A stretch of 42,809 nucleotides of DNA, taken from positions 1 to 42,809 of the forward strand of contig JAFQUU010000009.1 in NCBI GenBank assembly GCA_017408305.1, given 5' to 3'. Position numbers and translations under genes: made by a program. The notes below the pieces were generated by a model. It did no database searches. It was given only the letters and a program-made list of their open reading frames with translations, and was not told the DNA's origin. Shown piece after piece: positions 1-42,809 of this stretch. The stretch comes from Clostridia bacterium. GTDB taxonomy: Bacteria; Bacillota; Clostridia; Christensenellales; UBA1242. Within the stretch, counting starts at the first letter, position 1. Every line of letters begins with the position of its first letter.

Positions 1-215
1 ATGATATTGCATCTGTTTGTAAGGCAGGTGTAAATGTTCCAATTATTGGATTTGGTGCTTCGCTTACAAAAGGTGCAATTGCTGGGGCAGAGGCAAGAGG
101 CATAATTGGTGCACTTGCAGGTGGGCTTGAAGCAGTTGCAGGAGGGCTTGTGGCGGCGGTACTCTTTGCGTTTATTTTTTCACTTATCTTTAGACCAAAA
201 ACCAAAAGGAACTAG
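1..215 (+). CDS. SpoVAC/SpoVAE-family spore membrane protein, C-terminal fragment (5' end outside window)
   Basis: Frame 3 is open from the window edge and reads DIASVCKAGVNVPIIGFGASLTKGAIAGAEARGIIGALAGGLEAVAGGLVAAVLFAFIFSLIFRPKTKRN, stop TAG 213-215. Gly/Ala-rich TM segments resemble SpoVAC/AE C-termini. Absent from the ORF track because no start lies in the window. Confidence 0.55.
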   Translation, partial: DIASVCKAGVNVPIIGFGASLTKGAIAGAEARGIIGALAGGLEAVAGGLVAAVLFAFIFSLIFRPKTKRN

Positions 216-895
216 CCTGCAGGCACAAGGTTGAGCATTTCATCAAGATATGATGACTGAAGATATGTTGAAGGGATTTCGCCAACAACAAGTGTTTCTG
301 TGATTAGCACTTCTGTGTGTGCATCAATTTTTGGGCTTGAAGTTGGAAGCACAACAAAAACAGAAGACTGTAAGTTTATAAAAATTTTGTGAACAGTTTG
401 GTTTATGCCAGCCGAAACAAATTCGCTTTTAAATGTTGCCGTAACTGTGCCGATTGGCGAGAGTCCAACTTTTACAAGTGGCCCCCAAGATGCCAAAACT
501 GTTATGCCTGTAAATGCCCCCAAATGAATTTCCACGCCTGTTGAGGTTACGCTGTCAAGTTGGGTTTGTGCGTGGTTTGTGATTTGTCTTGCCAACAGAT
601 TGGCTTTGATGCTTGAAACAGAAATAAGCGAAATTTTGTTTTCGTTTGAGTAGGTGTATTTTACAAGTTCATCAAAAAGGTTTTCTTCGTTTGACACGAT
701 ATTTAAAACAGAGTTACTAAGCGTGGTTTGCGTAAGGCTTTTGATTTTTGCTTCGCTGGTTTCAACAACAATTGGGTTTACAACAGCGTATATATACCAA
801 AAAACAAGTACAGTTAACAAAATAATAACAATCAAAATTGTCCAGATTTTTTTGGATTTTTTTTTGTTTTTTTTATATTTTTTGCAAGAATACAT
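212..895 (-). CDS. yunB: Sporulation protein YunB
   Basis: 227 aa. Lys-rich N-terminus plus one TM helix. Blocks SAGINQTVHKI and VVGEIPSTY are typical of the YunB family. Confidence 0.8.
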   Translation of the reverse strand: MYSCKKYKKNKKKSKKIWTILIVIILLTVLVFWYIYAVVNPIVVETSEAKIKSLTQTTLSNSVLNIVSNEENLFDELVKYTYSNENKISLISVSSIKANLLARQITNHAQTQLDSVTSTGVEIHLGAFTGITVLASWGPLVKVGLSPIGTVTATFKSEFVSAGINQTVHKIFINLQSSVFVVLPTSSPKIDAHTEVLITETLVVGEIPSTYLQSSYLDEMLNLVPAG

Positions 896-985
896 AAATT
901 TTTAAGGTATTATATGATTTTGTTTTGCGTAAAATTCTTAAATTTGTTTGCCAAAAGATGCTTTTTTTGTTATAATTAGCCCACA

Positions 986-1576
986 ATGAGTGAAAATTTT
1001 CGAGTTAAAAATGCAAAATATCTAACAAGTGCAGTGCATAGAGACAATTTTTTAAATGAGTTTCCAGAAGTGGCTTTTGTTGGCAGAAGTAATGTCGGCA
1101 AAAGCAGTTTAATCAATAATTTGGTTAATCAAAGACGCCTTGCCAAAACCTCGTCAACTGCAGGACTTACCAAAATGGTGAATTATTTTTTGGTCAATGG
1201 CAATATGTATTTTGTTGACCTCCCTGGCTATGGATATTCCCAAACAGGCAAAAAGCATAGGGAGATTTGGAGCGATTTGATTGAAGATTATTTACTTCTT
1301 AGCGAAAACCTAAAACTTGTGCTTCTTCTTGTGGATATACGCCATAAGCCTACAGAACTTGATATGCTTATGCAAAAATTTTTGTATGTGCATAATATCC
1401 CTTATCGCATTATTGCCACCAAGGCAGACAAGATTGCAAAAAGCAAGGTGGGGCAGTACCTTACCGAAATTGCAAAGGTTTTGCAGGTCACAAAAAACAA
1501 TATTATTCCTCACTCTTCAAGTGATGGGTTAAATAAACAAAAAATACTAGATTTGATTGGAGAAATAAATGAGTAA
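986..1576 (+). CDS. engB: Ribosome-biogenesis GTP-binding protein YsxC/EngB
   Basis: 196 aa. G1 GRSNVGKSS, G3 DLPGYG, G4 TKAD. Length and layout match EngB. Confidence 0.9.
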   Translation: MSENFRVKNAKYLTSAVHRDNFLNEFPEVAFVGRSNVGKSSLINNLVNQRRLAKTSSTAGLTKMVNYFLVNGNMYFVDLPGYGYSQTGKKHREIWSDLIEDYLLLSENLKLVLLLVDIRHKPTELDMLMQKFLYVHNIPYRIIATKADKIAKSKVGQYLTEIAKVLQVTKNNIIPHSSSDGLNKQKILDLIGEINE

Positions 1577-3512
1577 GTATGAATCAAAAGATATAGTTGT
1601 TCTTGAAGGGCTTGAAGCAGTAAGGCTTAGGCCGGGTATGTATATTGGCACAACAGGCATAAAAGGCCTTCATCACATTTTGTGGGAAATTGTTGACAAC
1701 GCTATGGACGAAGTTGCAAACGGATTTGGCGACAGCATTGAAATAACCCTTAACAAAGATGGCTCTGTTGTTGTTGAAGACAATGGCCGTGGCATACCGG
1801 TTGACATACACCCAACACAAAAGAAAAGTGGTGTTGAAGTGGTGTTTACACAACTTCACGCAGGTGGAAAGTTTAATACAGACACTTATAGTTATTCAGG
1901 TGGCCTGCATGGCGTTGGTGCAAGCGTTACAAATGCACTTTCAAGATGGCTTAAGGTTTTTGTTCACAAAAATGGCAAAAAATATGGCATAGAGTTTTCA
2001 AGTTTTGAAGATGATAAGGGCAAAATGAAATGTGGCATTCCTTCTGGCCCACTAAAAGAACTTGGCACAAGCACCAAAACAGGCACAAGGGTTGAATTTT
2101 TGCCAGACGACAGGGTGTTTGAAGGGCTAAAACTTGAGTATGAAACAATCTCTAAACGCCTTCGTGAACTTGCGTTTTTAAACAAGGGTGTAAAACTTAA
2201 ACTTATTGACAAAAAAACAGGTCAGGAAGAAGAATTTTGCTATGAAGGTGGCATAAAAGATTTTGCACTATACCTAAATGAAGGCAAAGGCAAACTTTAT
2301 CACAACCCTGTGTATTTAACTGCTGAAGACAAAAAAATCAAGATGGAACTTGCTTTTCAGCACACAGACAACTATACAGATAACATCATAAGTTATGTGA
2401 ACAACATTCCAACCACAGAGGGTGGCACACACGAAGTTGGCTTTAAGGGTGGGTTTACAAAGTTTATGAACGACTATGCCCGCAAAAACAACCTTTTAAA
2501 AGAAAAAGAAGCAAATCTTATTGGTGATGACTTTAGGGAAGGGCTTACGGCTGTTCTTTCAATCAAAATGAACAACATTCAGTTTGAAGGGCAAACAAAA
2601 ACAAAACTTGGTAACCCTGAAGCCAAGGTTGTTGTTGAAAAACTTGTGATTCAAGAACTTACAAAGTTTTTTACTGGCACAGCAAACAACAAACTTGCTG
2701 AAATTATTTTAAATAAGGCCAAGGGCGCTGCAAAAGTAAGAGAGGCAGCAAGAAAAGCCAAGGAAATCACAAGGGTGAAAAACAGCCTTGATAACTACAA
2801 TCTTGTGGGCAAACTTTCAAACTGCACTGGCAGAAAACCTGAACAATCAGAACTTTTCATCGTGGAAGGTGACAGTGCTGGTGGCAGTGCAAAACAGGGA
2901 AGAGATAGGCGTTTTCAGGCAATCCTGCCACTTAAGGGTAAACCACTTAATGCAGAGAAAAAACGCCTTGACCAAGTGCTTGCCAATGAAGAAATACGCA
3001 CAATCATTTCAAGCCTTGAAACAAATATTGGTGCAGACTTTAATATCAAAAACCTAAGATACCACAAGGTTATTATCCTTTCCGATGCCGACCAAGATGG
3101 TGCACATATTAGGGCAATCCTTTGCACATTCTTCTTTAGGTATATGAAAGAACTTATCACAAACGGAAATGTTTATATTGGGCTTCCACCACTATATAAG
3201 GTTTATAAGGCAAACAAGACCCTTTATGTTTACAGTGATGAAGAACTGCCAAAAGCAATCAAAGAAGTGGGCAGAGGATATCAAATTCAAAGATATAAAG
3301 GTCTTGGTGAAATGAACCCTGAACAACTTTGGGAAACAACTATGGACCCTGAAAAAAGAACCCTTGTTAATGTTACGCTTGAAGATGCTGTTGAAGCAGA
3401 AAAACTTGTGGTAACCCTTATGGGTGATGACATAAACGCAAGAAAAGAATACATCAACAAACACGCAAACTTTAATAGAGTTGACGAGTTTATGAAAAAG
3501 ATTTCAAAGTAG
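1569..3512 (+). CDS. Type IIA DNA topoisomerase subunit B (GyrB/ParE family; ParE-like by context)
   Basis: 647 aa. LEGLEAVRLRPGMYIG N-terminus, TOPRIM EGDSAGGSAKQGRDR, PLKGKPLN. Not adjacent to dnaA/dnaN/recF. Confidence 0.9.
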   Translation: MSKYESKDIVVLEGLEAVRLRPGMYIGTTGIKGLHHILWEIVDNAMDEVANGFGDSIEITLNKDGSVVVEDNGRGIPVDIHPTQKKSGVEVVFTQLHAGGKFNTDTYSYSGGLHGVGASVTNALSRWLKVFVHKNGKKYGIEFSSFEDDKGKMKCGIPSGPLKELGTSTKTGTRVEFLPDDRVFEGLKLEYETISKRLRELAFLNKGVKLKLIDKKTGQEEEFCYEGGIKDFALYLNEGKGKLYHNPVYLTAEDKKIKMELAFQHTDNYTDNIISYVNNIPTTEGGTHEVGFKGGFTKFMNDYARKNNLLKEKEANLIGDDFREGLTAVLSIKMNNIQFEGQTKTKLGNPEAKVVVEKLVIQELTKFFTGTANNKLAEIILNKAKGAAKVREAARKAKEITRVKNSLDNYNLVGKLSNCTGRKPEQSELFIVEGDSAGGSAKQGRDRRFQAILPLKGKPLNAEKKRLDQVLANEEIRTIISSLETNIGADFNIKNLRYHKVIILSDADQDGAHIRAILCTFFFRYMKELITNGNVYIGLPPLYKVYKANKTLYVYSDEELPKAIKEVGRGYQIQRYKGLGEMNPEQLWETTMDPEKRTLVNVTLEDAVEAEKLVVTLMGDDINARKEYINKHANFNRVDEFMKKISK

Positions 3513-3525
3513 GAGAAAATTTTAA

Positions 3526-5964
3526 GTGAAAACGAAAAAACAAACTCAAGCCCCACCAAAAAATTCAATCATTTTTAAAACCCTTAACACTGTGCTTCAT
3601 GAAAGTATGATTCCTTACACAGAACATGTTGTTATGGACAGGGCTCTGCCAAGGGTTGAAGATGGCTTAAAACCAGTGCAACGCAGAATTTTGTATTCTA
3701 TGTTTGAACTTGGCGTTATGCCAGACAAACCTTACAGAAAATCTGCCCGTATTGTTGGTGATTGCATGGGTAAATATCACCCACATGGCGACAGCAGTGT
3801 TTATGATGCAATGGTGCGTATGGCACAAAACTTTGTGCTGAAGGCCCCACTTGTTGATGGGCACGGCAACTTTGGCAGTATTGATGGCGATAGCGCAGCG
3901 GCAATGCGTTATACAGAAGCACGCCTTGCACCACTTGCACTTGAACTGCTTAAGGACCTTGAAAAAAATACGGTTGACTGGACTCTTAATTTTGATGACA
4001 CACTTAAAGAACCAGTAACGCTTCCAGGACGCTTTCCAAACCTTTTGGTTAATGGTGCAACTGGCATTGCAGTTGGCGTTGCAACAAACATCCCACCACA
4101 CAACTTGTCTGAGGTTATTGATGGTGTTTGTGCGTACATCAAAAACCCAAAAATTTCGCTTACAAACATGATGAAATACATTAAGGCTCCAGACTTTCCA
4201 ACCGGTGGCAATATTATTGTAGGTAATGGGCTTAGGGACGCATATGCAACAGGTAAGGGCAAAATTGTTATTCAGGCAAAAACACATATTGAAAAAACGG
4301 GAGACAAGTCTGCAATTGTAATTACTGAAATTCCTTATCAAGTGAATAAGGCACAACTTCTTCAAAAAATTGCAGAACTTAAAGAAAAAGAGAAAAATCT
4401 TTTGTCTTATATTGGCGAAATCACTGATGAGACAGACCGTAATGGCCTAAGGGCAGTGATTAAAATCAAAAAAGGTGGCAACGCAAAGGCAATCCTAAAT
4501 TACCTTCTTAAAAACACCAATCTTCAGCAAAACTACAACATCAATATGGTGGCAATTGCAGGTGGCAAACCAAAACTTATGGGGCTTCTTGACATTATTG
4601 CTTACTATTCAGATTATCAAATCCAAGTCATTGTAAGGCGTACAAAACACCTTCTTGATGAGGCAGAAGACAGGGCCCACATTGTTGAAGGGCTTCTTGT
4701 TGCAATCAAAAATATTGACGACATCATCAAGATTATTAAAACTTCTCCAACCACTGCAGTTGCTAAAGAACGCATAATGAAAAAGTTTAAACTTTCAGAC
4801 CGTCAGGCTCAGGCAATCCTTGATATGAGGATTAGTCGCCTTGTGAATATGGAAGTTAAAAAACTGCAAGAAGAGTTTAAAGAACTTAAAGAAAAAATCA
4901 AAAACTATAAGGCAATACTTGGCTCAAAAACCATGCAAGAAGACATTTTGGTTAAGGAACTTAAAGATGTAAGAAAAACTTTTGGAGGAACAAGAAGAAG
5001 CAGTCTTGAAGTTGAAAAAGAAGAAAAACAAACAGAGATTTTTGACCTTGTTGAGTGTGATGAATTCTTTGAAACAAACTATGTTGCCCTTTCTGCAGAC
5101 CATCGCCTAAAACGCATCAACGCACAAAAGGCTTCGCAAGTTAAGTATCAAAGTTATGCAGAGCCTTATGAAATTTCAACTGATGCAATCAAAATCAACG
5201 ATAACGAAGCGTTTTTTGTGTTTACAAACAAGGGTAATTGCATAAAACTTAAAGTTAAGGAACTGCCACTTGGACAGTGGAAAAGCAAAGGTCAACTTTT
5301 AAGTGAACTGAAGAAAAATATTCTTTACAGCGAGTATCCAGTAAAAATCTTGCCAATAAAAGAAGGCAAAAACCAAAGTATTATTATCTACACCAAGGCT
5401 GGCAATGCAAAAATCACACCTGTGTCAGACTTTATCAGTTCAAGAGTTATGTTTAGTGTGATAAATCTTAAAGATAAGGACACTGTGATTAATGCTGAAT
5501 ACAACGACGAAAACCAGTATATTATTGCTGTAACCAAATGGGCATATTCGCTTAAGTTTGACAAAAAAGAACTGCCTGTGCAAAAGCGTGCATCATCTGG
5601 CACAAAAATCTTTAAACTGCAAGAAGGTGATGAACTTGTGTTTGCAGGCCTTACTCAAAAAACAGGGAGTCTAACAATCCTGACCAACCAAGGCAACGGC
5701 AAAAAAGTGCCTATTGGCGACTACGAAATTACACCAAAATATCGTAGAGGCCTTAAAACAATCAACCTAAAAAGCACAAGGGAATATGTTATGTTTGCTA
5801 AGTTTTCTGCAGGCAACTTTGATATTGTGATGGAAACCAAAGAAAAACTTGTTGTTTTTGGCACAGAAAAACTTAAGTTTGAAACACGCATTGCAAAAGG
5901 CAAACAAATTGAAAAACTAAGATTTAAAAATGTGTATGCGGCAGTTGACAAGTCTACACTTTAA
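3526..5964 (+). CDS. Type IIA DNA topoisomerase subunit A (GyrA/ParC family; ParC-like)
   Basis: 812 aa, GTG start. HPHGD and [10 protein letters not shown] (catalytic Tyr region). I could not find a GyrA-box (QRRGGKG-like) in the C-terminal domain, which favours ParC. Confidence 0.9.
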
Positions 5965-5983
5965 AATTGAATATGTAAAAAAA

Positions 5984-6013
5984 CTTCATCATATAATGTG
6001 ATGAGGTTTTTTT
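5984..6013 (+). terminator. Rho-independent terminator after the topoisomerase operon, abutting the spoIIIAA start
   Basis: Stem CTTCATCA (5984-5991) / TGATGAGG (5999-6006), 7-nt loop, T7 run 6007-6013. The 3' stem half contains the GAGG Shine-Dalgarno of spoIIIAA. Confidence 0.6.
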
Positions 6014-6928
6014 ATGCTAAAAAAAGTGTTAAGCGAAAAACTTTATGGACTTCTTGAGCAAAAAATAGGTTTTGAAAACATTTATGAAATACGGCTTAGG
6101 GCAAATATGCCAGTTTCAGTAATTCAAAATGGACAGGCTTATTTTTTGGGGCTTCAGGGGCTATCGTACAGCCAAGAAAATGCACTTAATGTTTCTAAAG
6201 AAGAGATTGAAGACATAATTTTTCGGGCAAGTGAGTTTTCAATTTATTCTATACAAGAAGAACTTAAGCAAGGGTTTGTTGTTTTAGATGATGGCGTAAG
6301 GATTGGTGTTTGTGGAAATGTGGTTACAGAAAACGGAAAAATAAAAACAATATCAAACTTTTCAAGCCTAAATATTAGGATACCCCATATTGTGCGTGGT
6401 GCATCAAAAAAAGCATTCCCTAAACTTGTAAAGAAAGAAGAAATTTTCAATACGCTGGTTATTTCGCCACCTGGACAAGGTAAAACCACTTTTTTAAGGG
6501 ATTTTGCATTTTCACTTTCTTCTCAAAACTATTTTTTTAATATTTTGGTTTTAGATGAAAGGGGAGAGATTGCTGGTAAAAATCCACTAAAAACGGTTGG
6601 CAGTATGTGTGATGTTTTGTCTTTTTGCACTAAAGAAATTGGTTTTTTACAGGGCATAAGAGCCATGAACCCTGACATAATCTTAACTGATGAACTTGGC
6701 GAAGATAAAGACTTTTTGGCTGTCAAGATGGCTTCAATTTCTGGCGTAAAAGTTGTTGCAAGCATACATGCAAAAAGCCTTGACGACCTAAAACAAAAGC
6801 CACATTTTGAAATAATAAAAAACACTTTTCAGCGTTTTGTGCTTCTTTCGCCCTTTGGCAAGGCTGGACAAGTTGTGGGCGTTTATGACAGTGATTTTAA
6901 GGAGGTTGAGGAGGAAGTTTATGATTAA
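6014..6928 (+). CDS. spoIIIAA: Stage III sporulation protein AA (ATPase)
   Basis: 304 aa. Walker A PPGQGKTT, Walker B-like IILTDE. First gene of an eight-gene spoIIIA-type operon. Confidence 0.9.
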   Translation: MLKKVLSEKLYGLLEQKIGFENIYEIRLRANMPVSVIQNGQAYFLGLQGLSYSQENALNVSKEEIEDIIFRASEFSIYSIQEELKQGFVVLDDGVRIGVCGNVVTENGKIKTISNFSSLNIRIPHIVRGASKKAFPKLVKKEEIFNTLVISPPGQGKTTFLRDFAFSLSSQNYFFNILVLDERGEIAGKNPLKTVGSMCDVLSFCTKEIGFLQGIRAMNPDIILTDELGEDKDFLAVKMASISGVKVVASIHAKSLDDLKQKPHFEIIKNTFQRFVLLSPFGKAGQVVGVYDSDFKEVEEEVYD

Positions 6929-7415
6929 GTTTATTATCCTTGGGGCAACTGCGATAATTTGTGGGTATATCGGGTTTGGAGTGTCTAGGTTTTACACAAA
7001 CCGAAGCAAGTTTTTTAAAAGCCTTGAACTACTTTTTGACAAACTAAAGTCTGAAATTAGTTTTTCTCAAAACAAACTTATTGAGATTGTTTCTAGTTAT
7101 GAGTGTCCAAGTACAGAAGCAAAAAAACTTATACAAAACTTTGTGGACTGCTTAAATTTTGACAAGCCCATATCAAAAGAAAATTTGTTTACTGGAATTA
7201 AGATTTTACATGAAGAGGAAGAATCTTTTTTAGAAATCTTTTTTAAAACCCTTGGCAAGTTTGATGCCTTAAATCAAACCAGCCAACTTGAAAATCAAAA
7301 AGTGGAACTTGGGGTGCTGTACAAAAAAGCAGATGAAGAAGCCAAAAGGTATGCCCCGTTATATTCAAAACTTGGCATAATTGTGGGGCTTGTGATTGCC
7401 CTTGTGTTTGCATAA
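6921..7415 (+). CDS. spoIIIAB: Stage III sporulation protein AB
   Basis: ATG 6921 follows GGAGGTTGAGGAGG and overlaps the spoIIIAA stop. 164 aa with an N-terminal TM helix. The track ORF from 6837 is an in-frame upstream extension. Confidence 0.8.
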   Translation: MIKFIILGATAIICGYIGFGVSRFYTNRSKFFKSLELLFDKLKSEISFSQNKLIEIVSSYECPSTEAKKLIQNFVDCLNFDKPISKENLFTGIKILHEEEESFLEIFFKTLGKFDALNQTSQLENQKVELGVLYKKADEEAKRYAPLYSKLGIIVGLVIALVFA

Positions 7416-7427
7416 AAAGGAGAATTT

Positions 7428-7622
7428 ATGAGCGTTGAAATTATATTTAAAATTGCTGGAATTGGCATTTTGACAGCAGTTGTTGGACAAGTTTTAAAGC
7501 AAAGTGGCAAAGACGAAATTGCAACCCTGACAACCCTTGCTGGCCTTGTGATTGTGCTTTTTATGGTTTTAGACCTTATCACAAATTTATTTTCTACAGT
7601 AAAAACTATGTTTGATTTTTAG
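7428..7622 (+). CDS. spoIIIAC: Stage III sporulation protein AC
   Basis: 64-aa two-TM protein in the conserved operon position. Confidence 0.8.
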   Translation: MSVEIIFKIAGIGILTAVVGQVLKQSGKDEIATLTTLAGLVIVLFMVLDLITNLFSTVKTMFDF

Positions 7623-7639
7623 GGGGGGGAGAAAAACTT

Positions 7640-8026
7640 TTGGACATCTTTAAAATTTTGGCAATAGCAATCTTAACCTGCATTGCAAGTTTGATTGTCA
7701 AACAGGTAAAGCCCGATTTTGCAAGTTTGGTAAGTCTTGCTGGGGGAGTGGTAATCTTACTTCTTCTTATCAATTACATCTCAAGCATTCTTGATGTTTT
7801 TAGGGGGATTATTGATAAAGCAAATTTGTCGCCTACACTTTTTTCTTCAATCTTAAAAATCATTGGTATAGGATATTTAACAGAGTTCACAGCAAACCTT
7901 TGCACTGACACAGGAAACTCTAGCCTTGCAAGCAAGGTGGGGCTTGCAGGCAAAATTATAATACTGTTTCTTGCCCTTCCAATCATTACAAATCTTCTTG
8001 AAGTTATTATGGGGATTTTGCCATGA
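7640..8026 (+). CDS. spoIIIAD: Stage III sporulation protein AD
   Basis: 128-aa polytopic membrane protein. TTG start preceded by a G8/GAG ribosome-binding tract. Operon position fits. Confidence 0.8.
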   Translation: MDIFKILAIAILTCIASLIVKQVKPDFASLVSLAGGVVILLLLINYISSILDVFRGIIDKANLSPTLFSSILKIIGIGYLTEFTANLCTDTGNSSLASKVGLAGKIIILFLALPIITNLLEVIMGILP

Positions 8027-9219
8027 TGATTAAAAAAATTTATGCACTTGTGGTGGCAATCCTGCTTGCAATTTTGCCACTTACGCTTTCAACGGGTGTA
8101 AATGTTTATGCCGACAACGGCAGTGGACAAACTGCAAGCGAAGAGTTTGATGAAACAATAAATGACCAACTTGAAAATCTGGACTTATCAGGCCTTAACA
8201 ACTTTTTTGAAAACTATTGTGATGATAAACTAGGCTTCTTTCAAGGGGGAAGCATCTTAGACAAAATTTCTGCAATCATAAATGGCGATTTTGGTGCAGA
8301 CAGCCAAACTGTTCTTGGGGGCATTGCAAACATATTTTTGGAAGAAATTGTCAGTTTTTTACCACTTATCTCCAGTATTATTGCAATCTCGGTTCTTGCA
8401 AGTTTGATTACAGAACTGAAGTCCACAAACAAGTCTATTGGCGACATTGTGCATTTTGTGTGTTTTGGGGTGATTGTTGTGCTGATTATGAGTGCAGTAA
8501 CCAAAATGATTGCACTTGCTTCATCGGCATTAACGCTACTAGATACGCAGATGGAAATTATGTTTCCAATACTTCTTACGCTTTTAACTGCCATCGGTGG
8601 CACTGTGTCTGTGGCAGTATATCAACCAGCAGTTGCAGTTTTGACATCAATTGTAACCAAAATTTTTGCTGGTGTGCTTCTTCCTCTTTTTGTATTTGCA
8701 GTTGTGCTTACAATCATTTCGCACATCTCACCAAACATAAAACTGGACAAAATAGCATCTTTTTTGTTCACACTTTTTAAGTGGATAATTGGTATTGTTT
8801 TTACTGTGTTTATGGCATTTTTGGCAATCAAGGGCATAACTGCAGGAAGCATAGACAGTGTGTCGTTTAAAACAGCAAGATATTCTCTTTCAACCTATGT
8901 GCCAATTGTTGGTGGGTACTTAAGCGAAGGTTTAAATCTTATTTTGGCAAGTTGCGTGCTTATCAAAAACGCAGTTGGCACTGCTGGGCTTTTCATTATG
9001 TTTTCAACTATACTTGTGCCACTTGTACAACTGGTTCTGTTCATGTTTGTCTTAAAGTTTTCTGGTGCAATTTTGCAACCACTATCTGACAGCAGGGTTT
9101 CAAACTTTTTAGGGGGGCTTTCAAAAGTGTTTTTAATGCCAATTGTTATGATACTTGCAGTTGCATTTATGTATGTGGTTTTTGTGGGGCTTATAATGTG
9201 CACAAGTGTTGGCATTTAA
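8023..9219 (+). CDS. spoIIIAE: Stage III sporulation protein AE
   Basis: 398 aa. Signal peptide, soluble N-domain, then a polytopic membrane domain. Operon position fits. Confidence 0.85.
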   Translation: MMIKKIYALVVAILLAILPLTLSTGVNVYADNGSGQTASEEFDETINDQLENLDLSGLNNFFENYCDDKLGFFQGGSILDKISAIINGDFGADSQTVLGGIANIFLEEIVSFLPLISSIIAISVLASLITELKSTNKSIGDIVHFVCFGVIVVLIMSAVTKMIALASSALTLLDTQMEIMFPILLTLLTAIGGTVSVAVYQPAVAVLTSIVTKIFAGVLLPLFVFAVVLTIISHISPNIKLDKIASFLFTLFKWIIGIVFTVFMAFLAIKGITAGSIDSVSFKTARYSLSTYVPIVGGYLSEGLNLILASCVLIKNAVGTAGLFIMFSTILVPLVQLVLFMFVLKFSGAILQPLSDSRVSNFLGGLSKVFLMPIVMILAVAFMYVVFVGLIMCTSVGI

Positions 9220-9228
9220 AGGAGGGAT

Positions 9229-9720
9229 ATGAGCACAATTTCAATTTGGGTTTTAAGCATTGTTGGCATAATTGTTTTATCTATGCTTGTGGACCTTCTT
9301 TTGCCAAGTGGCAGTATGTCAAAATTCATAAAAAGCATTTTTGGATACCTAATTATTGTTGTAATACTTTCGCCTGTTTTTAGTTTTTTTACGCAAAAAA
9401 ACTTTTCAATAAATGATATCTTTTATTCTTCAAATGTTCAAATTCAAGATGGTTTTGTTGCAAATGTCAATAGGCAGTTTCTAGACAGCGTTGAAAAGTC
9501 AATAGAAAAATCTTGCCACGAAAAAGGCATAAAGTTTGTTGAGGTGGGTATAGAGGCAGATATTTTTGAAAACGAAATAGAAATTAAGCAAATTTCAGTC
9601 AACTTAAAAAATATTGTCATAACTGATGAAGTTAAGCATACAAATATACGGACAAGCATTGTTAATATCATTAAAGAAAACATCAAGGTTAAAGAGGAGA
9701 TAATAAAATTTTATGAGTAA
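9229..9720 (+). CDS. spoIIIAF: Stage III sporulation protein AF
   Basis: 163 aa, two N-terminal TM helices plus a soluble domain. Operon position fits. Confidence 0.7.
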   Translation: MSTISIWVLSIVGIIVLSMLVDLLLPSGSMSKFIKSIFGYLIIVVILSPVFSFFTQKNFSINDIFYSSNVQIQDGFVANVNRQFLDSVEKSIEKSCHEKGIKFVEVGIEADIFENEIEIKQISVNLKNIVITDEVKHTNIRTSIVNIIKENIKVKEEIIKFYE

Positions 9721-10120
9721 ATTTTCATCACTTTGGAAAAAACTGAAAAGCATAAAAAATATAGAAATTATTCTTGCTGTGCTTCTTGGGCTTGTGGTGC
9801 TTTTGGTTTATTTTTCTTCCATGGGTTCAAATAAGGGTGTTGCAAACAACATAACTTATTCAAATTCTTATGTGCAAGAAATAGAGCAAAAACTTGAAAA
9901 CCTCATCTCAAGCATAGAGGGGGCAGGACAAGTTGATGTAATGATTATGTGCGAAGGCGAAGATGAAATAAACAAAACAGAATATCCAAAGGTTGTGTCT
10001 GCAGTTGTTGTTTCAAGTGGTGCAGACAGCACAAAAGTAAAACTTGATATCATAAGGGCAGTTGAGGCACTTTTAGGGCTAAAAACTGCGAATATTGAAG
10101 TTTTAAAGGGAAGTGGCTAA
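9713..10120 (+). CDS. spoIIIAG: Stage III sporulation protein AG
   Basis: 135 aa. TM helix plus ring-building-like C-terminus (GQVDVMI ... AVVVSSGADS ... IRAVEALLG). Confidence 0.75.
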   Translation: MSKFSSLWKKLKSIKNIEIILAVLLGLVVLLVYFSSMGSNKGVANNITYSNSYVQEIEQKLENLISSIEGAGQVDVMIMCEGEDEINKTEYPKVVSAVVVSSGADSTKVKLDIIRAVEALLGLKTANIEVLKGSG

Positions 10121-10174
10121 AAAAGTTCTAATTCAAAAAATTTAAAAATATATATATTGTAAAGGAGAACAACA

Positions 10175-10654
10175 ATGTTAAAAAAGAAAACGAAAATAAT
10201 TATTCTTTCTGCAATGGTACTGCTACTAGGGATTACTGGTTATCTTAATATCACCCTCAACAATCAAACCATTTCAACTGGTGCAAACCAAACAACCACA
10301 TCAACCTATAACTATTTTGACTCTTATAGGACAGACCGTTCTGCAACTCGCGACCAAGAAATTTTGTATTACACAGCAATTATGCAAGATGAGTCTTCTT
10401 CAGCAGATGACAAGGCCAAAGCACAAGAAAAAAAACTTGCACTTATTGATGAAATGGAAAATGAACTTGCACTTGAATACCTTATAAAAGGTCTTGGCTT
10501 TAGTGATGCAATCGTAACAACATCTTCAAGTTATATCAATGTGATTGTAAAATCAAGCGAACTTAATTCTTCAGAAGTTGCAAAAATTGTGTCAGTTGTT
10601 ACTGAAAACACAGACTTTACCCTTTCTGCAATCAAAGTGATTCCTGTTGTATAA
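10175..10654 (+). CDS. spoIIIAH: Stage III sporulation protein AH
   Basis: 159 aa with an N-terminal TM helix. Last gene of the operon and followed by a terminator. Confidence 0.7.
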   Translation: MLKKKTKIIILSAMVLLLGITGYLNITLNNQTISTGANQTTTSTYNYFDSYRTDRSATRDQEILYYTAIMQDESSSADDKAKAQEKKLALIDEMENELALEYLIKGLGFSDAIVTTSSSYINVIVKSSELNSSEVAKIVSVVTENTDFTLSAIKVIPVV

Positions 10655-10660
10655 AAACTT

Positions 10661-10688
10661 TCTGCTTTTAAAAGCAGATTTTTATTTT
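10661..10688 (+). terminator. spoIIIA operon terminator
   Basis: Perfect palindrome TCTGCTTTTAAAAGCAGA (10661-10678) followed by TTTTTATTTT. Confidence 0.75.
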
Positions 10689-10704
10689 ACTTTTTAAAAT
10701 TTTG

Positions 10705-10713
10705 TGTTATAAT
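10705..10713 (+). promoter_or_regulatory. Extended -10 promoter element (TGtTATAAT) upstream of asp23-nusB-xseAB
   Basis: TGTTATAAT lies about 34 nt upstream of the asp23 ATG. The -35 is poor (TTTTAC). Confidence 0.45.
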
Positions 10714-10746
10714 ACAAAAAGTTAATCAAAAAGGGGATTAAAATTT

Positions 10747-11130
10747 ATGGACAAAGAATTTGCTGGTGGTGGAAAACTCACCTGTAATAAAACAATACTT
10801 TATTCAATTGTCAGCCTTGCAACCAAGGAAATCAGTGGTGTTGTTGGCTTAAGCCATAAAACCGACAATGTTTTTGCAAAGGCACTTCAAAAAAAGGATT
10901 TTAATGGCATAAAAATCCAAACAAATGCTGCAGGGCAACTTATGATTGATGTTTTTATTGATGTATATAACGATATTTCAGCACCAGACCTTTGCTTTAA
11001 GGTGCAAGAAAACATCCGTAACAGCATTATTGGCATGGTTGATGTAAAACCAGAGCGCGTTAATGTCCACATTGTTGATGTGCATATAAAACCAGAAGGA
11101 GAGGTGATGATTGATGAGAACGGAGTCTAG
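10747..11130 (+). CDS. Asp23/Gls24-family alkaline shock protein
   Basis: 127 aa. The layout (ILYSIVSLATKEISGVVGL ... ERVNVHIVDV) is typical of Asp23, and it sits at the usual position upstream of nusB in Firmicutes. Confidence 0.8.
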   Translation: MDKEFAGGGKLTCNKTILYSIVSLATKEISGVVGLSHKTDNVFAKALQKKDFNGIKIQTNAAGQLMIDVFIDVYNDISAPDLCFKVQENIRNSIIGMVDVKPERVNVHIVDVHIKPEGEVMIDENGV

Positions 11131-11494
11131 GGTTTTTGCATTTAAAATAATCTTTTCAACACTTTTTGAAAGTGATGCAGAAGAAGCAAAATTAAACTTT
11201 GATGAGAATTTAAATTTTTCTAAAAATGATAAAACTTTTGCTGACAGCATTTTGGCAGAGTTTACAAACAATAAACTTGCCCTTGAAGAAGAATTAACAA
11301 CACTTCTTGAAAACTATGAACTAGACAGGATTTACAAGGTTGACCTTGCTCTTATTTATCTTGGTATGACAGAAATTAAGTACATAAAAACCCCAAAACC
11401 TGTTGTAATAAATGAAGTGGTGGAGATTGCCAAAAAGTATTCCACAGAAAATTCTTCAAAATTTGTGCATGGCATTTTGGCCAAAATTGAGTAA
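11111..11494 (+). CDS. nusB: Transcription antitermination factor NusB
   Basis: 127 aa. RxxAFxxIF N-terminus and KFVHGILAKI C-terminus. Lies upstream of xseA. Confidence 0.85.
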   Translation: MMRTESRVFAFKIIFSTLFESDAEEAKLNFDENLNFSKNDKTFADSILAEFTNNKLALEEELTTLLENYELDRIYKVDLALIYLGMTEIKYIKTPKPVVINEVVEIAKKYSTENSSKFVHGILAKIE

Positions 11495-11496
11495 AA

Positions 11497-12600
11497 ATGG
11501 AACAAACAATAACAGTCAGCCAACTTGCTTGGTATATCAAAAAGATTTTTGAAGCAGAAGAACTTTTATACAATATTTCAGTTGTGGGTGAAGTGTCTGG
11601 TCTTAAAATTGTGCGTGGCATTGCGTACTTTGACCTTAAGGACGCTTCTTCTTTAATATCTTGCGTTTGTTTTGATGGGTACCTTCTTGAAAATACAAAA
11701 AGTGGCGACAAGATTGTTGCAACTGGTACGCCAGGGTTTTATGTTAAAGGTGGCAAACTTAATTTTAATGTTTCAAAAGTCAAACCCTTTGGTGTGGGTG
11801 AACTTTATCAAGCGTTTATAGACCTTAAAAACAAACTTTATAACGAAGGCTTGTTTGATGAAAGTTTTAAAAAATCCGTGCCACAAAATTGTGAAAAAAT
11901 TGCAGTGATTACCAGCGAAACAGGTGCAGTGCTTCACGATATTATTAATGTTGCAACAAGAAGAAATCCTGCCATCAATATTGTGCTTTATCCTGCAAAA
12001 GTGCAAGGCGAGGGAAGTGCCGAAAGCATCATAAAAGCCCTTGATTTCTTTGAAGAAAAAGGGGGGATTGATGCTGTGATTATTGCAAGAGGTGGTGGCA
12101 GTATGGAAGACCTTTGGGAGTTTAACAGCGAAGCCCTTGCAAGAAGAATTTTTGATTTTCCACTTCCTGTGGTTTCTGCAGTTGGCCACGAAACAGACGT
12201 TACTATTTGTGATTTTGTTGCCGACAAGCGTGCACCAACGCCAAGTGCTGCAGCAGAACTTGTGGTGGAAAACAAGGCAGAAAAAATCCATGGCTTTGAA
12301 AGGCAAGTTATGATTTTAAAATCAAGGCTTGAAAACATTATTATTGAAGAAGAAAACCTAGTTTGTCAATCAGCCCAAACACTTTCATATCTGATTGAAA
12401 GTAAAGTAAAATCGCTGGGTCATAGCCTTGAACTTGCCACAGAGAAACTTGAAAAATTTAACCCAAACAAAATTTTGGCAATGGGTTATGCAAAGATTGA
12501 AGGGGATAATGGCGTAATCACAAGTATTAACCAGACCGAATCAGGCGATAAAGTTAAAATCCACCTAAAAGATGGCGCAGTTACAGGAGAGATATTATGA
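11497..12600 (+). CDS. xseA: Exodeoxyribonuclease VII large subunit
   Basis: 367 aa. OB-fold N-terminus, ARGGGSMEDLWEFN motif, GHETD. Confidence 0.9.
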   Translation: MEQTITVSQLAWYIKKIFEAEELLYNISVVGEVSGLKIVRGIAYFDLKDASSLISCVCFDGYLLENTKSGDKIVATGTPGFYVKGGKLNFNVSKVKPFGVGELYQAFIDLKNKLYNEGLFDESFKKSVPQNCEKIAVITSETGAVLHDIINVATRRNPAINIVLYPAKVQGEGSAESIIKALDFFEEKGGIDAVIIARGGGSMEDLWEFNSEALARRIFDFPLPVVSAVGHETDVTICDFVADKRAPTPSAAAELVVENKAEKIHGFERQVMILKSRLENIIIEEENLVCQSAQTLSYLIESKVKSLGHSLELATEKLEKFNPNKILAMGYAKIEGDNGVITSINQTESGDKVKIHLKDGAVTGEIL

Positions 12601-12815
12601 ACCAAAAAGAATTATCATTTGAAGAAGCATCAAAAAAACTTGATAAAATCATTGAAAAACTTGAAAATGGAGACTTAAGCCTTGATGAAAGTGTAAAACT
12701 TTTTGAAGAGGCAAAAGAACTTGTTGCCATTTGCCAAAAACACTTTATGCTTGCAAAAGGCAAACTGTCTGTTATTAGAGATGGTTTTGAAGATGTTTTA
12801 AAAGAATTTGACTGA
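12597..12815 (+). CDS. xseB: Exodeoxyribonuclease VII small subunit
   Basis: 72 aa. SFEEASKKLDKIIEKLENGDLSLDESVKLFEEA is typical XseB. Start overlaps the xseA stop. Confidence 0.85.
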   Translation: MNQKELSFEEASKKLDKIIEKLENGDLSLDESVKLFEEAKELVAICQKHFMLAKGKLSVIRDGFEDVLKEFD

Positions 12816-12822
12816 AAACAGG

Positions 12823-12851
12823 TTGACTTTTTGTGAAAAACTAGATATAAT
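12823..12851 (+). promoter_or_regulatory. SigA-type promoter P1 (TTGACT-17-TATAAT)
   Basis: TTGACT 12823-12828, exact 17-nt spacer, TATAAT 12846-12851. Reads toward rplM. Confidence 0.5.
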
Positions 12852-12957
12852 AACTATTGATAAGACTAATTACGAGTTTTGTATAATTACATTTCATCGG
12901 TCGTCTTATCTTTTTTTCGTCTTTTTCTATTGCAAGAAGAATTTTTAAAAATATCTC

Positions 12958-12986
12958 TTGACAAAATTGAAATATATTATTATAAT
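12958..12986 (+). promoter_or_regulatory. SigA-type promoter P2 for rplM-rpsI (perfect TTGACA-17-TATAAT)
   Basis: TTGACA 12958-12963, 17-nt spacer, TATAAT 12981-12986. About 100-nt leader to the rplM ATG. Confidence 0.65.
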
Positions 12987-13087
12987 AATCAAAGTCTATA
13001 GAAGTTGTTTTGTGAATTAGCCCCTTGCAAACACCAGGTGGACAAAAAAACGGGAAAACCGAAGAAAGAAAAAAGTAGGAGAAAATA

Positions 13088-13531
13088 ATGAAAACATATA
13101 TGGCAAAACCAGCAGATGTTGTTCGCAATTGGCATTTAATTGATGCAACCAATATGCCTCTTGGCCGTTTGGCAACTGCTGTAACTGACCTTTTGTCTGG
13201 CAAACTTAAACCAACTTACACACCACATGTGGATTCTGGCGATTTTGTGGTTGTAATCAACACAGACAAAATGGTTTTAACAGGAAACAAACTTAAAGAT
13301 AAGTATTATCGTCATCACAGTGGTTACGCTGGTGGACTTAAAGAAATGGATTACAAAACACTTATGCAAACAAATTCACCAAAAGCACTTCAAGTTGCAG
13401 TAAAAGGTATGCTTCGCAAAAACGCACTTGGCAGAAAACAAATCACACGCCTTTTTGCTTACAAAGATGAAAACCACAACCAACAAGCACAAAAGCCAGT
13501 GGCTTATGCAGTAAAAGGAGTTAGAGAATAA
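13088..13531 (+). CDS. rplM: 50S ribosomal protein L13
   Basis: 147 aa. [21 protein letters not shown]-terminus. GGAG RBS. Confidence 0.95.
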
Positions 13532-13956
13532 TGGCAGAAGAAAAGAAAACACCTAAAAAATCAACCAAAGTTCAAATTTTGGCAACAGGAAGAAGAAAAA
13601 AAGCTATTGCAAGAGTTTTCATGGCTCCAAACGGCAAGGGCGAAATCATCATCAACAGAAAACACATTGATGAATATTTTCCACTTGACACACTTAAACT
13701 TGTTGCACGCCAACCACTTACACTTACAGGAACTCAAGACAAATTTGACATCAAAGTAAACGTTATTGGTGGTGGCCTTTCTGGTCAAGCAGGAGCAATT
13801 TGCCACGGCATTGCTCGTGCACTTGTAAAAGCAGATGAAAACCTTAAACCAGAACTTAAAAAAGCAGGTTTCTTAACCCGTGATGCAAGAATGAAAGAGC
13901 GTAAAAAATACGGTCTTAAAAAAGCCCGCAAAGCTCCACAATTCTCAAAGCGTTAA
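13531..13956 (+). CDS. rpsI: 30S ribosomal protein S9
   Basis: 141 aa. [19 protein letters not shown] and C-terminal [12 protein letters not shown]. Confidence 0.95.
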
Positions 13957-13964
13957 AACTTTCA

Positions 13965-13990
13965 AACACCACTTTTGTGGTGTTTTTTTT
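13965..13990 (+). terminator. rplM-rpsI terminator
   Basis: AACACCAC-TTTT-GTGGTGTT followed by a T run. Confidence 0.8.
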
Positions 13991-13991
13991 A

Positions 13992-14019
13992 CAAAAAAAC
14001 AAAGGCAAAGAGCCTTTGT
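13992..14019 (-). terminator. Terminator of the nucleoside phosphorylase gene
   Basis: ACAAAGGC (13999-14006) / GCCTTTGT (14012-14019). The A run on + gives a T run on the - strand. Overlaps the stop codon. Confidence 0.65.
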
Positions 14020-14795
14020 TAAAATTTTTTATCAAGTTCCACTGCACATTCAAAAGCAAGTGGAATTATTTTTTTCTTTTCATCAAATGTTTCTGTGCTT
14101 GAGATTAACGACCTTGGGTCATATTCCTCGCCTCCCAAATTATCTGCCCCATAAAAAATTTGTGCAAAGTTTTTGCCCCTAAATTGACAAAGTGCGTTAA
14201 CTGCAGAGCACTCCATATCAACAACAATCGCTCCTTGATTTTTGCGTTTTTCCAGTTTGTTTTTGGTTTCCCTAAAGATTGCATCGGTTGTCCATGTTTT
14301 GCCTTTGCGATAAGAAATTTTGTCGCGTTTTAAGACCTTTTCAATAACTTTTATAGGTTCTTTGGCAAGCACTGTTTCATCACTAGGTGGGGCATAGTGA
14401 TAACTTGTGCCTTCATCACGAAGTGCAGAAGTGGGGAGAATAATTGAATATTCTTCAATATCTTTTTCAAGGCAACCACAGCATCCAACAAGAAGAAGGT
14501 TTTCCACCCCAAAAGCAAAAAGTTCTTCTAAGTTGCCTACACATGCACTTGCACCCATTGCAGATTGAAAAACTGCAATATCTCTTCCTTCTACAGTGAT
14601 TTTATAAACTGGAAAAATTGCTGTTGCGTTTGAAATATTTGCAATAATTTCGGGCCTAAGGTTGTCGGCAATTTCCTTCATTAAAGACTTTGAAAAAAAC
14701 GAAACGCAAGTTTTTGGCATACTTGTCATTTTTTTGTTTCGTGTAGTAGGGTCAATAATCGCATTTTTTTCGCTGTCGAATTCTTCTAATAACAT
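14019..14795 (-). CDS. Nucleoside phosphorylase (PNP/UDP family 1)
   Basis: 258 aa. Blocks GVENLLLVGCCG, RDEGTSYHY and VVDMECSAV resemble uridine/purine nucleoside phosphorylases. Confidence 0.7.
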   Translation of the reverse strand: MLLEEFDSEKNAIIDPTTRNKKMTSMPKTCVSFFSKSLMKEIADNLRPEIIANISNATAIFPVYKITVEGRDIAVFQSAMGASACVGNLEELFAFGVENLLLVGCCGCLEKDIEEYSIILPTSALRDEGTSYHYAPPSDETVLAKEPIKVIEKVLKRDKISYRKGKTWTTDAIFRETKNKLEKRKNQGAIVVDMECSAVNALCQFRGKNFAQIFYGADNLGGEEYDPRSLISSTETFDEKKKIIPLAFECAVELDKKF

Positions 14796-14867
14796 TATGT
14801 ACCTCTTTTAATGAGTATAGCACATCGCAAATGTTTTTGTCATTTCTTTATAACTTTATTTTCTTGC

Positions 14868-14896
14868 TTGACATAATTTTAAAAAACTGGTACAAT
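14868..14896 (+). promoter_or_regulatory. Promoter TTGACA-17-TACAAT (TG-extended) directly abutting the ruvX ATG
   Basis: TTGACA 14868-14873, TGgTACAAT ending at 14896. Only 6 nt separate it from the ATG at 14903, and there is no Shine-Dalgarno. Confidence 0.55.
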
Positions 14897-14902
14897 TTAA
14901 CT

Positions 14903-15325
14903 ATGCAATATAAGCGAGTTTTGGCCATAGATTATGGCGATGTAAGAATAGGGCTTGCACAGTCTGACCTAATGCAACTGATTGCCAGTCCACTTGAAGT
15001 GATTCCAAATAAAAGCATGGAAGAGTCTGCCAAAACGATTTCGGGCATTATTGCAAACAACGATGTGGAAACTGTTGTCATGGGTCTTCCTCTTAATATG
15101 GATGGCACAGAGGGAGTGAGGGCAGAGGTAACGCGTAGATTTGCTGAAGTTTTGTCTAAACTTACTTCTGCAAAGATTGTTTTTCAAGATGAAAGATTGT
15201 CTTCTGTTGAGGCTGAGGACATTTTGATTGAAGCAAATGTAAGACGCGAAAAACGAAAGAAAATTATTGACAAAGTTGCCGCATGTTTGATACTTGAAAG
15301 CTATTTAAGTAGAAAGGAGAGATAA
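14903..15325 (+). CDS. ruvX: Holliday-junction resolvase-like RNase RuvX (YqgF)
   Basis: 140 aa from ATG 14903. VLAIDYGDVRIGLAQSD N-terminus is typical YqgF. The track start at 14831 adds an atypical hydrophobic extension. Confidence 0.85.
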   Translation: MQYKRVLAIDYGDVRIGLAQSDLMQLIASPLEVIPNKSMEESAKTISGIIANNDVETVVMGLPLNMDGTEGVRAEVTRRFAEVLSKLTSAKIVFQDERLSSVEAEDILIEANVRREKRKKIIDKVAACLILESYLSRKER

Positions 15326-15661
15326 ATGAAAAAAGAAGAAAACCAAACCGAAAACCTTGATGTGCTTGACATACTTTTGGATGAAGAAAATGAAAGCCCA
15401 ATCACACTTTATGATGAAAACGACAAGGCAATACAGTTTGACCAAGTTGCAATTATCCCTATGGAAGAAAAATTGTTTGCAATTTTAAAGCCAATTGATG
15501 AAATGGAAGGCGTTTCTGACGATGAAGCCATTGTGTTTAGGGTTGATGAAAAAGAAAGTGGAGAGAACGACCTTGTTATCGAAACTGACGAAGCCCTTGC
15601 AATGCGTGTTTTTGATGAGTTCTATAGACTTCTTGATGAAATTGAGGAAAACCAAAAATAA
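15326..15661 (+). CDS. DUF1292-family protein
   Basis: 111-aa acidic protein. ITLYDENDKAIQFDQVAIIP...LFAILKPID pattern, with the usual ruvX-DUF1292 adjacency. Confidence 0.7.
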   Translation: MKKEENQTENLDVLDILLDEENESPITLYDENDKAIQFDQVAIIPMEEKLFAILKPIDEMEGVSDDEAIVFRVDEKESGENDLVIETDEALAMRVFDEFYRLLDEIEENQK

Positions 15662-15667
15662 AATGAG

Positions 15668-15696
15668 CATACCAGAAATTCTGGTATGTTTTTTTA
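15668..15696 (+). terminator. Rho-independent terminator
   Basis: CATACCAG-AAATT-CTGGTATG followed by T7. Confidence 0.8.
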
Positions 15697-15738
15697 TAAA
15701 ATTATTCTTTTTCACATAGGCGTTTCATAAAATATAGC

Positions 15739-16008
15739 GTGGCAAGTATTTTTAATTTTTTTTCTGAACTAAAGGAGAAATGTGGCATAAAACTTGAGCA
15801 GATTACTCCTTATAATATTGTCAATATTGGTGGACAAATTGTGTATATCGAAGGGCATAAGGGCTTGTTAAAACTGTCAAGTGAAACCATTTCCTTAAAA
15901 TTAAAGTCTGGACTAGTGGAAGTTAAGGGCAATAATATGTTTTTGAAGGAACTTAGTGAAAACACAATCTTGATTCAAGGCAAAATTTATAAAATCGAGG
16001 TGTTTTAA
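15739..16008 (+). CDS. yqfC: Sporulation protein YqfC (YabP family)
   Basis: 89 aa, GTG start. YabP-like beta-rich pattern (VYIEGHKGLLKLSSETISLKL...ILIQGKIYKIEV). Lies upstream of yqfD. Confidence 0.75.
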   Translation: MASIFNFFSELKEKCGIKLEQITPYNIVNIGGQIVYIEGHKGLLKLSSETISLKLKSGLVEVKGNNMFLKELSENTILIQGKIYKIEVF

Positions 16009-17111
16009 TGCATCTTAAATTTTTAATTAGTTTTAAAATTAAAGCCCTAAACCAATCACAAATTTTTGAAAAATTAAGGCTTAAAGGCGTAGAGGTATAT
16101 GATGTAAAACTCCTTAGCCGTTTTGATACAACATTCTCTGCAAGAAGGCAAGACAAAAAAATTGTGGAAGAAGTGCTTGCAAGTTTTCAAGCAGAAACCT
16201 TAAGTTTAAAACCCCAAAACCTATCAAAAATTAAGTTTTTTTTATGTAACAAAATAGGGATTGTGGTAGGTCTACTCATGGCATTTGCACTGCAAATTAC
16301 AAGCAGTTTTTTTGTCTTGCAAGTAAGTGTTAATGGTGCAAGTTGTGCAGGTGAAATTAGGGAATTTATAGAAAATCGTGGCATCAAAGCATTTTGCCCA
16401 AAAACAAATATTAATACATCAAACCTTGAATTAGATATTATAGAAAACTTTCCCGAGATTAGTATGGCAAGTGTGATAGTGAAGGGACTCACAGTTGTTG
16501 TAAATGTTAAGGAAAAAGAAAGTTTTGAAGTTTTAGGGCAAAGTGATATCATTGCAGATTTTAATGGTAGAATTAAGGAGATAACCACTATTTCGGGTGT
16601 GGCAAATGTGAAAGCAGGAGATATCGTAAGGTGTGGTGATATTTTGGTGAGTGCAAGAAACGAGAATGCCGAAAACGGCGTTGTGGCAAAAGCCAAAATT
16701 GTTGCAGAAGTGTGGTACGAAACCACAAACACACATATTGAAACAAAAACACAAAGAGTGAGAACGGGCAAAATAATTGAACAAAGGAAAGTGATGGCGT
16801 TTGGTGCAGAAATTTTTAGTTCTAATAAAAAAATTGATTTTTTAGATTATGAGATTGAAGAAAATACAGTCAAAATCAACAGTATCTTGCCTCTTGAAGT
16901 AGAGTACTGCACCTATTATGAAACCAAAAGTCAAACCACCACCCAAAGGTATGAAGATGTTAAAGAAGAGATTGTGGCAAACCTTAAGGAAAATACATTG
17001 CAAAAAATTGCAAAGGATGATATAATACTCAAGGAAAATGTGCTTGAAAACTTTGAAGCAGGCGTTACAACAACAACCTATGTAGTTGTGGCAGAAAAAC
17101 ACATTTTCTAG
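16008..17111 (+). CDS. yqfD: Sporulation protein YqfD
   Basis: 367 aa with a central TM helix. Layout and synteny (yqfC-yqfD-ybeY-era-recO) match Bacillus/Clostridium. Confidence 0.8.
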   Translation: MHLKFLISFKIKALNQSQIFEKLRLKGVEVYDVKLLSRFDTTFSARRQDKKIVEEVLASFQAETLSLKPQNLSKIKFFLCNKIGIVVGLLMAFALQITSSFFVLQVSVNGASCAGEIREFIENRGIKAFCPKTNINTSNLELDIIENFPEISMASVIVKGLTVVVNVKEKESFEVLGQSDIIADFNGRIKEITTISGVANVKAGDIVRCGDILVSARNENAENGVVAKAKIVAEVWYETTNTHIETKTQRVRTGKIIEQRKVMAFGAEIFSSNKKIDFLDYEIEENTVKINSILPLEVEYCTYYETKSQTTTQRYEDVKEEIVANLKENTLQKIAKDDIILKENVLENFEAGVTTTTYVVVAEKHIF

Positions 17112-17119
17112 GAGCAAAA

Positions 17120-17608
17120 ATGAAAATTTACTTTCAAAATTTTGGATTTTGTACATTTAAAAGCAAAATCAAAAAAATATATATATCGGCCCTTGAAACA
17201 CTAGGGCTTGACTTTAAGGGGTTTTCTGTAAATCTTAGATTTACCGATAAAACTGAAATCCAGGCTTTAAATAAATCTTTTAGAAAGATTGACAAAGTAA
17301 CAGATGTTTTGTCTTTTCCAAACCTTGATTTTGTGAAAGGAAAAGGCATTGATTCAAAAGTTCTTGCACAAAATATTTCGCCTGATGATGGACTAGTCCC
17401 ACTTGGCGATATTGCAATTTGTAAAGAAATTGCTTGTTTACAGGCAACCGAGTATCGCCATTCTTTTAAAAGAGAAGTTTGCTTTTTGGCACTTCATGGT
17501 TTCTTGCACTTACTTGGGTTTGACCATATGACGAAAGAAGATGAAGAAGAAATGCAAGAAATTGCAAATGAAATTCTTTTAAAACAAAAGGTGGGAAGAA
17601 ATGTTTAA
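17120..17608 (+). CDS. ybeY: rRNA maturation endoribonuclease YbeY
   Basis: 162 aa. HGFLHLLGFDH zinc motif. Confidence 0.9.
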   Translation: MKIYFQNFGFCTFKSKIKKIYISALETLGLDFKGFSVNLRFTDKTEIQALNKSFRKIDKVTDVLSFPNLDFVKGKGIDSKVLAQNISPDDGLVPLGDIAICKEIACLQATEYRHSFKREVCFLALHGFLHLLGFDHMTKEDEEEMQEIANEILLKQKVGRNV

Positions 17609-18476
17609 AACAGGTTATGTTGGTATAGTTGGCAAAACAAATGTAGGCAAAAGCACACTTGTAAACGCACTTGTGGGCGAAAAGGTTTCTATTGTAACAC
17701 CAAAAACGCAAACAACAAGGCAAAATATCACTGGTATTTTGACAAGAGAAAACTATCAAATTGTGTTTGTTGACACCCCTGGCATTCATAAATCTCAAAA
17801 CAACCTTGACAGATTTATGATGAAAAATGTTAGAAGTGCAATAGGTAGTGTGGATATACTTGTTTATGTTGTAGATTGCACAAAAAAACTTGATAAGCAT
17901 GAACTTGAAAACATCACAAAATATGCTTTAGATGAAAGTCTTCAAACAATTTTGGTTGTTTCTAAAATAGACCTTATTTCAAAAAATGCCCTTTTAAGTT
18001 TTCTTGCAAATTTTACTGAAATTAAAGGCTTAAAAGCAATTTTGCCACTTTCGGCAAGGAGGGGACTAAATACCAAGGAATTAATTACTGAAATTCTTAA
18101 ACTTTTGCCTGAAAGTGAAGAGAAAAACTTCGTTTATGAAGATGATTTATATACCGACAGCAGTGTAAGGTTTATGTCTGCAGAAATTGTAAGGGAAAAG
18201 GCCCTTTTAAAACTTAATGAAGAATTGCCACACGGCCTTGCGATAGAAATAACAAAGTTTGACGAAACGGACACGATTGCATATATTGATATGGATTTAA
18301 TATGCGAAAAAGAAAACCATAAAAGTATAATACTTGGCAAGCGTGGGGAGATGCTAAAAGAAATCGGCACTCTTGCAAGGGTTGACATTGAAAACCTTTT
18401 GGGCAAAAAAATTATGCTAAAAATTTTTGTAAAAGTTGATAAAAATTGGCGACAAAAGAAAATTAGTATGGTATAA
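17601..18476 (+). CDS. era: GTPase Era
   Basis: 291 aa. GKTNVGKST, DTPG, SKID, C-terminal KH domain. Confidence 0.95.
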   Translation: MFKTGYVGIVGKTNVGKSTLVNALVGEKVSIVTPKTQTTRQNITGILTRENYQIVFVDTPGIHKSQNNLDRFMMKNVRSAIGSVDILVYVVDCTKKLDKHELENITKYALDESLQTILVVSKIDLISKNALLSFLANFTEIKGLKAILPLSARRGLNTKELITEILKLLPESEEKNFVYEDDLYTDSSVRFMSAEIVREKALLKLNEELPHGLAIEITKFDETDTIAYIDMDLICEKENHKSIILGKRGEMLKEIGTLARVDIENLLGKKIMLKIFVKVDKNWRQKKISMV

Positions 18477-18514
18477 TAAAAGTGTATTAGAATATGATAA
18501 TTACGGAGGAAATT

Positions 18515-18712
18515 ATGGAAAGAGAAGAACTTGATGGTGTAAGTTTTGTTGACCTTGTTGATGAATGCCATAAACGCAGTCCTGATGATAAACGCTTTTC
18601 AACACTTCGTAAAGGCCTGCTTTTTGTGCCTGACACCGTTATTGACAAAGAAATCTTGGGATGTAGAGATTTTGAATACGGCAAAGAAGATGAATTTGAA
18701 CCAACATTGTAA
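18515..18712 (+). CDS. Small acidic hypothetical protein (in the era-recO gap, the yqzL position)
   Basis: ATG 18515 follows a GGAGG at correct spacing. 65 aa. No recognisable motif. Confidence 0.4.
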   Translation: MEREELDGVSFVDLVDECHKRSPDDKRFSTLRKGLLFVPDTVIDKEILGCRDFEYGKEDEFEPTL

Positions 18713-18715
18713 TTT

Positions 18716-19420
18716 ATGGAAAAAAAACTTACAGGAATTGTTGTCAGCCTAAAACCGTATGGTGCTGACTTTATGATAACTCTTATTACTGCAGAAGAAG
18801 GTCTTGTTAATGTGCTTGTTGAAAACGAGCCTAACTTTTTTAAATTTGCCAAAGAACTTTTAACATTTGGATATTTTACAGTTAAAGTCAAGGGCAGTTT
18901 TTTTTGCGTACTTCAAAAATGTGAGGTTATTGATACATTTTTAAAGATAAAAAACTCTAGCATAAAATTTACAGAAGCAAAAAACCTTTGTGGTGTGGTG
19001 AAGGAGGTTGCACAACTTAACGATAAAGACACGCCACTTTTTATGGAGTTTTGCGAAAGTTTAAAGGCTCTTAATTATAAAGATTTGCCTAGTAATCTTG
19101 TTTTAACTAAATTCTTAAGCACAATATTTGTTGGATTTTCAAAGTCCTTAGACTTTAAAACTTGCGATGTTTGTGGACAAGCACTAAAAAACTTTTATTT
19201 TTTAAATTTTTCAAATTGCACTTTTGTTTGCCAAAATTGTCAGGAAAAACTTTCAAGACCATTATCCAAACAAACTCTTGCAGCACTTAAGCAGGTTATT
19301 GCAACAAACTATGATGATATAGAAACCTTAATTAATTTAAGTTATAAAAACCTACTTGTCTTCTTAATTGAAATCTTTAAATTTAAGGTTGGTGAAAGGT
19401 TTAAATTCTACTCCGAGTAG
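18716..19420 (+). CDS. recO: DNA repair protein RecO
   Basis: 234 aa. OB-fold N-terminus, Cys4 zinc finger CDVCGQ...CQNC. Synteny after era. Confidence 0.85.
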   Translation: MEKKLTGIVVSLKPYGADFMITLITAEEGLVNVLVENEPNFFKFAKELLTFGYFTVKVKGSFFCVLQKCEVIDTFLKIKNSSIKFTEAKNLCGVVKEVAQLNDKDTPLFMEFCESLKALNYKDLPSNLVLTKFLSTIFVGFSKSLDFKTCDVCGQALKNFYFLNFSNCTFVCQNCQEKLSRPLSKQTLAALKQVIATNYDDIETLINLSYKNLLVFLIEIFKFKVGERFKFYSE

Positions 19421-19430
19421 AATTTTTTTA
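19403..19430 (+). terminator. recO terminator
   Basis: 10-bp arms AAATTCTACT-CCG-AGTAGAATT(T) overlapping the recO stop, running into T7. Confidence 0.65.
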
Positions 19431-19461
19431 TATAATTCTACTGTGAGTAGAGTTGTTCTGC

Positions 19462-19490
19462 TTGACAAAAAAGTAAAAACACCTTAAAAT
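19462..19490 (+). promoter_or_regulatory. SigA-type promoter for rny (TTGACA-17-TAAAAT)
   Basis: TTGACA 19462-19467, 17-nt spacer, TAAAAT 19485-19490. Confidence 0.6.
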
Positions 19491-19617
19491 ATGAAAGTAA
19501 TTATTGATTAAGAGTGGGTAACCACATTTTATATAACAAATGAATAAGTAACAAAATCTGTAAAGATTGTTTTTTTGTGCCCACATATGAGTGAGTAATT
19601 ACTAAAAGTAGGTAAAT

Positions 19618-21210
19618 ATGATAAATATAGGCACTTTAATGTTTTTTAGTGCTGCACCCTTGGCCATCGGCGTTGGCATTGGTGCCCTTGCTTTAGGGGC
19701 AGTGCTTGGCATTGTGGTGAAGAAGGCCTTAGAAAAAAGGCAAATTGAAAACAGCAAACTTCAAGCCGCAAAAATCATTGAACAAGCCGAAACCGAGGCA
19801 AAAACACTAAAAAAAGAAGCGATTTTAGAAGCAAAAGAAGAAATACAAACATTAAAAGAAACTGCAGATAAGGAAATCTTTACAAGAAGAACAGAACTTC
19901 AAAAAACAGAGGATAGACTTCTGCAAAGAGAACAACATTTGGACAATAAAGAGCAAAATCTTGATAAAAAGTCTGAACAACTTGAACAGCAAAAACAAAG
20001 CGTGCAAGACATAAAACAAAATCTTCAAAAAGAGATTGAACTTCAAAAAGAAGAGCGTGCAAAAATTGTTTTAGAACTTGAACGCGTTGCAAAAATCACA
20101 AGTGAAGAAGCCAAACAAATTTTGATGACTTCTTTAACTGATGAAGCACGAAAAAGTGCTTTTAAAGAAATAAAAAGAATAGAAGAAGAAACCAAAGAAA
20201 AAGCCGACCAAATTGCACAAAATCTTGTTTCAATGGCAATTCAAAAATGTGCAACTGATGTAACAAGCGAAGCAACGGTTTCTGTTGTTGCTATTCCAAA
20301 TGATGAAATGAAAGGCAGAATCATCGGTAGGGAAGGGCGTAACATTCGTTCTATCGAAAATGCAATGGGGGTTGACCTTATTGTTGATGATACACCAGAA
20401 GCAATAACCATTTCTTGTTTTGACCCGGTAAGGCGTGAAATTGCAAGACTTTCACTTGAAAAACTTATTATGGATGGGCGTATTCACCCAACAAGAATTG
20501 AAGAAATTGTAAACAAGGTAACCAAAGATGTTGAACACACAATCAAACAAGCAGGCGAAAATGCAAGTGAAGAAGCAGGTGTCTTTGGCCTTCATCCAGA
20601 ACTTGTTAAAACTCTTGGGAAACTTAAATATCGTACAAGTTACGGCCAAAACTGCCTAAAGCATTCTCTAGAGACTGCGTATATTGCAGGTATGCTTGCA
20701 AGTGAACTTGGGGCTGATGTCAAAGTTGCAAAAAGGGGTGGCCTTCTTCATGACATTGACAAAGCACTTGATCATGAGGTTGAAGGCACACATGTTTCAA
20801 TTGGTGTCGAACTTGCAAAAAAATATAAGGAAAATCAGGCTGTGGTCCACTGTATTGAAGCACACCATTTTGGCGTAGAGTTTGCTTCTGTTGAAGCAGT
20901 TTTGGTTCAAGTGGCAGACAGTATTTCATCTTCACGCCCAGGTGCAAGAAGGGAAACTCTTGAAAACTATGTAAAACGCCTTCAAAAACTTGAGGAGATT
21001 TCAAACTCATACACAGGTGTTGAAAAATCTTTTGCCATTCAAGCCGGTAGGGAAATTAGGATTTTGGTTAAGCCAACAGAAATAACTGATGAAGAGGCAC
21101 ACTTTTTGGCAGAAGATATTGCAAAACGCATTGAAAATGAAATGGAATATCCGGGACAAATTAAAGTAAATGTGATTAGAGAAACTCGTTTTTCTGCAAC
21201 AGCAAAATAA
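19618..21210 (+). CDS. rny: Ribonuclease Y
   Basis: 530 aa. N-terminal TM, coiled coil, KH ([11 protein letters not shown]), HD (GGLLHDIDK). Confidence 0.95.
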
Positions 21211-21232
21211 AAAAAATAATATTAAAAATAAA

Positions 21233-21259
21233 AAAAGACCTATTTTTTAGGTCTTTTTT
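21233..21259 (+). terminator. rny terminator
   Basis: AAAAGACCTA-TTTTT-TAGGTCTTTT, a 10-bp stem plus T run. Confidence 0.85.
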
Positions 21260-21440
21260 ATTAAAAATAATTTAAATAAATTTAATTTTATTTTTTTAAT
21301 TTATTTTTATTTAATATATAAATATTTAAAGGGTAGGGTAGTGAAGAAGCAAAAAAAAACAAAGAAAATGACCTTTGTTTTTATATTAAAATGTTCTTTA
21401 AAACACCGACATCTTTTTTGAGTAGGGGAGTGAAGATGTG

Positions 21441-22748
21441 TTAATCGCAAAATTTCTTTGCAAAAATATAGTCAAAAATGCCACCTACAACAAAATTAAA
21501 TAAAAGAACGCAAGGATATAAAAATGTTGTTGCGAAGCCTAGGCAAGTTGCAAAAGAAAAACCATTATTAAACAAAAGATTTAAAGAAAATACGGCAGCA
21601 ACGCCCACAAAGAAGATTGCAATTGACACAAATAAATTACTATTTGAACTGTGAATTTTCCTAAATTTGTTTTTGGTAATTAGGTAATAAAGTGCAGGAA
21701 TAGCAAATATTATTGGCATTATTAAATACGCAATTGGATACTCAACTGAGCCATATATATTTGAAAAAATTAAGTAAATTGCAAGAGAACTGACAAAAAT
21801 TAGAGAAAATATTGTTAAGTATTTAGCGAAAAGATGTTTTGTCGATATTTTACCAAAACTTTCAGCAATTTCTTCGTTATCTTCCATATTTGCAGAAAAC
21901 TTTATTTGCATATCATCATATCTTGCTTGCAACTGATTTACAGACACAAACTCATCATCATCTGCATCGCCAAGTTTTATAAAGTTTGCTGATTTGCTCA
22001 TCTCATTATATAGGGCTTCAATTTTGTCAGCATCTGTTTCTTTTTTTCTGGATGAACGAATTTTTTGAACGACTTCACCAGTAGGCTCAATTTCCAAATT
22101 AAGACCACTAAGTTTTTTTACTTTAGGTATTTTTTCTTTTGGCATGGTTTCGGTAATAAATACGCCACCATCGGTGTGGGTTTCTTCTTGAAAACCTTCA
22201 TTTTCGTAATATTTTTCTTGGCTATTTTTTTCATTTTTAGAGTCTGGAATTATGTATACATCATGGGCATCCAAAAACACTCCGTCATCTTTTGTCGTTG
22301 TTTTTTCTTCCTTTTTAAGCGTATCTAAAAAAGTTTTACTGTCAAAGTTTTGCTGTTTTTTTTGTTCCTGATTTTTTTCAGTGAACAACTTGTCATTATT
22401 TTTTTGAAAATCGCCAAATTCGTAATATTTTTTTGGGGTATTTTGACTGTCAACAGAAAAGTTTGGAAGAACAGCATTTTCTTGTTCCTCTAGATATTTT
22501 TTGCCAGAATCAGTCAATTTATAATAATGACGCTTTCCACCATTTTTGCTGTCTTTCCAATATGACGAAATAAAACCTTGTTTTTCCATTCGTGAAAGCG
22601 TGCCATATAAAGTTGGTTGTTTTACAGAGACTTGGTTATCAGATTTTTTATGTAAATCATTTAAAAGTTCGGCACCATATTTGTCGCCGTCTAATAAACA
22701 AGATAATAATATTGTGGAGATTTGTCCACGAGGAATTAAATTATTCAT
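21441..22748 (-). CDS. PadR-family transcriptional regulator fused to a C-terminal multi-TM membrane domain
   Basis: 435 aa. N-terminal winged helix (KYGAELLNDL...QPTLYGTLSRMEKQGFISSYW...RHYYKLTDSGKKYL), a low-complexity linker, then about 4 TM helices. Confidence 0.75.
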   Translation of the reverse strand: MNNLIPRGQISTILLSCLLDGDKYGAELLNDLHKKSDNQVSVKQPTLYGTLSRMEKQGFISSYWKDSKNGGKRHYYKLTDSGKKYLEEQENAVLPNFSVDSQNTPKKYYEFGDFQKNNDKLFTEKNQEQKKQQNFDSKTFLDTLKKEEKTTTKDDGVFLDAHDVYIIPDSKNEKNSQEKYYENEGFQEETHTDGGVFITETMPKEKIPKVKKLSGLNLEIEPTGEVVQKIRSSRKKETDADKIEALYNEMSKSANFIKLGDADDDEFVSVNQLQARYDDMQIKFSANMEDNEEIAESFGKISTKHLFAKYLTIFSLIFVSSLAIYLIFSNIYGSVEYPIAYLIMPIIFAIPALYYLITKNKFRKIHSSNSNLFVSIAIFFVGVAAVFSLNLLFNNGFSFATCLGFATTFLYPCVLLFNFVVGGIFDYIFAKKFCD

Positions 22749-22954
22749 AAATGCCTCTCTGATAATAATTTTATCAAAACCAAATACTAAAAGTCAAACA
22801 ATGTAATTTAAGTAAACTGACAATTTTAAAAAAATTATGCCGAAATAGTAAGATATAAAGTTTGGATATCCACAAAATTTTATATAATGAAAAGGTTGAT
22901 TAATTTTTATGCAATTTGAAGAAGACCACTTCAATAATTTATAAAAAAACCTTT

Positions 22955-22982
22955 CTTTTCGCTAAAGTTGTCTTTAGCGAAA
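22955..22982. repeat. attL (dif-like core): CTTTTCGCTAAAGTTGTCTTTAGCGAAA
   Basis: Direct repeat of 28074-28101. Internally an 11-bp inverted repeat around TTGT. Confidence 0.85.
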
Positions 22983-22984
22983 TC

Positions 22985-23131
22985 TTATAGATGACACTGT
23001 TGTTCAACAAAATCTTCTAAAATGATTCTCACTAAATCACTAGTCTTTCTACGCTTTTCCAATGCAATCTTATCTAATTGCATTTTTAATTCTTCTGGTA
23101 GGCGTACAGCAAAAAGTATTTTTTTCTGCAA
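22985..23131 (-). CDS. Ribbon-helix-helix (Arc/CopG-like) DNA-binding protein, prophage-encoded
   Basis: TTG start at 23131, downstream of AAAGGAGGTGA. 48 aa: MQKKILFAVRLPEELKMQLDKIALEKRRKTSDLVRIILEDFVEQQCHL, a beta-strand/helix/helix RHH pattern. The track ATG at 23197 would read through the SD and promoter. Confidence 0.65.
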   Translation of the reverse strand: MQKKILFAVRLPEELKMQLDKIALEKRRKTSDLVRIILEDFVEQQCHL

Positions 23132-23175
23132 GGGGAACTCACCTCCTTTTAAGTTAAATATTGTATAACAATTTA

Positions 23176-23204
23176 ATAATACAAAAAATGTTAACAAATG
23201 TCAA
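23176..23204 (-). promoter_or_regulatory. Promoter of the RHH gene (TTGACA-17-TATTAT on the - strand)
   Basis: - strand TTGACA (23204-23199), 17-nt spacer, TATTAT (23181-23176). Palindrome ATTGTATAACAAT (23160-23172) sits at about +1 as a candidate operator. Confidence 0.55.
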
Positions 23205-23249
23205 ACAAAAAACAACAAGTTTTTAAACTTATTGTTTTATATTGAATAT

Positions 23250-24257
23250 TTAATCAATAGACCGAAGTAATCGACAAATTTGACTTTCCTTTGCTCTTCT
23301 TTTTAAAGCCAAATACTCTTCTTTCGACAAATCAGTCCTTTCTAATTGTAAAGCAAGGTTATACTCTGCTAACTCTTTTCTTGATTTTTTTATACTTTCA
23401 ATTACTGCATGATTTTCTAAGTCATATAAGTCATCATAATATTTAGGTGGTTTTATTTTTAGAACCTTTCTTTTACCATCACTTAAAATTATTTCATCGG
23501 TTTGGTATATTTCATGCTTATTCTCTTCAAAAAATTTTCTAGCAATACCAGGGGAACGAGAGCAATTCATGAACTCTGGAACTAAGCCATAAGTCAAATC
23601 AGATTCTTCATTTAACACGAAACCACTTGTTTTGCCTTTTTGTTTTTTCATAACATACCGAGCAGTGTAAGCAATAGAATTCCAAGTTACCTCACCAACT
23701 GAACAAAGACCTTTATTCCATACTTTCTCTATTATTTCAGAGCGATATATTTTATCGCCTGCCTTGTTTGTGAAAAAATATTTAAGGTCATTAAGTGGGC
23801 AATTAAATAATATCATATGAAAATGTGGTCTTGACTTTTTTGTGCCATATTCACCACAACCAAAAAATCTTATATTATCTATACCAAAATGATAACTCAT
23901 GTATCTTCTTAAATCTTTCATAAATTTTTGCATATCTTTTTTAACCAAAGTTGGTTTCTTCTGCACTTCACCAGTTTGAGCATTTAAAGATTTTACAAAA
24001 GTTAAATTATCATCAGAGTAAGTCAATGTAACAAAATAATTATTAGAATGTTCTTTACTTTCAATTAAACAGCGATTGGCCCACATTCTTGAATTTGCAA
24101 GTCGGCAACCAACGCATTTTCCACAAGGAATCTCAATAGGTTCAAATATTTTTGATAAATTATCATACTCAAATTGAGTTTTAGGAAAATAAATATTTTT
24201 CTTGCCATTGGAATTTAAACCTTTTGAAATTGCATGCAAGGGACTAAAACAACTCAT
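23250..24257 (-). CDS. Microviridae replication initiation protein VP4 (rolling-circle HUH endonuclease)
   Basis: 335 aa. CGKCVGCR Zn-like N-terminus, YFVTLTY (motif 1), HFHMILFN (HUH), YTARYVMKK (catalytic Tyr motif). GAGGT RBS. Confidence 0.9.
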   Translation of the reverse strand: MSCFSPLHAISKGLNSNGKKNIYFPKTQFEYDNLSKIFEPIEIPCGKCVGCRLANSRMWANRCLIESKEHSNNYFVTLTYSDDNLTFVKSLNAQTGEVQKKPTLVKKDMQKFMKDLRRYMSYHFGIDNIRFFGCGEYGTKKSRPHFHMILFNCPLNDLKYFFTNKAGDKIYRSEIIEKVWNKGLCSVGEVTWNSIAYTARYVMKKQKGKTSGFVLNEESDLTYGLVPEFMNCSRSPGIARKFFEENKHEIYQTDEIILSDGKRKVLKIKPPKYYDDLYDLENHAVIESIKKSRKELAEYNLALQLERTDLSKEEYLALKRRAKESQICRLLRSID

Positions 24258-24576
24258 CGTTGTACCTCAACTTTCAAAATGTTTTATTTAATACTGACAA
24301 CTAAAATTGTGTCAGTCAGCACCATTACATCAAGTAACTAATTGGTGCTGACTTTGGCACAACCAAAGTATTGTATTTTTTTAAAGTAAATTTAAAGCTA
24401 TTACTTTCGGCATCCGTTCTTTAATGCGTTACTCCAAGCGATAAAGTACTTACAAAAGGGATATCCCTCTTTGCCCTTCGGCAAATTCACCCTTAGCAAT
24501 TATGCCGAATTGTAACGCCACGTTATAGAATAAATGGGAATTTTGCTAATAAAAAAAGTAATAAATATTATTACTT
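24258..24576 (-). other. Structured non-coding region of the prophage (candidate origin/regulatory region)
   Basis: No ORF longer than about 10 codons. At least five perfect stem-loops: 24294-24315, 24315-24352 (10-bp stem), 24351-24369, 24457-24468, 24470-24485. An AT hairpin at 24554-24578 follows VP2. Confidence 0.6.
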
Positions 24577-24921
24577 TTAATATAATCTTCGCATAGTCCT
24601 AGATAAATGCCTTGTAGCAAGGGCTAGTGCAGTATTAACCAACATACTAAGACCATTAGAGCTCTTCCCTACACCACTTGCAGAAGAACCGGACGGCGTT
24701 GAAGCGGCGGCACCATTGCCACCACCAAACATATTAACAGGATTTAAACCTGCTTTTTTCATGTCTTCAACTGCTCTTTGATAAGCGCTATTAGACAATT
24801 CAGTTTGCCAATCCCTTTGTTTTTGAGCTTCTTCGGCATTAAAGGCAAACTCTGCTTTTTGAGCAGAAGTTGCACCAGACAAATCATTGAATATACTCCC
24901 AATATTATCTAAAAAACTCAT
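24577..24921 (-). CDS. Microviridae minor capsid / DNA pilot protein VP2-like (short form)
   Basis: ATG 24921 follows GGGAGG, 8 nt after the VP1 stop. 114 aa. AYQRAVEDMKKAGLNPV motif and a Gly/Ser-rich C-terminal half. The track start at 25053 overlaps VP1 and is rejected. Confidence 0.7.
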   Translation of the reverse strand: MSFLDNIGSIFNDLSGATSAQKAEFAFNAEEAQKQRDWQTELSNSAYQRAVEDMKKAGLNPVNMFGGGNGAAASTPSGSSASGVGKSSNGLSMLVNTALALATRHLSRTMRRLY

Positions 24922-24931
24922 AAAGGCCTCC

Positions 24932-26611
24932 CTATAATGATTTAAGACCAGGAACTGAATAAATAGGCATAACCCTAGTACAAATATTCTTAAAGTAGAA
25001 ATCAGCAATGAATTGGTCTTCCGTAGATGAAGATACTGATAAGGTCCTATCAAGATTGGCAGTTGTTTCCTCTAACCAAGTAGAGCCAAGAACTGGTTTA
25101 GAGGTATATTTGTCTGCATAATGCCAATTATCTAATGGCTGAGTATGAGTAGAACGAAATGCACCACTAACACGAGATGGTTTATACCTATACTCTGCCC
25201 ATGCTTCCTGATAGCCGAAAACTTCATCATCAACAGTTGTGCCTTGTGCATAGATTTCCTTATTAAATACAGGCTGTTCACCAATGTTAGCAAGAGCAGG
25301 CCAATAATAGTCAAACCTCTTTTTCCTTGACCAAAAACGCTCTATTCCTTGTTGATATGTGTGTTCGGTTCTAACACAAACAAGACCAAGTAATATGCCA
25401 TGCTCAGTAAACGACTTGGTAAAGCTAGAAGATTTATCGCCTGTCAAAGAATAAGCGGCAGTATTACCTTGAGGAGATACATCATCAGTTGAGGATGTTT
25501 GTAAAACTTGAGAAATATTAATAGGAATCCTCTTACCACCAAGATACTCTGGTCTTTGCTGGCGAGCATCTGGAGAAACAACGCCAAAATGAGATTTAAT
25601 AATTTCTGCATAACGAGTACCACCACGAGCATCTCGTTCATACAACTTCTGCACTGCAAAGGCTTGTCTTAATTGGTTTATTGTTGATGCAGTTGCAGTT
25701 GATAAGTCAGCAATACCAGTTGCTTTTAGACCAGTATTTGTACCATCAAATCCAATAGTTTTGCCAGCAGTCCAAGCTGTATTGCTACCAGCTGTACTGC
25801 CAATACCAGTATAATTTGAAGTTGAAAGCAAATAAGGATTATTAGAATCAGAACTTGCAGAAACAAAAACACCTTTATCTGTACCATTAGTCCATATAGG
25901 ATTCTTGCCATCAGAAGAAAGAGAAATAGACAAAGGCGCACTAGAACCAAGTGGAATATTTACATCTGGACCTTTTTGTGGGGCTGGAAGACAACTTGTA
26001 AAATAATCATGATATTTGTTAACAGGGGCAATCCCACCTCCAGTACAGCCAGACATCAAAAAGTTGGCATAATTAAAATTGCTTAAAGTACTATTGCTAT
26101 CTGAAAGACTAAAAGATGCAGAAGATTGCAAATTTTGGTCTCTAAACCACTCATTCCATGTCAAAACGTAAGCTCTAAAAGGTAATGCCGAAACAGAAAG
26201 ATTTTTAACCCCAGTAGGAATACCCATATAATCAGCAATAGAACCTTTAAACCAACCAGTAGGTGCAATTGCTTGAGGAACCTCATACTCTGTTGGACTT
26301 TCCCAATCTGGATTACTGGATTCACCATTAAAATACTTCCAACTACTCCAAACCAACCTGTTCGGTATAAAGAAATAATAGAGGTCAAGATAACAGTTAT
26401 CCATAACAGGGTGAACAGGCGTGGTCATTCTAACCACACAAGAAGTTTCCATTTTAAAAGTATCACCAGGTAAAACTTCATCAACAAAAATTGGAATAAG
26501 TTTGCCAGCGTTAAAAGTTGTCTTATGTTGACTACTTCTATCAAAGGTTGAACGAGGCATTGACAAAAAAGTTGGATTTACAGCAAAACGACTTTCTACA
26601 TTTCTATTCAT
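24932..26611 (-). CDS. Microviridae major capsid protein VP1 (F-protein family)
   Basis: 559 aa. The N-terminus PRSTFDRSSQHKTTFNAGKLIPIFVDEVLPGDTF...MDNCYLDLYYFFIPNRLVW closely resembles chlamydiaphage-type VP1. AGGAGG RBS. Confidence 0.95.
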   Translation of the reverse strand: MNRNVESRFAVNPTFLSMPRSTFDRSSQHKTTFNAGKLIPIFVDEVLPGDTFKMETSCVVRMTTPVHPVMDNCYLDLYYFFIPNRLVWSSWKYFNGESSNPDWESPTEYEVPQAIAPTGWFKGSIADYMGIPTGVKNLSVSALPFRAYVLTWNEWFRDQNLQSSASFSLSDSNSTLSNFNYANFLMSGCTGGGIAPVNKYHDYFTSCLPAPQKGPDVNIPLGSSAPLSISLSSDGKNPIWTNGTDKGVFVSASSDSNNPYLLSTSNYTGIGSTAGSNTAWTAGKTIGFDGTNTGLKATGIADLSTATASTINQLRQAFAVQKLYERDARGGTRYAEIIKSHFGVVSPDARQQRPEYLGGKRIPINISQVLQTSSTDDVSPQGNTAAYSLTGDKSSSFTKSFTEHGILLGLVCVRTEHTYQQGIERFWSRKKRFDYYWPALANIGEQPVFNKEIYAQGTTVDDEVFGYQEAWAEYRYKPSRVSGAFRSTHTQPLDNWHYADKYTSKPVLGSTWLEETTANLDRTLSVSSSTEDQFIADFYFKNICTRVMPIYSVPGLKSL

Positions 26612-27162
26612 TAAATATTACCTCCTAAATTAACACCTTGGCTTTGAACAGGCGTGCTTTGACTTTCCATAGATACATTAATAGGTTCAACATTTTGAAC
26701 TTGAGGTTGAACAATAGGCTCTACCTTATTAATTTGTGGTTGTAAATGCTTATTTATCTTTTCTTCAAAAGTACCATTTGAAATACTTGCAACAAACTCT
26801 GACATAGAGTGGTTAAACTCAGAACGGACTGCAACAGGCATTTCTTTAAATAAGGTTTCAGCATTTAATATGATTTCTTGAGCATCATTTAAAGACTTTG
26901 GCATATTAGAAATATCTGCAAAAAATCCTTGAGATTGATTTAATGCTAAAGTATCTCCATTAACATGTCGTTCTAAAATGTTATAAACCAAACATTCTTC
27001 CTTATGAGCTTGAATTTCTTTGTAAATATTTCTTTTACCAGTTTGTTTAACTTCTTTTTTCCCAGTTTCTTTATCTATAACAAGAGAGTAAACTGGCACT
27101 ATATCTTCACCAGAGGGACTAGCTTCTACTGGTGGTTTTTTTGACCTTGAATAAAAATCCAC
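26611..27162 (-). CDS. Microviridae internal scaffolding protein VP3-like
   Basis: 183 aa, GTG start overlapping the upstream stop. IYKEIQAHKEEC...GDTLAL...AQEIILNAETLFKEMPVAVRSEFNHSMSEFV matches the VP3 pattern. Its stop overlaps the VP1 ATG (TAATG). Confidence 0.75.
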   Translation of the reverse strand: MDFYSRSKKPPVEASPSGEDIVPVYSLVIDKETGKKEVKQTGKRNIYKEIQAHKEECLVYNILERHVNGDTLALNQSQGFFADISNMPKSLNDAQEIILNAETLFKEMPVAVRSEFNHSMSEFVASISNGTFEEKINKHLQPQINKVEPIVQPQVQNVEPINVSMESQSTPVQSQGVNLGGNI

Positions 27163-27416
27163 TACTCACCTGCCTTTGTAATAACATCATTTGCTTTAAT
27201 TAAAAACTTAACTTCACTTGTCAATATTCCAGTATCATCATCAAAAGTACCTAAGCACCAAAGTTCTTTATCCTCTGGGTTTGTATTTATTGCATTTTTT
27301 TGCACTTCATTAGCACCATTTGTAAATTCACGAATGGCAACACCTTCATTATGTGTAAAGAATGGATTCATAAATCCTATTTTAGTATCTTTTATTGCGA
27401 AAACTTTTAGCTGCAT
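27162..27416 (-). CDS. Microviridae small non-structural protein (VP5/ORF5-like)
   Basis: 84 aa. KVFAIKDTKIGFMNPFF...GVAIREF...NPEDKELWCLGTFDDDTG resembles, from memory, the conserved gokushovirus ORF5 family. Confidence 0.6.
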   Translation of the reverse strand: MQLKVFAIKDTKIGFMNPFFTHNEGVAIREFTNGANEVQKNAINTNPEDKELWCLGTFDDDTGILTSEVKFLIKANDVITKAGE

Positions 27417-27591
27417 ATTTTTTATTCTCCTTTATTAATTTTTTTTGTGATTTTAATTCATTTTTAAATTCTTTTATTAACAATTTGTATTCTTCAACTG
27501 TTAATAATACAAGAGGGTAAAAATAAATTAGAGGTTTATTGTTTTTATATGTATATCTAACAATAATTTCTTTATCAATTTTTGCTCTCAT
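27382..27591 (-). CDS. Hypothetical Lys-rich prophage protein
   Basis: 69 aa. Its ATG overlaps the stop of the upstream 31-aa ORF (ATGA) and its 3' end overlaps the VP5-like start by 35 nt. No motif recognised. Confidence 0.35.
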   Translation of the reverse strand: MRAKIDKEIIVRYTYKNNKPLIYFYPLVLLTVEEYKLLIKEFKNELKSQKKLIKENKKYAAKSFRNKRY

Positions 27592-27683
27592 AAGCGAGTA
27601 CCACCACGCATTGAAGTTGGCACTATATTTATCAACTTAGATTTAACTGCTGTATGTCTAAAGATTTTTTTATCTTTTTTCAT
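27588..27683 (-). CDS. Small basic DNA-binding peptide (gokushovirus ORF8 / phiX J-like)
   Basis: Below the ORF-track size cut-off. MKKDKKIFRHTAVKSKLINIVPTSMRGGTRL (31 aa, highly basic). The C-terminal MRGGxRL resembles the chlamydiaphage ORF8 end as I remember it. Confidence 0.5.
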   Translation of the reverse strand: MKKDKKIFRHTAVKSKLINIVPTSMRGGTRL

Positions 27684-27684
27684 G

Positions 27685-28017
27685 TTAGTTGGACGACGTT
27701 TCAATGCACACCTCCTTTTTTTGTGGAGTTGATAATATTTTTTCTATTTCTGCAATAAAATCTTCTTCTGCAAAATCAATATCATTTTGTAAACACAACA
27801 TTTGAATTTGATTCAAAACAAGACTACGCTTCACTTCACCACTACCTCTGCCAATAAGTTTTTCAACTTGGTTAATAATATTAGGCAGTTTTTGGACAAT
27901 TTGAGCAAGCTTAAGTGTTTTCGTTTTTTTATTGCTTTTAAAGAAATTAACAACTGCAATAATTGATGTTACAATTGTAATACAACAGGTAACAATAATC
28001 TCTGGGTCATCAAACAT
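27685..28017 (-). CDS. Single-TM membrane protein, phage holin-like (LL-H-family resemblance)
   Basis: ATG 28017 lies 5 nt after AAGGAG. The track GTG at 28023 overlaps the SD. 110 aa. N-terminal TM (IIVTCCITIVTSIIAVVNFF), then GSGEVKRSLVLNQIQMLC...DIDFAEEDFIAEIEKIL. Confidence 0.5.
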   Translation of the reverse strand: MFDDPEIIVTCCITIVTSIIAVVNFFKSNKKTKTLKLAQIVQKLPNIINQVEKLIGRGSGEVKRSLVLNQIQMLCLQNDIDFAEEDFIAEIEKILSTPQKKEVCIETSSN

Positions 28018-28073
28018 ATTCACTCCTTCTTTAATTTAAAATTGTTATACAAGACAAAAAAACCAAAAAAAAA

Positions 28074-28101
28074 CTTTTCGCTTTAGTTGTCTTTAGCGAA
28101 A
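28074..28101. repeat. attR (dif-like core): CTTTTCGCTTTAGTTGTCTTTAGCGAAA
   Basis: Direct repeat of attL with two substitutions (AA to TT) in the left arm. The right-arm palindrome extends to 28103 (…GCGAAAAG). Confidence 0.85.
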
Positions 28102-28260
28102 AGTTAAAAGTCTCAAAATATTTTGAAAATTTGTGCCACCCTTTTCTACAAAAAAATTAAAAAAACTTAAAAATTGCATAATGATTGTTGTTATAAAACT
28201 TTAAAAGTACAAAAAATTTGCTTTTGCTGTGGAATTTGCTTGCAAAATATTGTTTAAATA

Positions 28261-28286
28261 AAAAAAATTGGCTCGTAAAGCCAATT
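28261..28286 (-). terminator. Terminator of the 317-aa gene
   Basis: AATTGGCT (28266-28273) / AGCCAATT (28279-28286). The A7 run on + gives a T run on the - strand. Confidence 0.7.
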
Positions 28287-28357
28287 AAAAATATTACGAT
28301 TTTGACCAGTTTTTACAATTTTTTAGAACAGCAACCCCGTTAAAATTTGGGAATATT

Positions 28358-29311
28358 TTATACACCCTGCACTAATTTATTAAAGAATTTGTTGATGTCT
28401 TGATATTGGACTTGGCACATATCATCTTCAAAAATCTTTTTGTTTGTAGAAGATATTGAAAACAATTTTCTTATAGGAGTGTTTATTAAATAATTTGTTG
28501 CAAAAACAAAATTATCATAAATATCTTCACTTTCAAACGCTGAGTATGGCAAATTTGCAATCAAACTTTCCATAAAAAGCCCTTTTGAAGAGTCCTGCAT
28601 CAAATGTTCATAAAGACCTTTGAAACAAATAACAAGTTGCAGAAGCTTTTCTGAAAAAGATTGTTTTAAAAGGTGGTTTATGTTTTGAAAGTAATCAACC
28701 AGTTTGAATTCTTTTAGTTTTTTCTTGTTTGGTGCGTAAAACAAAAATGTTGAGTCTTCTTTTTTGATGACAGGATAAATTCTTATATTATACGGCACAT
28801 TTTTACCTTGCACGCCAATTACGCCTCTTGCAGAAAAAGCAACATCATCTTGGGTGATTTCTTTGGCGATTGCATGCACAAGGTCTTTTGTAAAATAAGC
28901 CAAATTATAGTCTTCTTTGTGTGTTTCATAAAGGTTTACAGGTGCTTCTTCTGCACTTTGTTTTTTGCGTTTTTTCTTCTTTTTTTTCTTTTTACGGTTT
29001 GCCCAAGCGTATTTTAACCTTTCTTTAAAGATTACCCATTTGTTTTTAAAAAGTTTATGGGTGTTAAGTTCTATTTGAGGGTTATTAACTAAAACAAAGA
29101 GGTCTATCGTTGAAGAAGGAAGCACGGCACCAGAATAAAATGACCCAAATGGCAAAATTTCAAAGTCTTTTGATACATAAGGATTTACATCTGAAATGGC
29201 TGAAAGTGCATTTTGAACAATTGTTGTTGCAAAACCTAGGCCCTGCAGTGCCACTTCATCATTTAGGCTTTCTGCAAAATTTTTTATGGTTGATTTATCA
29301 ATTTTTATCAA
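28358..29311 (-). CDS. Hypothetical protein with a degenerate Pol-beta/CD-NTase-like nucleotidyltransferase fold and a poly-Lys insert
   Basis: 317 aa. PFGSFYSGAVLPSSTIDLFVLV resembles the hG[GS]-x(9-13)-DxD NTase motif, but the second acidic residue is Phe. Insert NRKKKKKKKKRKKQ. Confidence 0.45.
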   Translation of the reverse strand: MIKIDKSTIKNFAESLNDEVALQGLGFATTIVQNALSAISDVNPYVSKDFEILPFGSFYSGAVLPSSTIDLFVLVNNPQIELNTHKLFKNKWVIFKERLKYAWANRKKKKKKKKRKKQSAEEAPVNLYETHKEDYNLAYFTKDLVHAIAKEITQDDVAFSARGVIGVQGKNVPYNIRIYPVIKKEDSTFLFYAPNKKKLKEFKLVDYFQNINHLLKQSFSEKLLQLVICFKGLYEHLMQDSSKGLFMESLIANLPYSAFESEDIYDNFVFATNYLINTPIRKLFSISSTNKKIFEDDMCQVQYQDINKFFNKLVQGV

Positions 29312-29331
29312 CTACTTCTTCACTCCCCTTC

Positions 29332-30612
29332 TTATTTTTTTGGAGCCAAAATTGTTTGTCCACCCATAAATGGCCTTAAAACTTCCGGAATTGTAACTGT
29401 GCCATCGGCATTTTGGAATTGTTCTACAATTGCTGGCATAAGGCGTGTTGTTGCAAGCCCAGATGCATTAAGGATATGGCAAAACTTGTTTTTGCCTGTT
29501 TTTGAGTCTTTATAGCGAATGTTGCCCCTTCTTGCTTGATAGTCCCTAGCGTTGCTGGCAGAAGAAACTTCCTTATAGATATTCATGCTTGGAAGCCAAA
29601 CTTCTATATCATAAGTGCGTGCCATACTGTGAGAACAGTCTGCAGCCGCAAGTTTGCTGGTTTGAAAATGAAGGCCAAGTTTTTCCATAAGGCTTTCTGC
29701 TTTGCCAACAAGTTCCATAAACGCTTCGTCAGATTTTTCTGGTGTTGTGTATTGAAACATTTCAACCTTATTGAATTGATATCCCCTAATCATACCTCTT
29801 TCCTCTGTGCGATAACTGCCAACCTCGCAACGATAGCAAGGAGTGTAAGCAAAGTATTTTTTAGGAAGGTCTTCTTCTTTCAAAATTTCATTTCTGTGAT
29901 AGTTTACAAGTGCTGTTTCTGCAGTTGGCAAAATAAACTTTCTTGGTTCAACGCCTTCAAGCCAGAAAACATCTTCCTTAAATTTTGGGAACTGCCCTGC
30001 AACCAAACCACTTTCGTAATTTAAGATGTGTGGTGGCAAAATAAATTCATAACCATCTTTAAGGTGTTCTGAAATAAAGAAATTTAAAAGTGCCCATTCA
30101 AGCCTTGCACCATCGCCCTTGTAAATCCAAGTGCCACGCCCTGAAATTTTGCTTGCCCTTTCATAGTCAATAAGCCCAAGGCTTTCGCAAAGTTCAACAT
30201 GGTCTTTAGGTTCAAAATCAAAATGTGGTTTTTCGCCAAAAACATTAACAGGCTTATTGTTTTCTTTGCCACCAGGAAGCAGGTCTGCATCAGGAATGTT
30301 TGGAAGTGCTGACATAAAATCAAAAATCTTATCACTAAGCACCTTAACTTGTTCATCAAGGGCTTCAATTTCTTTGTTTATGCCCTTCACTTCTTGAAAG
30401 ATATGTTCTGCACTTTGGCCGGCTTTTTTAAGTGCTGGAACCTCAGATGACAAGGTGTTTCTTTTGGCCTTAAGTTCATCAGCCTTTGCCATAAGGCGAT
30501 TTTTTGTTTCATAGTCTTTAAGAAGTTCGTCAAAGTTTGTGTCCCAATTTTTCTTAAGAAGGGCCTGCCTTACTTTTTCTGGGTTTTCTTTAATTAAATT
30601 AATATCAATCAT
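29332..30612 (-). CDS. serS: Seryl-tRNA synthetase
   Basis: 426 aa from ATG 30612 (MIDINLIKENPEKV...). Coiled-coil tRNA arm and class II motifs (RGYQFNKVEMF, GLATTRL). The track start at 30714 is an upstream extension. Confidence 0.95.
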   Translation of the reverse strand: MIDINLIKENPEKVRQALLKKNWDTNFDELLKDYETKNRLMAKADELKAKRNTLSSEVPALKKAGQSAEHIFQEVKGINKEIEALDEQVKVLSDKIFDFMSALPNIPDADLLPGGKENNKPVNVFGEKPHFDFEPKDHVELCESLGLIDYERASKISGRGTWIYKGDGARLEWALLNFFISEHLKDGYEFILPPHILNYESGLVAGQFPKFKEDVFWLEGVEPRKFILPTAETALVNYHRNEILKEEDLPKKYFAYTPCYRCEVGSYRTEERGMIRGYQFNKVEMFQYTTPEKSDEAFMELVGKAESLMEKLGLHFQTSKLAAADCSHSMARTYDIEVWLPSMNIYKEVSSASNARDYQARRGNIRYKDSKTGKNKFCHILNASGLATTRLMPAIVEQFQNADGTVTIPEVLRPFMGGQTILAPKK

Positions 30613-30677
30613 ATTTCGTATCCTTTTACTTGGTAATATAACACTTTTGTAAAAAAAAATCAAGAAGATAAATTCAT

Positions 30678-30706
30678 TTGCGATTATTTTTTTTGTATGG
30701 TAATAT
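30678..30706 (+). promoter_or_regulatory. Promoter TTGCGA-17-TGgTAATAT abutting the recombinase ATG
   Basis: -35 at 30678-30683, TG-extended -10 at 30698-30706. The ATG at 30713 is only 6 nt downstream and no SD is present. Confidence 0.45.
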
Positions 30707-30712
30707 AAAAGC

Positions 30713-31753
30713 ATGAGTCAGTACTTTATTGAAAGAGATAAAAAAAATTTGAATGAAATTAAAAATTATCAAAAAAAACTGCCTTCTTTTTGCCAAAATT
30801 ATTTTTTGGATAAAGAAACCACTTCTTCCACTTCTACCCGTCTTGCAATTGCTATAGACCTAAGCGTTTTTTTTGAGTTTATTAAAAAATACAAATTTTC
30901 TGGCACTAAAGTTGAAAATATCTCCTACCACCAAATGTCTAAAATTGAAAGTGATGATATTTCAAGTTTCTTAAGTTATATTTCTTACTACGAGCATAAT
31001 GGAAAAAACTATAAAAACTCCAATAACGGAAAGTCCAGAAAACTTGCAAGCATTAGAAGCCTATTTAAATGGCTTTATAAGAAAAATTACATACAAAGTG
31101 ATGTCGCTGCCAAAATTGATACACCAAAAAAGCACGAAAAGCCTATTGTTAGGCTTGAGGCAGATGAAGTTGCAAAGATGCTTAACACCACAGAAGATGG
31201 AAGTTTTGAAATGTCAAAACGCCAAGTAAAATACCTGCAAAACACTTCTAAACGAGACACTGCCATCTTAACGCTTTTTTTGTCAACAGGAATTCGCGTA
31301 AGCGAATGTGTTGGGCTTGACCTTGATGACTTTGATTTTGACAACAATGCATTTAAAATCACAAGAAAAGGTGGCAATCAAACAATCTTGTATTTTACTG
31401 AAGAAACCAAAGACGCCCTGCTTGATTGGCTTGAGGTTAGAGCAAATTCTATGATTCCAGAAGAAGAAACTGCGATGTTCACTTCACTACAAAAAAGACG
31501 GCTTACTGTTCGGGCTGTTGAATACATCGTAAAAAAATATGCAAAGTTTGTAAACCCACTGAAAAAAATATCCCCACATAAACTGAGAAGCACTTTTGGC
31601 ACCAACCTATATCGTGGGACAGGCGATATTTATATTGTTGCAGATGTTTTGGGACATAAAGATATTAATGTAACAAAACGCCACTATGCAGCCATTGCAG
31701 AAGACTCTAAAAAAACTGCTGCCCAAATTATAAAACTTAGAGATAAAAAATAG
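30713..31753 (+). CDS. Xer-family tyrosine recombinase, XerS-like (long N-terminal domain)
   Basis: 346 aa. Catalytic blocks TGIRVSECVGLDLDDF (Arg), ITRKGGNQT (Lys hairpin), HKLRSTFGTNLY (HxxR), LGHKDINVTKRHY (His, Tyr). Length and the RKGG block resemble streptococcal XerS rather than the ~300-aa XerC/D. Confidence 0.85.
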   Translation: MSQYFIERDKKNLNEIKNYQKKLPSFCQNYFLDKETTSSTSTRLAIAIDLSVFFEFIKKYKFSGTKVENISYHQMSKIESDDISSFLSYISYYEHNGKNYKNSNNGKSRKLASIRSLFKWLYKKNYIQSDVAAKIDTPKKHEKPIVRLEADEVAKMLNTTEDGSFEMSKRQVKYLQNTSKRDTAILTLFLSTGIRVSECVGLDLDDFDFDNNAFKITRKGGNQTILYFTEETKDALLDWLEVRANSMIPEEETAMFTSLQKRRLTVRAVEYIVKKYAKFVNPLKKISPHKLRSTFGTNLYRGTGDIYIVADVLGHKDINVTKRHYAAIAEDSKKTAAQIIKLRDKK

Positions 31754-31781
31754 TTTTGGAAATCTCCAAAACTATTTTTTT
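31751..31781. terminator. Bidirectional terminator shared by the recombinase gene and miaA
   Basis: TAGTTTTGGA-AATC-TCCAAAACTA (10-bp stem) containing both stop codons. Flanked by an A run and a T run. Confidence 0.8.
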
Positions 31782-32509
31782 ATAGTATTTAGCACTTTTT
31801 GCGTGTTGTCTAAATCTAATGCATTAAGCCAAACAAGAGAAGGCATACTTCTTAGCCAAGTTAGTTGCCTTTTTGCAAAGTTTCTGCTGTGCTGGCAAAT
31901 CTTATCCACTGCTTCTTCATAAGTCATAAGCCCATCAAGCCAAAGAAGAAGTTCTCTGTAGCCTATCCCCTTGCCTGCTTGAAGATTAACATTAAGCCCT
32001 TTGTCCCTTAATGCCTTAACCTCATCAACAAGGCCATTTTTAAGCATGTTTTCCACCCTTAAATTGATTCTTTGGTATAACTCTTCTCTATCATCAAAAT
32101 TAAGGGCAAAAAGGTGGTATTTTAGGGCGAATTTATTTTGGTACACCTCTTCACTGATGCCTGCCTTTTCAAAAGTATAGTTATTGATAAGTGCTGAGAT
32201 ATATAAGTTTGTGCCACCAACAATAATTGGTGTTTTGCCTCTTGAAATTATATCGTCAATAAGTTTTTTAGCACGATTTACAAACATAAAGGCATTAAAT
32301 TTTTCAGTAAACTCTAAAATATCAATCATATGATGGGCTATGCCAGATTTTTCTTCTTCTGTTATTTTGGCAGAGCCAATATCAAGCCCTCTATAAACTT
32401 GAGTAGCATCTGCAGAAATAATTTCGCCATCAAGCATTTTTGCAAGGTTTACTGCAAGTGCACTTTTGCCAACTGCTGTTGGCCCAAGAATTACAATAAC
32501 ATCTTTCAT
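31772..32509 (-). CDS. miaA: tRNA dimethylallyltransferase
   Basis: 245 aa. P-loop GPTAVGKS, ISADATQVYRGLDIGSAKIT, HHMIDIL, RQLTWLR. Shorter than typical MiaA. Confidence 0.9.
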   Translation of the reverse strand: MKDVIVILGPTAVGKSALAVNLAKMLDGEIISADATQVYRGLDIGSAKITEEEKSGIAHHMIDILEFTEKFNAFMFVNRAKKLIDDIISRGKTPIIVGGTNLYISALINNYTFEKAGISEEVYQNKFALKYHLFALNFDDREELYQRINLRVENMLKNGLVDEVKALRDKGLNVNLQAGKGIGYRELLLWLDGLMTYEEAVDKICQHSRNFAKRQLTWLRSMPSLVWLNALDLDNTQKVLNTIKK

Positions 32510-34362
32510 TACACAATCCTTTTAAACCATTTTTCTATTTCACGCTTTGTGATTTCATAAACAAACGGCCTGCCATGTGGGCAACGCAAAATTTTGTGGT
32601 TTTCAAGGTCTTTAAGTAGTGATTCAATATCTTCATCACAAAGTTTGTCCCCTGCTTTTACGGCCGCCTTGCAAGCAGTTATGGCCAAAAAGTCTTTTAA
32701 CAAAGATTTTATTGAAAGTTTAGAGCCATTTAAGTTTTGTTTGATTGACAAAATAAACTCTTTAAAGTCAATATCACGGATTATTGTTGGCACTTCAATA
32801 ATGCGAAATAAATTTGGTCCAGACTCAACAATATTTATTCCCAGACTTAAAAAATCATCAAGATGATTTAAGAAAAATGTGGACTCTTCTGTGCTTGTTT
32901 TAAAACTGTATGGATAAAGCAGCATTTGACAGCCAATTTGATTGTTTTGCATTTCTTGCATAAACTTATCGTAAAGTTTTCTTTCATGGCAGGCGTGCTG
33001 ATCAACAACCAAAATTTTTTCACCCACCTCAAGAAAAATGTAGGTGTTAAATGCCGTGCCAATAATTTTGTATAACGGTTTTTCTTTTTCATCAATAAAA
33101 GTTTCTTGAGTTTCTTCAAAGTTTAAAGATTTATTAAACACATCTTCAATATTTGAAACCTCTTCTTCTATTGTCATATCATAATTGTCATCTTCTTGGT
33201 CAACGCTTAAATTTACATTAAAGATTTCATTTGGGCTGGCCTCAAGATTTAAAGCATCTTTTTTATAACTTATGCCATAAGAACTTGAAATTATTTCTGC
33301 CTCTTTTTTAAAGTCTATTGTTTCTTTTTGCATACTAAACGCATTTTTTATGCCAAATATTTCATCAAACTTTTGGCACTGACTTTTCTCAAGTGCAGCC
33401 TCTAAAGCCTTGATAAAAAATGTTGTAATTTCTCGGCTATTTTCGTACTTCACTTCTTGCTTTGATGGGTGAATGTTAACATCAACACTTTCAAACGGAA
33501 TTTTAAAGTTTAAAAAGCAAATGGGAAAGTTGCCATGCATTAGATAATCTTGATAAGCAAAAATAATAGCATTTTCCATATAAATATCTTTTACCATTCT
33601 TCCGTTTATGAAAGACACAATAAAAGATTTGTTTGGTTTTGAAATTTCTGGCCTTGAGATATAACCTTCTAAAGCATAGTCGCCTTCTTGAAAGTCAACT
33701 TTTATAAGGTTGTCAGCAATTTCTTTGCCATAAATTAGGTAAATATTGTCAAAAAGGTTTGTGCCAAGTGTGCTGTACATCATCTTGCCATTTGTAAAAT
33801 ACTTAAATTTAATTTTGGGGTAAGACAGCATAAACCTTTCAACAATCTTGGTGATTTCGTTTTCTTCAATTTTGGGGCGATTTAAAAACTTTTTGCGTGC
33901 TGGAGTATTTAAAAAAAGGTTTTTGACAACAATTTTTGTACCTTTATTAAACGCACATTCTTTTGTTTCTTGTGCCTCTCCTGCAGACATAACAAGCAAA
34001 GTGCCAATTTCAGCTTCAACGGTTTTGGTTGTCAAAACAACTTCGCTTACTGCTTGAATGCTTGAAAGTGCCTCTCCCCTAAACCCAAGTGTTGCAATAG
34101 CGTCAAGGTCTTCCCTTGCAGAGATTTTGCTTGTTGCATGTGGCAAAAACGCCTTTACAACATCTTCTTTTTCAATTCCACAGCCGTTGTCTGTGATCGA
34201 GATTGTATTTATGCCACCCTCTTCAACCTCAATGGTTATTTCAGTGGCACCAGCGTCTATACTGTTTTCAACAAGTTCTTTCACAACTGACGCTGGTTTT
34301 TCAACCACTTCGCCTGCAGAAATCATGCTGAAAAGTTTTTTATCTAAAACATTTATTTTCAT
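32509..34362 (-). CDS. mutL: DNA mismatch repair protein MutL
   Basis: 617 aa. GHKL ATPase (ELVENSIDAG, DNGCGI, GFRGEAL). Confidence 0.95.
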   Translation of the reverse strand: MKINVLDKKLFSMISAGEVVEKPASVVKELVENSIDAGATEITIEVEEGGINTISITDNGCGIEKEDVVKAFLPHATSKISAREDLDAIATLGFRGEALSSIQAVSEVVLTTKTVEAEIGTLLVMSAGEAQETKECAFNKGTKIVVKNLFLNTPARKKFLNRPKIEENEITKIVERFMLSYPKIKFKYFTNGKMMYSTLGTNLFDNIYLIYGKEIADNLIKVDFQEGDYALEGYISRPEISKPNKSFIVSFINGRMVKDIYMENAIIFAYQDYLMHGNFPICFLNFKIPFESVDVNIHPSKQEVKYENSREITTFFIKALEAALEKSQCQKFDEIFGIKNAFSMQKETIDFKKEAEIISSSYGISYKKDALNLEASPNEIFNVNLSVDQEDDNYDMTIEEEVSNIEDVFNKSLNFEETQETFIDEKEKPLYKIIGTAFNTYIFLEVGEKILVVDQHACHERKLYDKFMQEMQNNQIGCQMLLYPYSFKTSTEESTFFLNHLDDFLSLGINIVESGPNLFRIIEVPTIIRDIDFKEFILSIKQNLNGSKLSIKSLLKDFLAITACKAAVKAGDKLCDEDIESLLKDLENHKILRCPHGRPFVYEITKREIEKWFKRIV

Positions 34363-34365
34363 GTC

Positions 34366-36972
34366 TTATCCTTTTGCTTTTTTTATAAGGTCCTGAAGCA
34401 CCTCAAACGCTTCAAGTGGAGAAAGTTTGTTAATGTCAATGCTTTCTAGTATTTTTTCCACCTGGCTTTTGGGCACAAAAACTTCAGTAGGTTTTTCTTT
34501 AATATTTGTGTTTGCAAGGCGAATATTAAAGTCTTCCTGTGCAATGTTATGGCTGATTTCTTTTGCCCTAGAAATAACTGCCTCGGGTATTCCTGCAAGG
34601 GCTGCAACTTCAATACCAAAACTTTTGTTTGCACCACCACGGACAATTTTTCTTAAGAAAATAATAGAGTTATTGGCTTCCTTAACGCTTATTTGATAGT
34701 TTTTTACACCTTCTGTTATCCCCTCAAGTTCGCTAAGTTCATGATAATGCGTTGCAAATAAAACCTTTGATTTATGTTTTGAAAAATGCTCAACAATTGC
34801 CCAAGCAATGCTTAGGCCATCAAAGGTTGATGTTCCTCTGCCAATTTCATCTAATATTATCAAACTTTTGTCTGTAGCGTTGTTTAAGATGTTTGCCATT
34901 TCCATCATTTCAACCATAAAAGTGCTTTGTCCAGAAGCAAGGTCATCACTTGCACCAACGCGTGTGAATATACGGTCTGTTATTGCAATTTCTGCACTTT
35001 TGGCTGGCACAAAACTGCCAATATGTGCCATAAGTGTGATAATCGCCACTTGCCTCATATATGTGCTTTTGCCTGCCATATTTGGGCCAGTAAGCACCAA
35101 AATTTTATCGTTTTTACAGTCCATATATGTGCTGTTTGCAATAAACTCTTGGCTTTTGAGGATTGCTTCAACAACTGGATGGCGCCCATCTTCTATAGAA
35201 ATATGCTCTATTTTTTCGCTTACCAAAGGCCTTACATAGTTATATTTACTTGCAGACACGCTTAAAGAAATAAGACAGTCAAGCGTGGCAATTGCCTTGC
35301 TTACTTTTTGAAGTTTTTCTATATATTCAATAAGTTTTTCCCTAAACGCTGTAAAAATTTCAATTTCAATTTTCTTTGCAGTATCATCGGCAGACATAAG
35401 TTCATTTTCAAGTTTTTTGATTGATTCATTAAAATAACGGTCTGCATTTGCAACGGTTGCTTTTCTTACATACTCAACCGGCACTTCAAGTGCAAGGTTT
35501 TTGGGCACTTCAATATAATATCCGTACACTCTGTTAAACCCTACTCTAAGAGAGGCAATACCCGTACGCTGTCTTTCTTGCATTTCAAGTTTTGATATTT
35601 CCATCCCTGCATTTGTTTTAAGCGAATTAAGCCTGTCAAGTTCTTTATTAAAACCGGTTTTTATAAACCCACCATCTTTTAGGTGTGCAGACGGTTCATC
35701 ACTTATCACCTGCGAAATAAGACTGACAAGCATTGACATATCTTCAAGGTCTATAAAAACATTTTTTAGGGCATTTGTTTTTACGCCAATCAGCGTTTTT
35801 TTGATGCTTGGCAAAAGAATAAGTGTTTCTTTTAGTGCCTTACAATCTCTTGGCATAATGGATTTCATGCCAATTTTGGAAGTAAGCCTTTCAATATCTT
35901 GGACGCTTTTAAGAAGAAGCGACAAATTTTCCCTAAGCACAATATTTTTAAAAAGTTCTTCAACGCCATCAAGCCTAAAGTTTATTTCTTTTTCATCTTT
36001 TAGGGGTTGTTCAAGCCATTGCCTAAATAGTCTTGCCCCCATTGATGTTTTTGTGTTGTCAAGAACAGAAAGAAGTGTCCCATTTTTTTTACGGTGCCTA
36101 ATGGTTTCAGTGATTTCAAGGTTTTGGCGTGCGATGGAGTCAATAATCATAAACTTACTGAGATCTAGTTTTTTGATTTTTGTTATTTGCTTTAGCAATA
36201 CTTTTTGCGTATCCATTAAATAATCAAGAAGTGCCCCTGATGCAATGGTTGCACTCTTACTGTCGCCAATTTCATACACGGTAAGCACACCTACACCAAA
36301 ATGACTTTTCAATGTTTCAAGTGCATTTTCATACAAAAAACTTTTCTCAAGATATACATAAGGCTTTGGCACAGTGTAAAGTTTGTTGATTGGTAGATAT
36401 TCAAGCGTTTCTTTGGTGTTAAAGTTACAAATGATTTCTGCAGGTTGAATTTTGGCAATAAGGTCGCTTAGTCTGTCATAAATATTTTCTGCGTACTCTG
36501 CAGTAAAAAACTCGCCAGTAGAGATATCTGCGTATGAAACACCAAGCACATTTTTATCTCTTGCCACACACAAAATGAAGTTATTCTTGGTGTCCTCCAA
36601 AACAATGTCAGAGGTTACGGTGCCAGGGGTAATCACCCTAACCACTTCCCTTTTCATTTGCTTACGGCCATCTGCTTCGCCAATTTGTTCACAAATTGCA
36701 ACCTTGTGGCCAAGTTTTAACAGTTTTGCAATATAACTTTCTGCAGAATGAAAAGGCACACCACACATTGGCGCTTTGTTGCCTGCACCACAAGCCCTTG
36801 CAGTAAGTGTAAGTTCCAAAAGTTTGGAAACCAAGATTGCATCATCATCAAACATTTCATAAAAATCGCCAAGCCTGTAAAACAAAATTGCATCTTGATA
36901 TTCTTTTTTGGTGCTTCTGTAATGCTCCATCATGTCAGAAACTTCTTTCTTTGGCTTTTTTTCTTTTTCCAT
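34366..36972 (-). CDS. mutS: DNA mismatch repair protein MutS
   Basis: 868 aa. FYRLGDFYEMF mismatch-binding motif, Walker A GPNMAGKST, DEIGRGTST. Confidence 0.95.
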   Translation of the reverse strand: MEKEKKPKKEVSDMMEHYRSTKKEYQDAILFYRLGDFYEMFDDDAILVSKLLELTLTARACGAGNKAPMCGVPFHSAESYIAKLLKLGHKVAICEQIGEADGRKQMKREVVRVITPGTVTSDIVLEDTKNNFILCVARDKNVLGVSYADISTGEFFTAEYAENIYDRLSDLIAKIQPAEIICNFNTKETLEYLPINKLYTVPKPYVYLEKSFLYENALETLKSHFGVGVLTVYEIGDSKSATIASGALLDYLMDTQKVLLKQITKIKKLDLSKFMIIDSIARQNLEITETIRHRKKNGTLLSVLDNTKTSMGARLFRQWLEQPLKDEKEINFRLDGVEELFKNIVLRENLSLLLKSVQDIERLTSKIGMKSIMPRDCKALKETLILLPSIKKTLIGVKTNALKNVFIDLEDMSMLVSLISQVISDEPSAHLKDGGFIKTGFNKELDRLNSLKTNAGMEISKLEMQERQRTGIASLRVGFNRVYGYYIEVPKNLALEVPVEYVRKATVANADRYFNESIKKLENELMSADDTAKKIEIEIFTAFREKLIEYIEKLQKVSKAIATLDCLISLSVSASKYNYVRPLVSEKIEHISIEDGRHPVVEAILKSQEFIANSTYMDCKNDKILVLTGPNMAGKSTYMRQVAIITLMAHIGSFVPAKSAEIAITDRIFTRVGASDDLASGQSTFMVEMMEMANILNNATDKSLIILDEIGRGTSTFDGLSIAWAIVEHFSKHKSKVLFATHYHELSELEGITEGVKNYQISVKEANNSIIFLRKIVRGGANKSFGIEVAALAGIPEAVISRAKEISHNIAQEDFNIRLANTNIKEKPTEVFVPKSQVEKILESIDINKLSPLEAFEVLQDLIKKAKG

Positions 36973-36974
36973 AT

Positions 36975-38099
36975 TTAATCTTTTCCTTTGTACAGTTTTG
37001 CAACTTTTAAAACTTCATTAACTCTTTCGTGTTTTACTTTGTCATCAACTTGATTTTCCATAACGCTTGCAGGAGTGCCCTGCCTTTTTGAGTACATAAA
37101 AGCAAAAACATTGTCAAACTTCACTTCTTTAAGAAGGCTTATGGTTTCCTGAAAATCTTCCTCAGTTTCACCAGGGAAGCCAACAATAATGTCAGTTGAA
37201 AGTTTAACGCCCTTTATTTTTTGTTTGATTTCCTCAATAACGCTCAAGTATTTTTCACGAGTGTATTTTCTATTCATAAGAGAAAGTATTTTTGTGCTTC
37301 CACTTTGCACTGGCAAATGCACTTCTTTAAGCATCTTTGGATTTAAGGCAATAAAATCAATAAGTTCGCTTGATAAATCTTTTGGGTGTGATGTCATAAA
37401 TGTAACAACAAAATCGCCTTCAATTTTGCAAATTTCCTTAAGAAGCGTAACAAAGTTTACTCCCTCAAGACCTTCGCCATAACTGTTCACATTTTGCCCA
37501 AGAAGTGTGATTTTTTTATAACCTTCCTTTATTACTTGTTTTGCTTCCTGAACAATGTCTTTAAGTGGTCTACTTCTTTCCCTGCCCCTAACATATGGCA
37601 CAATGCAATAGGTGCAAAAATTGTTGCAACCCTGCATAATGTTTATCCAAGCATTTTCGCCACTTGTGCGATATTTGGGCAAGTCTTCCCCCAAGAGATT
37701 AAAGTCTTCGCTGTGGCGTAAAATATGCTTGCCTTGGTAAGAATTTAAAAACTCTTCAAAAAGATATAAATTTGATGTGCCAAAAATAATATCCACAAAT
37801 GGAAAAGTTTTGTAGATATACTCTGCGTTATCCTTAACCTGAGTCATACACCCACAAACTGCAATAATTTTGTTTGGATTTTCTTTCTTAAGGCGTTTTA
37901 GTGCACCAATATTGCCAAATGCCCTATCTTCTGCACCTGCCCTTATTGCACAAGTGTTAAAAACAATGACATCTGCGTTTTCAAGGGTTGATGCTTCTTG
38001 ATAACCAAGGTTTTGAAGCACTCCAGCAATTTTTTCACTTTCATGAACATTTAGTTGACAACCATAAGTTGTAATAAAGTAAGATTTTTTCATAAGCAC
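36975..38099 (-). CDS. miaB: tRNA-i6A37 methylthiotransferase MiaB-like (no TRAM domain)
   Basis: 374 aa. UPF0004 domain (TYGCQLNVHESE, NTCAIR, GCM), radical-SAM CNNFCTYC. The ORF ends about 60-70 aa short of the usual TRAM domain. Confidence 0.8.
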   Translation of the reverse strand: MLMKKSYFITTYGCQLNVHESEKIAGVLQNLGYQEASTLENADVIVFNTCAIRAGAEDRAFGNIGALKRLKKENPNKIIAVCGCMTQVKDNAEYIYKTFPFVDIIFGTSNLYLFEEFLNSYQGKHILRHSEDFNLLGEDLPKYRTSGENAWINIMQGCNNFCTYCIVPYVRGRERSRPLKDIVQEAKQVIKEGYKKITLLGQNVNSYGEGLEGVNFVTLLKEICKIEGDFVVTFMTSHPKDLSSELIDFIALNPKMLKEVHLPVQSGSTKILSLMNRKYTREKYLSVIEEIKQKIKGVKLSTDIIVGFPGETEEDFQETISLLKEVKFDNVFAFMYSKRQGTPASVMENQVDDKVKHERVNEVLKVAKLYKGKD

Positions 38100-38169
38100 A
38101 TATTAGCATAATTTGTCAAAAAAATCTAGTAGGTAAGCATAAAATTATACCATTTATACCATAATAATT

Positions 38170-40404
38170 TTGATGAAAAGGTATATTTCAACCACTTTTA
38201 AAGTTTTAATAATTCTTTTTTTGATTGGCGTAATGCTTTTTGGTGGCATTATGATTTACTCTTTAACTGTTTCAAGGGTGCCACTTGATATATCAAAAAT
38301 CACCGATACTTCTCTTGAAATTAAAGTTTTTGGACAAGAAGGTCTAAAACTTGATGAGTTTAACGCATTCAACAGCCCTCGTGCAAGTTTTGACAAAATC
38401 CCACCACATGTAGTAAATGCATTTATATCTATTGAAGACAAAAAATTTTTCAGCCATAGAGGCATCAATGTGCCAAGAATGTTTAAAGCATTTCTTAATA
38501 ACCTAAAGTCTATGTCGCTAAAAGAAGGTGCTTCAACAATTACGCAACAACTGATTAAAAACACACATCTTTCTTTTGAAAAAAATTTGCCAAGAAAATT
38601 TAACGAGATTGTGCTTTCATTAAACCTAGAGCACCAAATGAGCAAAGAGGATATCCTAGAAAACTATCTCAATGTTATATACTTTGGCAGTGGCTCCTAT
38701 GGCATTGAAAGTGCAAGTCAGCATTACTTTTCAAAACCCGTTCAACAACTTTCTGTGGCAGAAGGTGCACTTCTTGCAGGGATCATCAAGTCTCCAAACA
38801 AATATTCGCCTATTTCAAGGCCTAAACAGGCAAAAGAAAGAAGAAATATGGTGCTTTTTGAAATGAAAAAAGATGGATATATCTCTCAAAAAGAATTTCA
38901 TGACCTTGCCCAAACTGACCTAAACCTTACGCTTTCAACCAGCAAAAAAAACAAACTGAACTCCTACTCGCAAAGTGCCATTGATGAAGCAACAGAACTA
39001 CTTAATATGACCGAACGCCAACTTGCAATCTCTGGTTATAAAATCTACACTTATCAAGACCTTGACAAGCAAATGAAACTCAATAGTCTCCTTTCAAAAA
39101 CAAAATTTGACAGCGATTATGCAGTTATTGATATAGATTCAAAATCTGGTGGTGTTTTGGCATATAACGGCGAAAGCAGTTACAAAATCCTAAAGCATCC
39201 ACGCCAAATTGGCTCTCTTGCCAAACCCATTTTGGTTTACGGGCCTGCAATCAACGAAAATATCATCTCGCCTGCTTCACTTATTCTTGATGAACCATTG
39301 ACAATCGGTTCATACTCTCCACAAAATGTTTCTGGCACTTACCAAGGTTATGTTTCAGCAAGGCAGGCACTTTCAAAATCGCTTAATATCCCAGCAGTAA
39401 AAACTGCTTCATATGTTGGATTAGATAAAATATCATCATACGCAAAAAAAATGGACCTTAAACTATCAAACAAAGATTATTCATACTCTTTGGCACTTGG
39501 TGGACTTACCTACGGATTTTCAGTTAAAGACACTTTTGGTGCATACACAGCCTTTGCAAATGCTGGAGAGTTTTCAAAACCAAGGTTTGTAAAATACATA
39601 ACAAACGCAAGTGGCGATATTGTCTATAAAAACCCCGAAACCAAACAAAGAGTGTTTAGGGAAGACTCTGCATACCTTGTAACAGACATTCTTAAAACCT
39701 GTGCCAAAAGTGGCACAGCAAGAAAACTTGGGGATTTAAATTTTGATGTTGCCGCAAAAACTGGCACTGTTGGTAATGTAAAGGGCAACCTTGATGCCTA
39801 CAGCGTGGCATACACCACAGAAGACATTGTTGGCGTTTGGATGGGAAACATGGACAATAAGTACATTAAAACAGCAGGTGGCAATCAGCCCACTGCCCTT
39901 GCAAAAGAATACCTTAAAAAGATTTATGCCACTTCTTGCCCCACAAACTTTGAAATGCCATCATCAGTTGAGAAAGTTGCAATCAACCAGTTTGAACTTG
40001 ATACAAACCACAAACTTGTCCGTGCAAATAGCCTTACATCTCCTCTTGACACAACCTATGAACTGTTTTCAAGGTTTAATTTGCCCAAAACTGTTGACTA
40101 CTCATACTTTTTGGCACCACCAAGCCTTGTTGGCTATGTTGAAAATCAAACTGCCGTTTTAAAATTTACTGCCAAAGCAAACTGCCTTTACAAGCTTTAC
40201 AAAAAAACAGCAAATCAAACAACGCTTGTAAAAACAATTTCTTCTCAAACTGGGAGCCAAGAAATTTTTGACCCACTTGTTTTAAAACAAAAAACGGAGT
40301 ATTTTTTGGAAGAAGAAAACCCTAGCACTAAAACCACGCAAAAAAGCGATTCAGTAATACTTATTAACAACCAATCCACTCCAAAGCCCAAGTGGTATAT
40401 ATAA
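38170..40404 (+). CDS. Class A penicillin-binding protein (bifunctional glycosyltransferase/transpeptidase, PBP1A-like)
   Basis: 744 aa. TM anchor, GT51 EDKKFFSHRGIN, transpeptidase SLAK, SLN, KTGT. TTG 38170 or ATG 38173 start. Confidence 0.9.
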   Translation: MMKRYISTTFKVLIILFLIGVMLFGGIMIYSLTVSRVPLDISKITDTSLEIKVFGQEGLKLDEFNAFNSPRASFDKIPPHVVNAFISIEDKKFFSHRGINVPRMFKAFLNNLKSMSLKEGASTITQQLIKNTHLSFEKNLPRKFNEIVLSLNLEHQMSKEDILENYLNVIYFGSGSYGIESASQHYFSKPVQQLSVAEGALLAGIIKSPNKYSPISRPKQAKERRNMVLFEMKKDGYISQKEFHDLAQTDLNLTLSTSKKNKLNSYSQSAIDEATELLNMTERQLAISGYKIYTYQDLDKQMKLNSLLSKTKFDSDYAVIDIDSKSGGVLAYNGESSYKILKHPRQIGSLAKPILVYGPAINENIISPASLILDEPLTIGSYSPQNVSGTYQGYVSARQALSKSLNIPAVKTASYVGLDKISSYAKKMDLKLSNKDYSYSLALGGLTYGFSVKDTFGAYTAFANAGEFSKPRFVKYITNASGDIVYKNPETKQRVFREDSAYLVTDILKTCAKSGTARKLGDLNFDVAAKTGTVGNVKGNLDAYSVAYTTEDIVGVWMGNMDNKYIKTAGGNQPTALAKEYLKKIYATSCPTNFEMPSSVEKVAINQFELDTNHKLVRANSLTSPLDTTYELFSRFNLPKTVDYSYFLAPPSLVGYVENQTAVLKFTAKANCLYKLYKKTANQTTLVKTISSQTGSQEIFDPLVLKQKTEYFLEEENPSTKTTQKSDSVILINNQSTPKPKWYI

Positions 40405-40405
40405 T

Positions 40406-40433
40406 AAAAAACACTACATATGTAGTGTTTTTT
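40406..40433. terminator. Bidirectional terminator between PBP1A and recA
   Basis: 18-nt perfect palindrome ACACTACATATGTAGTGT (40411-40428), flanked by A5 and T5. Confidence 0.8.
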
Positions 40434-40434
40434 A

Positions 40435-41430
40435 TTATTTATTCATTAAGCGTTTACGAATTTCGTCTTCCAAAATATCGTAAAGTTCTGGGTGCTCTTT
40501 CAGGTACTTCTTTACATTTTCTTTGCCTTGACCAATCTTTTCTCCCTCAAACGCAAACCATGAACCTGTTTTTTGAATAAGGCCATATTCAACTGCCAAA
40601 TCCAAAATTGTGCCTGCCTTAGAAATGCCTTCGCCAAACATGATGTCAAACTCTGCAGTTCTAAAAGGTGGTGCAAGTTTGTTTTTTACAACCTTGATGC
40701 GTGTGTGGTTGCCAACAACTTCCGATCCATCTTTTATTGCCTCCACCCTTCTTACATCAAGGCGAATTGAAGAGTAAAACTTAAGTGCCTTGCCACCAGC
40801 AGTGGTTTCTGGATTGCCATAAAGCACACCAATTTTTTCACGAAGTTGGTTAATGAAAATCACGCAACATTTGTTTTTGTTTGCAACTGCAGTAAGTTTT
40901 CTTAGTGCCTGACTCATAAGCCTTGCTTGAAGACCAACACGGTTGTCGCCCATATCACCTTCAATTTCTGCCCTTGGGGTAAGTGCTGCAACGCTGTCTA
41001 CGATCACAATGTCAACTGCACCATTTTTGATAAGTTTTTCACAAATGTCAAGTGCCTGTTCACCATCATCAGGCTGTGCAACATAAAGGTTTTCAACATC
41101 CACCCCAAGTTTTTTTGCATAAACAGGGTCAAGTGCGTGCTCTGCATCAATAAATGCAGCAACGCCACCCATTTTTTGACACTCTGCCACAGCATGAAGT
41201 GCAACCGTTGTTTTGCCACTGCTTTCTGGGCCATAAATTTCAACAATCCTGCCCCTTGGCATGCCACCAATGCCAAGTGCATAATCAAGTGTTAAACACC
41301 CACTTGGAAACACTTCAACAGGCTGAATTTCTGCACTGCCAAGTTTCATAATGCTGCCTTTGCCAAATTGTTTTTCAATTTCTTGAAGTGCAAGTTCAAG
41401 GTTTTTCTTTCTATCTTCTTCAACAATCAT
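40435..41430 (-). CDS. recA: Recombinase RecA
   Basis: 331 aa from ATG 41430, downstream of GGGGGAAAACAA. Walker [10 protein letters not shown]. The track start at 41490 is an upstream extension. Confidence 0.97.
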
Positions 41431-41525
41431 TTGTTTTCCCCCTAAAAGTAACCTAACTATATATATAACATATACAATAAAAAAAATCAAGATATAATTT
41501 TTTATCTTAATTTTTCTATGATATT

Positions 41526-42122
41526 TTATTCTTTTGGTTCTGGTTTATTATCCTTAAACACACCCCAGTTTTTAACAAAATAGTTGATTCCACTTAGGAT
41601 TGTTAAAAGTGTTGCAAGGCCTATTAAAACATAGCAAATTATGCCAAATATATGCAAAAATCCTGCACTTACCAACCCTTCTACTGCAAAAAATGCATAA
41701 AGCATAAATGCTGGAAGCGCAATGTCTTGTACAAGTGCCTTGTACTTGCCAAACTTGTCAGCCGCAACCACCAAGCCTTTGTTAACTGCCACTTGGCGAA
41801 GAAATGTTACTGCAAACTCTCTGCAAAGGATAATGATTGCAACAATCGCCCCCCAAGGTCCAGCGATTGTGCCATCAGCAACAACAAGCACAAGTGCAAC
41901 GGTGATTAAAAGTTTATCAGCAATGGTATCTAAAAATTTGCCAAGGTCAGTTACTTGCCCAGTTTTTCTTGCAAGACGCCCATCAATAAAGTCTGTTATT
42001 GCAGCCGCAGCAAACAGAAAAACGGCAATAAATTTGCCCCAAGGAATAAAGTCTGCAAGATAGAAAAAAGCAATAAATGGTAGTAAGAATATTCTTATTG
42101 TTGTTATTTGATTTGGTGTCAT
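41526..42122 (-). CDS. pgsA: CDP-diacylglycerol--glycerol-3-phosphate 3-phosphatidyltransferase
   Basis: 198 aa. CDP-alcohol transferase motif [27 protein letters not shown]. Confidence 0.9.
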
Positions 42123-42809
42123 AAAATTTCCCCCTTAAATCCAAATTCATTTAATTCTACAAGTTTTGCCTTGTAGATTTTACCAATTTCAAGTTGACAG
42201 TTTTCTGAAAAATCAAAAGTAACTTTAAGGTCTATATCTGGCGAAGCATTTTTTTCATGTCCCCAAAACAGTTCCATTTCGCCGTCATATCCATCAATCA
42301 TCACTTCAACTTCTTCATCAAGCCTTTTTGCATTGATATGATTTAAAACAATGTTTTGAAGAGTCTCAATTTTCTTAAGACGCTTTCTTTTCACAAAACC
42401 CCAAACTTGTTTTGGCATATAAAAAGCCTTGGTTTTTTCTTCTTTAGAAAACTCAAAAAAACTTGCGTAGCGTATATTTCCATCTGCAATAAAGTCAAAA
42501 AGTTTTTGAAAGGCTTGTTTTGTTTCCCCCGGAAAGCCCACAATAAATGTGCTTCTTAGCACAATTTCAGGAAAGTTATTACGGATAAGTTTTACAAGTT
42601 TTCTTGTTTCATCTTCATCGGTTTTTCGGTTCATGTCTTTTAAGATTTTGTTGTCAATGTGTTGGAGTGGCATATCAAGGTATTTACACATCTTTGGATG
42701 CGTTGCAATAAAATCTAAAAGTTCAATGCTTACCCACTCGGGATAGATGTACTGAAGTTTTATCCACTCAAGATTTTTAATTTTTACAAGCGAATTTAAT
42801 AGTTTTAAC
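42119..42809 (-). CDS. rimO: Ribosomal protein S12 methylthiotransferase RimO, C-terminal part (5' end outside window)
   Basis: The frame stays open upstream of the track Met to the window edge (...LKLLNSLVKIKNLEWIKLQYIYPEWVSIELLDFIATHPKMCKYLDMPLQH...). C-terminal TRAM domain. rimO-pgsA-recA synteny. Confidence 0.8.
   Translation of the reverse strand, partial: LKLLNSLVKIKNLEWIKLQYIYPEWVSIELLDFIATHPKMCKYLDMPLQHIDNKILKDMNRKTDEDETRKLVKLIRNNFPEIVLRSTFIVGFPGETKQAFQKLFDFIADGNIRYASFFEFSKEEKTKAFYMPKQVWGFVKRKRLKKIETLQNIVLNHINAKRLDEEVEVMIDGYDGEMELFWGHEKNASPDIDLKVTFDFSENCQLEIGKIYKAKLVELNEFGFKGEIL

Follow-up and report, generated by a model that had tools for sequence, protein, structure and literature searches.

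Prophage locus and gene content

The window, a 42,809-nucleotide contig of a Clostridia metagenome-assembled genome (MAG), carries a microvirus prophage at positions 22955–28106, in which nine intact, co-oriented minus-strand ORFs, with overlaps of 1–35 nt among them, lie between two imperfect copies of one site (Table 1). The nine genes encode VP1, VP2, VP3, VP4, VP5, a J-like peptide, the orf69 product, an RHH protein and a holin-like protein. VP1, VP4, VP3, VP5 and VP2 place the element in the gokushovirus-like Microviridae (Family 3 sensu Kirchberger 2022), and its size of 5,119 bp fits the small circular ssDNA genome, packaged in T=1 virions, that would be expected of the Microviridae. 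The Microviridae homology that an earlier note on this DNA had proposed for VP1, VP4, VP3, VP2, VP5 and the J-like peptide is borne out by profile matches (PF02305 at 2e-174 for VP1, phrog_942 at 3e-110 for VP4, and others). The VP2-like pilot protein named there does match phrog_11693 (7e-24), but it is only 114 aa long from its ATG, a length identical in all close relatives. VP1 shares 46% identity over 99% of its length with VP1 of Enterogokushovirus EC6098, and VP4 contains the HUH motif HFHMILF at residue 145 and the tyrosine motif YTARYVMKK at residue 197. The J-like peptide is 42–68% identical in relatives, with three synonymous and no non-synonymous differences, and for orf69 no family match was returned by the profile searches.

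None of the nine ORFs contains an internal stop, all nine are under purifying selection (dN/dS 0–0.26), and none gave a recombinase-family match in profile searches (0/9), which indicates that no integrase is self-encoded; the earlier description of nine intact, co-oriented genes lacking an integrase thus stands. The same insertion, junctions included, has been assembled independently from another sample at 99.97% identity. The host flanks match sporulation proteins (SpoIIIAA, AC/AD, AE, AF, AH, YqfD and YabP), in agreement with the spoIIIA and yqfD genes read there before.

Table 1. Positions of phage, att-site and host features in the window
Feature	Position	Strand	Remarks
Host PadR-family gene flanking attL	21441..22748	-	Directly adjoins the nucleotidyltransferase-like gene in empty-site contigs
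attL	22955..22987		Core 22956-22983 = TTTTCGCTAAA GTTGTC TTTAGCGAAAT
RHH (CopG/Arc-like) protein, 48 aa	22985..23131	-	PF01402 17.7 bits (below cutoff of 20.5); phrog_7325 1e-4
Best sigma-70-like promoter of the element	23161..23204	-	TTGACA-17-TATTAT, 11/12 matches; overlaps TTGTATAACAAT motif
VP4 rolling-circle replication initiator	23250..24257	-	PF23343 6e-20; phrog_942 3e-110; dN/dS 0.04
Non-coding spacer between VP2 and VP4, 319 bp	24258..24576		322 bp in circular relatives
VP2-like DNA pilot protein	24577..24921	-	phrog_11693 7e-24; dN/dS 0.06
VP1 major capsid protein, 559 aa	24932..26611	-	PF02305 2e-174; phrog_514 2e-224
VP3 internal scaffolding protein	26611..27162	-	PF09675 9e-32; dN/dS 0.19
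VP5-like protein	27162..27416	-	PF20577 2e-21; dN/dS 0.04
orf69	27382..27591	-	Called as gene in independent assemblies; dN/dS 0.26
J/VP8-like basic DNA-binding peptide, 38 aa	27588..27704	-	phrog_10695 1e-6
Holin-like (LL-H family) membrane protein, 110-112 aa, accessory	27685..28023	-	PF09682; phrog_6918 8e-8; dN/dS 0.21
Inverted copy of TTGTATAACAAT motif	28041..28052		Between attR and holin-like gene
attR	28074..28106		Core 28075-28102 = TTTTCGCTTTA GTTGTC TTTAGCGAAAA
Host nucleotidyltransferase-like gene flanking attR	28358..29311	-	Own terminator-like hairpin at 28266-28286
Host Xer-family tyrosine recombinase, 346 aa	30713..31753	+	Outside the element, 2.6 kb from the site

The two accessory genes singled out in the earlier note, for an RHH regulator and a holin-like protein, are present as ORFs under selection, but their profile scores are weak and the RHH product is corrected to 48 aa. 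Its gene starts at a TTG preceded by a GGAGGTGA ribosome-binding site, its stop codon abuts the att site, its dN/dS is 0.07 against a circular relative, and homologues likewise adjoin the att site in two related loci (L001, L002) and in the faecal microvirus genome MG641184. The RHH protein is a candidate regulator of lysogeny or transcription; the best promoter-like site of the element, with its overlapping TTGTATAACAAT motif, would be a candidate RHH promoter and operator, and the inverted motif copy near attR a candidate second operator. The PF09682 score that suggests a holin-like role for the other product (25.6 bits) barely exceeds the cutoff of 24.9. Its homologues in the phage collection amount to 8 records, all of them faecal microviruses, and neither accessory gene was found among the 80 closest VP1 relatives retrieved from IMG/VR.

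Attachment sites, empty sites and circular relatives

The flanking repeats stand 5,119 bp apart start-to-start and each is an 11-6-11 inverted repeat. The 28-bp direct repeats reported earlier are real and correctly spaced, but they are imperfect (26/28 in the 28-bp frame, 29/33 over the longer frame) and the right one reaches 28106. An empty site is present in two metagenome contigs (L014 and L022) between the same PadR and nucleotidyltransferase genes, where attB reads TTTTCGCTAAA GTTGTC/GTTGCC TTTAGCGAAAA. The alignment of L014 to the window falls into two blocks (97.1% and 98.6% identity), which share just the 28 bp of the core; the presence of the prophage is thus polymorphic, with empty sites at 97–98.6% flank identity. 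Circular units of 5,125 bp, whose ends overlap by 141 or 55 nt and which are 91% identical to the prophage, occur in four assemblies and supply attP, TTTTCGCTCCA GTTGTC TTTAGCGAAAT. An identity of 91% falls short of ~100%, and the circular contigs could in principle stem from tandem prophages such as those seen in L003.

With all four att sites recovered, attL and attR are seen to be exact reciprocal hybrids of attB and attP: attL has the host version of the left arm and the phage version of the right end, and attR the converse. The exchange is limited to a 17-bp identical stretch that spans the central 6 bp and, together with the reciprocal hybrids, fits conservative exchange by a tyrosine recombinase. 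The attP junction, the empty attB and the ~5.1-kb circular contigs that the earlier note had named as things to look for are consequently in hand, and its counter-case of a fixed block with inactivating mutations does not apply. The empty sites, the circular relatives with attP and the purifying selection on all nine ORFs are three independent lines which confirm that this sporulation-competent Clostridia MAG contains a complete and intact prophage of gokushovirus-like type without its own integrase.

Terminus position and the neighbouring recombinase

The cumulative GC skew of the window is maximal at ~22 kb, where gene orientation also switches, and the prophage of a Peptostreptococcaceae locus (L004) likewise sits at a skew peak and an orientation flip. 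The attB site bears the hallmarks of dif: it is ~28 bp long, consists of two arms around a 6-bp centre, is non-coding, lies at the GC-skew switch and is conserved across relatives. It is most likely, judging from these features, the chromosome-dimer-resolution site (dif) of the host. The earlier note, which read the repeats as direct repeats only, had overlooked both this dif-like terminus site and the Xer gene 2.6 kb away. The best NCBIfam model for the 346-aa recombinase is XerS (NF003462; 187 bits, short of its cutoff of 267), with XerC at 164 bits (cutoff 335) and XerD at 148 bits (cutoff 330); the XerA cutoff is also missed, and the best PDB match is XerD (9e-19). The protein keeps the R, K, HxxR, H and Y motifs and is the candidate for catalysing integration and excision; its ~343-aa homologues number in the thousands in Clostridia MAGs, where their chromosomal contexts are conserved.

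Related sites accompany related prophages in Lachnospiraceae, Oscillospiraceae, Peptostreptococcaceae and other Clostridia MAGs: 11-6-11 dyad sites form the flanking repeats in L001, L003, L004 and L011 and lie beside phage genes in L002, and a gammaproteobacterial relative (L005), serving as positive control, has canonical dif on its flanks. The site is conserved across lineages with arm changes that are mirrored, and the two arms mirror each other perfectly in the empty attB of L014 and L022 and in one or more site copies of L001, L002, L003 and L225/226, which suggests that one protein species is bound to both arms. Uninfected relatives (L228-230, L241, L275, L301, L313) have a single dyad site, in a syntenic gap or near a Xer homologue, with one copy in each contig examined (a contig-level count); in L241, L275, L301 and L313 it lies 150–550 bp from the Xer homologue. 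In L011 and L004, Xer-family genes are found at a distance of 0.2–3 kb from the site. No Xer gene was found within ~10 kb of the prophage in L001 and L003, and no dyad site within 10 kb of the Xer homologue in L231-233.

Mode of integration

We estimate at roughly 80% the probability that the element is a temperate gokushovirus-like microvirus, functional now or until very recently, that lacks an integrase and was inserted at a dif-like attB by a host Xer-family recombinase. In common with Xer-exploiting elements (IMEX), it has no integrase of its own, its attP mimics the host site, and its attL and attR are reciprocal hybrids. Since the dyad site lies at the skew switch, an XerS-like gene is nearby and related sites occur in relatives, the element is most likely an IMEX, presumably dependent on Xer, that uses a non-canonical and probably single-recombinase dif. 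The double-stranded replicative form would bring in a 28-bp attP that mimics the 11-6-11 attB found at the host's replication terminus. Strands would then be swapped in the common central region and right arm by a Xer-family tyrosine recombinase of the host, the 346-aa XerS-like protein being the likeliest; this would insert the 5,119-bp genome and form the hybrid attL and attR. Both hybrids stay near consensus and should leave the phage excisable by the same enzyme, which would account for integrated, empty and circular forms side by side in nature. The small RHH protein, encoded beside attP behind the strongest promoter-like site of the element, may regulate phage transcription, and integration at attP would part its promoter from the holin-to-VP4 gene string.

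The same kind of integration might instead be carried out by other host recombinases, such as XerC/XerD-type paralogues encoded elsewhere, with the 346-aa protein uninvolved. A single contig of the MAG (42.8 kb) is visible and canonical xerC/xerD and a canonical dif could sit elsewhere in the genome; the Xer-free surroundings of the prophage in L001 and L003 favour this view, as does the site-adjacent enzyme of L011, which is closer to XerC/D than to XerS. We nevertheless consider it unlikely, given that the site is unlike canonical dif (the lone match to the conserved dif core in the window falls within VP4 with 3 mismatches, as expected by chance), that its symmetric arms suggest a single protein species, and that site and recombinase family are closely linked in several uninfected relatives.

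Insertion independent of Xer, through the HUH Rep (VP4) or by hairpin-targeted or homologous recombination at a palindrome that is a mere transcription terminator, has a much lower probability. The site is a perfect hairpin-former between two genes and hairpins can be substrates of HUH enzymes, but the upstream host gene already has its own terminator-like hairpin, the reciprocal hybrids and confined exchange fit a tyrosine recombinase, the 11-6-11 geometry and the location at the terminus are seen again in distant lineages, and relatives in Proteobacteria use canonical dif, where dependence on XerC/D has been demonstrated (PMC7062461). It is barely credible that the locus is a relic, whether fixed, domesticated or in decay, or that assembly has joined free phage DNA to host DNA: the source is indeed a MAG, but the insertion is polymorphic, its junctions recur in an independent assembly, its ORFs are free of stops with dN/dS ≤0.26, and circular relatives exist.

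Beyond this locus, we propose tentatively, and at somewhat less than even odds, that an undescribed Xer/dif system is widespread in gut Clostridia, with a perfectly dyad-symmetric 11-6-11 dif and a single, often adjacent, ~345-aa XerS-like recombinase, and that a mammalian-gut gokushovirus clade with RHH and holin-like genes has turned temperate in Gram-positive spore-formers through mimicry of this site. Gokushoviruses are among the commonest gut phages; to our knowledge, a host has been confirmed, or a lifestyle established, for very few of them. This clade would gain a concrete host group, the sporulating Clostridia, and a temperate lifestyle, with attB, attP, attL and attR in hand, and the site and recombinase may be usable as a terminus marker or genetic tool.

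Comparison with known systems

The closest precedent is Enterogokushovirus EC6098, lysogeny of which requires xerC, xerD and its own dif motif (Kirchberger and Ochman 2020, PMC7062461). EC6098 and the gokushovirus prophages of Enterobacteriaceae likewise lack an integrase and are flanked by two copies of a 28-bp 11-6-11 site, one from the host and one from the phage, and there too integrated and excised forms exist side by side. Here, in contrast, the host is a sporulating member of the Clostridia, the site is dyad-symmetric and non-canonical, the candidate enzyme is a single XerS-like protein rather than XerC and XerD, and RHH and holin-like genes are present, whereas PMC7062461 mentions no ‘repressor’ for EC6098. 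The rarity of such prophages outside Bacteroidetes and Enterobacteriaceae, as claimed in the earlier note, is out of date and its novelty overstated: a sentence in Kirchberger et al. 2022 (PMC9239249) reports complete microviral prophages in Erysipelatoclostridium and Mammaliicoccus sciuri isolates as the first Gram-positive cases, and that sentence gives no site or mechanism. Shah et al. (bioRxiv 10.1101/2021.07.02.450849) have also named Clostridiales as predicted hosts of gut gokushoviruses. Four faecal microvirus genomes (MG641184, PQ006515, OM869640 and OM869517) share the holin-like gene at 49–54% identity and VP1 at 41–55%; two of the four have an RHH homologue, and in two of the four a dif-like dyad site separates VP4 from the holin-like gene. 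All are circular virome genomes whose records name neither host nor integration, and the dif mimic may provide host links for such published genomes.

Among Xer systems, canonical XerCD/dif differs in its dif core, absent here save for the chance match, and in the XerC/XerD equivalog scores, which are missed. XerS/difSL of streptococci and lactococci (PMC1914069, PMC2965235, PMC5357621) is nearer: XerS is the best-scoring model, the protein is ~350 aa long, the arms are similar in style (TTTCCGAAAA there versus TTTTCGCTAAA here), and near the terminus there is linkage between site and recombinase gene. In XerS/difSL the xer gene lies right beside its site; here the distance is 2.6 kb in the window and 150–550 bp in the four uninfected relatives above, with no site within 10 kb in L231-233. 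The XerS cutoff is, however, missed, and the site has 28 bp with a 6-bp centre as opposed to 31 bp and 11 bp for difSL (PMC5357621). No mobile element in difSL was known to Nolivos et al. in 2010, and our results suggest that single-recombinase Xer systems, once doubted in this respect for XerS/difSL, can be exploited by mobile elements. The Legionella element LME-1 with dif/XerL (PMC9765430) belongs to another phylum, recombinase clade and element type, and there dif and xerL are >400 kb apart in an experimentally proven system. The likeness is that a dif mimic on a mobile element exposes a non-canonical dif whose inverted-repeat arms are long and uninterrupted and which is served by one dedicated recombinase. 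In the same manner, the phage described here points to a likely dimer-resolution site and a likely recombinase in a bacterial group that is large and for the most part uncultured.

Gene content and flanks of the prophage

The window spans the whole of a 42,809-bp contig from a ‘Clostridia bacterium’ genome assembled from a metagenome (NCBI proteins MBQ27134xx), which may stem from a ruminant-gut survey to judge by sample names in matching ENA records. It carries nine minus-strand ORFs with short overlaps and no internal stops, flanked by two 33-nt repeats that are identical at 29 of 33 positions and spaced 5,119 bp apart. The earlier note had described this unit as a complete Microviridae prophage with recognizable VP1 and VP4 homologues, and a profile search bears this out, with matches to the structural and replication proteins (table). 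VP1 shares 46% identity with its counterpart in the Enterogokushovirus prophage EC6098, and no near-identical phage has been deposited, the best DNA matches covering at most 26% of the element at 66–72% identity. The two accessory genes ascribed to the element, encoding a ribbon-helix-helix (RHH) and a holin-like protein, are present with weak profile matches. We considered the short VP2 as a truncated pseudogene and ruled this out, as the closest relatives (L013, L015–L019, L023 and L024) have it called at the same 114 aa and its dN/dS is 0.06. A non-coding gap between VP2 and VP4, unusual given the tight packing elsewhere in the genome, measures 319 bp here and 322 bp in circular relatives; it contains terminator-like hairpins and could house the replication origin or a regulatory region. 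The flanks encode SpoIIIAA, AC/AD, AE, AF, AH, YqfD and YabP, so that genes typical of endospore formers are present in the host, in agreement with the sporulation-type neighbourhood first proposed. Also in the window, a gene for a 317-aa nucleotidyltransferase-like protein contains a long T/C-rich homopolymeric stretch, possibly prone to slippage, which translates into about a dozen lysine/arginine residues (KKKKKKKKRKK).

Features of the prophage, its surroundings and the loci compared with it
Feature	Location or accession	Match, sequence or remark
Nine prophage ORFs, minus strand	window 22955-28106	
VP1		PF02305, 2e-174 (profile search)
VP4 Rep		PF23343; phrog_942, 3e-110 (profile search)
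VP3 scaffold		PF09675 (profile search)
VP5		PF20577 (profile search)
VP2 pilot protein, short		phrog_11693 (profile search)
J/VP8-like peptide, basic, 38 aa		phrog_10695 (profile search)
Holin-like accessory protein, LL-H type		PF09682, weak, 25.6 bits, just over cutoff
RHH accessory protein		PF01402, weak, under cutoff
Inverted pair of TTGTATAACAAT-containing sequences	window 23161-23186 and 28027-28052	
VP2-VP4 gap	window 24258-24576	
T/C-rich stretch	window 28960-29000	
Tandem prophages, L003 (rabbit-gut Clostridia MAG)	CANQDP010000010.1, 8229-18700	period 5,173 bp
Partial att-like copies, L003	19018, 19056, 19240	just past the tandem prophages
Canonical dif copies, L005	28-55 and 4981-5008	ATTTAACATAATATACATTATGCGCAGT
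Gene set differing from the window, L021	11724-21593	follows RNase Y
Partial Xer-like fragment, L251	1329-1619	directly adjoins dyad site
Full-length Xer homologue, L251	7272-8285	6 kb from dyad site
Published faecal microvirus L234	MG641184	no assigned host
Published faecal microvirus L235	OM869640	no assigned host
Published faecal microvirus L236	PQ006515	no assigned host
Published faecal microvirus L237	OM869517	no assigned host

Empty, integrated and circular forms

The insertion recurs at 99.97% identity in L013, which was assembled independently from a different sample. The empty site that the earlier note had suggested looking for exists in two contigs, L014 (flanks 97–98.6% identical) and L022 (about 87–93%), in which the same flanking genes occur with nothing in between. 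Alignment of L014 with the window yields two blocks whose overlap is exactly the 28-bp core, and the empty site, attB, reads TTTTCGCTAAA GTTGTC TTTAGCGAAAA. Circles of the size that the note proposed to search for (~5.1 kb) come from relatives of the element: four assemblies contain circles of 5,125 bp with unchanged gene order and an attP of TTTTCGCTCCA GTTGTC TTTAGCGAAAT, at 91% identity to the prophage. The ends of these contigs overlap by the k-mer of the assembler (141 or 55 nt). Circular contigs could also be obtained by assembly of tandem prophages such as those of L003, where two related microvirus prophages lie in tandem beside RNase Y. In the window, attL joins the left arm of the host site to the right end of the phage site, and attR joins the phage left arm to the host right end; such hybrids are the hallmark of conservative site-specific recombination, here in the centre and right arm that both sites have in common. 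Against the circular relative, dN/dS lies at 0–0.26 for nine of nine ORFs, the RHH, holin-like and J-like genes included. The observation is confirmed and its interpretation as a prophage supported, and we hold with very high confidence that the element represents a true temperate microvirus with recent activity.

The att site as a candidate host dif

The cumulative GC skew of the window climbs to a maximum at ~22 kb and falls thereafter, and the majority of genes changes there from the plus to the minus strand, which puts the att site at the replication terminus. The site consists of perfect inverted-repeat 11-bp arms around a 6-bp centre, the geometry of a Xer core site, with a sequence unlike canonical dif; the single match to canonical dif in the window is at chance level (3 mismatches) and falls inside VP4. 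Integration targeted to a tRNA gene is ruled out, the window containing none. A role as the terminator of the neighbouring gene is not by itself a sufficient explanation of the palindrome, since a terminator-like hairpin already belongs to that gene. We favour the reading of attB as the host dif, at a probability of about 0.75.

Searches for the site gave no matches to the window's own copy in the JGI metagenome collection, and a generic palindrome scan of IMG/VR (TTCGCNAAA-N6-TTTNGCGAA) returned 120 stretches, none with microvirus genes, the pattern being too unspecific. Related prophages flanked by 11-6-11 dyad sites of their own were found on long MAG contigs of Lachnospiraceae (L001), Peptostreptococcaceae (L004) and Oscillospiraceae (L011), as well as around the tandem dimer of L003 (unclassified Clostridia); L002, also unclassified Clostridia, has one such site next to phage genes. 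Examples are TCTTCGCAAAA CCTGTC TTTTGCGAAGA and TATTCCCAAAA TTGTGA TTTTAGGAATA. In L004, GC skew and gene orientation switch at the prophage. Uninfected relatives have single sites: in L228–230 within a syntenic gap, with a skew flip within ~3 kb, and in L225/226 at 9.7 kb from a xer gene. A metagenome scan with half of the L225/226 site returned 120 stretches, 44 of which hold the full 28-bp site in one copy each, and none contained phage genes; synteny like that of the window is seen in L244, L318 and L322. Where lineages differ, a change in one arm of the site is matched in the other, so that dyad symmetry is kept; this pattern fits one protein species bound to both arms, although selection for a hairpin would produce it too. 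As a positive control, a related gokushovirus prophage in a Gammaproteobacteria MAG (L005, 354-kb contig) lies between canonical dif copies, ATTTAACATAATATACATTATGCGC, an arrangement that depends on XerC/XerD by experiment in EC6098 (PMC7062461). Judged from their sites, one phage group would appear to use two very different dif types.

Elsewhere, the close relative L021, an 81.5-kb contig whose RNase Y is 95% identical to that of the window, has a different gene set after RNase Y that begins with an IS200/IS605-type Y1 transposase; over 10 kb it shows neither PadR nor the att site nor the serS-xer block, which suggests a rearranged terminus region.

The neighbouring recombinase

Outside the element, 2.6 kb from the att site, lies a gene for a 346-aa tyrosine recombinase whose sequence has motifs that agree with the conserved catalytic R, K, HxxR, H and Y. 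It scores highest with the XerS model (187 bits, cutoff 267), followed by XerC, XerA and XerD, and its best solved relative is XerD; since it falls under the curated thresholds of all four and the att site differs from difSL, the XerS site, we file it in no named Xer subtype. Homologues of ~343 aa number in the thousands in Clostridia MAGs, Christensenellales and Ca. Caccovivens included, in stable housekeeping contexts adjoining serS, a spoIVB-like peptidase, recN and argR. As in the window, a XerS-like gene follows mutL-miaA in L004, 3 kb off; a Xer-family gene lies 177 bp from the dyad site in L011, and among the stretches of the metagenome scan a homologue of the 346-aa recombinase lies 150–550 bp from the site in L241, L275, L301 and L313. 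L251, a metagenome contig, has both a partial Xer-like fragment and a full-length homologue, which may mean that the recombinase gene has been duplicated, or is decaying, close to the site.

The element is most likely an integrative mobile element exploiting Xer (IMEX). In this scheme the dif mimic of the phage would be recombined with the host site by a host Xer-family recombinase, and the neighbouring XerS-like protein is somewhat favoured as the catalyst. The same enzyme could run the reaction backwards, as both hybrid sites remain near consensus.

Accessory genes next to attP

The RHH gene adjoins attP behind the best sigma-70-like promoter of the element (23176-23204, 11/12 matches). The TTGTATAACAAT motif lies over this promoter, with an inverted copy upstream of the holin-like gene, and in the circular form the pair encloses the RHH gene and attP. 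A shorter core, TGTATAACA, recurs in the 91%-identical circular relative L015 and beside the L001 att site. Both accessory genes are absent in the 80 closest IMG/VR VP1 relatives (≤64% identity), which for that reason provided no further attP examples. The holin-like gene is found in L001 and all four faecal microviruses examined, and RHH homologues in L001, L002 and two of those four (L234 and L237). A dif-like dyad site lies between VP4 and the holin-like gene in L234 and L236; the reverse complement of the latter has GCTGTC TTTTGCGAATA in common with the L225 host site, so dif-like sites could serve host prediction. We infer that the RHH gene, attP and the holin-like gene form a lysogeny and host-adaptation module.

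Comparison with known systems

Exploitation of dif by microvirus prophages is an established fact in Enterobacteriaceae and has been proposed for Bacteroidetes (PMC7062461). The earlier note overstated the rarity of the present case: complete microviral prophages in Firmicutes isolates are reported in a 2022 paper (Kirchberger et al., PMC9239249), and Clostridiales are predicted hosts of gut gokushoviruses (Shah et al., bioRxiv 10.1101/2021.07.02.450849), so that the prophage per se is not unprecedented. The literature searched contains no account of the site at which such prophages integrate in Firmicutes, of the non-canonical dyad symmetry of that site or of its link to a XerS-like recombinase, and the added value lies in the proposed integration mechanism and in the candidate host dif/Xer system that the prophage exposes. 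The closest conceptual precedent is the dif/XerL system of Legionella, found through the element LME-1 (PMC9765430). With respect to XerS itself, difSL has an 11-bp centre (PMC5357621), whereas that of the present site is 6 bp.

Follow-up and report, generated by a model that had tools for sequence, protein, structure and literature searches.

The window analysed in the present study, that is, the whole stretch of 42,809 nucleotides, carries a gokushovirus-like microvirus prophage of approximately 5.1 kb, every gene of which lies on the minus strand. The prophage is bounded by the attachment sites attL and attR and is inserted between two host genes, encoding a PadR-family protein and a 317-aa nucleotidyltransferase-like protein, and a host gene for a XerS-like tyrosine recombinase is located further to the right. 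The features of the locus are as follows.

21210..22954, no strand: region of a terminus-type switch; flip of gene orientation at 21210/21441, maximum of cumulative G-C at 21841
21441..22748, minus strand: PadR-family host gene, left neighbour of the site; syntenic in L008, L011, L012, L034 and L039
22955..22984, plus strand: attL, CTTTTCGCTAAAGTTGTCTTTAGCGAAATC, with left arm and centre from the host
22985..28073, minus strand: microvirus (gokushovirus-like) prophage, with Pfam and PHROGs matches for all main genes
22985..23197, minus strand: RHH (CopG/Arc-like) protein, 70 aa, adjoining attL; PF01402, E=0.0035, below cut-off
23250..24257, minus strand: VP4 rolling-circle replication initiator, 335 aa; PF23343, E=6e-20; phrog_942, E=3e-110
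24577..24921, minus strand: VP2-like DNA pilot protein, 114 aa; matches to pilot-protein families of PHROGs, lowest E=1e-23
24932..26611, minus strand: VP1 major capsid protein, 559 aa; PF02305 (Phage_F), E=2e-174
26611..27162, minus strand: VP3 internal scaffolding protein, 183 aa; PF09675 (Chlamy_scaf), E=9e-32
27162..27416, minus strand: VP5-like protein, 84 aa; PF20577, E=2e-21
27382..27591, minus strand: 69-aa ORF; gene call in L001, L003 and L146, kept in the related circular phage
27685..28023, minus strand: holin-like protein, 110-112 aa, first gene from attR; PF09682, E=2e-5; phrog_6918, E=8e-8
28074..28103, plus strand: attR, CTTTTCGCTTTAGTTGTCTTTAGCGAAAAG, with right arm and flank from the host
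28358..29311, minus strand: 317-aa nucleotidyltransferase-like host gene, right neighbour; syntenic in relatives
30713..31753, plus strand: 346-aa XerS-like tyrosine recombinase of the host; PF00589, E=2e-31

Several properties of the element were observed. First, VP1, VP2, VP3, VP4 and VP5 are all present and a circular relative of 5,126 bp was found, as is expected of a gokushovirus-like member of the Microviridae, the circular genomes of which measure approximately 4.5-6 kb. The capsid protein VP1 is 57-60% identical to GenBank faecal microvirus capsids and at most 64% identical to those of IMG/VR contigs. Second, the 70-aa RHH protein was matched to CopG-like and Arc-like repressor families of PHROGs (E=1e-4 to 5e-4) and is a candidate lysogeny regulator, and the 69-aa ORF showed no family match in Pfam or PHROGs. 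Third, no recombinase or integrase was found in Pfam or PHROGs among the ORFs within 22985-28073. All prophage ORFs have been assigned or searched, and the absence of an integrase agrees with the IMEX proposed in the first-pass annotation. The holin-like gene at 27685-28023 may be set beside the statement of a review that gokushoviruses are without a phiX-type lysis gene.

Two observations concern the host genes. At approximately codons 106-117, the product of the 317-aa gene contains a run of lysines, RKKKKKKKKRKKQ, for which a long stretch rich in A/T homopolymers codes, and this A/T tract is possibly slippage-prone; the orthologue of this gene in L036 gave a weak CD-NTase C-terminal match. 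In addition, a radical-SAM (MiaB-like) gene, compared at L001:1219-2337, L004:16263-17381 and positions 36975-38099 of the window, where it is intact, is split into parts of 240 and 119 aa in one contig of a sister sample and is intact (372-374 aa) in another and in the window; the split is due either to a frameshift or to misassembly.

Attachment sites in the window, the relatives and the phage

The attL 28-mer at 22955-22982, CTTTTCGCTAAAGTTGTCTTTAGCGAAA, and the attR 28-mer at 28074-28101, CTTTTCGCTTTAGTTGTCTTTAGCGAAA, are identical at 26 of 28 positions, as reported in the first-pass annotation, and the AA/TT exchange accounts for the sole differences. A repeat finder recovered the two sites as a direct pair with a spacing of 5,119 bp (family D5), and the reconstructed 28-mer core, with up to three mismatches allowed, occurs at only two sites in the 42.8-kb window (0 expected from 100 shuffles). 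When the outer halves are joined, the perfect 13+4+13 palindrome that had been claimed for them is obtained, namely the 30-bp sequence CTTTTCGCTAAAG-TTGT-CTTTAGCGAAAAG with 13-bp arms, and the same sequence is present in the relative L008. The palindrome can also be read as 11-bp arms flanking the 6-bp centre GTTGTC (11+6+11). The arms of this attB are perfectly complementary, which is the layout expected of a dif site (28-34 bp, inverted arms and a short centre).

Exact look-ups of the 317-aa, Xer and VP1 proteins returned the same lysogen in sister samples only and no empty site, and the empty-site contigs were reached via a homologue search with the 346-aa Xer protein. A single exact copy of the 30-mer had been anticipated at the syntenic locus of a prophage-free relative, and it was found in L008 (Xer 94% identical), in which one CTTTTCGCTAAAGTTGTCTTTAGCGAAAAG lies in the intergenic region between padR and the 317-aa gene. 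The left flank of this empty site is that of the attL side of the window and the right flank is that of the attR side; an N-gap of the scaffold lies to the right, starting 38 bp from the site, and leaves the junction unaffected. Accordingly, the left flank and left arm of attL are identical to the L008 site, and the right arm and right flank of attR match it. Recognisable variants occupy the same padR/317-aa locus in four relatives more distant than L008, namely L011 (Xer 76%; CTTTTCGTTAAAGTTGACTTTAACGAAAAG), L012 (Xer 69%; CTTTTCGTTAAAGTTGTCTTTAGCGAAAAG), L034 (Xer 63%; GATTGCGAAAAAGTTGTCTTTTGCGAATAC) and L039-41 (Xer 55%; the related TTGCGTAAAAC-TTGT-GTTTTACGCA). Moreover, CTATTCGCAAAAGCTGTCTTTTGCGAATAG is found in L036-38 (Xer 61%), 9.7 kb from xer and with only 230 bp of sequence on the far side of the site, and CTTTTCGTTAAAGCTTTCTTTAGCGAAAAG is found in the GTDB assembly of L018 (Xer 44%), where it precedes the start codon of xer by 53 bp. 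With the strand set by the skew switch, the centre at L039:7133-7158 reads ACAA where other lineages have TTGT; the near-symmetric arms leave the orientation of this site unfixed, so ACAA need not mean an inverted centre.

The joining of the inner halves had been predicted to yield a less symmetric attP, and a real counterpart of this attP is present in a circular phage. A homologue search with VP1 led to an 89%-identical capsid on contigs of approximately 5.2 kb. The contig L145 is 5,267 bp long with a terminal repeat of 141 bp, and therefore represents a circle of 5,126 bp, which is colinear with the prophage over its full length at approximately 91% nucleotide identity. Its attP, located between the RHH and holin genes, reads CTTTTCGCTCCAGTTGTCTTTAGCGAAATC in the orientation of the window and agrees with the predicted sequence save for CC in place of TT at the variable dinucleotide. 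In general form, attP is CTTTTCGCT(TT or CC)AG-TTGT-CTTTAGCGAAAT in the non-coding gap between these two genes, and the two sister phages differ at the site only in the replacement of A10A11 (TT or CC). Compared with dif, attP deviates at A10, A11 and A29, all three of which are invariant in eight of eight host sites. The traces of attP are evident at both ends of the prophage. The right arm of attL is host-like but carries a phage-derived A>T change at its outermost position, and the right end of attL, GAAATC-ttata, is the same as that in the attP of L145. The left arm of attR is derived from the phage, with AA>TT at two positions where the host sites show no variation, and the A-run to the left of attR extends into phage DNA, as it does in L145.

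The same phage was also recovered from another sample as L146, which starts with 36 bp of host flank and an attR-type site (junction at L146:1-75) and ends with attP (L146:5160-5219) followed by phage DNA. This arrangement suggests either that the phage is inserted in tandem, or that its integrated and circular forms coexist or were merged in the assembly.

All four sites, attB, attP, attL and attR, have been observed. The crossover must fall within the shared AGTTGTCTTTAGCGAAA, which is where it had been placed from the window. The sites expected of a Xer-dependent integrating element (IMEX) are present, with an attP mimic in L145, attL and attR in the window and attB in L008. A motif scan of IMG/VR gave no match and hence no free-phage attP of this type, and no similar site was found at up to seven mismatches among the 80 nearest VP1 relatives in IMG/VR, in which the palindromes are unrelated.

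A second integration, at the homologous palindrome, was identified in the host of L153/L154 (Xer 47% identical), in which a different microvirus, with a VP1 that is 64% identical and an HTH repressor gene, lies between a Met-gamma-lyase gene and serS-xer. The host-side junction in L153 is a perfect ATCTTTGCGCAAAA-CTCTTC-TTTTGCGCAAAGAT, and the other junction has an altered centre and a degenerate arm, CCTTTACGCAAAAAT, that comes from the phage and again carries a change at an inner position. L153 represents an independent event, and microviruses therefore use this family of sites recurrently. The serS-xer block of this host (L153:14611-17096) lies on the opposite side of the palindrome compared with that of the window (29332-31753), as might result from an inversion or rearrangement with the terminus site at its centre.

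A third microvirus prophage, with a VP1 approximately 64% identical to that of the window, was observed in a host bacterium with microcompartment genes, where it is flanked by the 17-bp direct repeats TTCTGATAGTTCTTATT at L147:8566-8582 and L147:13851-13867 (also in L149-L152). A 267-aa tyrosine recombinase starts 96 bp outside the right repeat in L147 and matches XerA (archaeal-type) best, with 124 bits, below the cut-off. These repeats and this recombinase may constitute a further recombinase-plus-site module used by microviruses.

Conservation, chromosomal position and the host recombinase

The palindrome was found in the non-coding DNA of eight lineages whose Xer proteins are 44-94% identical to that of the window. 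In the alignment of the eight host sites, 13 of the 30 columns show no variation. The arm cells are 93% complementary and 6 of the 13 arm positions have changed on both sides, which preserves the dyad symmetry, a level reached by none of 500 shuffles. Unlike the palindrome, the surrounding intergenic DNA is without evident similarity in the more distant relatives. Orthologues of 340-350 aa are encoded near the site in all eight lineages, at a distance between site and xer of 53 bp (L018), 1.2-2.9 kb (six lineages) or 9.7 kb (one), and the site stays near xer though the flanking genes differ in L018, L036 and L153.

The site is single in the window apart from the duplication caused by the prophage, and one copy is present at each related locus. 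A degenerate form of the motif was matched in 20 GTDB assemblies, the source species not being among the matches, and never twice in one assembly. These counts speak against a generic REP or dispersed element, which had been named as the outcome contrary to an attachment site. L018, with a Xer orthologue at a distance of 53 bp, is the sole related locus among the 20; the remaining loci are unrelated or contain longer hairpins, e.g. L015 and L029. The degenerate motif is also rare in JGI metagenomes (22 of 241 million records), and no homologues of the window proteins were detected at these 22 loci. Separately, one palindrome, TTTCGCTAAAGTATGCTTTAGCGAAA, occurs in identical form at L016:1862-1887, L017:2240-2265 and L031:3860-3885, in MAGs labelled Prevotella and Clostridia, and these three loci contain no homologue of the nine window proteins tested.

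The proposal that the site sits at the GC-skew inflection also held, and the sign of the skew changes within the window at the site, from +0.102 on the left to -0.099 on the right. The cumulative G-C maximum at 21841 is approximately 1.1 kb from the site and the switch in gene orientation is approximately 1.5 kb away; nearly all genes to the left of 21.2 kb lie on the plus strand and nearly all genes to the right of 21.4 kb lie on the minus strand. The same sign change at the site was observed in L011, L012, L034, L039-41 and L153 (seven related loci), the two sides of the site in L153 having values of +0.114 and -0.061. No skew change was observed over the 7-kb locus of L018, and both L018 and L036 have little sequence on one side. 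The search for KOPS-like skewed words pointing at the site was uninformative, being dominated by coding-strand bias. Consensus sequences of the canonical XerCD dif and of difSL matched the window with 9-10 mismatches at best (10 for difSL), and neither type of site is present there.

The 346-aa recombinase is a host gene rather than a gene of the prophage. It is encoded 2.6 kb to the right of attR, outside the prophage, with two genes between the site and xer, and no second recombinase was found within the 42.8-kb window. Its catalytic motifs are GIRVSE (193), PHKLR (288), LGH (313) and RHY (323-325), which together provide the R..K..H-x-x-R..H..Y catalytic domain of a tyrosine recombinase. 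The best solved structures are those of XerD, XerA and XerH, and the alignment with XerD (1a0p) covers the catalytic boxes. Among NCBIfam models, XerS (NF003462) ranks first, with 187.1 bits over the full length, which is below the equivalog cut-off of 267; XerC, XerA and XerD follow, and the scores are below the XerC and XerD cut-offs as well. The orthologue of L018 scored 167.8 bits against the XerS model.

The linkage of site and xer suggests that the 346-aa protein is the enzyme acting on the site, and the palindrome is probably the dif site of the host, at which chromosome dimers would be resolved, a reaction of Xer recombinases that FtsK usually controls. It is somewhat probable that one recombinase suffices. 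On the other hand, scores below the XerS, XerC and XerD cut-offs are also compatible with the palindrome being an ordinary attB of another recombinase, e.g. a different host or helper-phage integrase, with no role in dimer resolution and an incidental position at the terminus. We consider this unlikely. The site is kept, with compensatory changes in its arms, in prophage-free genomes with Xer identities of 44-94%, which implies a function for the host; it tracks both the skew switch and xer despite the different flanking genes in L018, L036 and L153; and two different microviruses use it. An ordinary attB is a less economical reading of these observations than a Xer/dif system.

The palindrome might also be an operator (e.g. 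of PadR), a Rho-independent terminator or a REP-like hairpin that the phage shares by chance, and several properties of the sequence agree with such an assignment, in that the site is located approximately 200 bp upstream of the padR start, folds as ssDNA into a strong hairpin (-12.7 kcal/mol, z = -7) and is followed by a T-run after attR on the minus strand. However, this T-run is phage DNA, and the empty sites of L011 and L012 are without a T-run on either side. A terminator scan made no call at the palindrome, and both neighbouring genes have terminators of their own, that of the 317-aa gene being at 28286-28266. In L018, L036 and L153, the site is apart from padR and yet stays with xer and the skew switch, as would not be expected of a PadR operator. 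Against a REP or RNA element, the site is not dispersed and has no Rfam match. Moreover, the reciprocal recombination of attB and attP into attL and attR is left unexplained by a terminator or an operator. The terminator, operator and RNA readings were rejected from the terminator scan, Rfam, folding and the empty-site comparison, and we regard a chance-shared regulatory element as very improbable.

Proposed mechanism of integration and its significance

We propose that the microvirus is an IMEX that inserts at a dif-type site beside a XerS-like recombinase, and we consider this reading of the locus likely. First, the ssDNA genome of the phage would be converted to the double-stranded replicative form, and the host recombinase would pair the phage attP with dif. 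Second, strand exchange within the shared AGTTGTCTTTAGCGAAA would insert the phage and leave attL and attR. Third, attL would remain a nearly intact dif that probably still serves the host, and attR would bear the defective arm of the phage. This arm would make the half-sites unequal, and the resulting bias in the exchange of strand pairs would reduce excision during dimer resolution. By analogy with the attP sites of CTX, VGJ and enterogokushovirus, the substitutions at A10, A11 and A29 may impose a bias on the order in which strands are exchanged, or may limit excision. The substitutions in attP also halve the stability of the ssDNA hairpin (-6 versus -12.7 kcal/mol), and a weaker hairpin in the single-stranded genome might be a second, non-exclusive reason for them.

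The ability of attP to form a hairpin in the ssDNA genome could also be taken to indicate that integration is performed by the HUH initiator VP4 acting on this hairpin rather than by a tyrosine recombinase, and VP4 is the sole DNA-cleaving enzyme encoded by the element. We regard this as extremely improbable. A clean reciprocal exchange between inverted-arm sites of approximately 30 bp is the signature of a tyrosine recombinase, the host site is linked to xer and is also conserved in genomes that lack the phage, and the integration of gokushoviruses has been shown experimentally to need XerC/XerD and dif motifs (PMC7062461).

The locus is of interest in several respects. Gut microviruses are abundant and mostly without a known host, and their presence in Gram-positive bacteria has been noted only recently. 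With the full set of attB, attP, attL and attR for a microvirus of a Clostridia lineage, and with a second case that is independent, both temperate behaviour and host assignment can be tested directly. In addition, a probable dimer-resolution site and its recombinase become available for a large group of uncultured anaerobes within the Clostridia, and the phage substitutions at invariant positions offer a handle on the order of strand exchange and on escape from excision. A wider hypothesis is plausible, although we stop short of calling it probable, namely that a new dif/Xer family is widespread in uncultured gut Clostridia (Christensenellales-like), with a single XerS-related recombinase and a perfectly palindromic site with arms of 13-16 bp, and that the abundant gokushovirus-like microviruses of the gut mimic this site and are thereby temperate in hosts of the Gram-positive type, with deliberate substitutions at invariant positions of the inner arm that set the direction or reversibility of integration. 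If such a family exists, the matching of attP to dif would provide a general means of host assignment for gut microviruses.

Comparison with known Xer systems and integrating phages

The closest parallel in phage behaviour is provided by the Enterogokushovirus prophages, which integrate at the dif site of E. coli via XerC/XerD (Kirchberger & Ochman 2020, PMC7062461). As in that system, the element is an integrase-less microvirus of approximately 4.3-5 kb with attP in a short non-coding region, the integrated form is bounded at one end by a bacterial dif that is conserved and at the other end by a phage mimic of dif that varies more, and integration is reversible in principle. Unlike in that system, the host belongs to the Gram-positive-type Clostridia, the palindrome, with its perfect 13-bp arms, shows no sequence relationship with the 28-bp XerCD dif, a single XerS-like protein encoded nearby takes the place of XerC plus XerD as candidate enzyme, and the phage carries RHH and holin genes. 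The behaviour of the phage also matches that of earlier Bacteroidetes proviruses. The filamentous Vibrio phages CTXphi, VGJphi and TLCphi likewise have an attP that deviates from dif on one side, a deviation that controls productive strand exchange, but they are filamentous and use XerCD.

With respect to the recombinase, the XerS/difSL system of streptococci and lactococci (Le Bourgeois 2007; Nolivos 2010, PMC2965235; review PMC5357621) was suggested in the first-pass annotation, where the outer arms were likened to difSL. Part of this likeness stands. XerS is the best model for the 346-aa protein and matches over its full length, the sizes are similar (346 versus 356 aa), the site is linked to the recombinase gene (directly upstream in L018), and AT-rich outer arms and a CG core are shared. 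The remainder does not stand, given that the score of 187 bits is below 267 and that the arms and 11-bp centre of difSL are absent. The difSL site is 31 bp long and its arms, TTTCCGAAAA and TTTTCTTGAAA, are unequal and flank a centre of 11 bp (PMC2965235; PMC5357621), whereas the arms found here are equal and perfect and flank a centre of 4-6 bp. The immediate adjacency of site and gene known from XerS/difSL is seen to a varying degree, the distance between site and xer being 53 bp in L018, 2.6 kb with two intervening genes in the window and 9.7 kb in L036. The XerH/difH system of Helicobacter and Campylobacter is comparable as a single-recombinase module with dif near the gene; however, the match to XerH is weak, at 48 bits to the solved structure, and the site sequences are unrelated.

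The palindromic layout resembles that of the single-recombinase dif/XerL system of Legionella and Coxiella, with its element LME-1 (PMC9765430; bioRxiv 10.1101/2021.09.12.459815), rather than difSL. In both cases, the site (dif in Legionella, a probable dif here) was revealed by a mobile element with a mimic of it, and the architecture of the sites agrees in that both are approximately 30 bp long, AT-rich, intergenic and located at the terminus, with perfect symmetric arms and a 4-bp centre. The differences are that the arms are 13 bp here and 10 bp in Legionella, with unrelated sequences, that the host belongs to another phylum, and that the element is a microvirus and not LME-1. Perfect arms around a centre of 4-6 bp have so far been reported only for the Legionellales. 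The first mention of microviral prophages in Firmicutes dates from 2022 and concerns Erysipelatoclostridium and Mammaliicoccus, and our literature search found no paper on the attachment sites of such prophages or on the present type of dif. The insertion of an integrase-less phage at dif is a known principle, and the host group and the kind of probable dif site are new.

Follow-up and report, generated by a model that had tools for sequence, protein, structure and literature searches.

A candidate ribbon-helix-helix regulator beside the dif-type attachment site of a temperate gokushovirus-like microvirus in Clostridia

CopG (RepA) of pMV158 and ORF56 of Sulfolobus pRN1 are ribbon-helix-helix (RHH) proteins that are autoregulated via a short pseudo-symmetric element at their own promoter. 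CopG controls copG-repB on the rolling-circle plasmid pMV158. Both proteins are the best fold and sequence matches of the protein described here, which is encoded by a prophage in a window of 42,809 nt (the whole stretch of DNA that was analyzed) from a Clostridia bacterium. Like CopG and ORF56, the window protein is a stand-alone RHH protein in the 45–56-aa range, with a sequence identity to them of approximately 26%, and its gene heads a putative transcription unit on a small replicon that has its own initiator. Here, however, an encapsidated ssDNA phage serves as the replicon, the Rep gene comes last in the unit, additional candidate boxes are present at the attachment site and the putative lysis gene, and no antisense RNA partner is evident.

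RHH repressors are also found in phages. In Salmonella phage P22, Arc and Mnt (approximately 50–80 aa) autoregulate by binding to symmetric operators that overlap with promoters. The matches of the window protein in both Foldseek and PHROG include Arc. Arc and Mnt govern the antirepressor in the immI region, beside a separate c2 repressor, whereas no ant gene or second repressor is present in the 5.1-kb genome studied here; none of its nine genes is ant-like, as an immI arrangement would entail. A further comparison is offered by F55 of SSV1 (Sulfolobus spindle-shaped virus), a repressor of 55 aa that is encoded by the virus and made from a separate transcript. F55 binds an 11-nt site, several copies of which are located on its own promoter as well as on early ones, and it is F55 that chiefly keeps SSV1 in its carrier or lysogenic state (PMC9608457). 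CopG-like proteins of SSV are weak tblastn neighbours of the window protein, but F55 and the window protein share no more than the fold class, with no direct homology detectable. SSV1 moreover is a dsDNA virus of archaea that encodes an integrase, and its F55 is released in a RadA-coupled manner.

Microviruses rank with the most abundant phages of the gut and the environment and have long been regarded as purely lytic, without regulators. Microvirus prophages that integrate at dif, i.e., the Bacteroidetes proviruses and the enterogokushovirus EC6098, have no integrase, carry a dif-like attP and use host Xer at dif (PMC3091885, PMC7062461). For EC6098, no factor behind superinfection immunity was identified (PMC7062461). 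The word 'repressor' is absent from both papers, and the lone 'regulator' in PMC7062461 is araC in the reference list. While the use of Xer by temperate microviruses is known, nobody has identified the source of their quiescence and immunity. The window prophage resembles these phages in having a dif-like attP and no integrase, but differs from them by its spore-forming Clostridia host with a palindromic, xer-linked dif, to which it extends dif-type lysogeny, and by a dedicated RHH gene, or an HTH gene in sister phages. An earlier reading of the locus, made from sequence only, had held that canonical gokushoviruses have no repressor. This agrees with the literature searched, in which no microvirus regulator is reported and within which the RHH protein is the first candidate dedicated regulator described for the phage family. 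The locus and its relatives thereby provide a concrete candidate, namely a tiny RHH repressor with defined boxes, with an HTH alternative in sister phages.

RstR of CTX-phi can be considered a functional analogue, as it is a small repressor of an ssDNA phage that resides at dif via host Xer. It differs in being an HTH protein of an inovirus, with neither fold nor gene layout nor virion type in common. Xer-exploiting filamentous phages can form tandem prophage arrays, and one relative of the window prophage (L092) likewise forms such an array.

Prophage, attachment site and host recombinase

The prophage is a 5.1-kb integrated ssDNA microvirus of the gokushovirus-like type (Table 1). Its core microvirus block (23250..27162) is collinear with a 5093-nt circular-type contig, L001, at 88–93% nucleotide identity. 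The prophage is delimited by a 33-nt direct repeat that represents two attachment-site copies with a spacing of 5119 nt, and there is no third copy in the window. The repeat confirms that the RHH gene lies at the prophage edge, as was proposed in the sequence-only reading. The description of this gene as the last one before attL is valid for the integrated form, but not for the circular genome, in which it is located directly 5′ of gene 1.

Table 1. Features of the RHH locus, the prophage and the host recombinase, with positions in the window
Feature	Position	Strand	Details
Attachment-site copy adjoining RHH gene	22955..22987	.	28-bp 11-6-11 dif-like core 22956-22983; begins directly after RHH stop codon
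RHH gene	22985..23131	-	48 aa, TTG start 23131, stop codon 22985-22987
Ribosome-binding site AAAGGAGGTGA	23139..23149	-	Strong; read directly; 10 nt from GGAGG to TTG
Candidate box O1b ATTGTATAACAAT	23160..23172 (core 23162-23170)	.	Spans about +1 of P_RHH
Promoter P_RHH	23176..23204	-	TTGACA (23204-23199), 17 nt, TATTAT (23181-23176)
Candidate box O1a TGTTAACA	23189..23196	.	In -35/-10 spacer of P_RHH
Terminator-like hairpin and T-run	23207..23243	-	Directly 3′ of VP4 stop; holds 23217-23230
VP4 Rep (HUH rolling-circle)	24257-23250	-	
Structured spacer	24576-24258	-	
VP2 pilot	24921-24577	-	
VP1 capsid	26611-24932	-	
VP3 scaffold	27162-26611	-	
Phage gene 1	27685..28017	-	110-aa membrane protein, holin-like; Phage_holin_6_1 25.6 bits (cutoff 24.9), PHROG holin 8e-8
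Candidate box O3 TTGTATTACAAT	27974..27985	.	Perfect TTGTA-T-TACAA within codons ~11-14 of gene 1
Candidate box O2 TTGTATAACAAT	28041..28052	.	Between attachment site and gene 1 ribosome-binding site, about 25 nt 5′ of ATG
Attachment-site copy adjoining gene 1	28074..28106	.	Core 28075-28102
Xer-like tyrosine recombinase, host	30713..31753	+	346 aa; Pfam Phage_integrase 2e-31

On the basis of its sequence, the attachment site is the palindromic 11-6-11 dif site of the host, at the replication terminus and adjacent to a XerS-like recombinase gene. The exact core is found once in each of the genomes of eight other Clostridia species, with no phage genes nearby, and in the window a GC-skew flip and gene convergence are observed at 21–23 kb. 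In six other species, Xer homologues are encoded 0.2–0.6 kb from an identical core. The 5.1-kb genome itself consists of gene 1, a VP8-like gene, orf66, VP5, VP3, VP1, VP2, VP4 and the RHH gene, and contains no recombinase gene. The host Xer-like recombinase is presumed to integrate the phage. XerS is its best NCBIfam model, but with 187 bits it stays below the equivalog cutoff of 267. Although the recombinase is not filed as XerS, the host side would work like an xer-linked single-recombinase dif system. Two characteristics of IMEX (mobile elements exploiting Xer) are found in the prophage, i.e., the lack of an own recombinase and dif-like repeats at the host dif site. In the host flank, a P_RHH-like stretch (28192-28217) was considered as a relic of an older prophage, but this was rejected in view of a poor global alignment and the lack of a third attachment-site copy.

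The RHH gene, its product and its promoter

The ORF is present as described in the sequence-only reading, with its TTG start, and an orthologue and a structure model point to the RHH fold. The window protein itself only has sub-threshold Pfam matches, the best one being RHH_1 (19.1 bits at a cutoff of 20.5, E = 1.2e-3), followed by Arc and RHH_5. A PHROG profile search returned CopG-like and Arc-like families at about 1e-4, and the best NCBIfam match is 'ORF56 family plasmid copy control protein'. The positional orthologue in L003 passes the RHH_1 cutoff of 20.5 (29.0 bits, E = 9e-7), and precomputed RHH_1 matches exist for two more homologues (P0007 and P0009). The AlphaFold2 model of the window protein (pLDDT 85) has an extended N-terminus (residues 1–12) followed by helices at residues 13–25 and 30–45, i.e., a predicted strand-helix-helix fold of about 45 residues. 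When this model was compared to the PDB with Foldseek, CopG (2cpg, 1ea4), CopA-SO, ORF56 and Arc came out on top, and nearly all of the top ~50 matches are RHH proteins, with TM values of 0.7–0.86; the E-values are weak because the protein is short. Judged by these profiles, the orthologue and the model, the 48-aa product is a predicted RHH protein, and as such it would bind DNA. RHH is the sole domain found in profile searches, without an S24 peptidase or another domain for RecA-stimulated self-cleavage as in an inducible repressor of the lambda CI type.

The gene start is in agreement with the PGAP call of 48 aa for P0001, a homologue with 96% identity. A 70-aa version of the ORF (TTG at 23197) was rejected, as its start codon lies within the promoter and homologues are 46–56 aa long. 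A single-sequence search found one cluster of homologues and profile searches, with roughly 1,000 matches, were needed for more. In public records the family is rare, with a member in one of more than 2,170 GenBank microvirus entries, and goes unannotated, under the labels 'hypothetical protein' or 'DNA-binding protein'. In all family members inspected, the gene order is VP4, RHH, attP, gene 1. No family member was detected in the virome relatives L005–L032, which were first recovered with the window VP4 (34–39% identity). In three sister prophages (L036, L038 and L039), the equivalent slot is occupied by a divergent XRE HTH_3 gene instead. Since the integration sites of these prophages are of the same dif type and no RHH gene is present in them, lysogeny in the clade does not require the RHH family.

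The strong promoter that had been proposed for the RHH gene, TTGACA-17-TATTAT, was confirmed. With a score of 11/12, P_RHH ranks highest among 27 promoter-like sites within 22400-29500, a total that is not above chance (29 expected), and it is the sole site in this region on the phage coding strand that reaches at least 10/12. The TTGACA element is kept in all family members, and a GGAGG(TG) element 5′ of the RHH gene is also found in L001, L033, L037, L091 and L107.

Upstream, P_RHH may be insulated by a terminator-like hairpin. The palindrome AAGTTTTTAAACTT (23217-23230), which had previously been suggested as a second operator, is real, but lies at the heart of a 13-bp hairpin that extends beyond it and is followed by a T-run. 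The RNA fold has an energy of -12.9 kcal/mol (z = -5.2) and the element is identical in L001. In sequence, it looks like a VP4 terminator rather than an operator. Direct control of VP4 by the RHH protein, as also suggested before, is unsupported as well, since the VP2–VP4 spacer (24258-24576) and the surroundings of the VP4 start are free of boxes. Instead, the spacer folds strongly as an ssDNA element, for which Rfam gave no match.

Candidate binding boxes

The palindrome noted earlier at about +1 of P_RHH is real with respect to repeat and position, but it is imperfect, namely a 5+3+5 inverted repeat that starts 4 nt past the -10 element. In six aligned promoters, GT..(A/T)ATACA is the only invariant block 3′ of the -10. 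The repeat belongs to a conserved family of boxes with the consensus TGT-W2-3-ACA (full form TTGTA-N-TACAA), which is also represented ahead of the first gene of the phage. This strengthens the view, taken in the sequence-only reading, of an autoregulating repressor. On P_RHH, symmetric boxes are repeated in the spacer and at +1 in the window prophage as well as in all lineages. A box at the equivalent spacer position is found in L033, L092, L093 and L096 (GTAATACA), in L091 (TGTATAGCA) and in L037 and L095. The two boxes are ~26 nt apart, so that at 2.5 helical turns they depart from the classic same-face arrangement, a point against the repressor model given below.

In the 42.8 kb of the window, the exact 12-mer of O2 occurs twice, at the RHH promoter and upstream of gene 1. 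When at most one mismatch is allowed, there are four matches compared to 0.94 expected, a number that was reached in 0/100 shuffles. In addition, the O2 and P_RHH regions of the window prophage have a 14-mer in common (empirical p = 0.003). An exact longest-common-substring test between the two regulatory regions was significant in the window prophage only and not in other lineages, because the boxes there differ by a base or two. A simple count of the consensus per genome was weakly significant; position-aware tests were informative. In nine related genomes, 17 of the 18 strict boxes are located in the two regulatory stretches (2,970 nt), compared to a single one in the other 43.6 kb. After collapsing to five independent lineages, 10 boxes were observed and 0.34 expected when the same windows were shuffled, with 10 being reached in 0/2000 shuffles. 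Relatives without RHH contain six boxes in 243 kb, without clusters. The consensus was derived post hoc and partly from these very data, and several of the genomes are closely related, but both limitations are mitigated by the lineage-collapsed test and by held-out genomes. The latter, found after the motif had been fixed, agree with the pattern: the single match in L105 abuts attP, five of the six matches in L107 fall within the regulatory windows, and a variant box is present in each of the two regulatory regions of L106.

Box O3 is conserved in L001, L091, L107 and L108. Whether it is an operator is uncertain, as coding constraint may explain its conservation. Two other functions of the boxes were considered and rejected. 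A role as nicking origin for VP4 does not fit with their presence in both orientations and inside the promoter spacer, nor with their absence where VP4 is similar but RHH is missing. A role as -10 element of a gene 1 promoter was rejected as there is no usable -35 at 16–18 nt.

A model for lysogeny and its alternatives

From sequence and structure model combined, the RHH gene probably encodes a dimeric transcriptional repressor of this temperate gokushovirus-like microvirus, which would act through the boxes in lysogeny and immunity. The protein most likely binds to the short symmetric TGT-W2-3-ACA boxes. Binding to the spacer and +1 boxes at its own promoter would result in negative autoregulation, while binding past the attachment site, before and possibly inside gene 1, would keep the block of lysis, structural and replication genes off, with gene 1 as the likely first target. 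The phage, lacking an integrase, would be integrated by the XerS-like recombinase of the host at the palindromic dif, with attP placed after the RHH gene and before gene 1. Once the genome is circular, P_RHH is the sole strong promoter and would probably drive RHH together with the downstream genes. Integration at attP would disconnect the lytic genes from P_RHH, while the RHH gene would still be expressed at the prophage end. Its product could then maintain lysogeny by silencing the resident copy, and repress P_RHH of incoming phages, thereby conferring immunity. Against the model, no route of induction is visible, since no peptidase, sensor domain or antirepressor was seen in the phage.

The resemblance to CopG and ORF56 can also be taken more literally. 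The RHH gene would then simply open, under its own control, an operon that spans the genome and ends in Rep, and its product would be a dosage controller that damps expression and the copy number of the replicative form, like CopG on pMV158 and ORF56 on pRN1, without a specific role in lysogeny. That the best structural matches and the top NCBIfam match are of this type, that the size class is equal, that the boxes are on the own promoter, that P_RHH is the only strong promoter and that an HUH rolling-circle Rep is encoded on the same replicon all fit with such a function. However, seven genes separate RHH from VP4 in transcription order, the vicinity of VP4 is box-free, and the additional boxes cluster at attP and gene 1. 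Moreover, RHH always occurs with a dif-type attP, the XRE HTH gene of the sister prophages has the classic divergent repressor layout, and the distant virome relatives lack a detectable RHH family member. We consider a pure dosage controller unlikely. That the gene is a chance ORF, or that its product is an antitoxin or a partition adaptor, is very improbable. Weak profile matches to antitoxins (RelB-like, ParD and HicB) and to proteins of partition systems exist, but the 5.1-kb genome has no toxin or ParA gene, the RHH gene has VP4 on one side and the attachment site, or gene 1 once the genome is circular, on the other, and the protein, at 48 aa, has no C-terminal extension that could serve as a toxin-binding tail. 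A chance ORF is ruled out by the conservation of ORF, ribosome-binding site, promoter and gene position down to 42% VP4 identity.

The position of the boxes also brings recombination into consideration, in that the RHH protein could bind beside the phage arm of attP or attL and block or direct Xer, so as to stabilize the prophage against excision when the cell divides or aid integration, with transcription being secondary. The RHH stop codon indeed abuts attP in the window prophage, in L001, L003, L033 and L034 and in the L092 group. Furthermore, the phage arm ends within boxes in L093, L095, L096 and L105, and attP has boxes on either side in L037, L091 and L107. In the window prophage and L003, however, the nearest box is 23–37 nt off the core, the boxes on P_RHH have no connection to recombination, sister prophages at the same kind of site do without RHH, and we know of no RHH-type Xer cofactor. 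Modulation of Xer as the main function is quite unlikely. The repressor model could be combined with such an activity: RHH, boxes and attP would form a minimal two-part lysogeny switch of a 5-kb ssDNA phage, in which disconnection from the promoter and silencing are complemented by shielding from Xer/FtsK-driven excision, through RHH protein bound to the boxes that abut or flank the phage arm. This is speculative and rather unlikely, but if true, one 48-residue protein would couple transcription control with control of a host recombination reaction.

Co-transcription of RHH and gene 1 from P_RHH would have to pass attP. In the free genomes inspected, the gap between both genes is 70–135 nt, without a convincing terminator or promoter, and attP folds into a weak hairpin or none. 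A T9 run located 3′ of attP in the window prophage and in L001 could terminate P_RHH transcripts, in which case gene 1 would need a weak promoter of its own.

The ribbon-helix-helix gene and its promoter

All genes of the window prophage are carried on the minus strand, and the locus of its ribbon-helix-helix (RHH) gene is covered by reading that strand from 23260 to 22940 (see the table). The 48-aa product is predicted to be an RHH protein, as the sequence-only reading had proposed. It scores 19.1 bits against Pfam RHH_1 (cutoff 20.5), also matches Arc and RHH_5, and hits the CopG-like and Arc-like repressor families of PHROGs at about 1e-4. The top NCBIfam match is the ORF56 plasmid copy-control family, and a PDB sequence search yields ORF56 of pRN1 and EndoAI, both weakly. 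A single-sequence AlphaFold2 model (pLDDT 85) shows an extended N-terminus and two helices; its Foldseek matches are nearly all RHH proteins (TM 0.7–0.86), led by CopG, the CopA-SO DNA-binding domain, ORF56, Arc, AmrZ and ParD. The positional ortholog in a Christensenella prophage (L003) exceeds the RHH_1 cutoff with 29 bits. A 96%-identical database homolog is likewise called at 48 aa. The 70-aa version of the ORF in a mechanical listing is not credible, as its start falls within the promoter.

Coordinates of the RHH locus and of same-slot genes in sister prophages
Feature	Position	Strand	Sequence or remark
VP4 stop	23252-23250	-	
Hairpin and T-run	~23243-23207	-	ACAAtAAGTTtaaaAACTTgTTGT, then T6
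-35 of P_RHH	23204-23199	-	TTGACA
Box O1a	23196-23189	-	TGTTAACA
-10 of P_RHH	23181-23176	-	TATTAT
Box O1b	23172-23160	-	ATTGTTATACAAT
RHH ribosome-binding site	23149-23139	-	AAAGGAGGTGA
RHH ORF	23131-22985	-	TTG start, 48 codons, TAA
Attachment site by RHH gene	from ~22983		28-bp palindromic sequence
XRE HTH_3 genes	L036 2493-2762; L038 1942-2214; L039 7692-7967	-	

That the gene has a strong promoter of its own is borne out: P_RHH scores 11/12, the highest of 27 promoter-like sites between 22400 and 29500 (a total no higher than chance), and is the only site of at least 10/12 on the phage coding strand there. Of the two palindromes proposed as operators, the one near +1 is present as a repeat, its form being a 5+3+5 inverted repeat. 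The second is instead the core of the hairpin and U-run behind VP4 (-12.9 kcal/mol, z = -5.2), which is best read as the VP4 terminator.

Prophage structure and dif integration

What occupies the host dif is a complete microvirus prophage, whose genes are holin-like gene 1, a VP8-like gene, orf66, VP5, VP3 (scaffold), VP1 (capsid), VP2 (pilot, short), VP4 (Rep) and the RHH gene. Its ends are a 33-nt direct repeat (22955-22987 and 28074-28106, spacing 5119 nt), which confirms the position of the RHH gene at the prophage edge. At its core the repeat has a perfect 11-6-11 structure (TTTTCGCTAAA-GACAAC-TTTAGCGAAAA), of which the window contains just two copies. GC skew stays positive to ~21.5 kb and is negative beyond ~22.5 kb, with the switch at about 21000-23000 of window 1-42809, and genes converge at 21.2–21.4 kb, which indicates that the window spans the replication terminus of the chromosome. 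A 346-aa host Xer-like tyrosine recombinase is encoded 2.6 kb from the prophage (30713-31753, plus strand); its best model is XerS, with a score under the XerS cutoff. The exact 24-bp attachment core is present once in each of eight other Clostridia species genomes, without phage genes at the core, so that these eight loci represent empty sites. In six of them the core lies 0.2–0.6 kb from a homolog of the recombinase (48–50% identity), and in four a PadR-like gene lies on the opposite side, as in the window. This linkage, together with the phage-free cores, identifies the attachment site as a xer-linked palindromic dif. By sequence, recombinase and core look like a xer-linked single-recombinase dif system of uncultured Clostridia.

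A related 5,093-nt circular-type contig (L001) is collinear with the prophage at 88–93% nucleotide identity, its VP1 gene being split over the contig ends, and appears to be the circular form. There attP and then gene 1 follow within 86 nt of the RHH gene.

The PadR-family regulator adjoining dif in the window (435 aa, 21441-22748, minus strand) has a long membrane-like C-terminal extension. PadR-like genes also occur beside the same site in four empty-site genomes and in the related contig L092, where prophage copies stand in head-to-tail tandem (2078-9616). In the free genome L106 attP is duplicated (~5490-5570), and in another Clostridia prophage (L042) a 342-aa XerC/D-like recombinase gene, of host or phage, lies directly 3′ of VP4 (7693-8721, plus strand). 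Gene 1 (27685-28017, minus strand) encodes a 110-aa membrane protein that scores above the cutoff of Pfam Phage_holin_6_1. Microviruses do not usually carry a holin-like gene, and its presence suits a Gram-positive host. The 322-nt non-coding VP2–VP4 spacer (24258-24579, minus strand) folds far more strongly as single-stranded DNA than its shuffles (-49.9 kcal/mol, z = -7.4), and is a candidate origin for complementary-strand synthesis or replication; neither Rfam matches nor RHH boxes occur in it. L003, L033 and L034 instead have a ~300-nt spacer that separates VP4 from the RHH gene.

Operator-like boxes and proposed regulation

Two exact copies of TTGTATAACAAT are found in the window, one in the RHH promoter (23161-23172), the other in inverted orientation and 25 nt 5′ of gene 1 (28041-28052). 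Gene 1 itself contains a perfect TTGTATTACAAT (27974-27985, box O3), whose conservation may come from coding constraint. Allowing at most one mismatch, TTGTATAACAAT has four matches in the window against 0.94 expected (0 of 100 shuffles reach four), the fourth, in serS, being taken as chance, and a 14-mer is common to both regulatory regions of the prophage (empirical p = 0.003). Across six aligned RHH promoters the sole invariant block 3′ of the -10 is GT..(A/T)ATACA, and by inspection all lineages share the core TGT, two or three A/T, ACA. Typically, one box lies in the -35/-10 spacer and one just past the -10, with one to three more in the attP–gene 1 interval. Boxes lie directly against the attP phage arm in L093, L095, L096 and L105, and on both sides of attP in L037, L091 and L107.

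With a consensus derived post hoc and a set of nine genomes that includes close relatives, the strict motif gives 17 matches inside regulatory windows that were defined beforehand and total 2,970 nt, versus one in the other 43.6 kb. With one genome from each of five lineages, 10 strict boxes are counted; dinucleotide shuffling of these AT-rich windows gives an expectation of 0.34, and none of 2000 shuffles reaches 10. RHH-less relatives show six matches in 243 kb and no clusters. Three genomes found after the motif was fixed were held out: the sole match in L105 abuts attP, five of six in L107 fall inside regulatory windows, and L106 has a variant box (TGTTTACA / TGTAAACA) in both regions. A relaxed motif places four of six matches of the window prophage in its two regulatory regions and none in the VP2–VP4 spacer or near the VP4 start, so that the earlier suggestion of direct VP4 control by the RHH protein finds no support.

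In two independent prophages, the host flank just beyond the attachment site on the gene 1 side is similar to the RHH promoter/operator stretch (window, 28192-28217 and 23164-23189, 26 nt at 85% identity; L003, 2196-2237 and 7293-7334, 42 nt at 74%). A third copy of the attachment site is absent, and the resemblance could be chance or a relic.

The analysis finds a protein with a predicted RHH fold, encoded by an insulated gene under a consensus promoter, and boxes on P_RHH and at the head of the gene block; boxes and RHH gene co-occur, attP is sandwiched between them, and integration is at a xer-linked dif. The initial observation is confirmed and extended, and its interpretation is partly supported. 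In the proposed mechanism, the RHH protein would repress both P_RHH and the block headed by gene 1. Only 70–135 nt separate the RHH stop from gene 1 in the free genomes that were inspected, the gap holds no good promoter candidate, and attP forms a weak hairpin or none. P_RHH is the sole strong coding-strand promoter in the window prophage and in L034, and therefore likely feeds the downstream genes in the circular form too. Integration would cut these genes off from P_RHH, leaving a prophage that would be silent except for RHH expression and immune to incoming copies. A role purely in dosage control is less likely, and modulation of Xer recombination, to which the boxes abutting attP could point, is less likely still; both are compatible with the main reading as a repressor.

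Known systems and distribution of the gene

Microviruses are known to lysogenize by the dif route in Bacteroidetes (PMC3091885) and in enterobacteria (PMC7062461); for Firmicutes, microvirus prophages were first reported in 2022 (PMC9239249). The word 'repressor' is absent from these three papers, and the sole occurrence of 'regulator' is araC among the references of PMC7062461; for EC6098, immunity was seen with no gene assigned (PMC7062461). Full-text literature searches pairing microviruses with ribbon-helix-helix, CopG or transcriptional regulator yielded no relevant paper. The RHH locus resembles CopG-repB and ORF56 autoregulation in layout and SSV1 F55 in logic (PMC9608457), and the phage resembles CTX-phi with RstR in lifestyle. 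What appears new is the combination of a putative RHH autorepressor with a Xer-exploiting prophage, both of known kinds, in a phage family not known for regulators.

Searched with a six-member RHH profile, 5.8 billion proteins yield only 11 clusters, all of 46–56 aa and on contigs of 0.5–14 kb, with the Christensenella prophage contig as exception. An exhaustive profile search gives 995 representatives with E <= 1e-3, of which 30 reach E <= 1e-10; the closest ones that were inspected also lie on 5.2–5.5-kb contigs. The order VP4, RHH, attP, gene 1 and the -35 TTGACA are found in every context examined (L001, L002, L003, L033, L034, L037, L091-L096, L105-L108). More than 2,170 records of the GenBank phage collection match VP4, and one only carries the RHH family, Dipodfec virus UOA04_Rod_907, where the gene is labeled 'hypothetical protein'. 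None of the distant virome relatives from the window VP4 search (L005-L032, 34–39% identity) has a detectable member. Overall, the gene is conserved within one microvirus lineage. Three sister prophages (L036, L038, L039; VP4 41–46% identity) have dif-like repeat flanks and lack the RHH gene; just inside the attachment site, divergent from gene 1, they carry an 89–99-aa XRE HTH_3 gene (3e-17). The presence of two unrelated small DNA-binding proteins in the same attP-side slot argues for a slot for a regulatory or lysogeny module.

In L039 the HTH gene is present twice (2519-2818 and 7692-7967, 5.2 kb apart), which suggests a tandem prophage there too. An Oscillospiraceae prophage (L041) has a 47-aa RHH-like ORF just downstream of VP4 on the opposite strand (7380-7523, minus strand), with sub-threshold matches to HicB and RHH_1.

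Follow-up and report, generated by a model that had tools for sequence, protein, structure and literature searches.

A XerS-related recombinase and a symmetric 28-bp dif-like site at the replication terminus of uncultured Clostridia, with an integrase-less microvirus prophage

The locus: xer, its neighbours and the prophage

The window, that is the whole stretch of DNA analysed (42,809 nucleotides), comes from an uncultured, spore-forming, low-GC Clostridia lineage. GC skew was positive up to about 22 kb and negative beyond, and the gene orientation changed from + to − in the interval 21.2-21.4 kb. A replication terminus falls inside the window. The features studied are listed below in the order of their coordinates.

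21441..22748, − strand: PadR-domain 435-aa host gene on the other flank of the site; homologue within the fetched flanks in 60/80 related loci
22956..22983, no strand: attL, putative hybrid dif TTTTCGCTAAA GTTGTC TTTAGCGAAAT (comparison with the empty site)
22984..28074, − strand: gokushovirus-like microvirus prophage, 5.1 kb, integrase-less (ORF and profile assignments)
22985-23131, − strand: prophage gene, RHH (CopG/Arc-like ribbon-helix-helix) protein; stop codon 1 nt from attL
23250-24257, − strand: prophage gene, VP4 Rep
24577-24921, − strand: prophage gene, pilot protein
24932-26611, − strand: prophage gene, VP1 capsid protein
26611-27162, − strand: prophage gene, scaffold protein
27162-27416, − strand: prophage gene, ORF5-like
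27382-27591, − strand: prophage gene, 69-aa ORF
27685-28017, − strand: prophage gene, holin-like
28075..28102, no strand: attR, putative hybrid dif TTTTCGCTTTA GTTGTC TTTAGCGAAAA (comparison with the empty site L008:2560-2587)
28358..29311, − strand: 317-aa nucleotidyltransferase-fold host gene between the site and xer; same position in 46/80 related loci
29332..30612, − strand: serS, seryl-tRNA synthetase (SerRS), divergent from xer; pairing kept in 34/80 loci
30713..31753, + strand: xer, 346-aa XerS-related tyrosine recombinase (ATG start, ORF listing)

The other larger open reading frames (ORFs), 20 of which were scanned with Pfam, code only for housekeeping and sporulation functions: a GyrB/GyrA-type pair, the SpoIIIA operon, XseA, YqfD, Era, RecO, RNase Y, MiaA, MutL, MutS, a PBP and RecA. 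No FtsK gene was detected in the window by Pfam scans of the larger ORFs.

The 346-aa protein had been described in an earlier note on this DNA as a tyrosine recombinase with a complete R-K-H-R-H-Y set, and an alignment with XerD (1a0p) and Xer reference proteins located all six residues at the following codons.

31295-31297, + strand: R195, in TGIRVSE
31367-31369, + strand: K219, in the T-RKGG hairpin
31577-31579, + strand: H289, in PHKLR
31586-31588, + strand: R292, in PHKLR
31655-31657, + strand: H315, in LGH
31685-31687, + strand: Y325

These residues, from which catalysis is predicted, were invariant across 57 family members. The protein matched Pfam Phage_integrase (PF00589) at 109.5 bits and is a tyrosine recombinase of the simple two-domain type, with the R-K-H-R-H/W-Y set but lacking an arm-binding domain. 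An AlphaFold model was obtained with a pLDDT of 86.6, and its best PDB matches in Foldseek were XerA, XerD and XerH. When all ORFs of 100 aa or more were scanned with a tyrosine-recombinase HMM, xer was the sole tyrosine recombinase identified in the window, in agreement with the earlier note. The gene lies outside the att-bounded prophage; its start is 2,611 bp from the right junction, which matches the 2.6 kb previously given, and 7.7 kb from the left junction.

The prophage genes include no recombinase according to the ORF-wide HMM and to the gene assignments, as had been proposed. The 28-bp junction repeat occurs in exactly 2 copies in the window, versus 0 expected by chance. In attL, the left arm and the centre are of host type and the right arm is of phage type, with 1 outer mismatch. 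The attL copy is almost an intact site and stands at the GC-skew and gene-strand switch. In attR, the left arm is of phage type, with 2 inner mismatches; from the central 6 bp to the end of the right arm, this copy is of host type. The integrated arrangement was assembled in at least 3 samples and is therefore not an assembly chimera. An exact look-up of VP1 returned integrated copies only and no free circle of this phage.

The half-sites were assigned by comparison with a related locus, L008, whose xer is 76% identical. L008 carries the PadR-like gene, the 317-aa gene and the genes for SerRS, Xer, MiaA, MutL and MutS in the same order as the window. It is prophage-free and has a single perfect site, TTTTCGTTAAA GTTGAC TTTAACGAAAA. 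From the junction copies and this empty site, the intact host site (attB) was reconstructed as TTTTCGCTAAA GTTGTC TTTAGCGAAAA and the phage site (attP) as TTTTCGCTTTA GTTGTC TTTAGCGAAAT. This putative attP would equal attB at 25 of 28 positions and have the same centre. Global alignment of the reconstructed empty intergenic region with that of L008 was poor except at the end adjoining the PadR gene, so the half-site assignment rests on gene order, on the immediate flanks and on the palindromy of the sites in relatives.

Relationship to the Xer families and status as a host gene

Xer reference sequences (n = 11) were taken from Table S3 of PMC9765430. The top NCBIfam match of the protein was XerS (NF003462), with 187.1 bits over positions 4-356 of 360, below the cutoff of 267. 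The XerC model (TIGR02224) gave 164.5 bits versus a cutoff of 335, the XerD model (TIGR02225) 148.1 bits versus 330 and the XerA model 160 bits. XerS was the top NCBIfam match for all 11 family members tested, with the order of the models unchanged when ranked by best E-value, and its cutoff was reached by none of the 11. In BLASTP against the references, L. lactis XerS aligned from end to end (110 bits, with 28% identity over 348 aa), the XerC/D matches were partial (84-87 bits) and XerH was the most distant by sequence (58 bits). The poorer fit to XerC/XerD that had been claimed agrees with the scores under the cutoffs and with the partial matches. Identity to XerS was 26-28%, and up to 34% elsewhere in the family. 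The best reference was XerS for 93 of 130 family representatives and XerC or XerD for 35.

All trees were built by neighbour-joining with these 11 reference sequences only. With 30 family representatives, the family and XerS formed a clade at 99.5% bootstrap that excludes XerC/D, XerA and XerH; the family alone was monophyletic at 72% and was sister to XerS, not nested within it. A smaller tree with 11 family members gave 48% for the family plus XerS and was superseded by the wider sampling. Four features are common to the protein and XerS only: an extension at the N-terminus, ~13 aa inserted ahead of the RD...TG.R.SE box, the T-RKGG hairpin and the PHKLR motif. Two of them had already been pointed out, the long N-terminal domain and the ITRKGG hairpin, and both resemblances stood in the alignment: the extended N-terminus is common to both, and XerS has VTRKGG or VIRKGG where XerC/D have GKGxK. 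The NCBIfam score, BLASTP, the tree and the shared features together place the protein in a sister family of XerS, not as its orthologue, and by these comparisons XerS is its closest characterised relative. XerS orthology was rejected on the score of 187 bits, below the cutoff of 267, and on the identity of 26-28%. The label XerS-like therefore holds as a relationship (HMM, BLASTP, 99.5% clade) and fails as orthology.

The family is large and continuous. GTDB species genomes yielded at least 561 relatives, of which the best 80 all came from uncultured Clostridia MAGs, on separate contigs, with 52-64% identity. A full-library search gave 686 clusters (50% identity) matching at E <= 1e-30; the 150 best matches were mostly of 340-362 aa and aligned nearly end to end. 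The neighbours of xer are housekeeping genes, conserved in more than 80 species, and no mobile-element genes were seen around xer. In the window's branch, the conserved nucleotidyltransferase-fold gene, and often serS too, stands between the site and xer, and the PadR-domain gene flanks the site in L008 and L011. Within 10 kb of xer, no second tyrosine recombinase was found at any of 93 loci, each having a single one.

It could be argued that xer is a mobile-element integrase or a domesticated phage integrase that lies near the prophage by chance. PHROG integrase families do match the protein (phrog_1, 144 bits), and two unannotated 'Bacteriophage sp.' gut contigs carry copies of xer that are 43-47% identical. 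Such an origin is very improbable in view of the conserved housekeeping neighbours without mobile-element genes, the single copy per fetched locus, the position of xer outside the prophage and the identity of at most about 28% to integrases of named (isolate) phages. On the evidence of its sequence and gene context, xer is a vertically inherited host gene and not a mobile-element integrase. Placement among phage or ICE integrases and the presence of canonical XerC/XerD together with a canonical dif at the skew switch had been named in the earlier note as findings that would speak against its interpretation. The phylogeny was run and placed the protein in the 99.5% clade with XerS, not among phage or ICE integrases. 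The search for a dif at the skew switch of the window was also run; the switch lies inside the window, and the 28-bp palindromic site was found there instead of a canonical dif. Neither result refuted the interpretation.

The 28-bp site at the terminus

The site lies in non-coding DNA and has an 11-6-11 layout, in which the arms are exact inverted repeats (extendable to 14 bp) and the 6-bp centre is asymmetric. Its consensus is TAT[T/G]CG[C/T]AAAA - STTGTS - TTTT[G/A]CG[A/C]ATA. The 6-bp centre is delimited by conservation; the 11-bp centre of difSL was defined by cleavage mapping. No B. subtilis dif, E. coli dif or difSL was found in the window above shuffled controls.

Of 80 related loci, about 48 carried an 11-6-11 site on the upstream side of xer, and the shuffled control gave 2 hits in 120 shuffles. 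The distance between site and xer was usually 1.0-2.9 kb (median 2.5 kb, up to ~10 kb). The closeness of xer to dif-like repeats, remarked upon before, is kept across the family. The linkage is not universal; in about 25 related loci whose flanks were complete, the 10 kb searched contained no site. Two distant relatives have the site directly before the gene. In L298 (xer 41% identical, GC 44%, 2.5-Mb contig), TATCGGATAAA TATCAG TTTTTCCGATA lies 39 bp before the xer ATG, and in L299 (xer 44% identical, GC 52%), GCGTCGCAAAA TGTCAA TTTTACGACGC lies 33 bp before it; both sites are at a skew and gene-strand switch. When skew was computed over 6 kb per side of the site, the left side was higher in 35/35 loci; in 33/35, skew went from positive to negative at the site. 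The cumulative skew maximum was at a median of 2.7 kb from the site, versus 5.3 kb for random positions, which places the terminus at the kb scale only. The second site seen in L017 falls within the PadR-like coding sequence and was taken as a chance occurrence; a second site in L046 is weak.

The arms vary between species and change together. The variants observed were TATTCGCAAAA/TTTTGCGAATA, TATGCGTAAAA/TTTTACGCATA, TATGCGCAAAA/TTTTGCGCATA, TATTCGTAAAA/TTTTACGAATA and TCTGCGTAAAA/TTTTACGCAGA. Two-sided changes were seen at 7/14 arm positions (43 cells). The arm covariation score was 0.27 versus 0.10 +/- 0.014 in shuffled data, and 0/500 shuffles reached 0.27. In slid registers, at most 55% of positions paired. 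The sites had been chosen for at least 9/11 palindromic positions, which inflates the percentage of paired positions but not the count of two-sided changes; one-sided arm changes were rare, though the selection filter would admit them. The covariation of the arms is also compatible with a conserved hairpin.

Given the linkage of site and xer, the 11-6-11 layout, the co-changing arms and the position at the sign change of GC skew, the 28-bp site is most likely the dif of this lineage. The chief argument on the number of enzymes is the identity of the arms and their joint variation from species to species. A single kind of protein would be expected on both of them, and we infer that one recombinase binds both arms.

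The alternative is that xer is one half of a two-recombinase system, with a XerC- or XerD-like partner encoded elsewhere in the genome and a heterotetramer on the site. CodV/RipX pairs occur in most Firmicutes (PMC5357621), the XerC and XerD models still give 148-165 bits with this protein, the best reference of 35 of the 130 representatives is one of these two, and the census of recombinases covers up to 10 kb around xer. This arrangement is unlikely nevertheless. The arms are identical and co-change in dozens of species, and paralogues with equal DNA specificity would be unusual. The 93 loci have no second tyrosine recombinase within 10 kb, and the linkage of gene and site is that of the single-recombinase systems XerS and XerH (PMC5357621).

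Microviruses at the site, proposed mechanism and known systems

Other microviruses were found with the site. In L036 (xer 55% identical), a different microvirus, with a VP1 48% and a VP4 43% identical to those of the window's prophage, lies between TATTCACAAAA GGCAAC TTTTTAAAATA and TATTCACAAAA GACAGC TTTTGCGAATA, the latter 1.05 kb from xer. The RHH gene ends 1 nt from an att site in both prophages. The only RHH homologue in GenBank phage records belongs to OQ686930.1 (Dipodfec virus UOA04_Rod_907), a free circular microvirus of 5,062 nt in which a dif mimic, TTTTCGCAAAA GACAGC TTGCACGAAAT, is located about 31 nt after the RHH gene. The att of each phage matches the dif variant of its own host. 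As judged from these sequences, the link between microviruses and the site recurs independently. No such att site was found in the 80 IMG/VR microviruses closest in VP1 (at most 64% identity), and an alignment of the RHH protein, used as query, gave no matches in IMG/VR. The pattern TTCGCNAAAN6TTTNGCGAA was present in at least 120 IMG/VR contigs, none with microvirus genes, and these contigs are therefore uninformative on the window's phage.

A different enzyme, either the HUH Rep VP4 or an unlinked integrase, might have inserted the microvirus even if xer is the host Xer; the palindrome would then be a preferred target or a hairpin. The catalytic activity of Xer is deduced from its sequence, microvirus Rep proteins nick DNA, and on the minus strand the two copies of the site in the window are followed by T-runs and look terminator-like. 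Insertion by another enzyme is nonetheless improbable. The two full 28-bp direct copies with an exchange inside the site are the crossover signature of a tyrosine recombinase, and each phage att copies the dif variant of its own host. In L008 the real terminator of the gene is a separate hairpin and the site has no T-run. Moreover, experiments with E. coli gokushoviruses showed that integration requires XerC and the two arms of the phage dif motif (PMC7062461); a xerD mutant also failed to allow integration and was not rescued by complementation (PMC7062461). The site was also weighed as a possible operator or transcription terminator, a reading that was rejected because it leaves the terminus position, the conservation across species and the phage mimicry unexplained.

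The preferred reading is that xer codes for the dimer-resolution recombinase of this Clostridia lineage and that it acts on a 28-bp dif at the terminus which integrase-less microviruses exploit; a probability of roughly two in three is given to it. The enzyme would unlink joined daughter chromosomes at the symmetric dif. From the known chemistry of the family, one monomer would bind each arm and four monomers would join two sites; Y325 would cut at the edges of the central region, and strands would be exchanged via a Holliday junction. Control by FtsK/SpoIIIE is presumed. With fully symmetric arms, it would fall to the 6-bp centre or to FtsK to set the order and direction of strand exchange. 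The double-stranded replicative form of the microvirus would be recombined with dif by the host enzyme, giving a prophage between two hybrid sites. As each hybrid site retains a pair of arms and an unchanged centre, the same enzyme should be able to excise the phage, and a reversible reaction is predicted. Any part played by the phage RHH protein would be conjectural. The proposed integration by the host enzyme is modelled on Xer systems already characterised (PMC5357621, PMC2965235) and on the XerC/XerD-dependent EC6098 (PMC7062461). The prophage resembles an IMEX (integrative mobile element exploiting Xer) in that it has no recombinase of its own, sits at the host dif between dif and a mimic, and has an empty counterpart in a relative. 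The interpretation of the earlier note, with this recombinase as the host factor for microvirus integration, is supported overall by the conserved linkage of site and xer and by the recurrent microviruses, with reservations over XerS orthology and over the enzyme acting alone.

A broader proposal, held with slightly better than even confidence, is that this would be a fifth kind of single-recombinase Xer/dif system after XerS, XerH, XerA and XerL: a XerS sister family in uncultured gut Clostridia, with a linked, symmetric, co-evolving dif with an asymmetric 6-bp centre, that integrates RHH-attP gokushovirus-like microviruses. Full-text literature searches found no paper on a single-Xer system in Clostridia and, for microvirus prophages and dif, no microvirus using a non-XerCD system. 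To our knowledge, chromosome-dimer resolution has been characterised in few lineages, and little is known of which hosts gut microviruses infect and how they live. If the family works alone, a major part of gut Firmicutes would use a XerS-type module and not XerC/XerD. If the fifth-kind proposal is true, RHH-attP gut microviruses would acquire Gram-positive hosts and a route to lysogeny. With the dif motif and the RHH-attP module, microviruses could be assigned to Clostridia hosts by a sequence rule, and the system makes a simple attP x attB assay possible. Among Gram-positive bacteria, microvirus prophages had been reported only for Erysipelatoclostridium and Mammaliicoccus isolates; the first report of them in Firmicutes covered two isolates and did not discuss Xer (PMC9239249).

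The XerS/difSL system of streptococci and lactococci (Le Bourgeois 2007; Nolivos 2010, PMC2965235; review PMC5357621) is the nearest to the present one by HMM, BLAST and tree. The two proteins are of similar length (346 aa here, 356 aa for XerS) and have in common the four features described above (extended N-terminus, ~13-aa insert before the RD...TG.R.SE box, T-RKGG hairpin, PHKLR). Both systems link the recombinase gene to its site, and L298 and L299 have the xerS arrangement, with the site immediately before the gene. At 7/10 positions, the arm ATTCGCAAAA equals the left repeat of difSL, TTTCCGAAAA. In contrast, the protein studied here is without the XerS inserts DGEPYFY and ENIKGKLFLG and has HKLRS where XerS has HKLRH. 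difSL is 31 bp long with unequal arms and a cleavage-defined centre of 11 bp, whereas the arms here are symmetric and 6 bp apart. The window's branch has one or two genes (1-3 kb) between dif and xer, and the hosts are Clostridia instead of Lactobacillales.

The closest precedent in logic is XerL/dif of Legionellales with the IMEX LME-1 (PMC9765430). There too, a single divergent recombinase is found, the dif arms are long uninterrupted inverted repeats, and the system was revealed by a mobile element with a dif mimic integrating at the terminus (PMC9765430). XerL is however a different and much longer protein, its gene is more than 400 kb from dif, and the element is an episome of 30-40 kb, not a 5-kb ssDNA phage (PMC9765430). 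XerL was genetically tested (PMC9765430), whereas the present system is known from sequence alone.

Enterobacteria gokushovirus prophages (EC6098; PMC7062461) and Bacteroidetes microvirus proviruses (PMC3091885) are likewise integrase-less and lie between the host dif and an 11-6-11 mimic at the terminus; both sites are kept, so that excision should be possible. They use the two enzymes XerC/XerD on asymmetric arms, whereas the site here is symmetric with a XerS-related recombinase nearby, the host is a Gram-positive Clostridia MAG and an RHH gene abuts attP. XerH/difH of Helicobacter and Campylobacter (PMC3325230; 5jjv, 5jk0) is similar in having a single recombinase of ~355 aa with a larger N-terminal domain and a gene near its site. 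XerH was also a top structural match, and the inner arms of both sites are A-tracts flanking the centre (AGTTATGAAAA). By sequence, XerH is the most distant reference (58 bits) and falls in a separate clade of the tree.

RHH genes beside the attachment sites

A small RHH (CopG/Arc-like) gene was found in three microviruses: the prophage of the window, the second, divergent microvirus integrated into dif at a related Clostridia locus (L036), and the free circular virus OQ686930.1 (Dipodfec virus UOA04_Rod_907; L294), which carries a dif mimic.

Window 22985-23131, minus strand: RHH gene adjoining the att site of the prophage
L036:5160-5302: RHH gene adjoining the att site of the prophage
L294:3565-3714: RHH gene near the att site of the free virus

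The RHH stop codon is separated from att by 1 nt in both prophages and by about 31 nt in the free virus. In the phage, the RHH protein could act as a lysogeny repressor, or as an accessory or directionality factor of Xer recombination.

An RHH homologue followed by a perfect dif was also detected at further related xer loci.

L005, L006 and L007, about 77-264: RHH homologue ORF, then perfect dif
L016, about 226-253: RHH homologue ORF, then perfect dif

In these four, the dif has 16-nt arms, directly follows the RHH ORF and lies 9.7 kb from xer; its centre, GCTGTC, is oriented relative to RHH in the direction opposite to that in the three viruses. The fetched loci stop to the left of this arrangement, which may belong to another integrated element.

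The 3' end of the L036 RHH gene and the left arm are exactly duplicated at the contig end (L036:1-93 and 5238-5331), which suggests either tandem prophage copies or free and integrated forms that together broke the assembly.

The microvirus of the window also has a holin-like gene. Its presence looks unusual for a genome of the gokushovirus type and might be explained by a Gram-positive host.

Window 27685-28023, minus strand: holin-like gene (PHROG 6918, E 8e-8; weak match to Pfam Phage_holin_6_1)

Host genes around dif and xer

Window 28358-29311, minus strand: nucleotidyltransferase-like gene (weak NTP_transf_2 match, 25.6 bits)
Window 21441-22748, minus strand: 435-aa protein, PadR domain N-terminal, long C-terminal part
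Window 1569-5964, plus strand: GyrB/GyrA-type topoisomerase pair

The nucleotidyltransferase-like protein is conserved (313-319 aa) and contains a poly-lysine run; no relative of known structure was found by sequence. In 46 of the 80 related genomes its gene is found upstream of xer and is encoded on the other strand; in the window, L008, L011 and L036 it occupies the interval between dif and xer. It may be functionally linked to the dif/xer module. The PadR-domain gene adjoins dif on the side facing away from xer in the window, and a homologue was present within the fetched flanks of 60 of the 80 related loci. Unlike in several relatives, where lexA directly follows xer on the same strand (L005:11091-11705; L011:11080-11727), the xer of the window is not directly followed by a same-strand lexA. 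The GyrB/GyrA-type pair, which may be ParE/ParC, is separated from the terminus by no more than some 17-21 kb.

Similar palindromes in other viral contigs

At least 120 IMG/VR viral contigs (L173-L292), mostly of 35-140 kb, contained palindromes with the pattern TTCGCTAAA-N6-TTTAGCGAA; all of these contigs lacked microvirus genes. A few central sequences were repeated among the palindromes (GTCTAA 14 times, CTCAAC 11 times and GCTTAA nine times). The palindromes may represent terminators, or else att or dif-like sites belonging to other elements.
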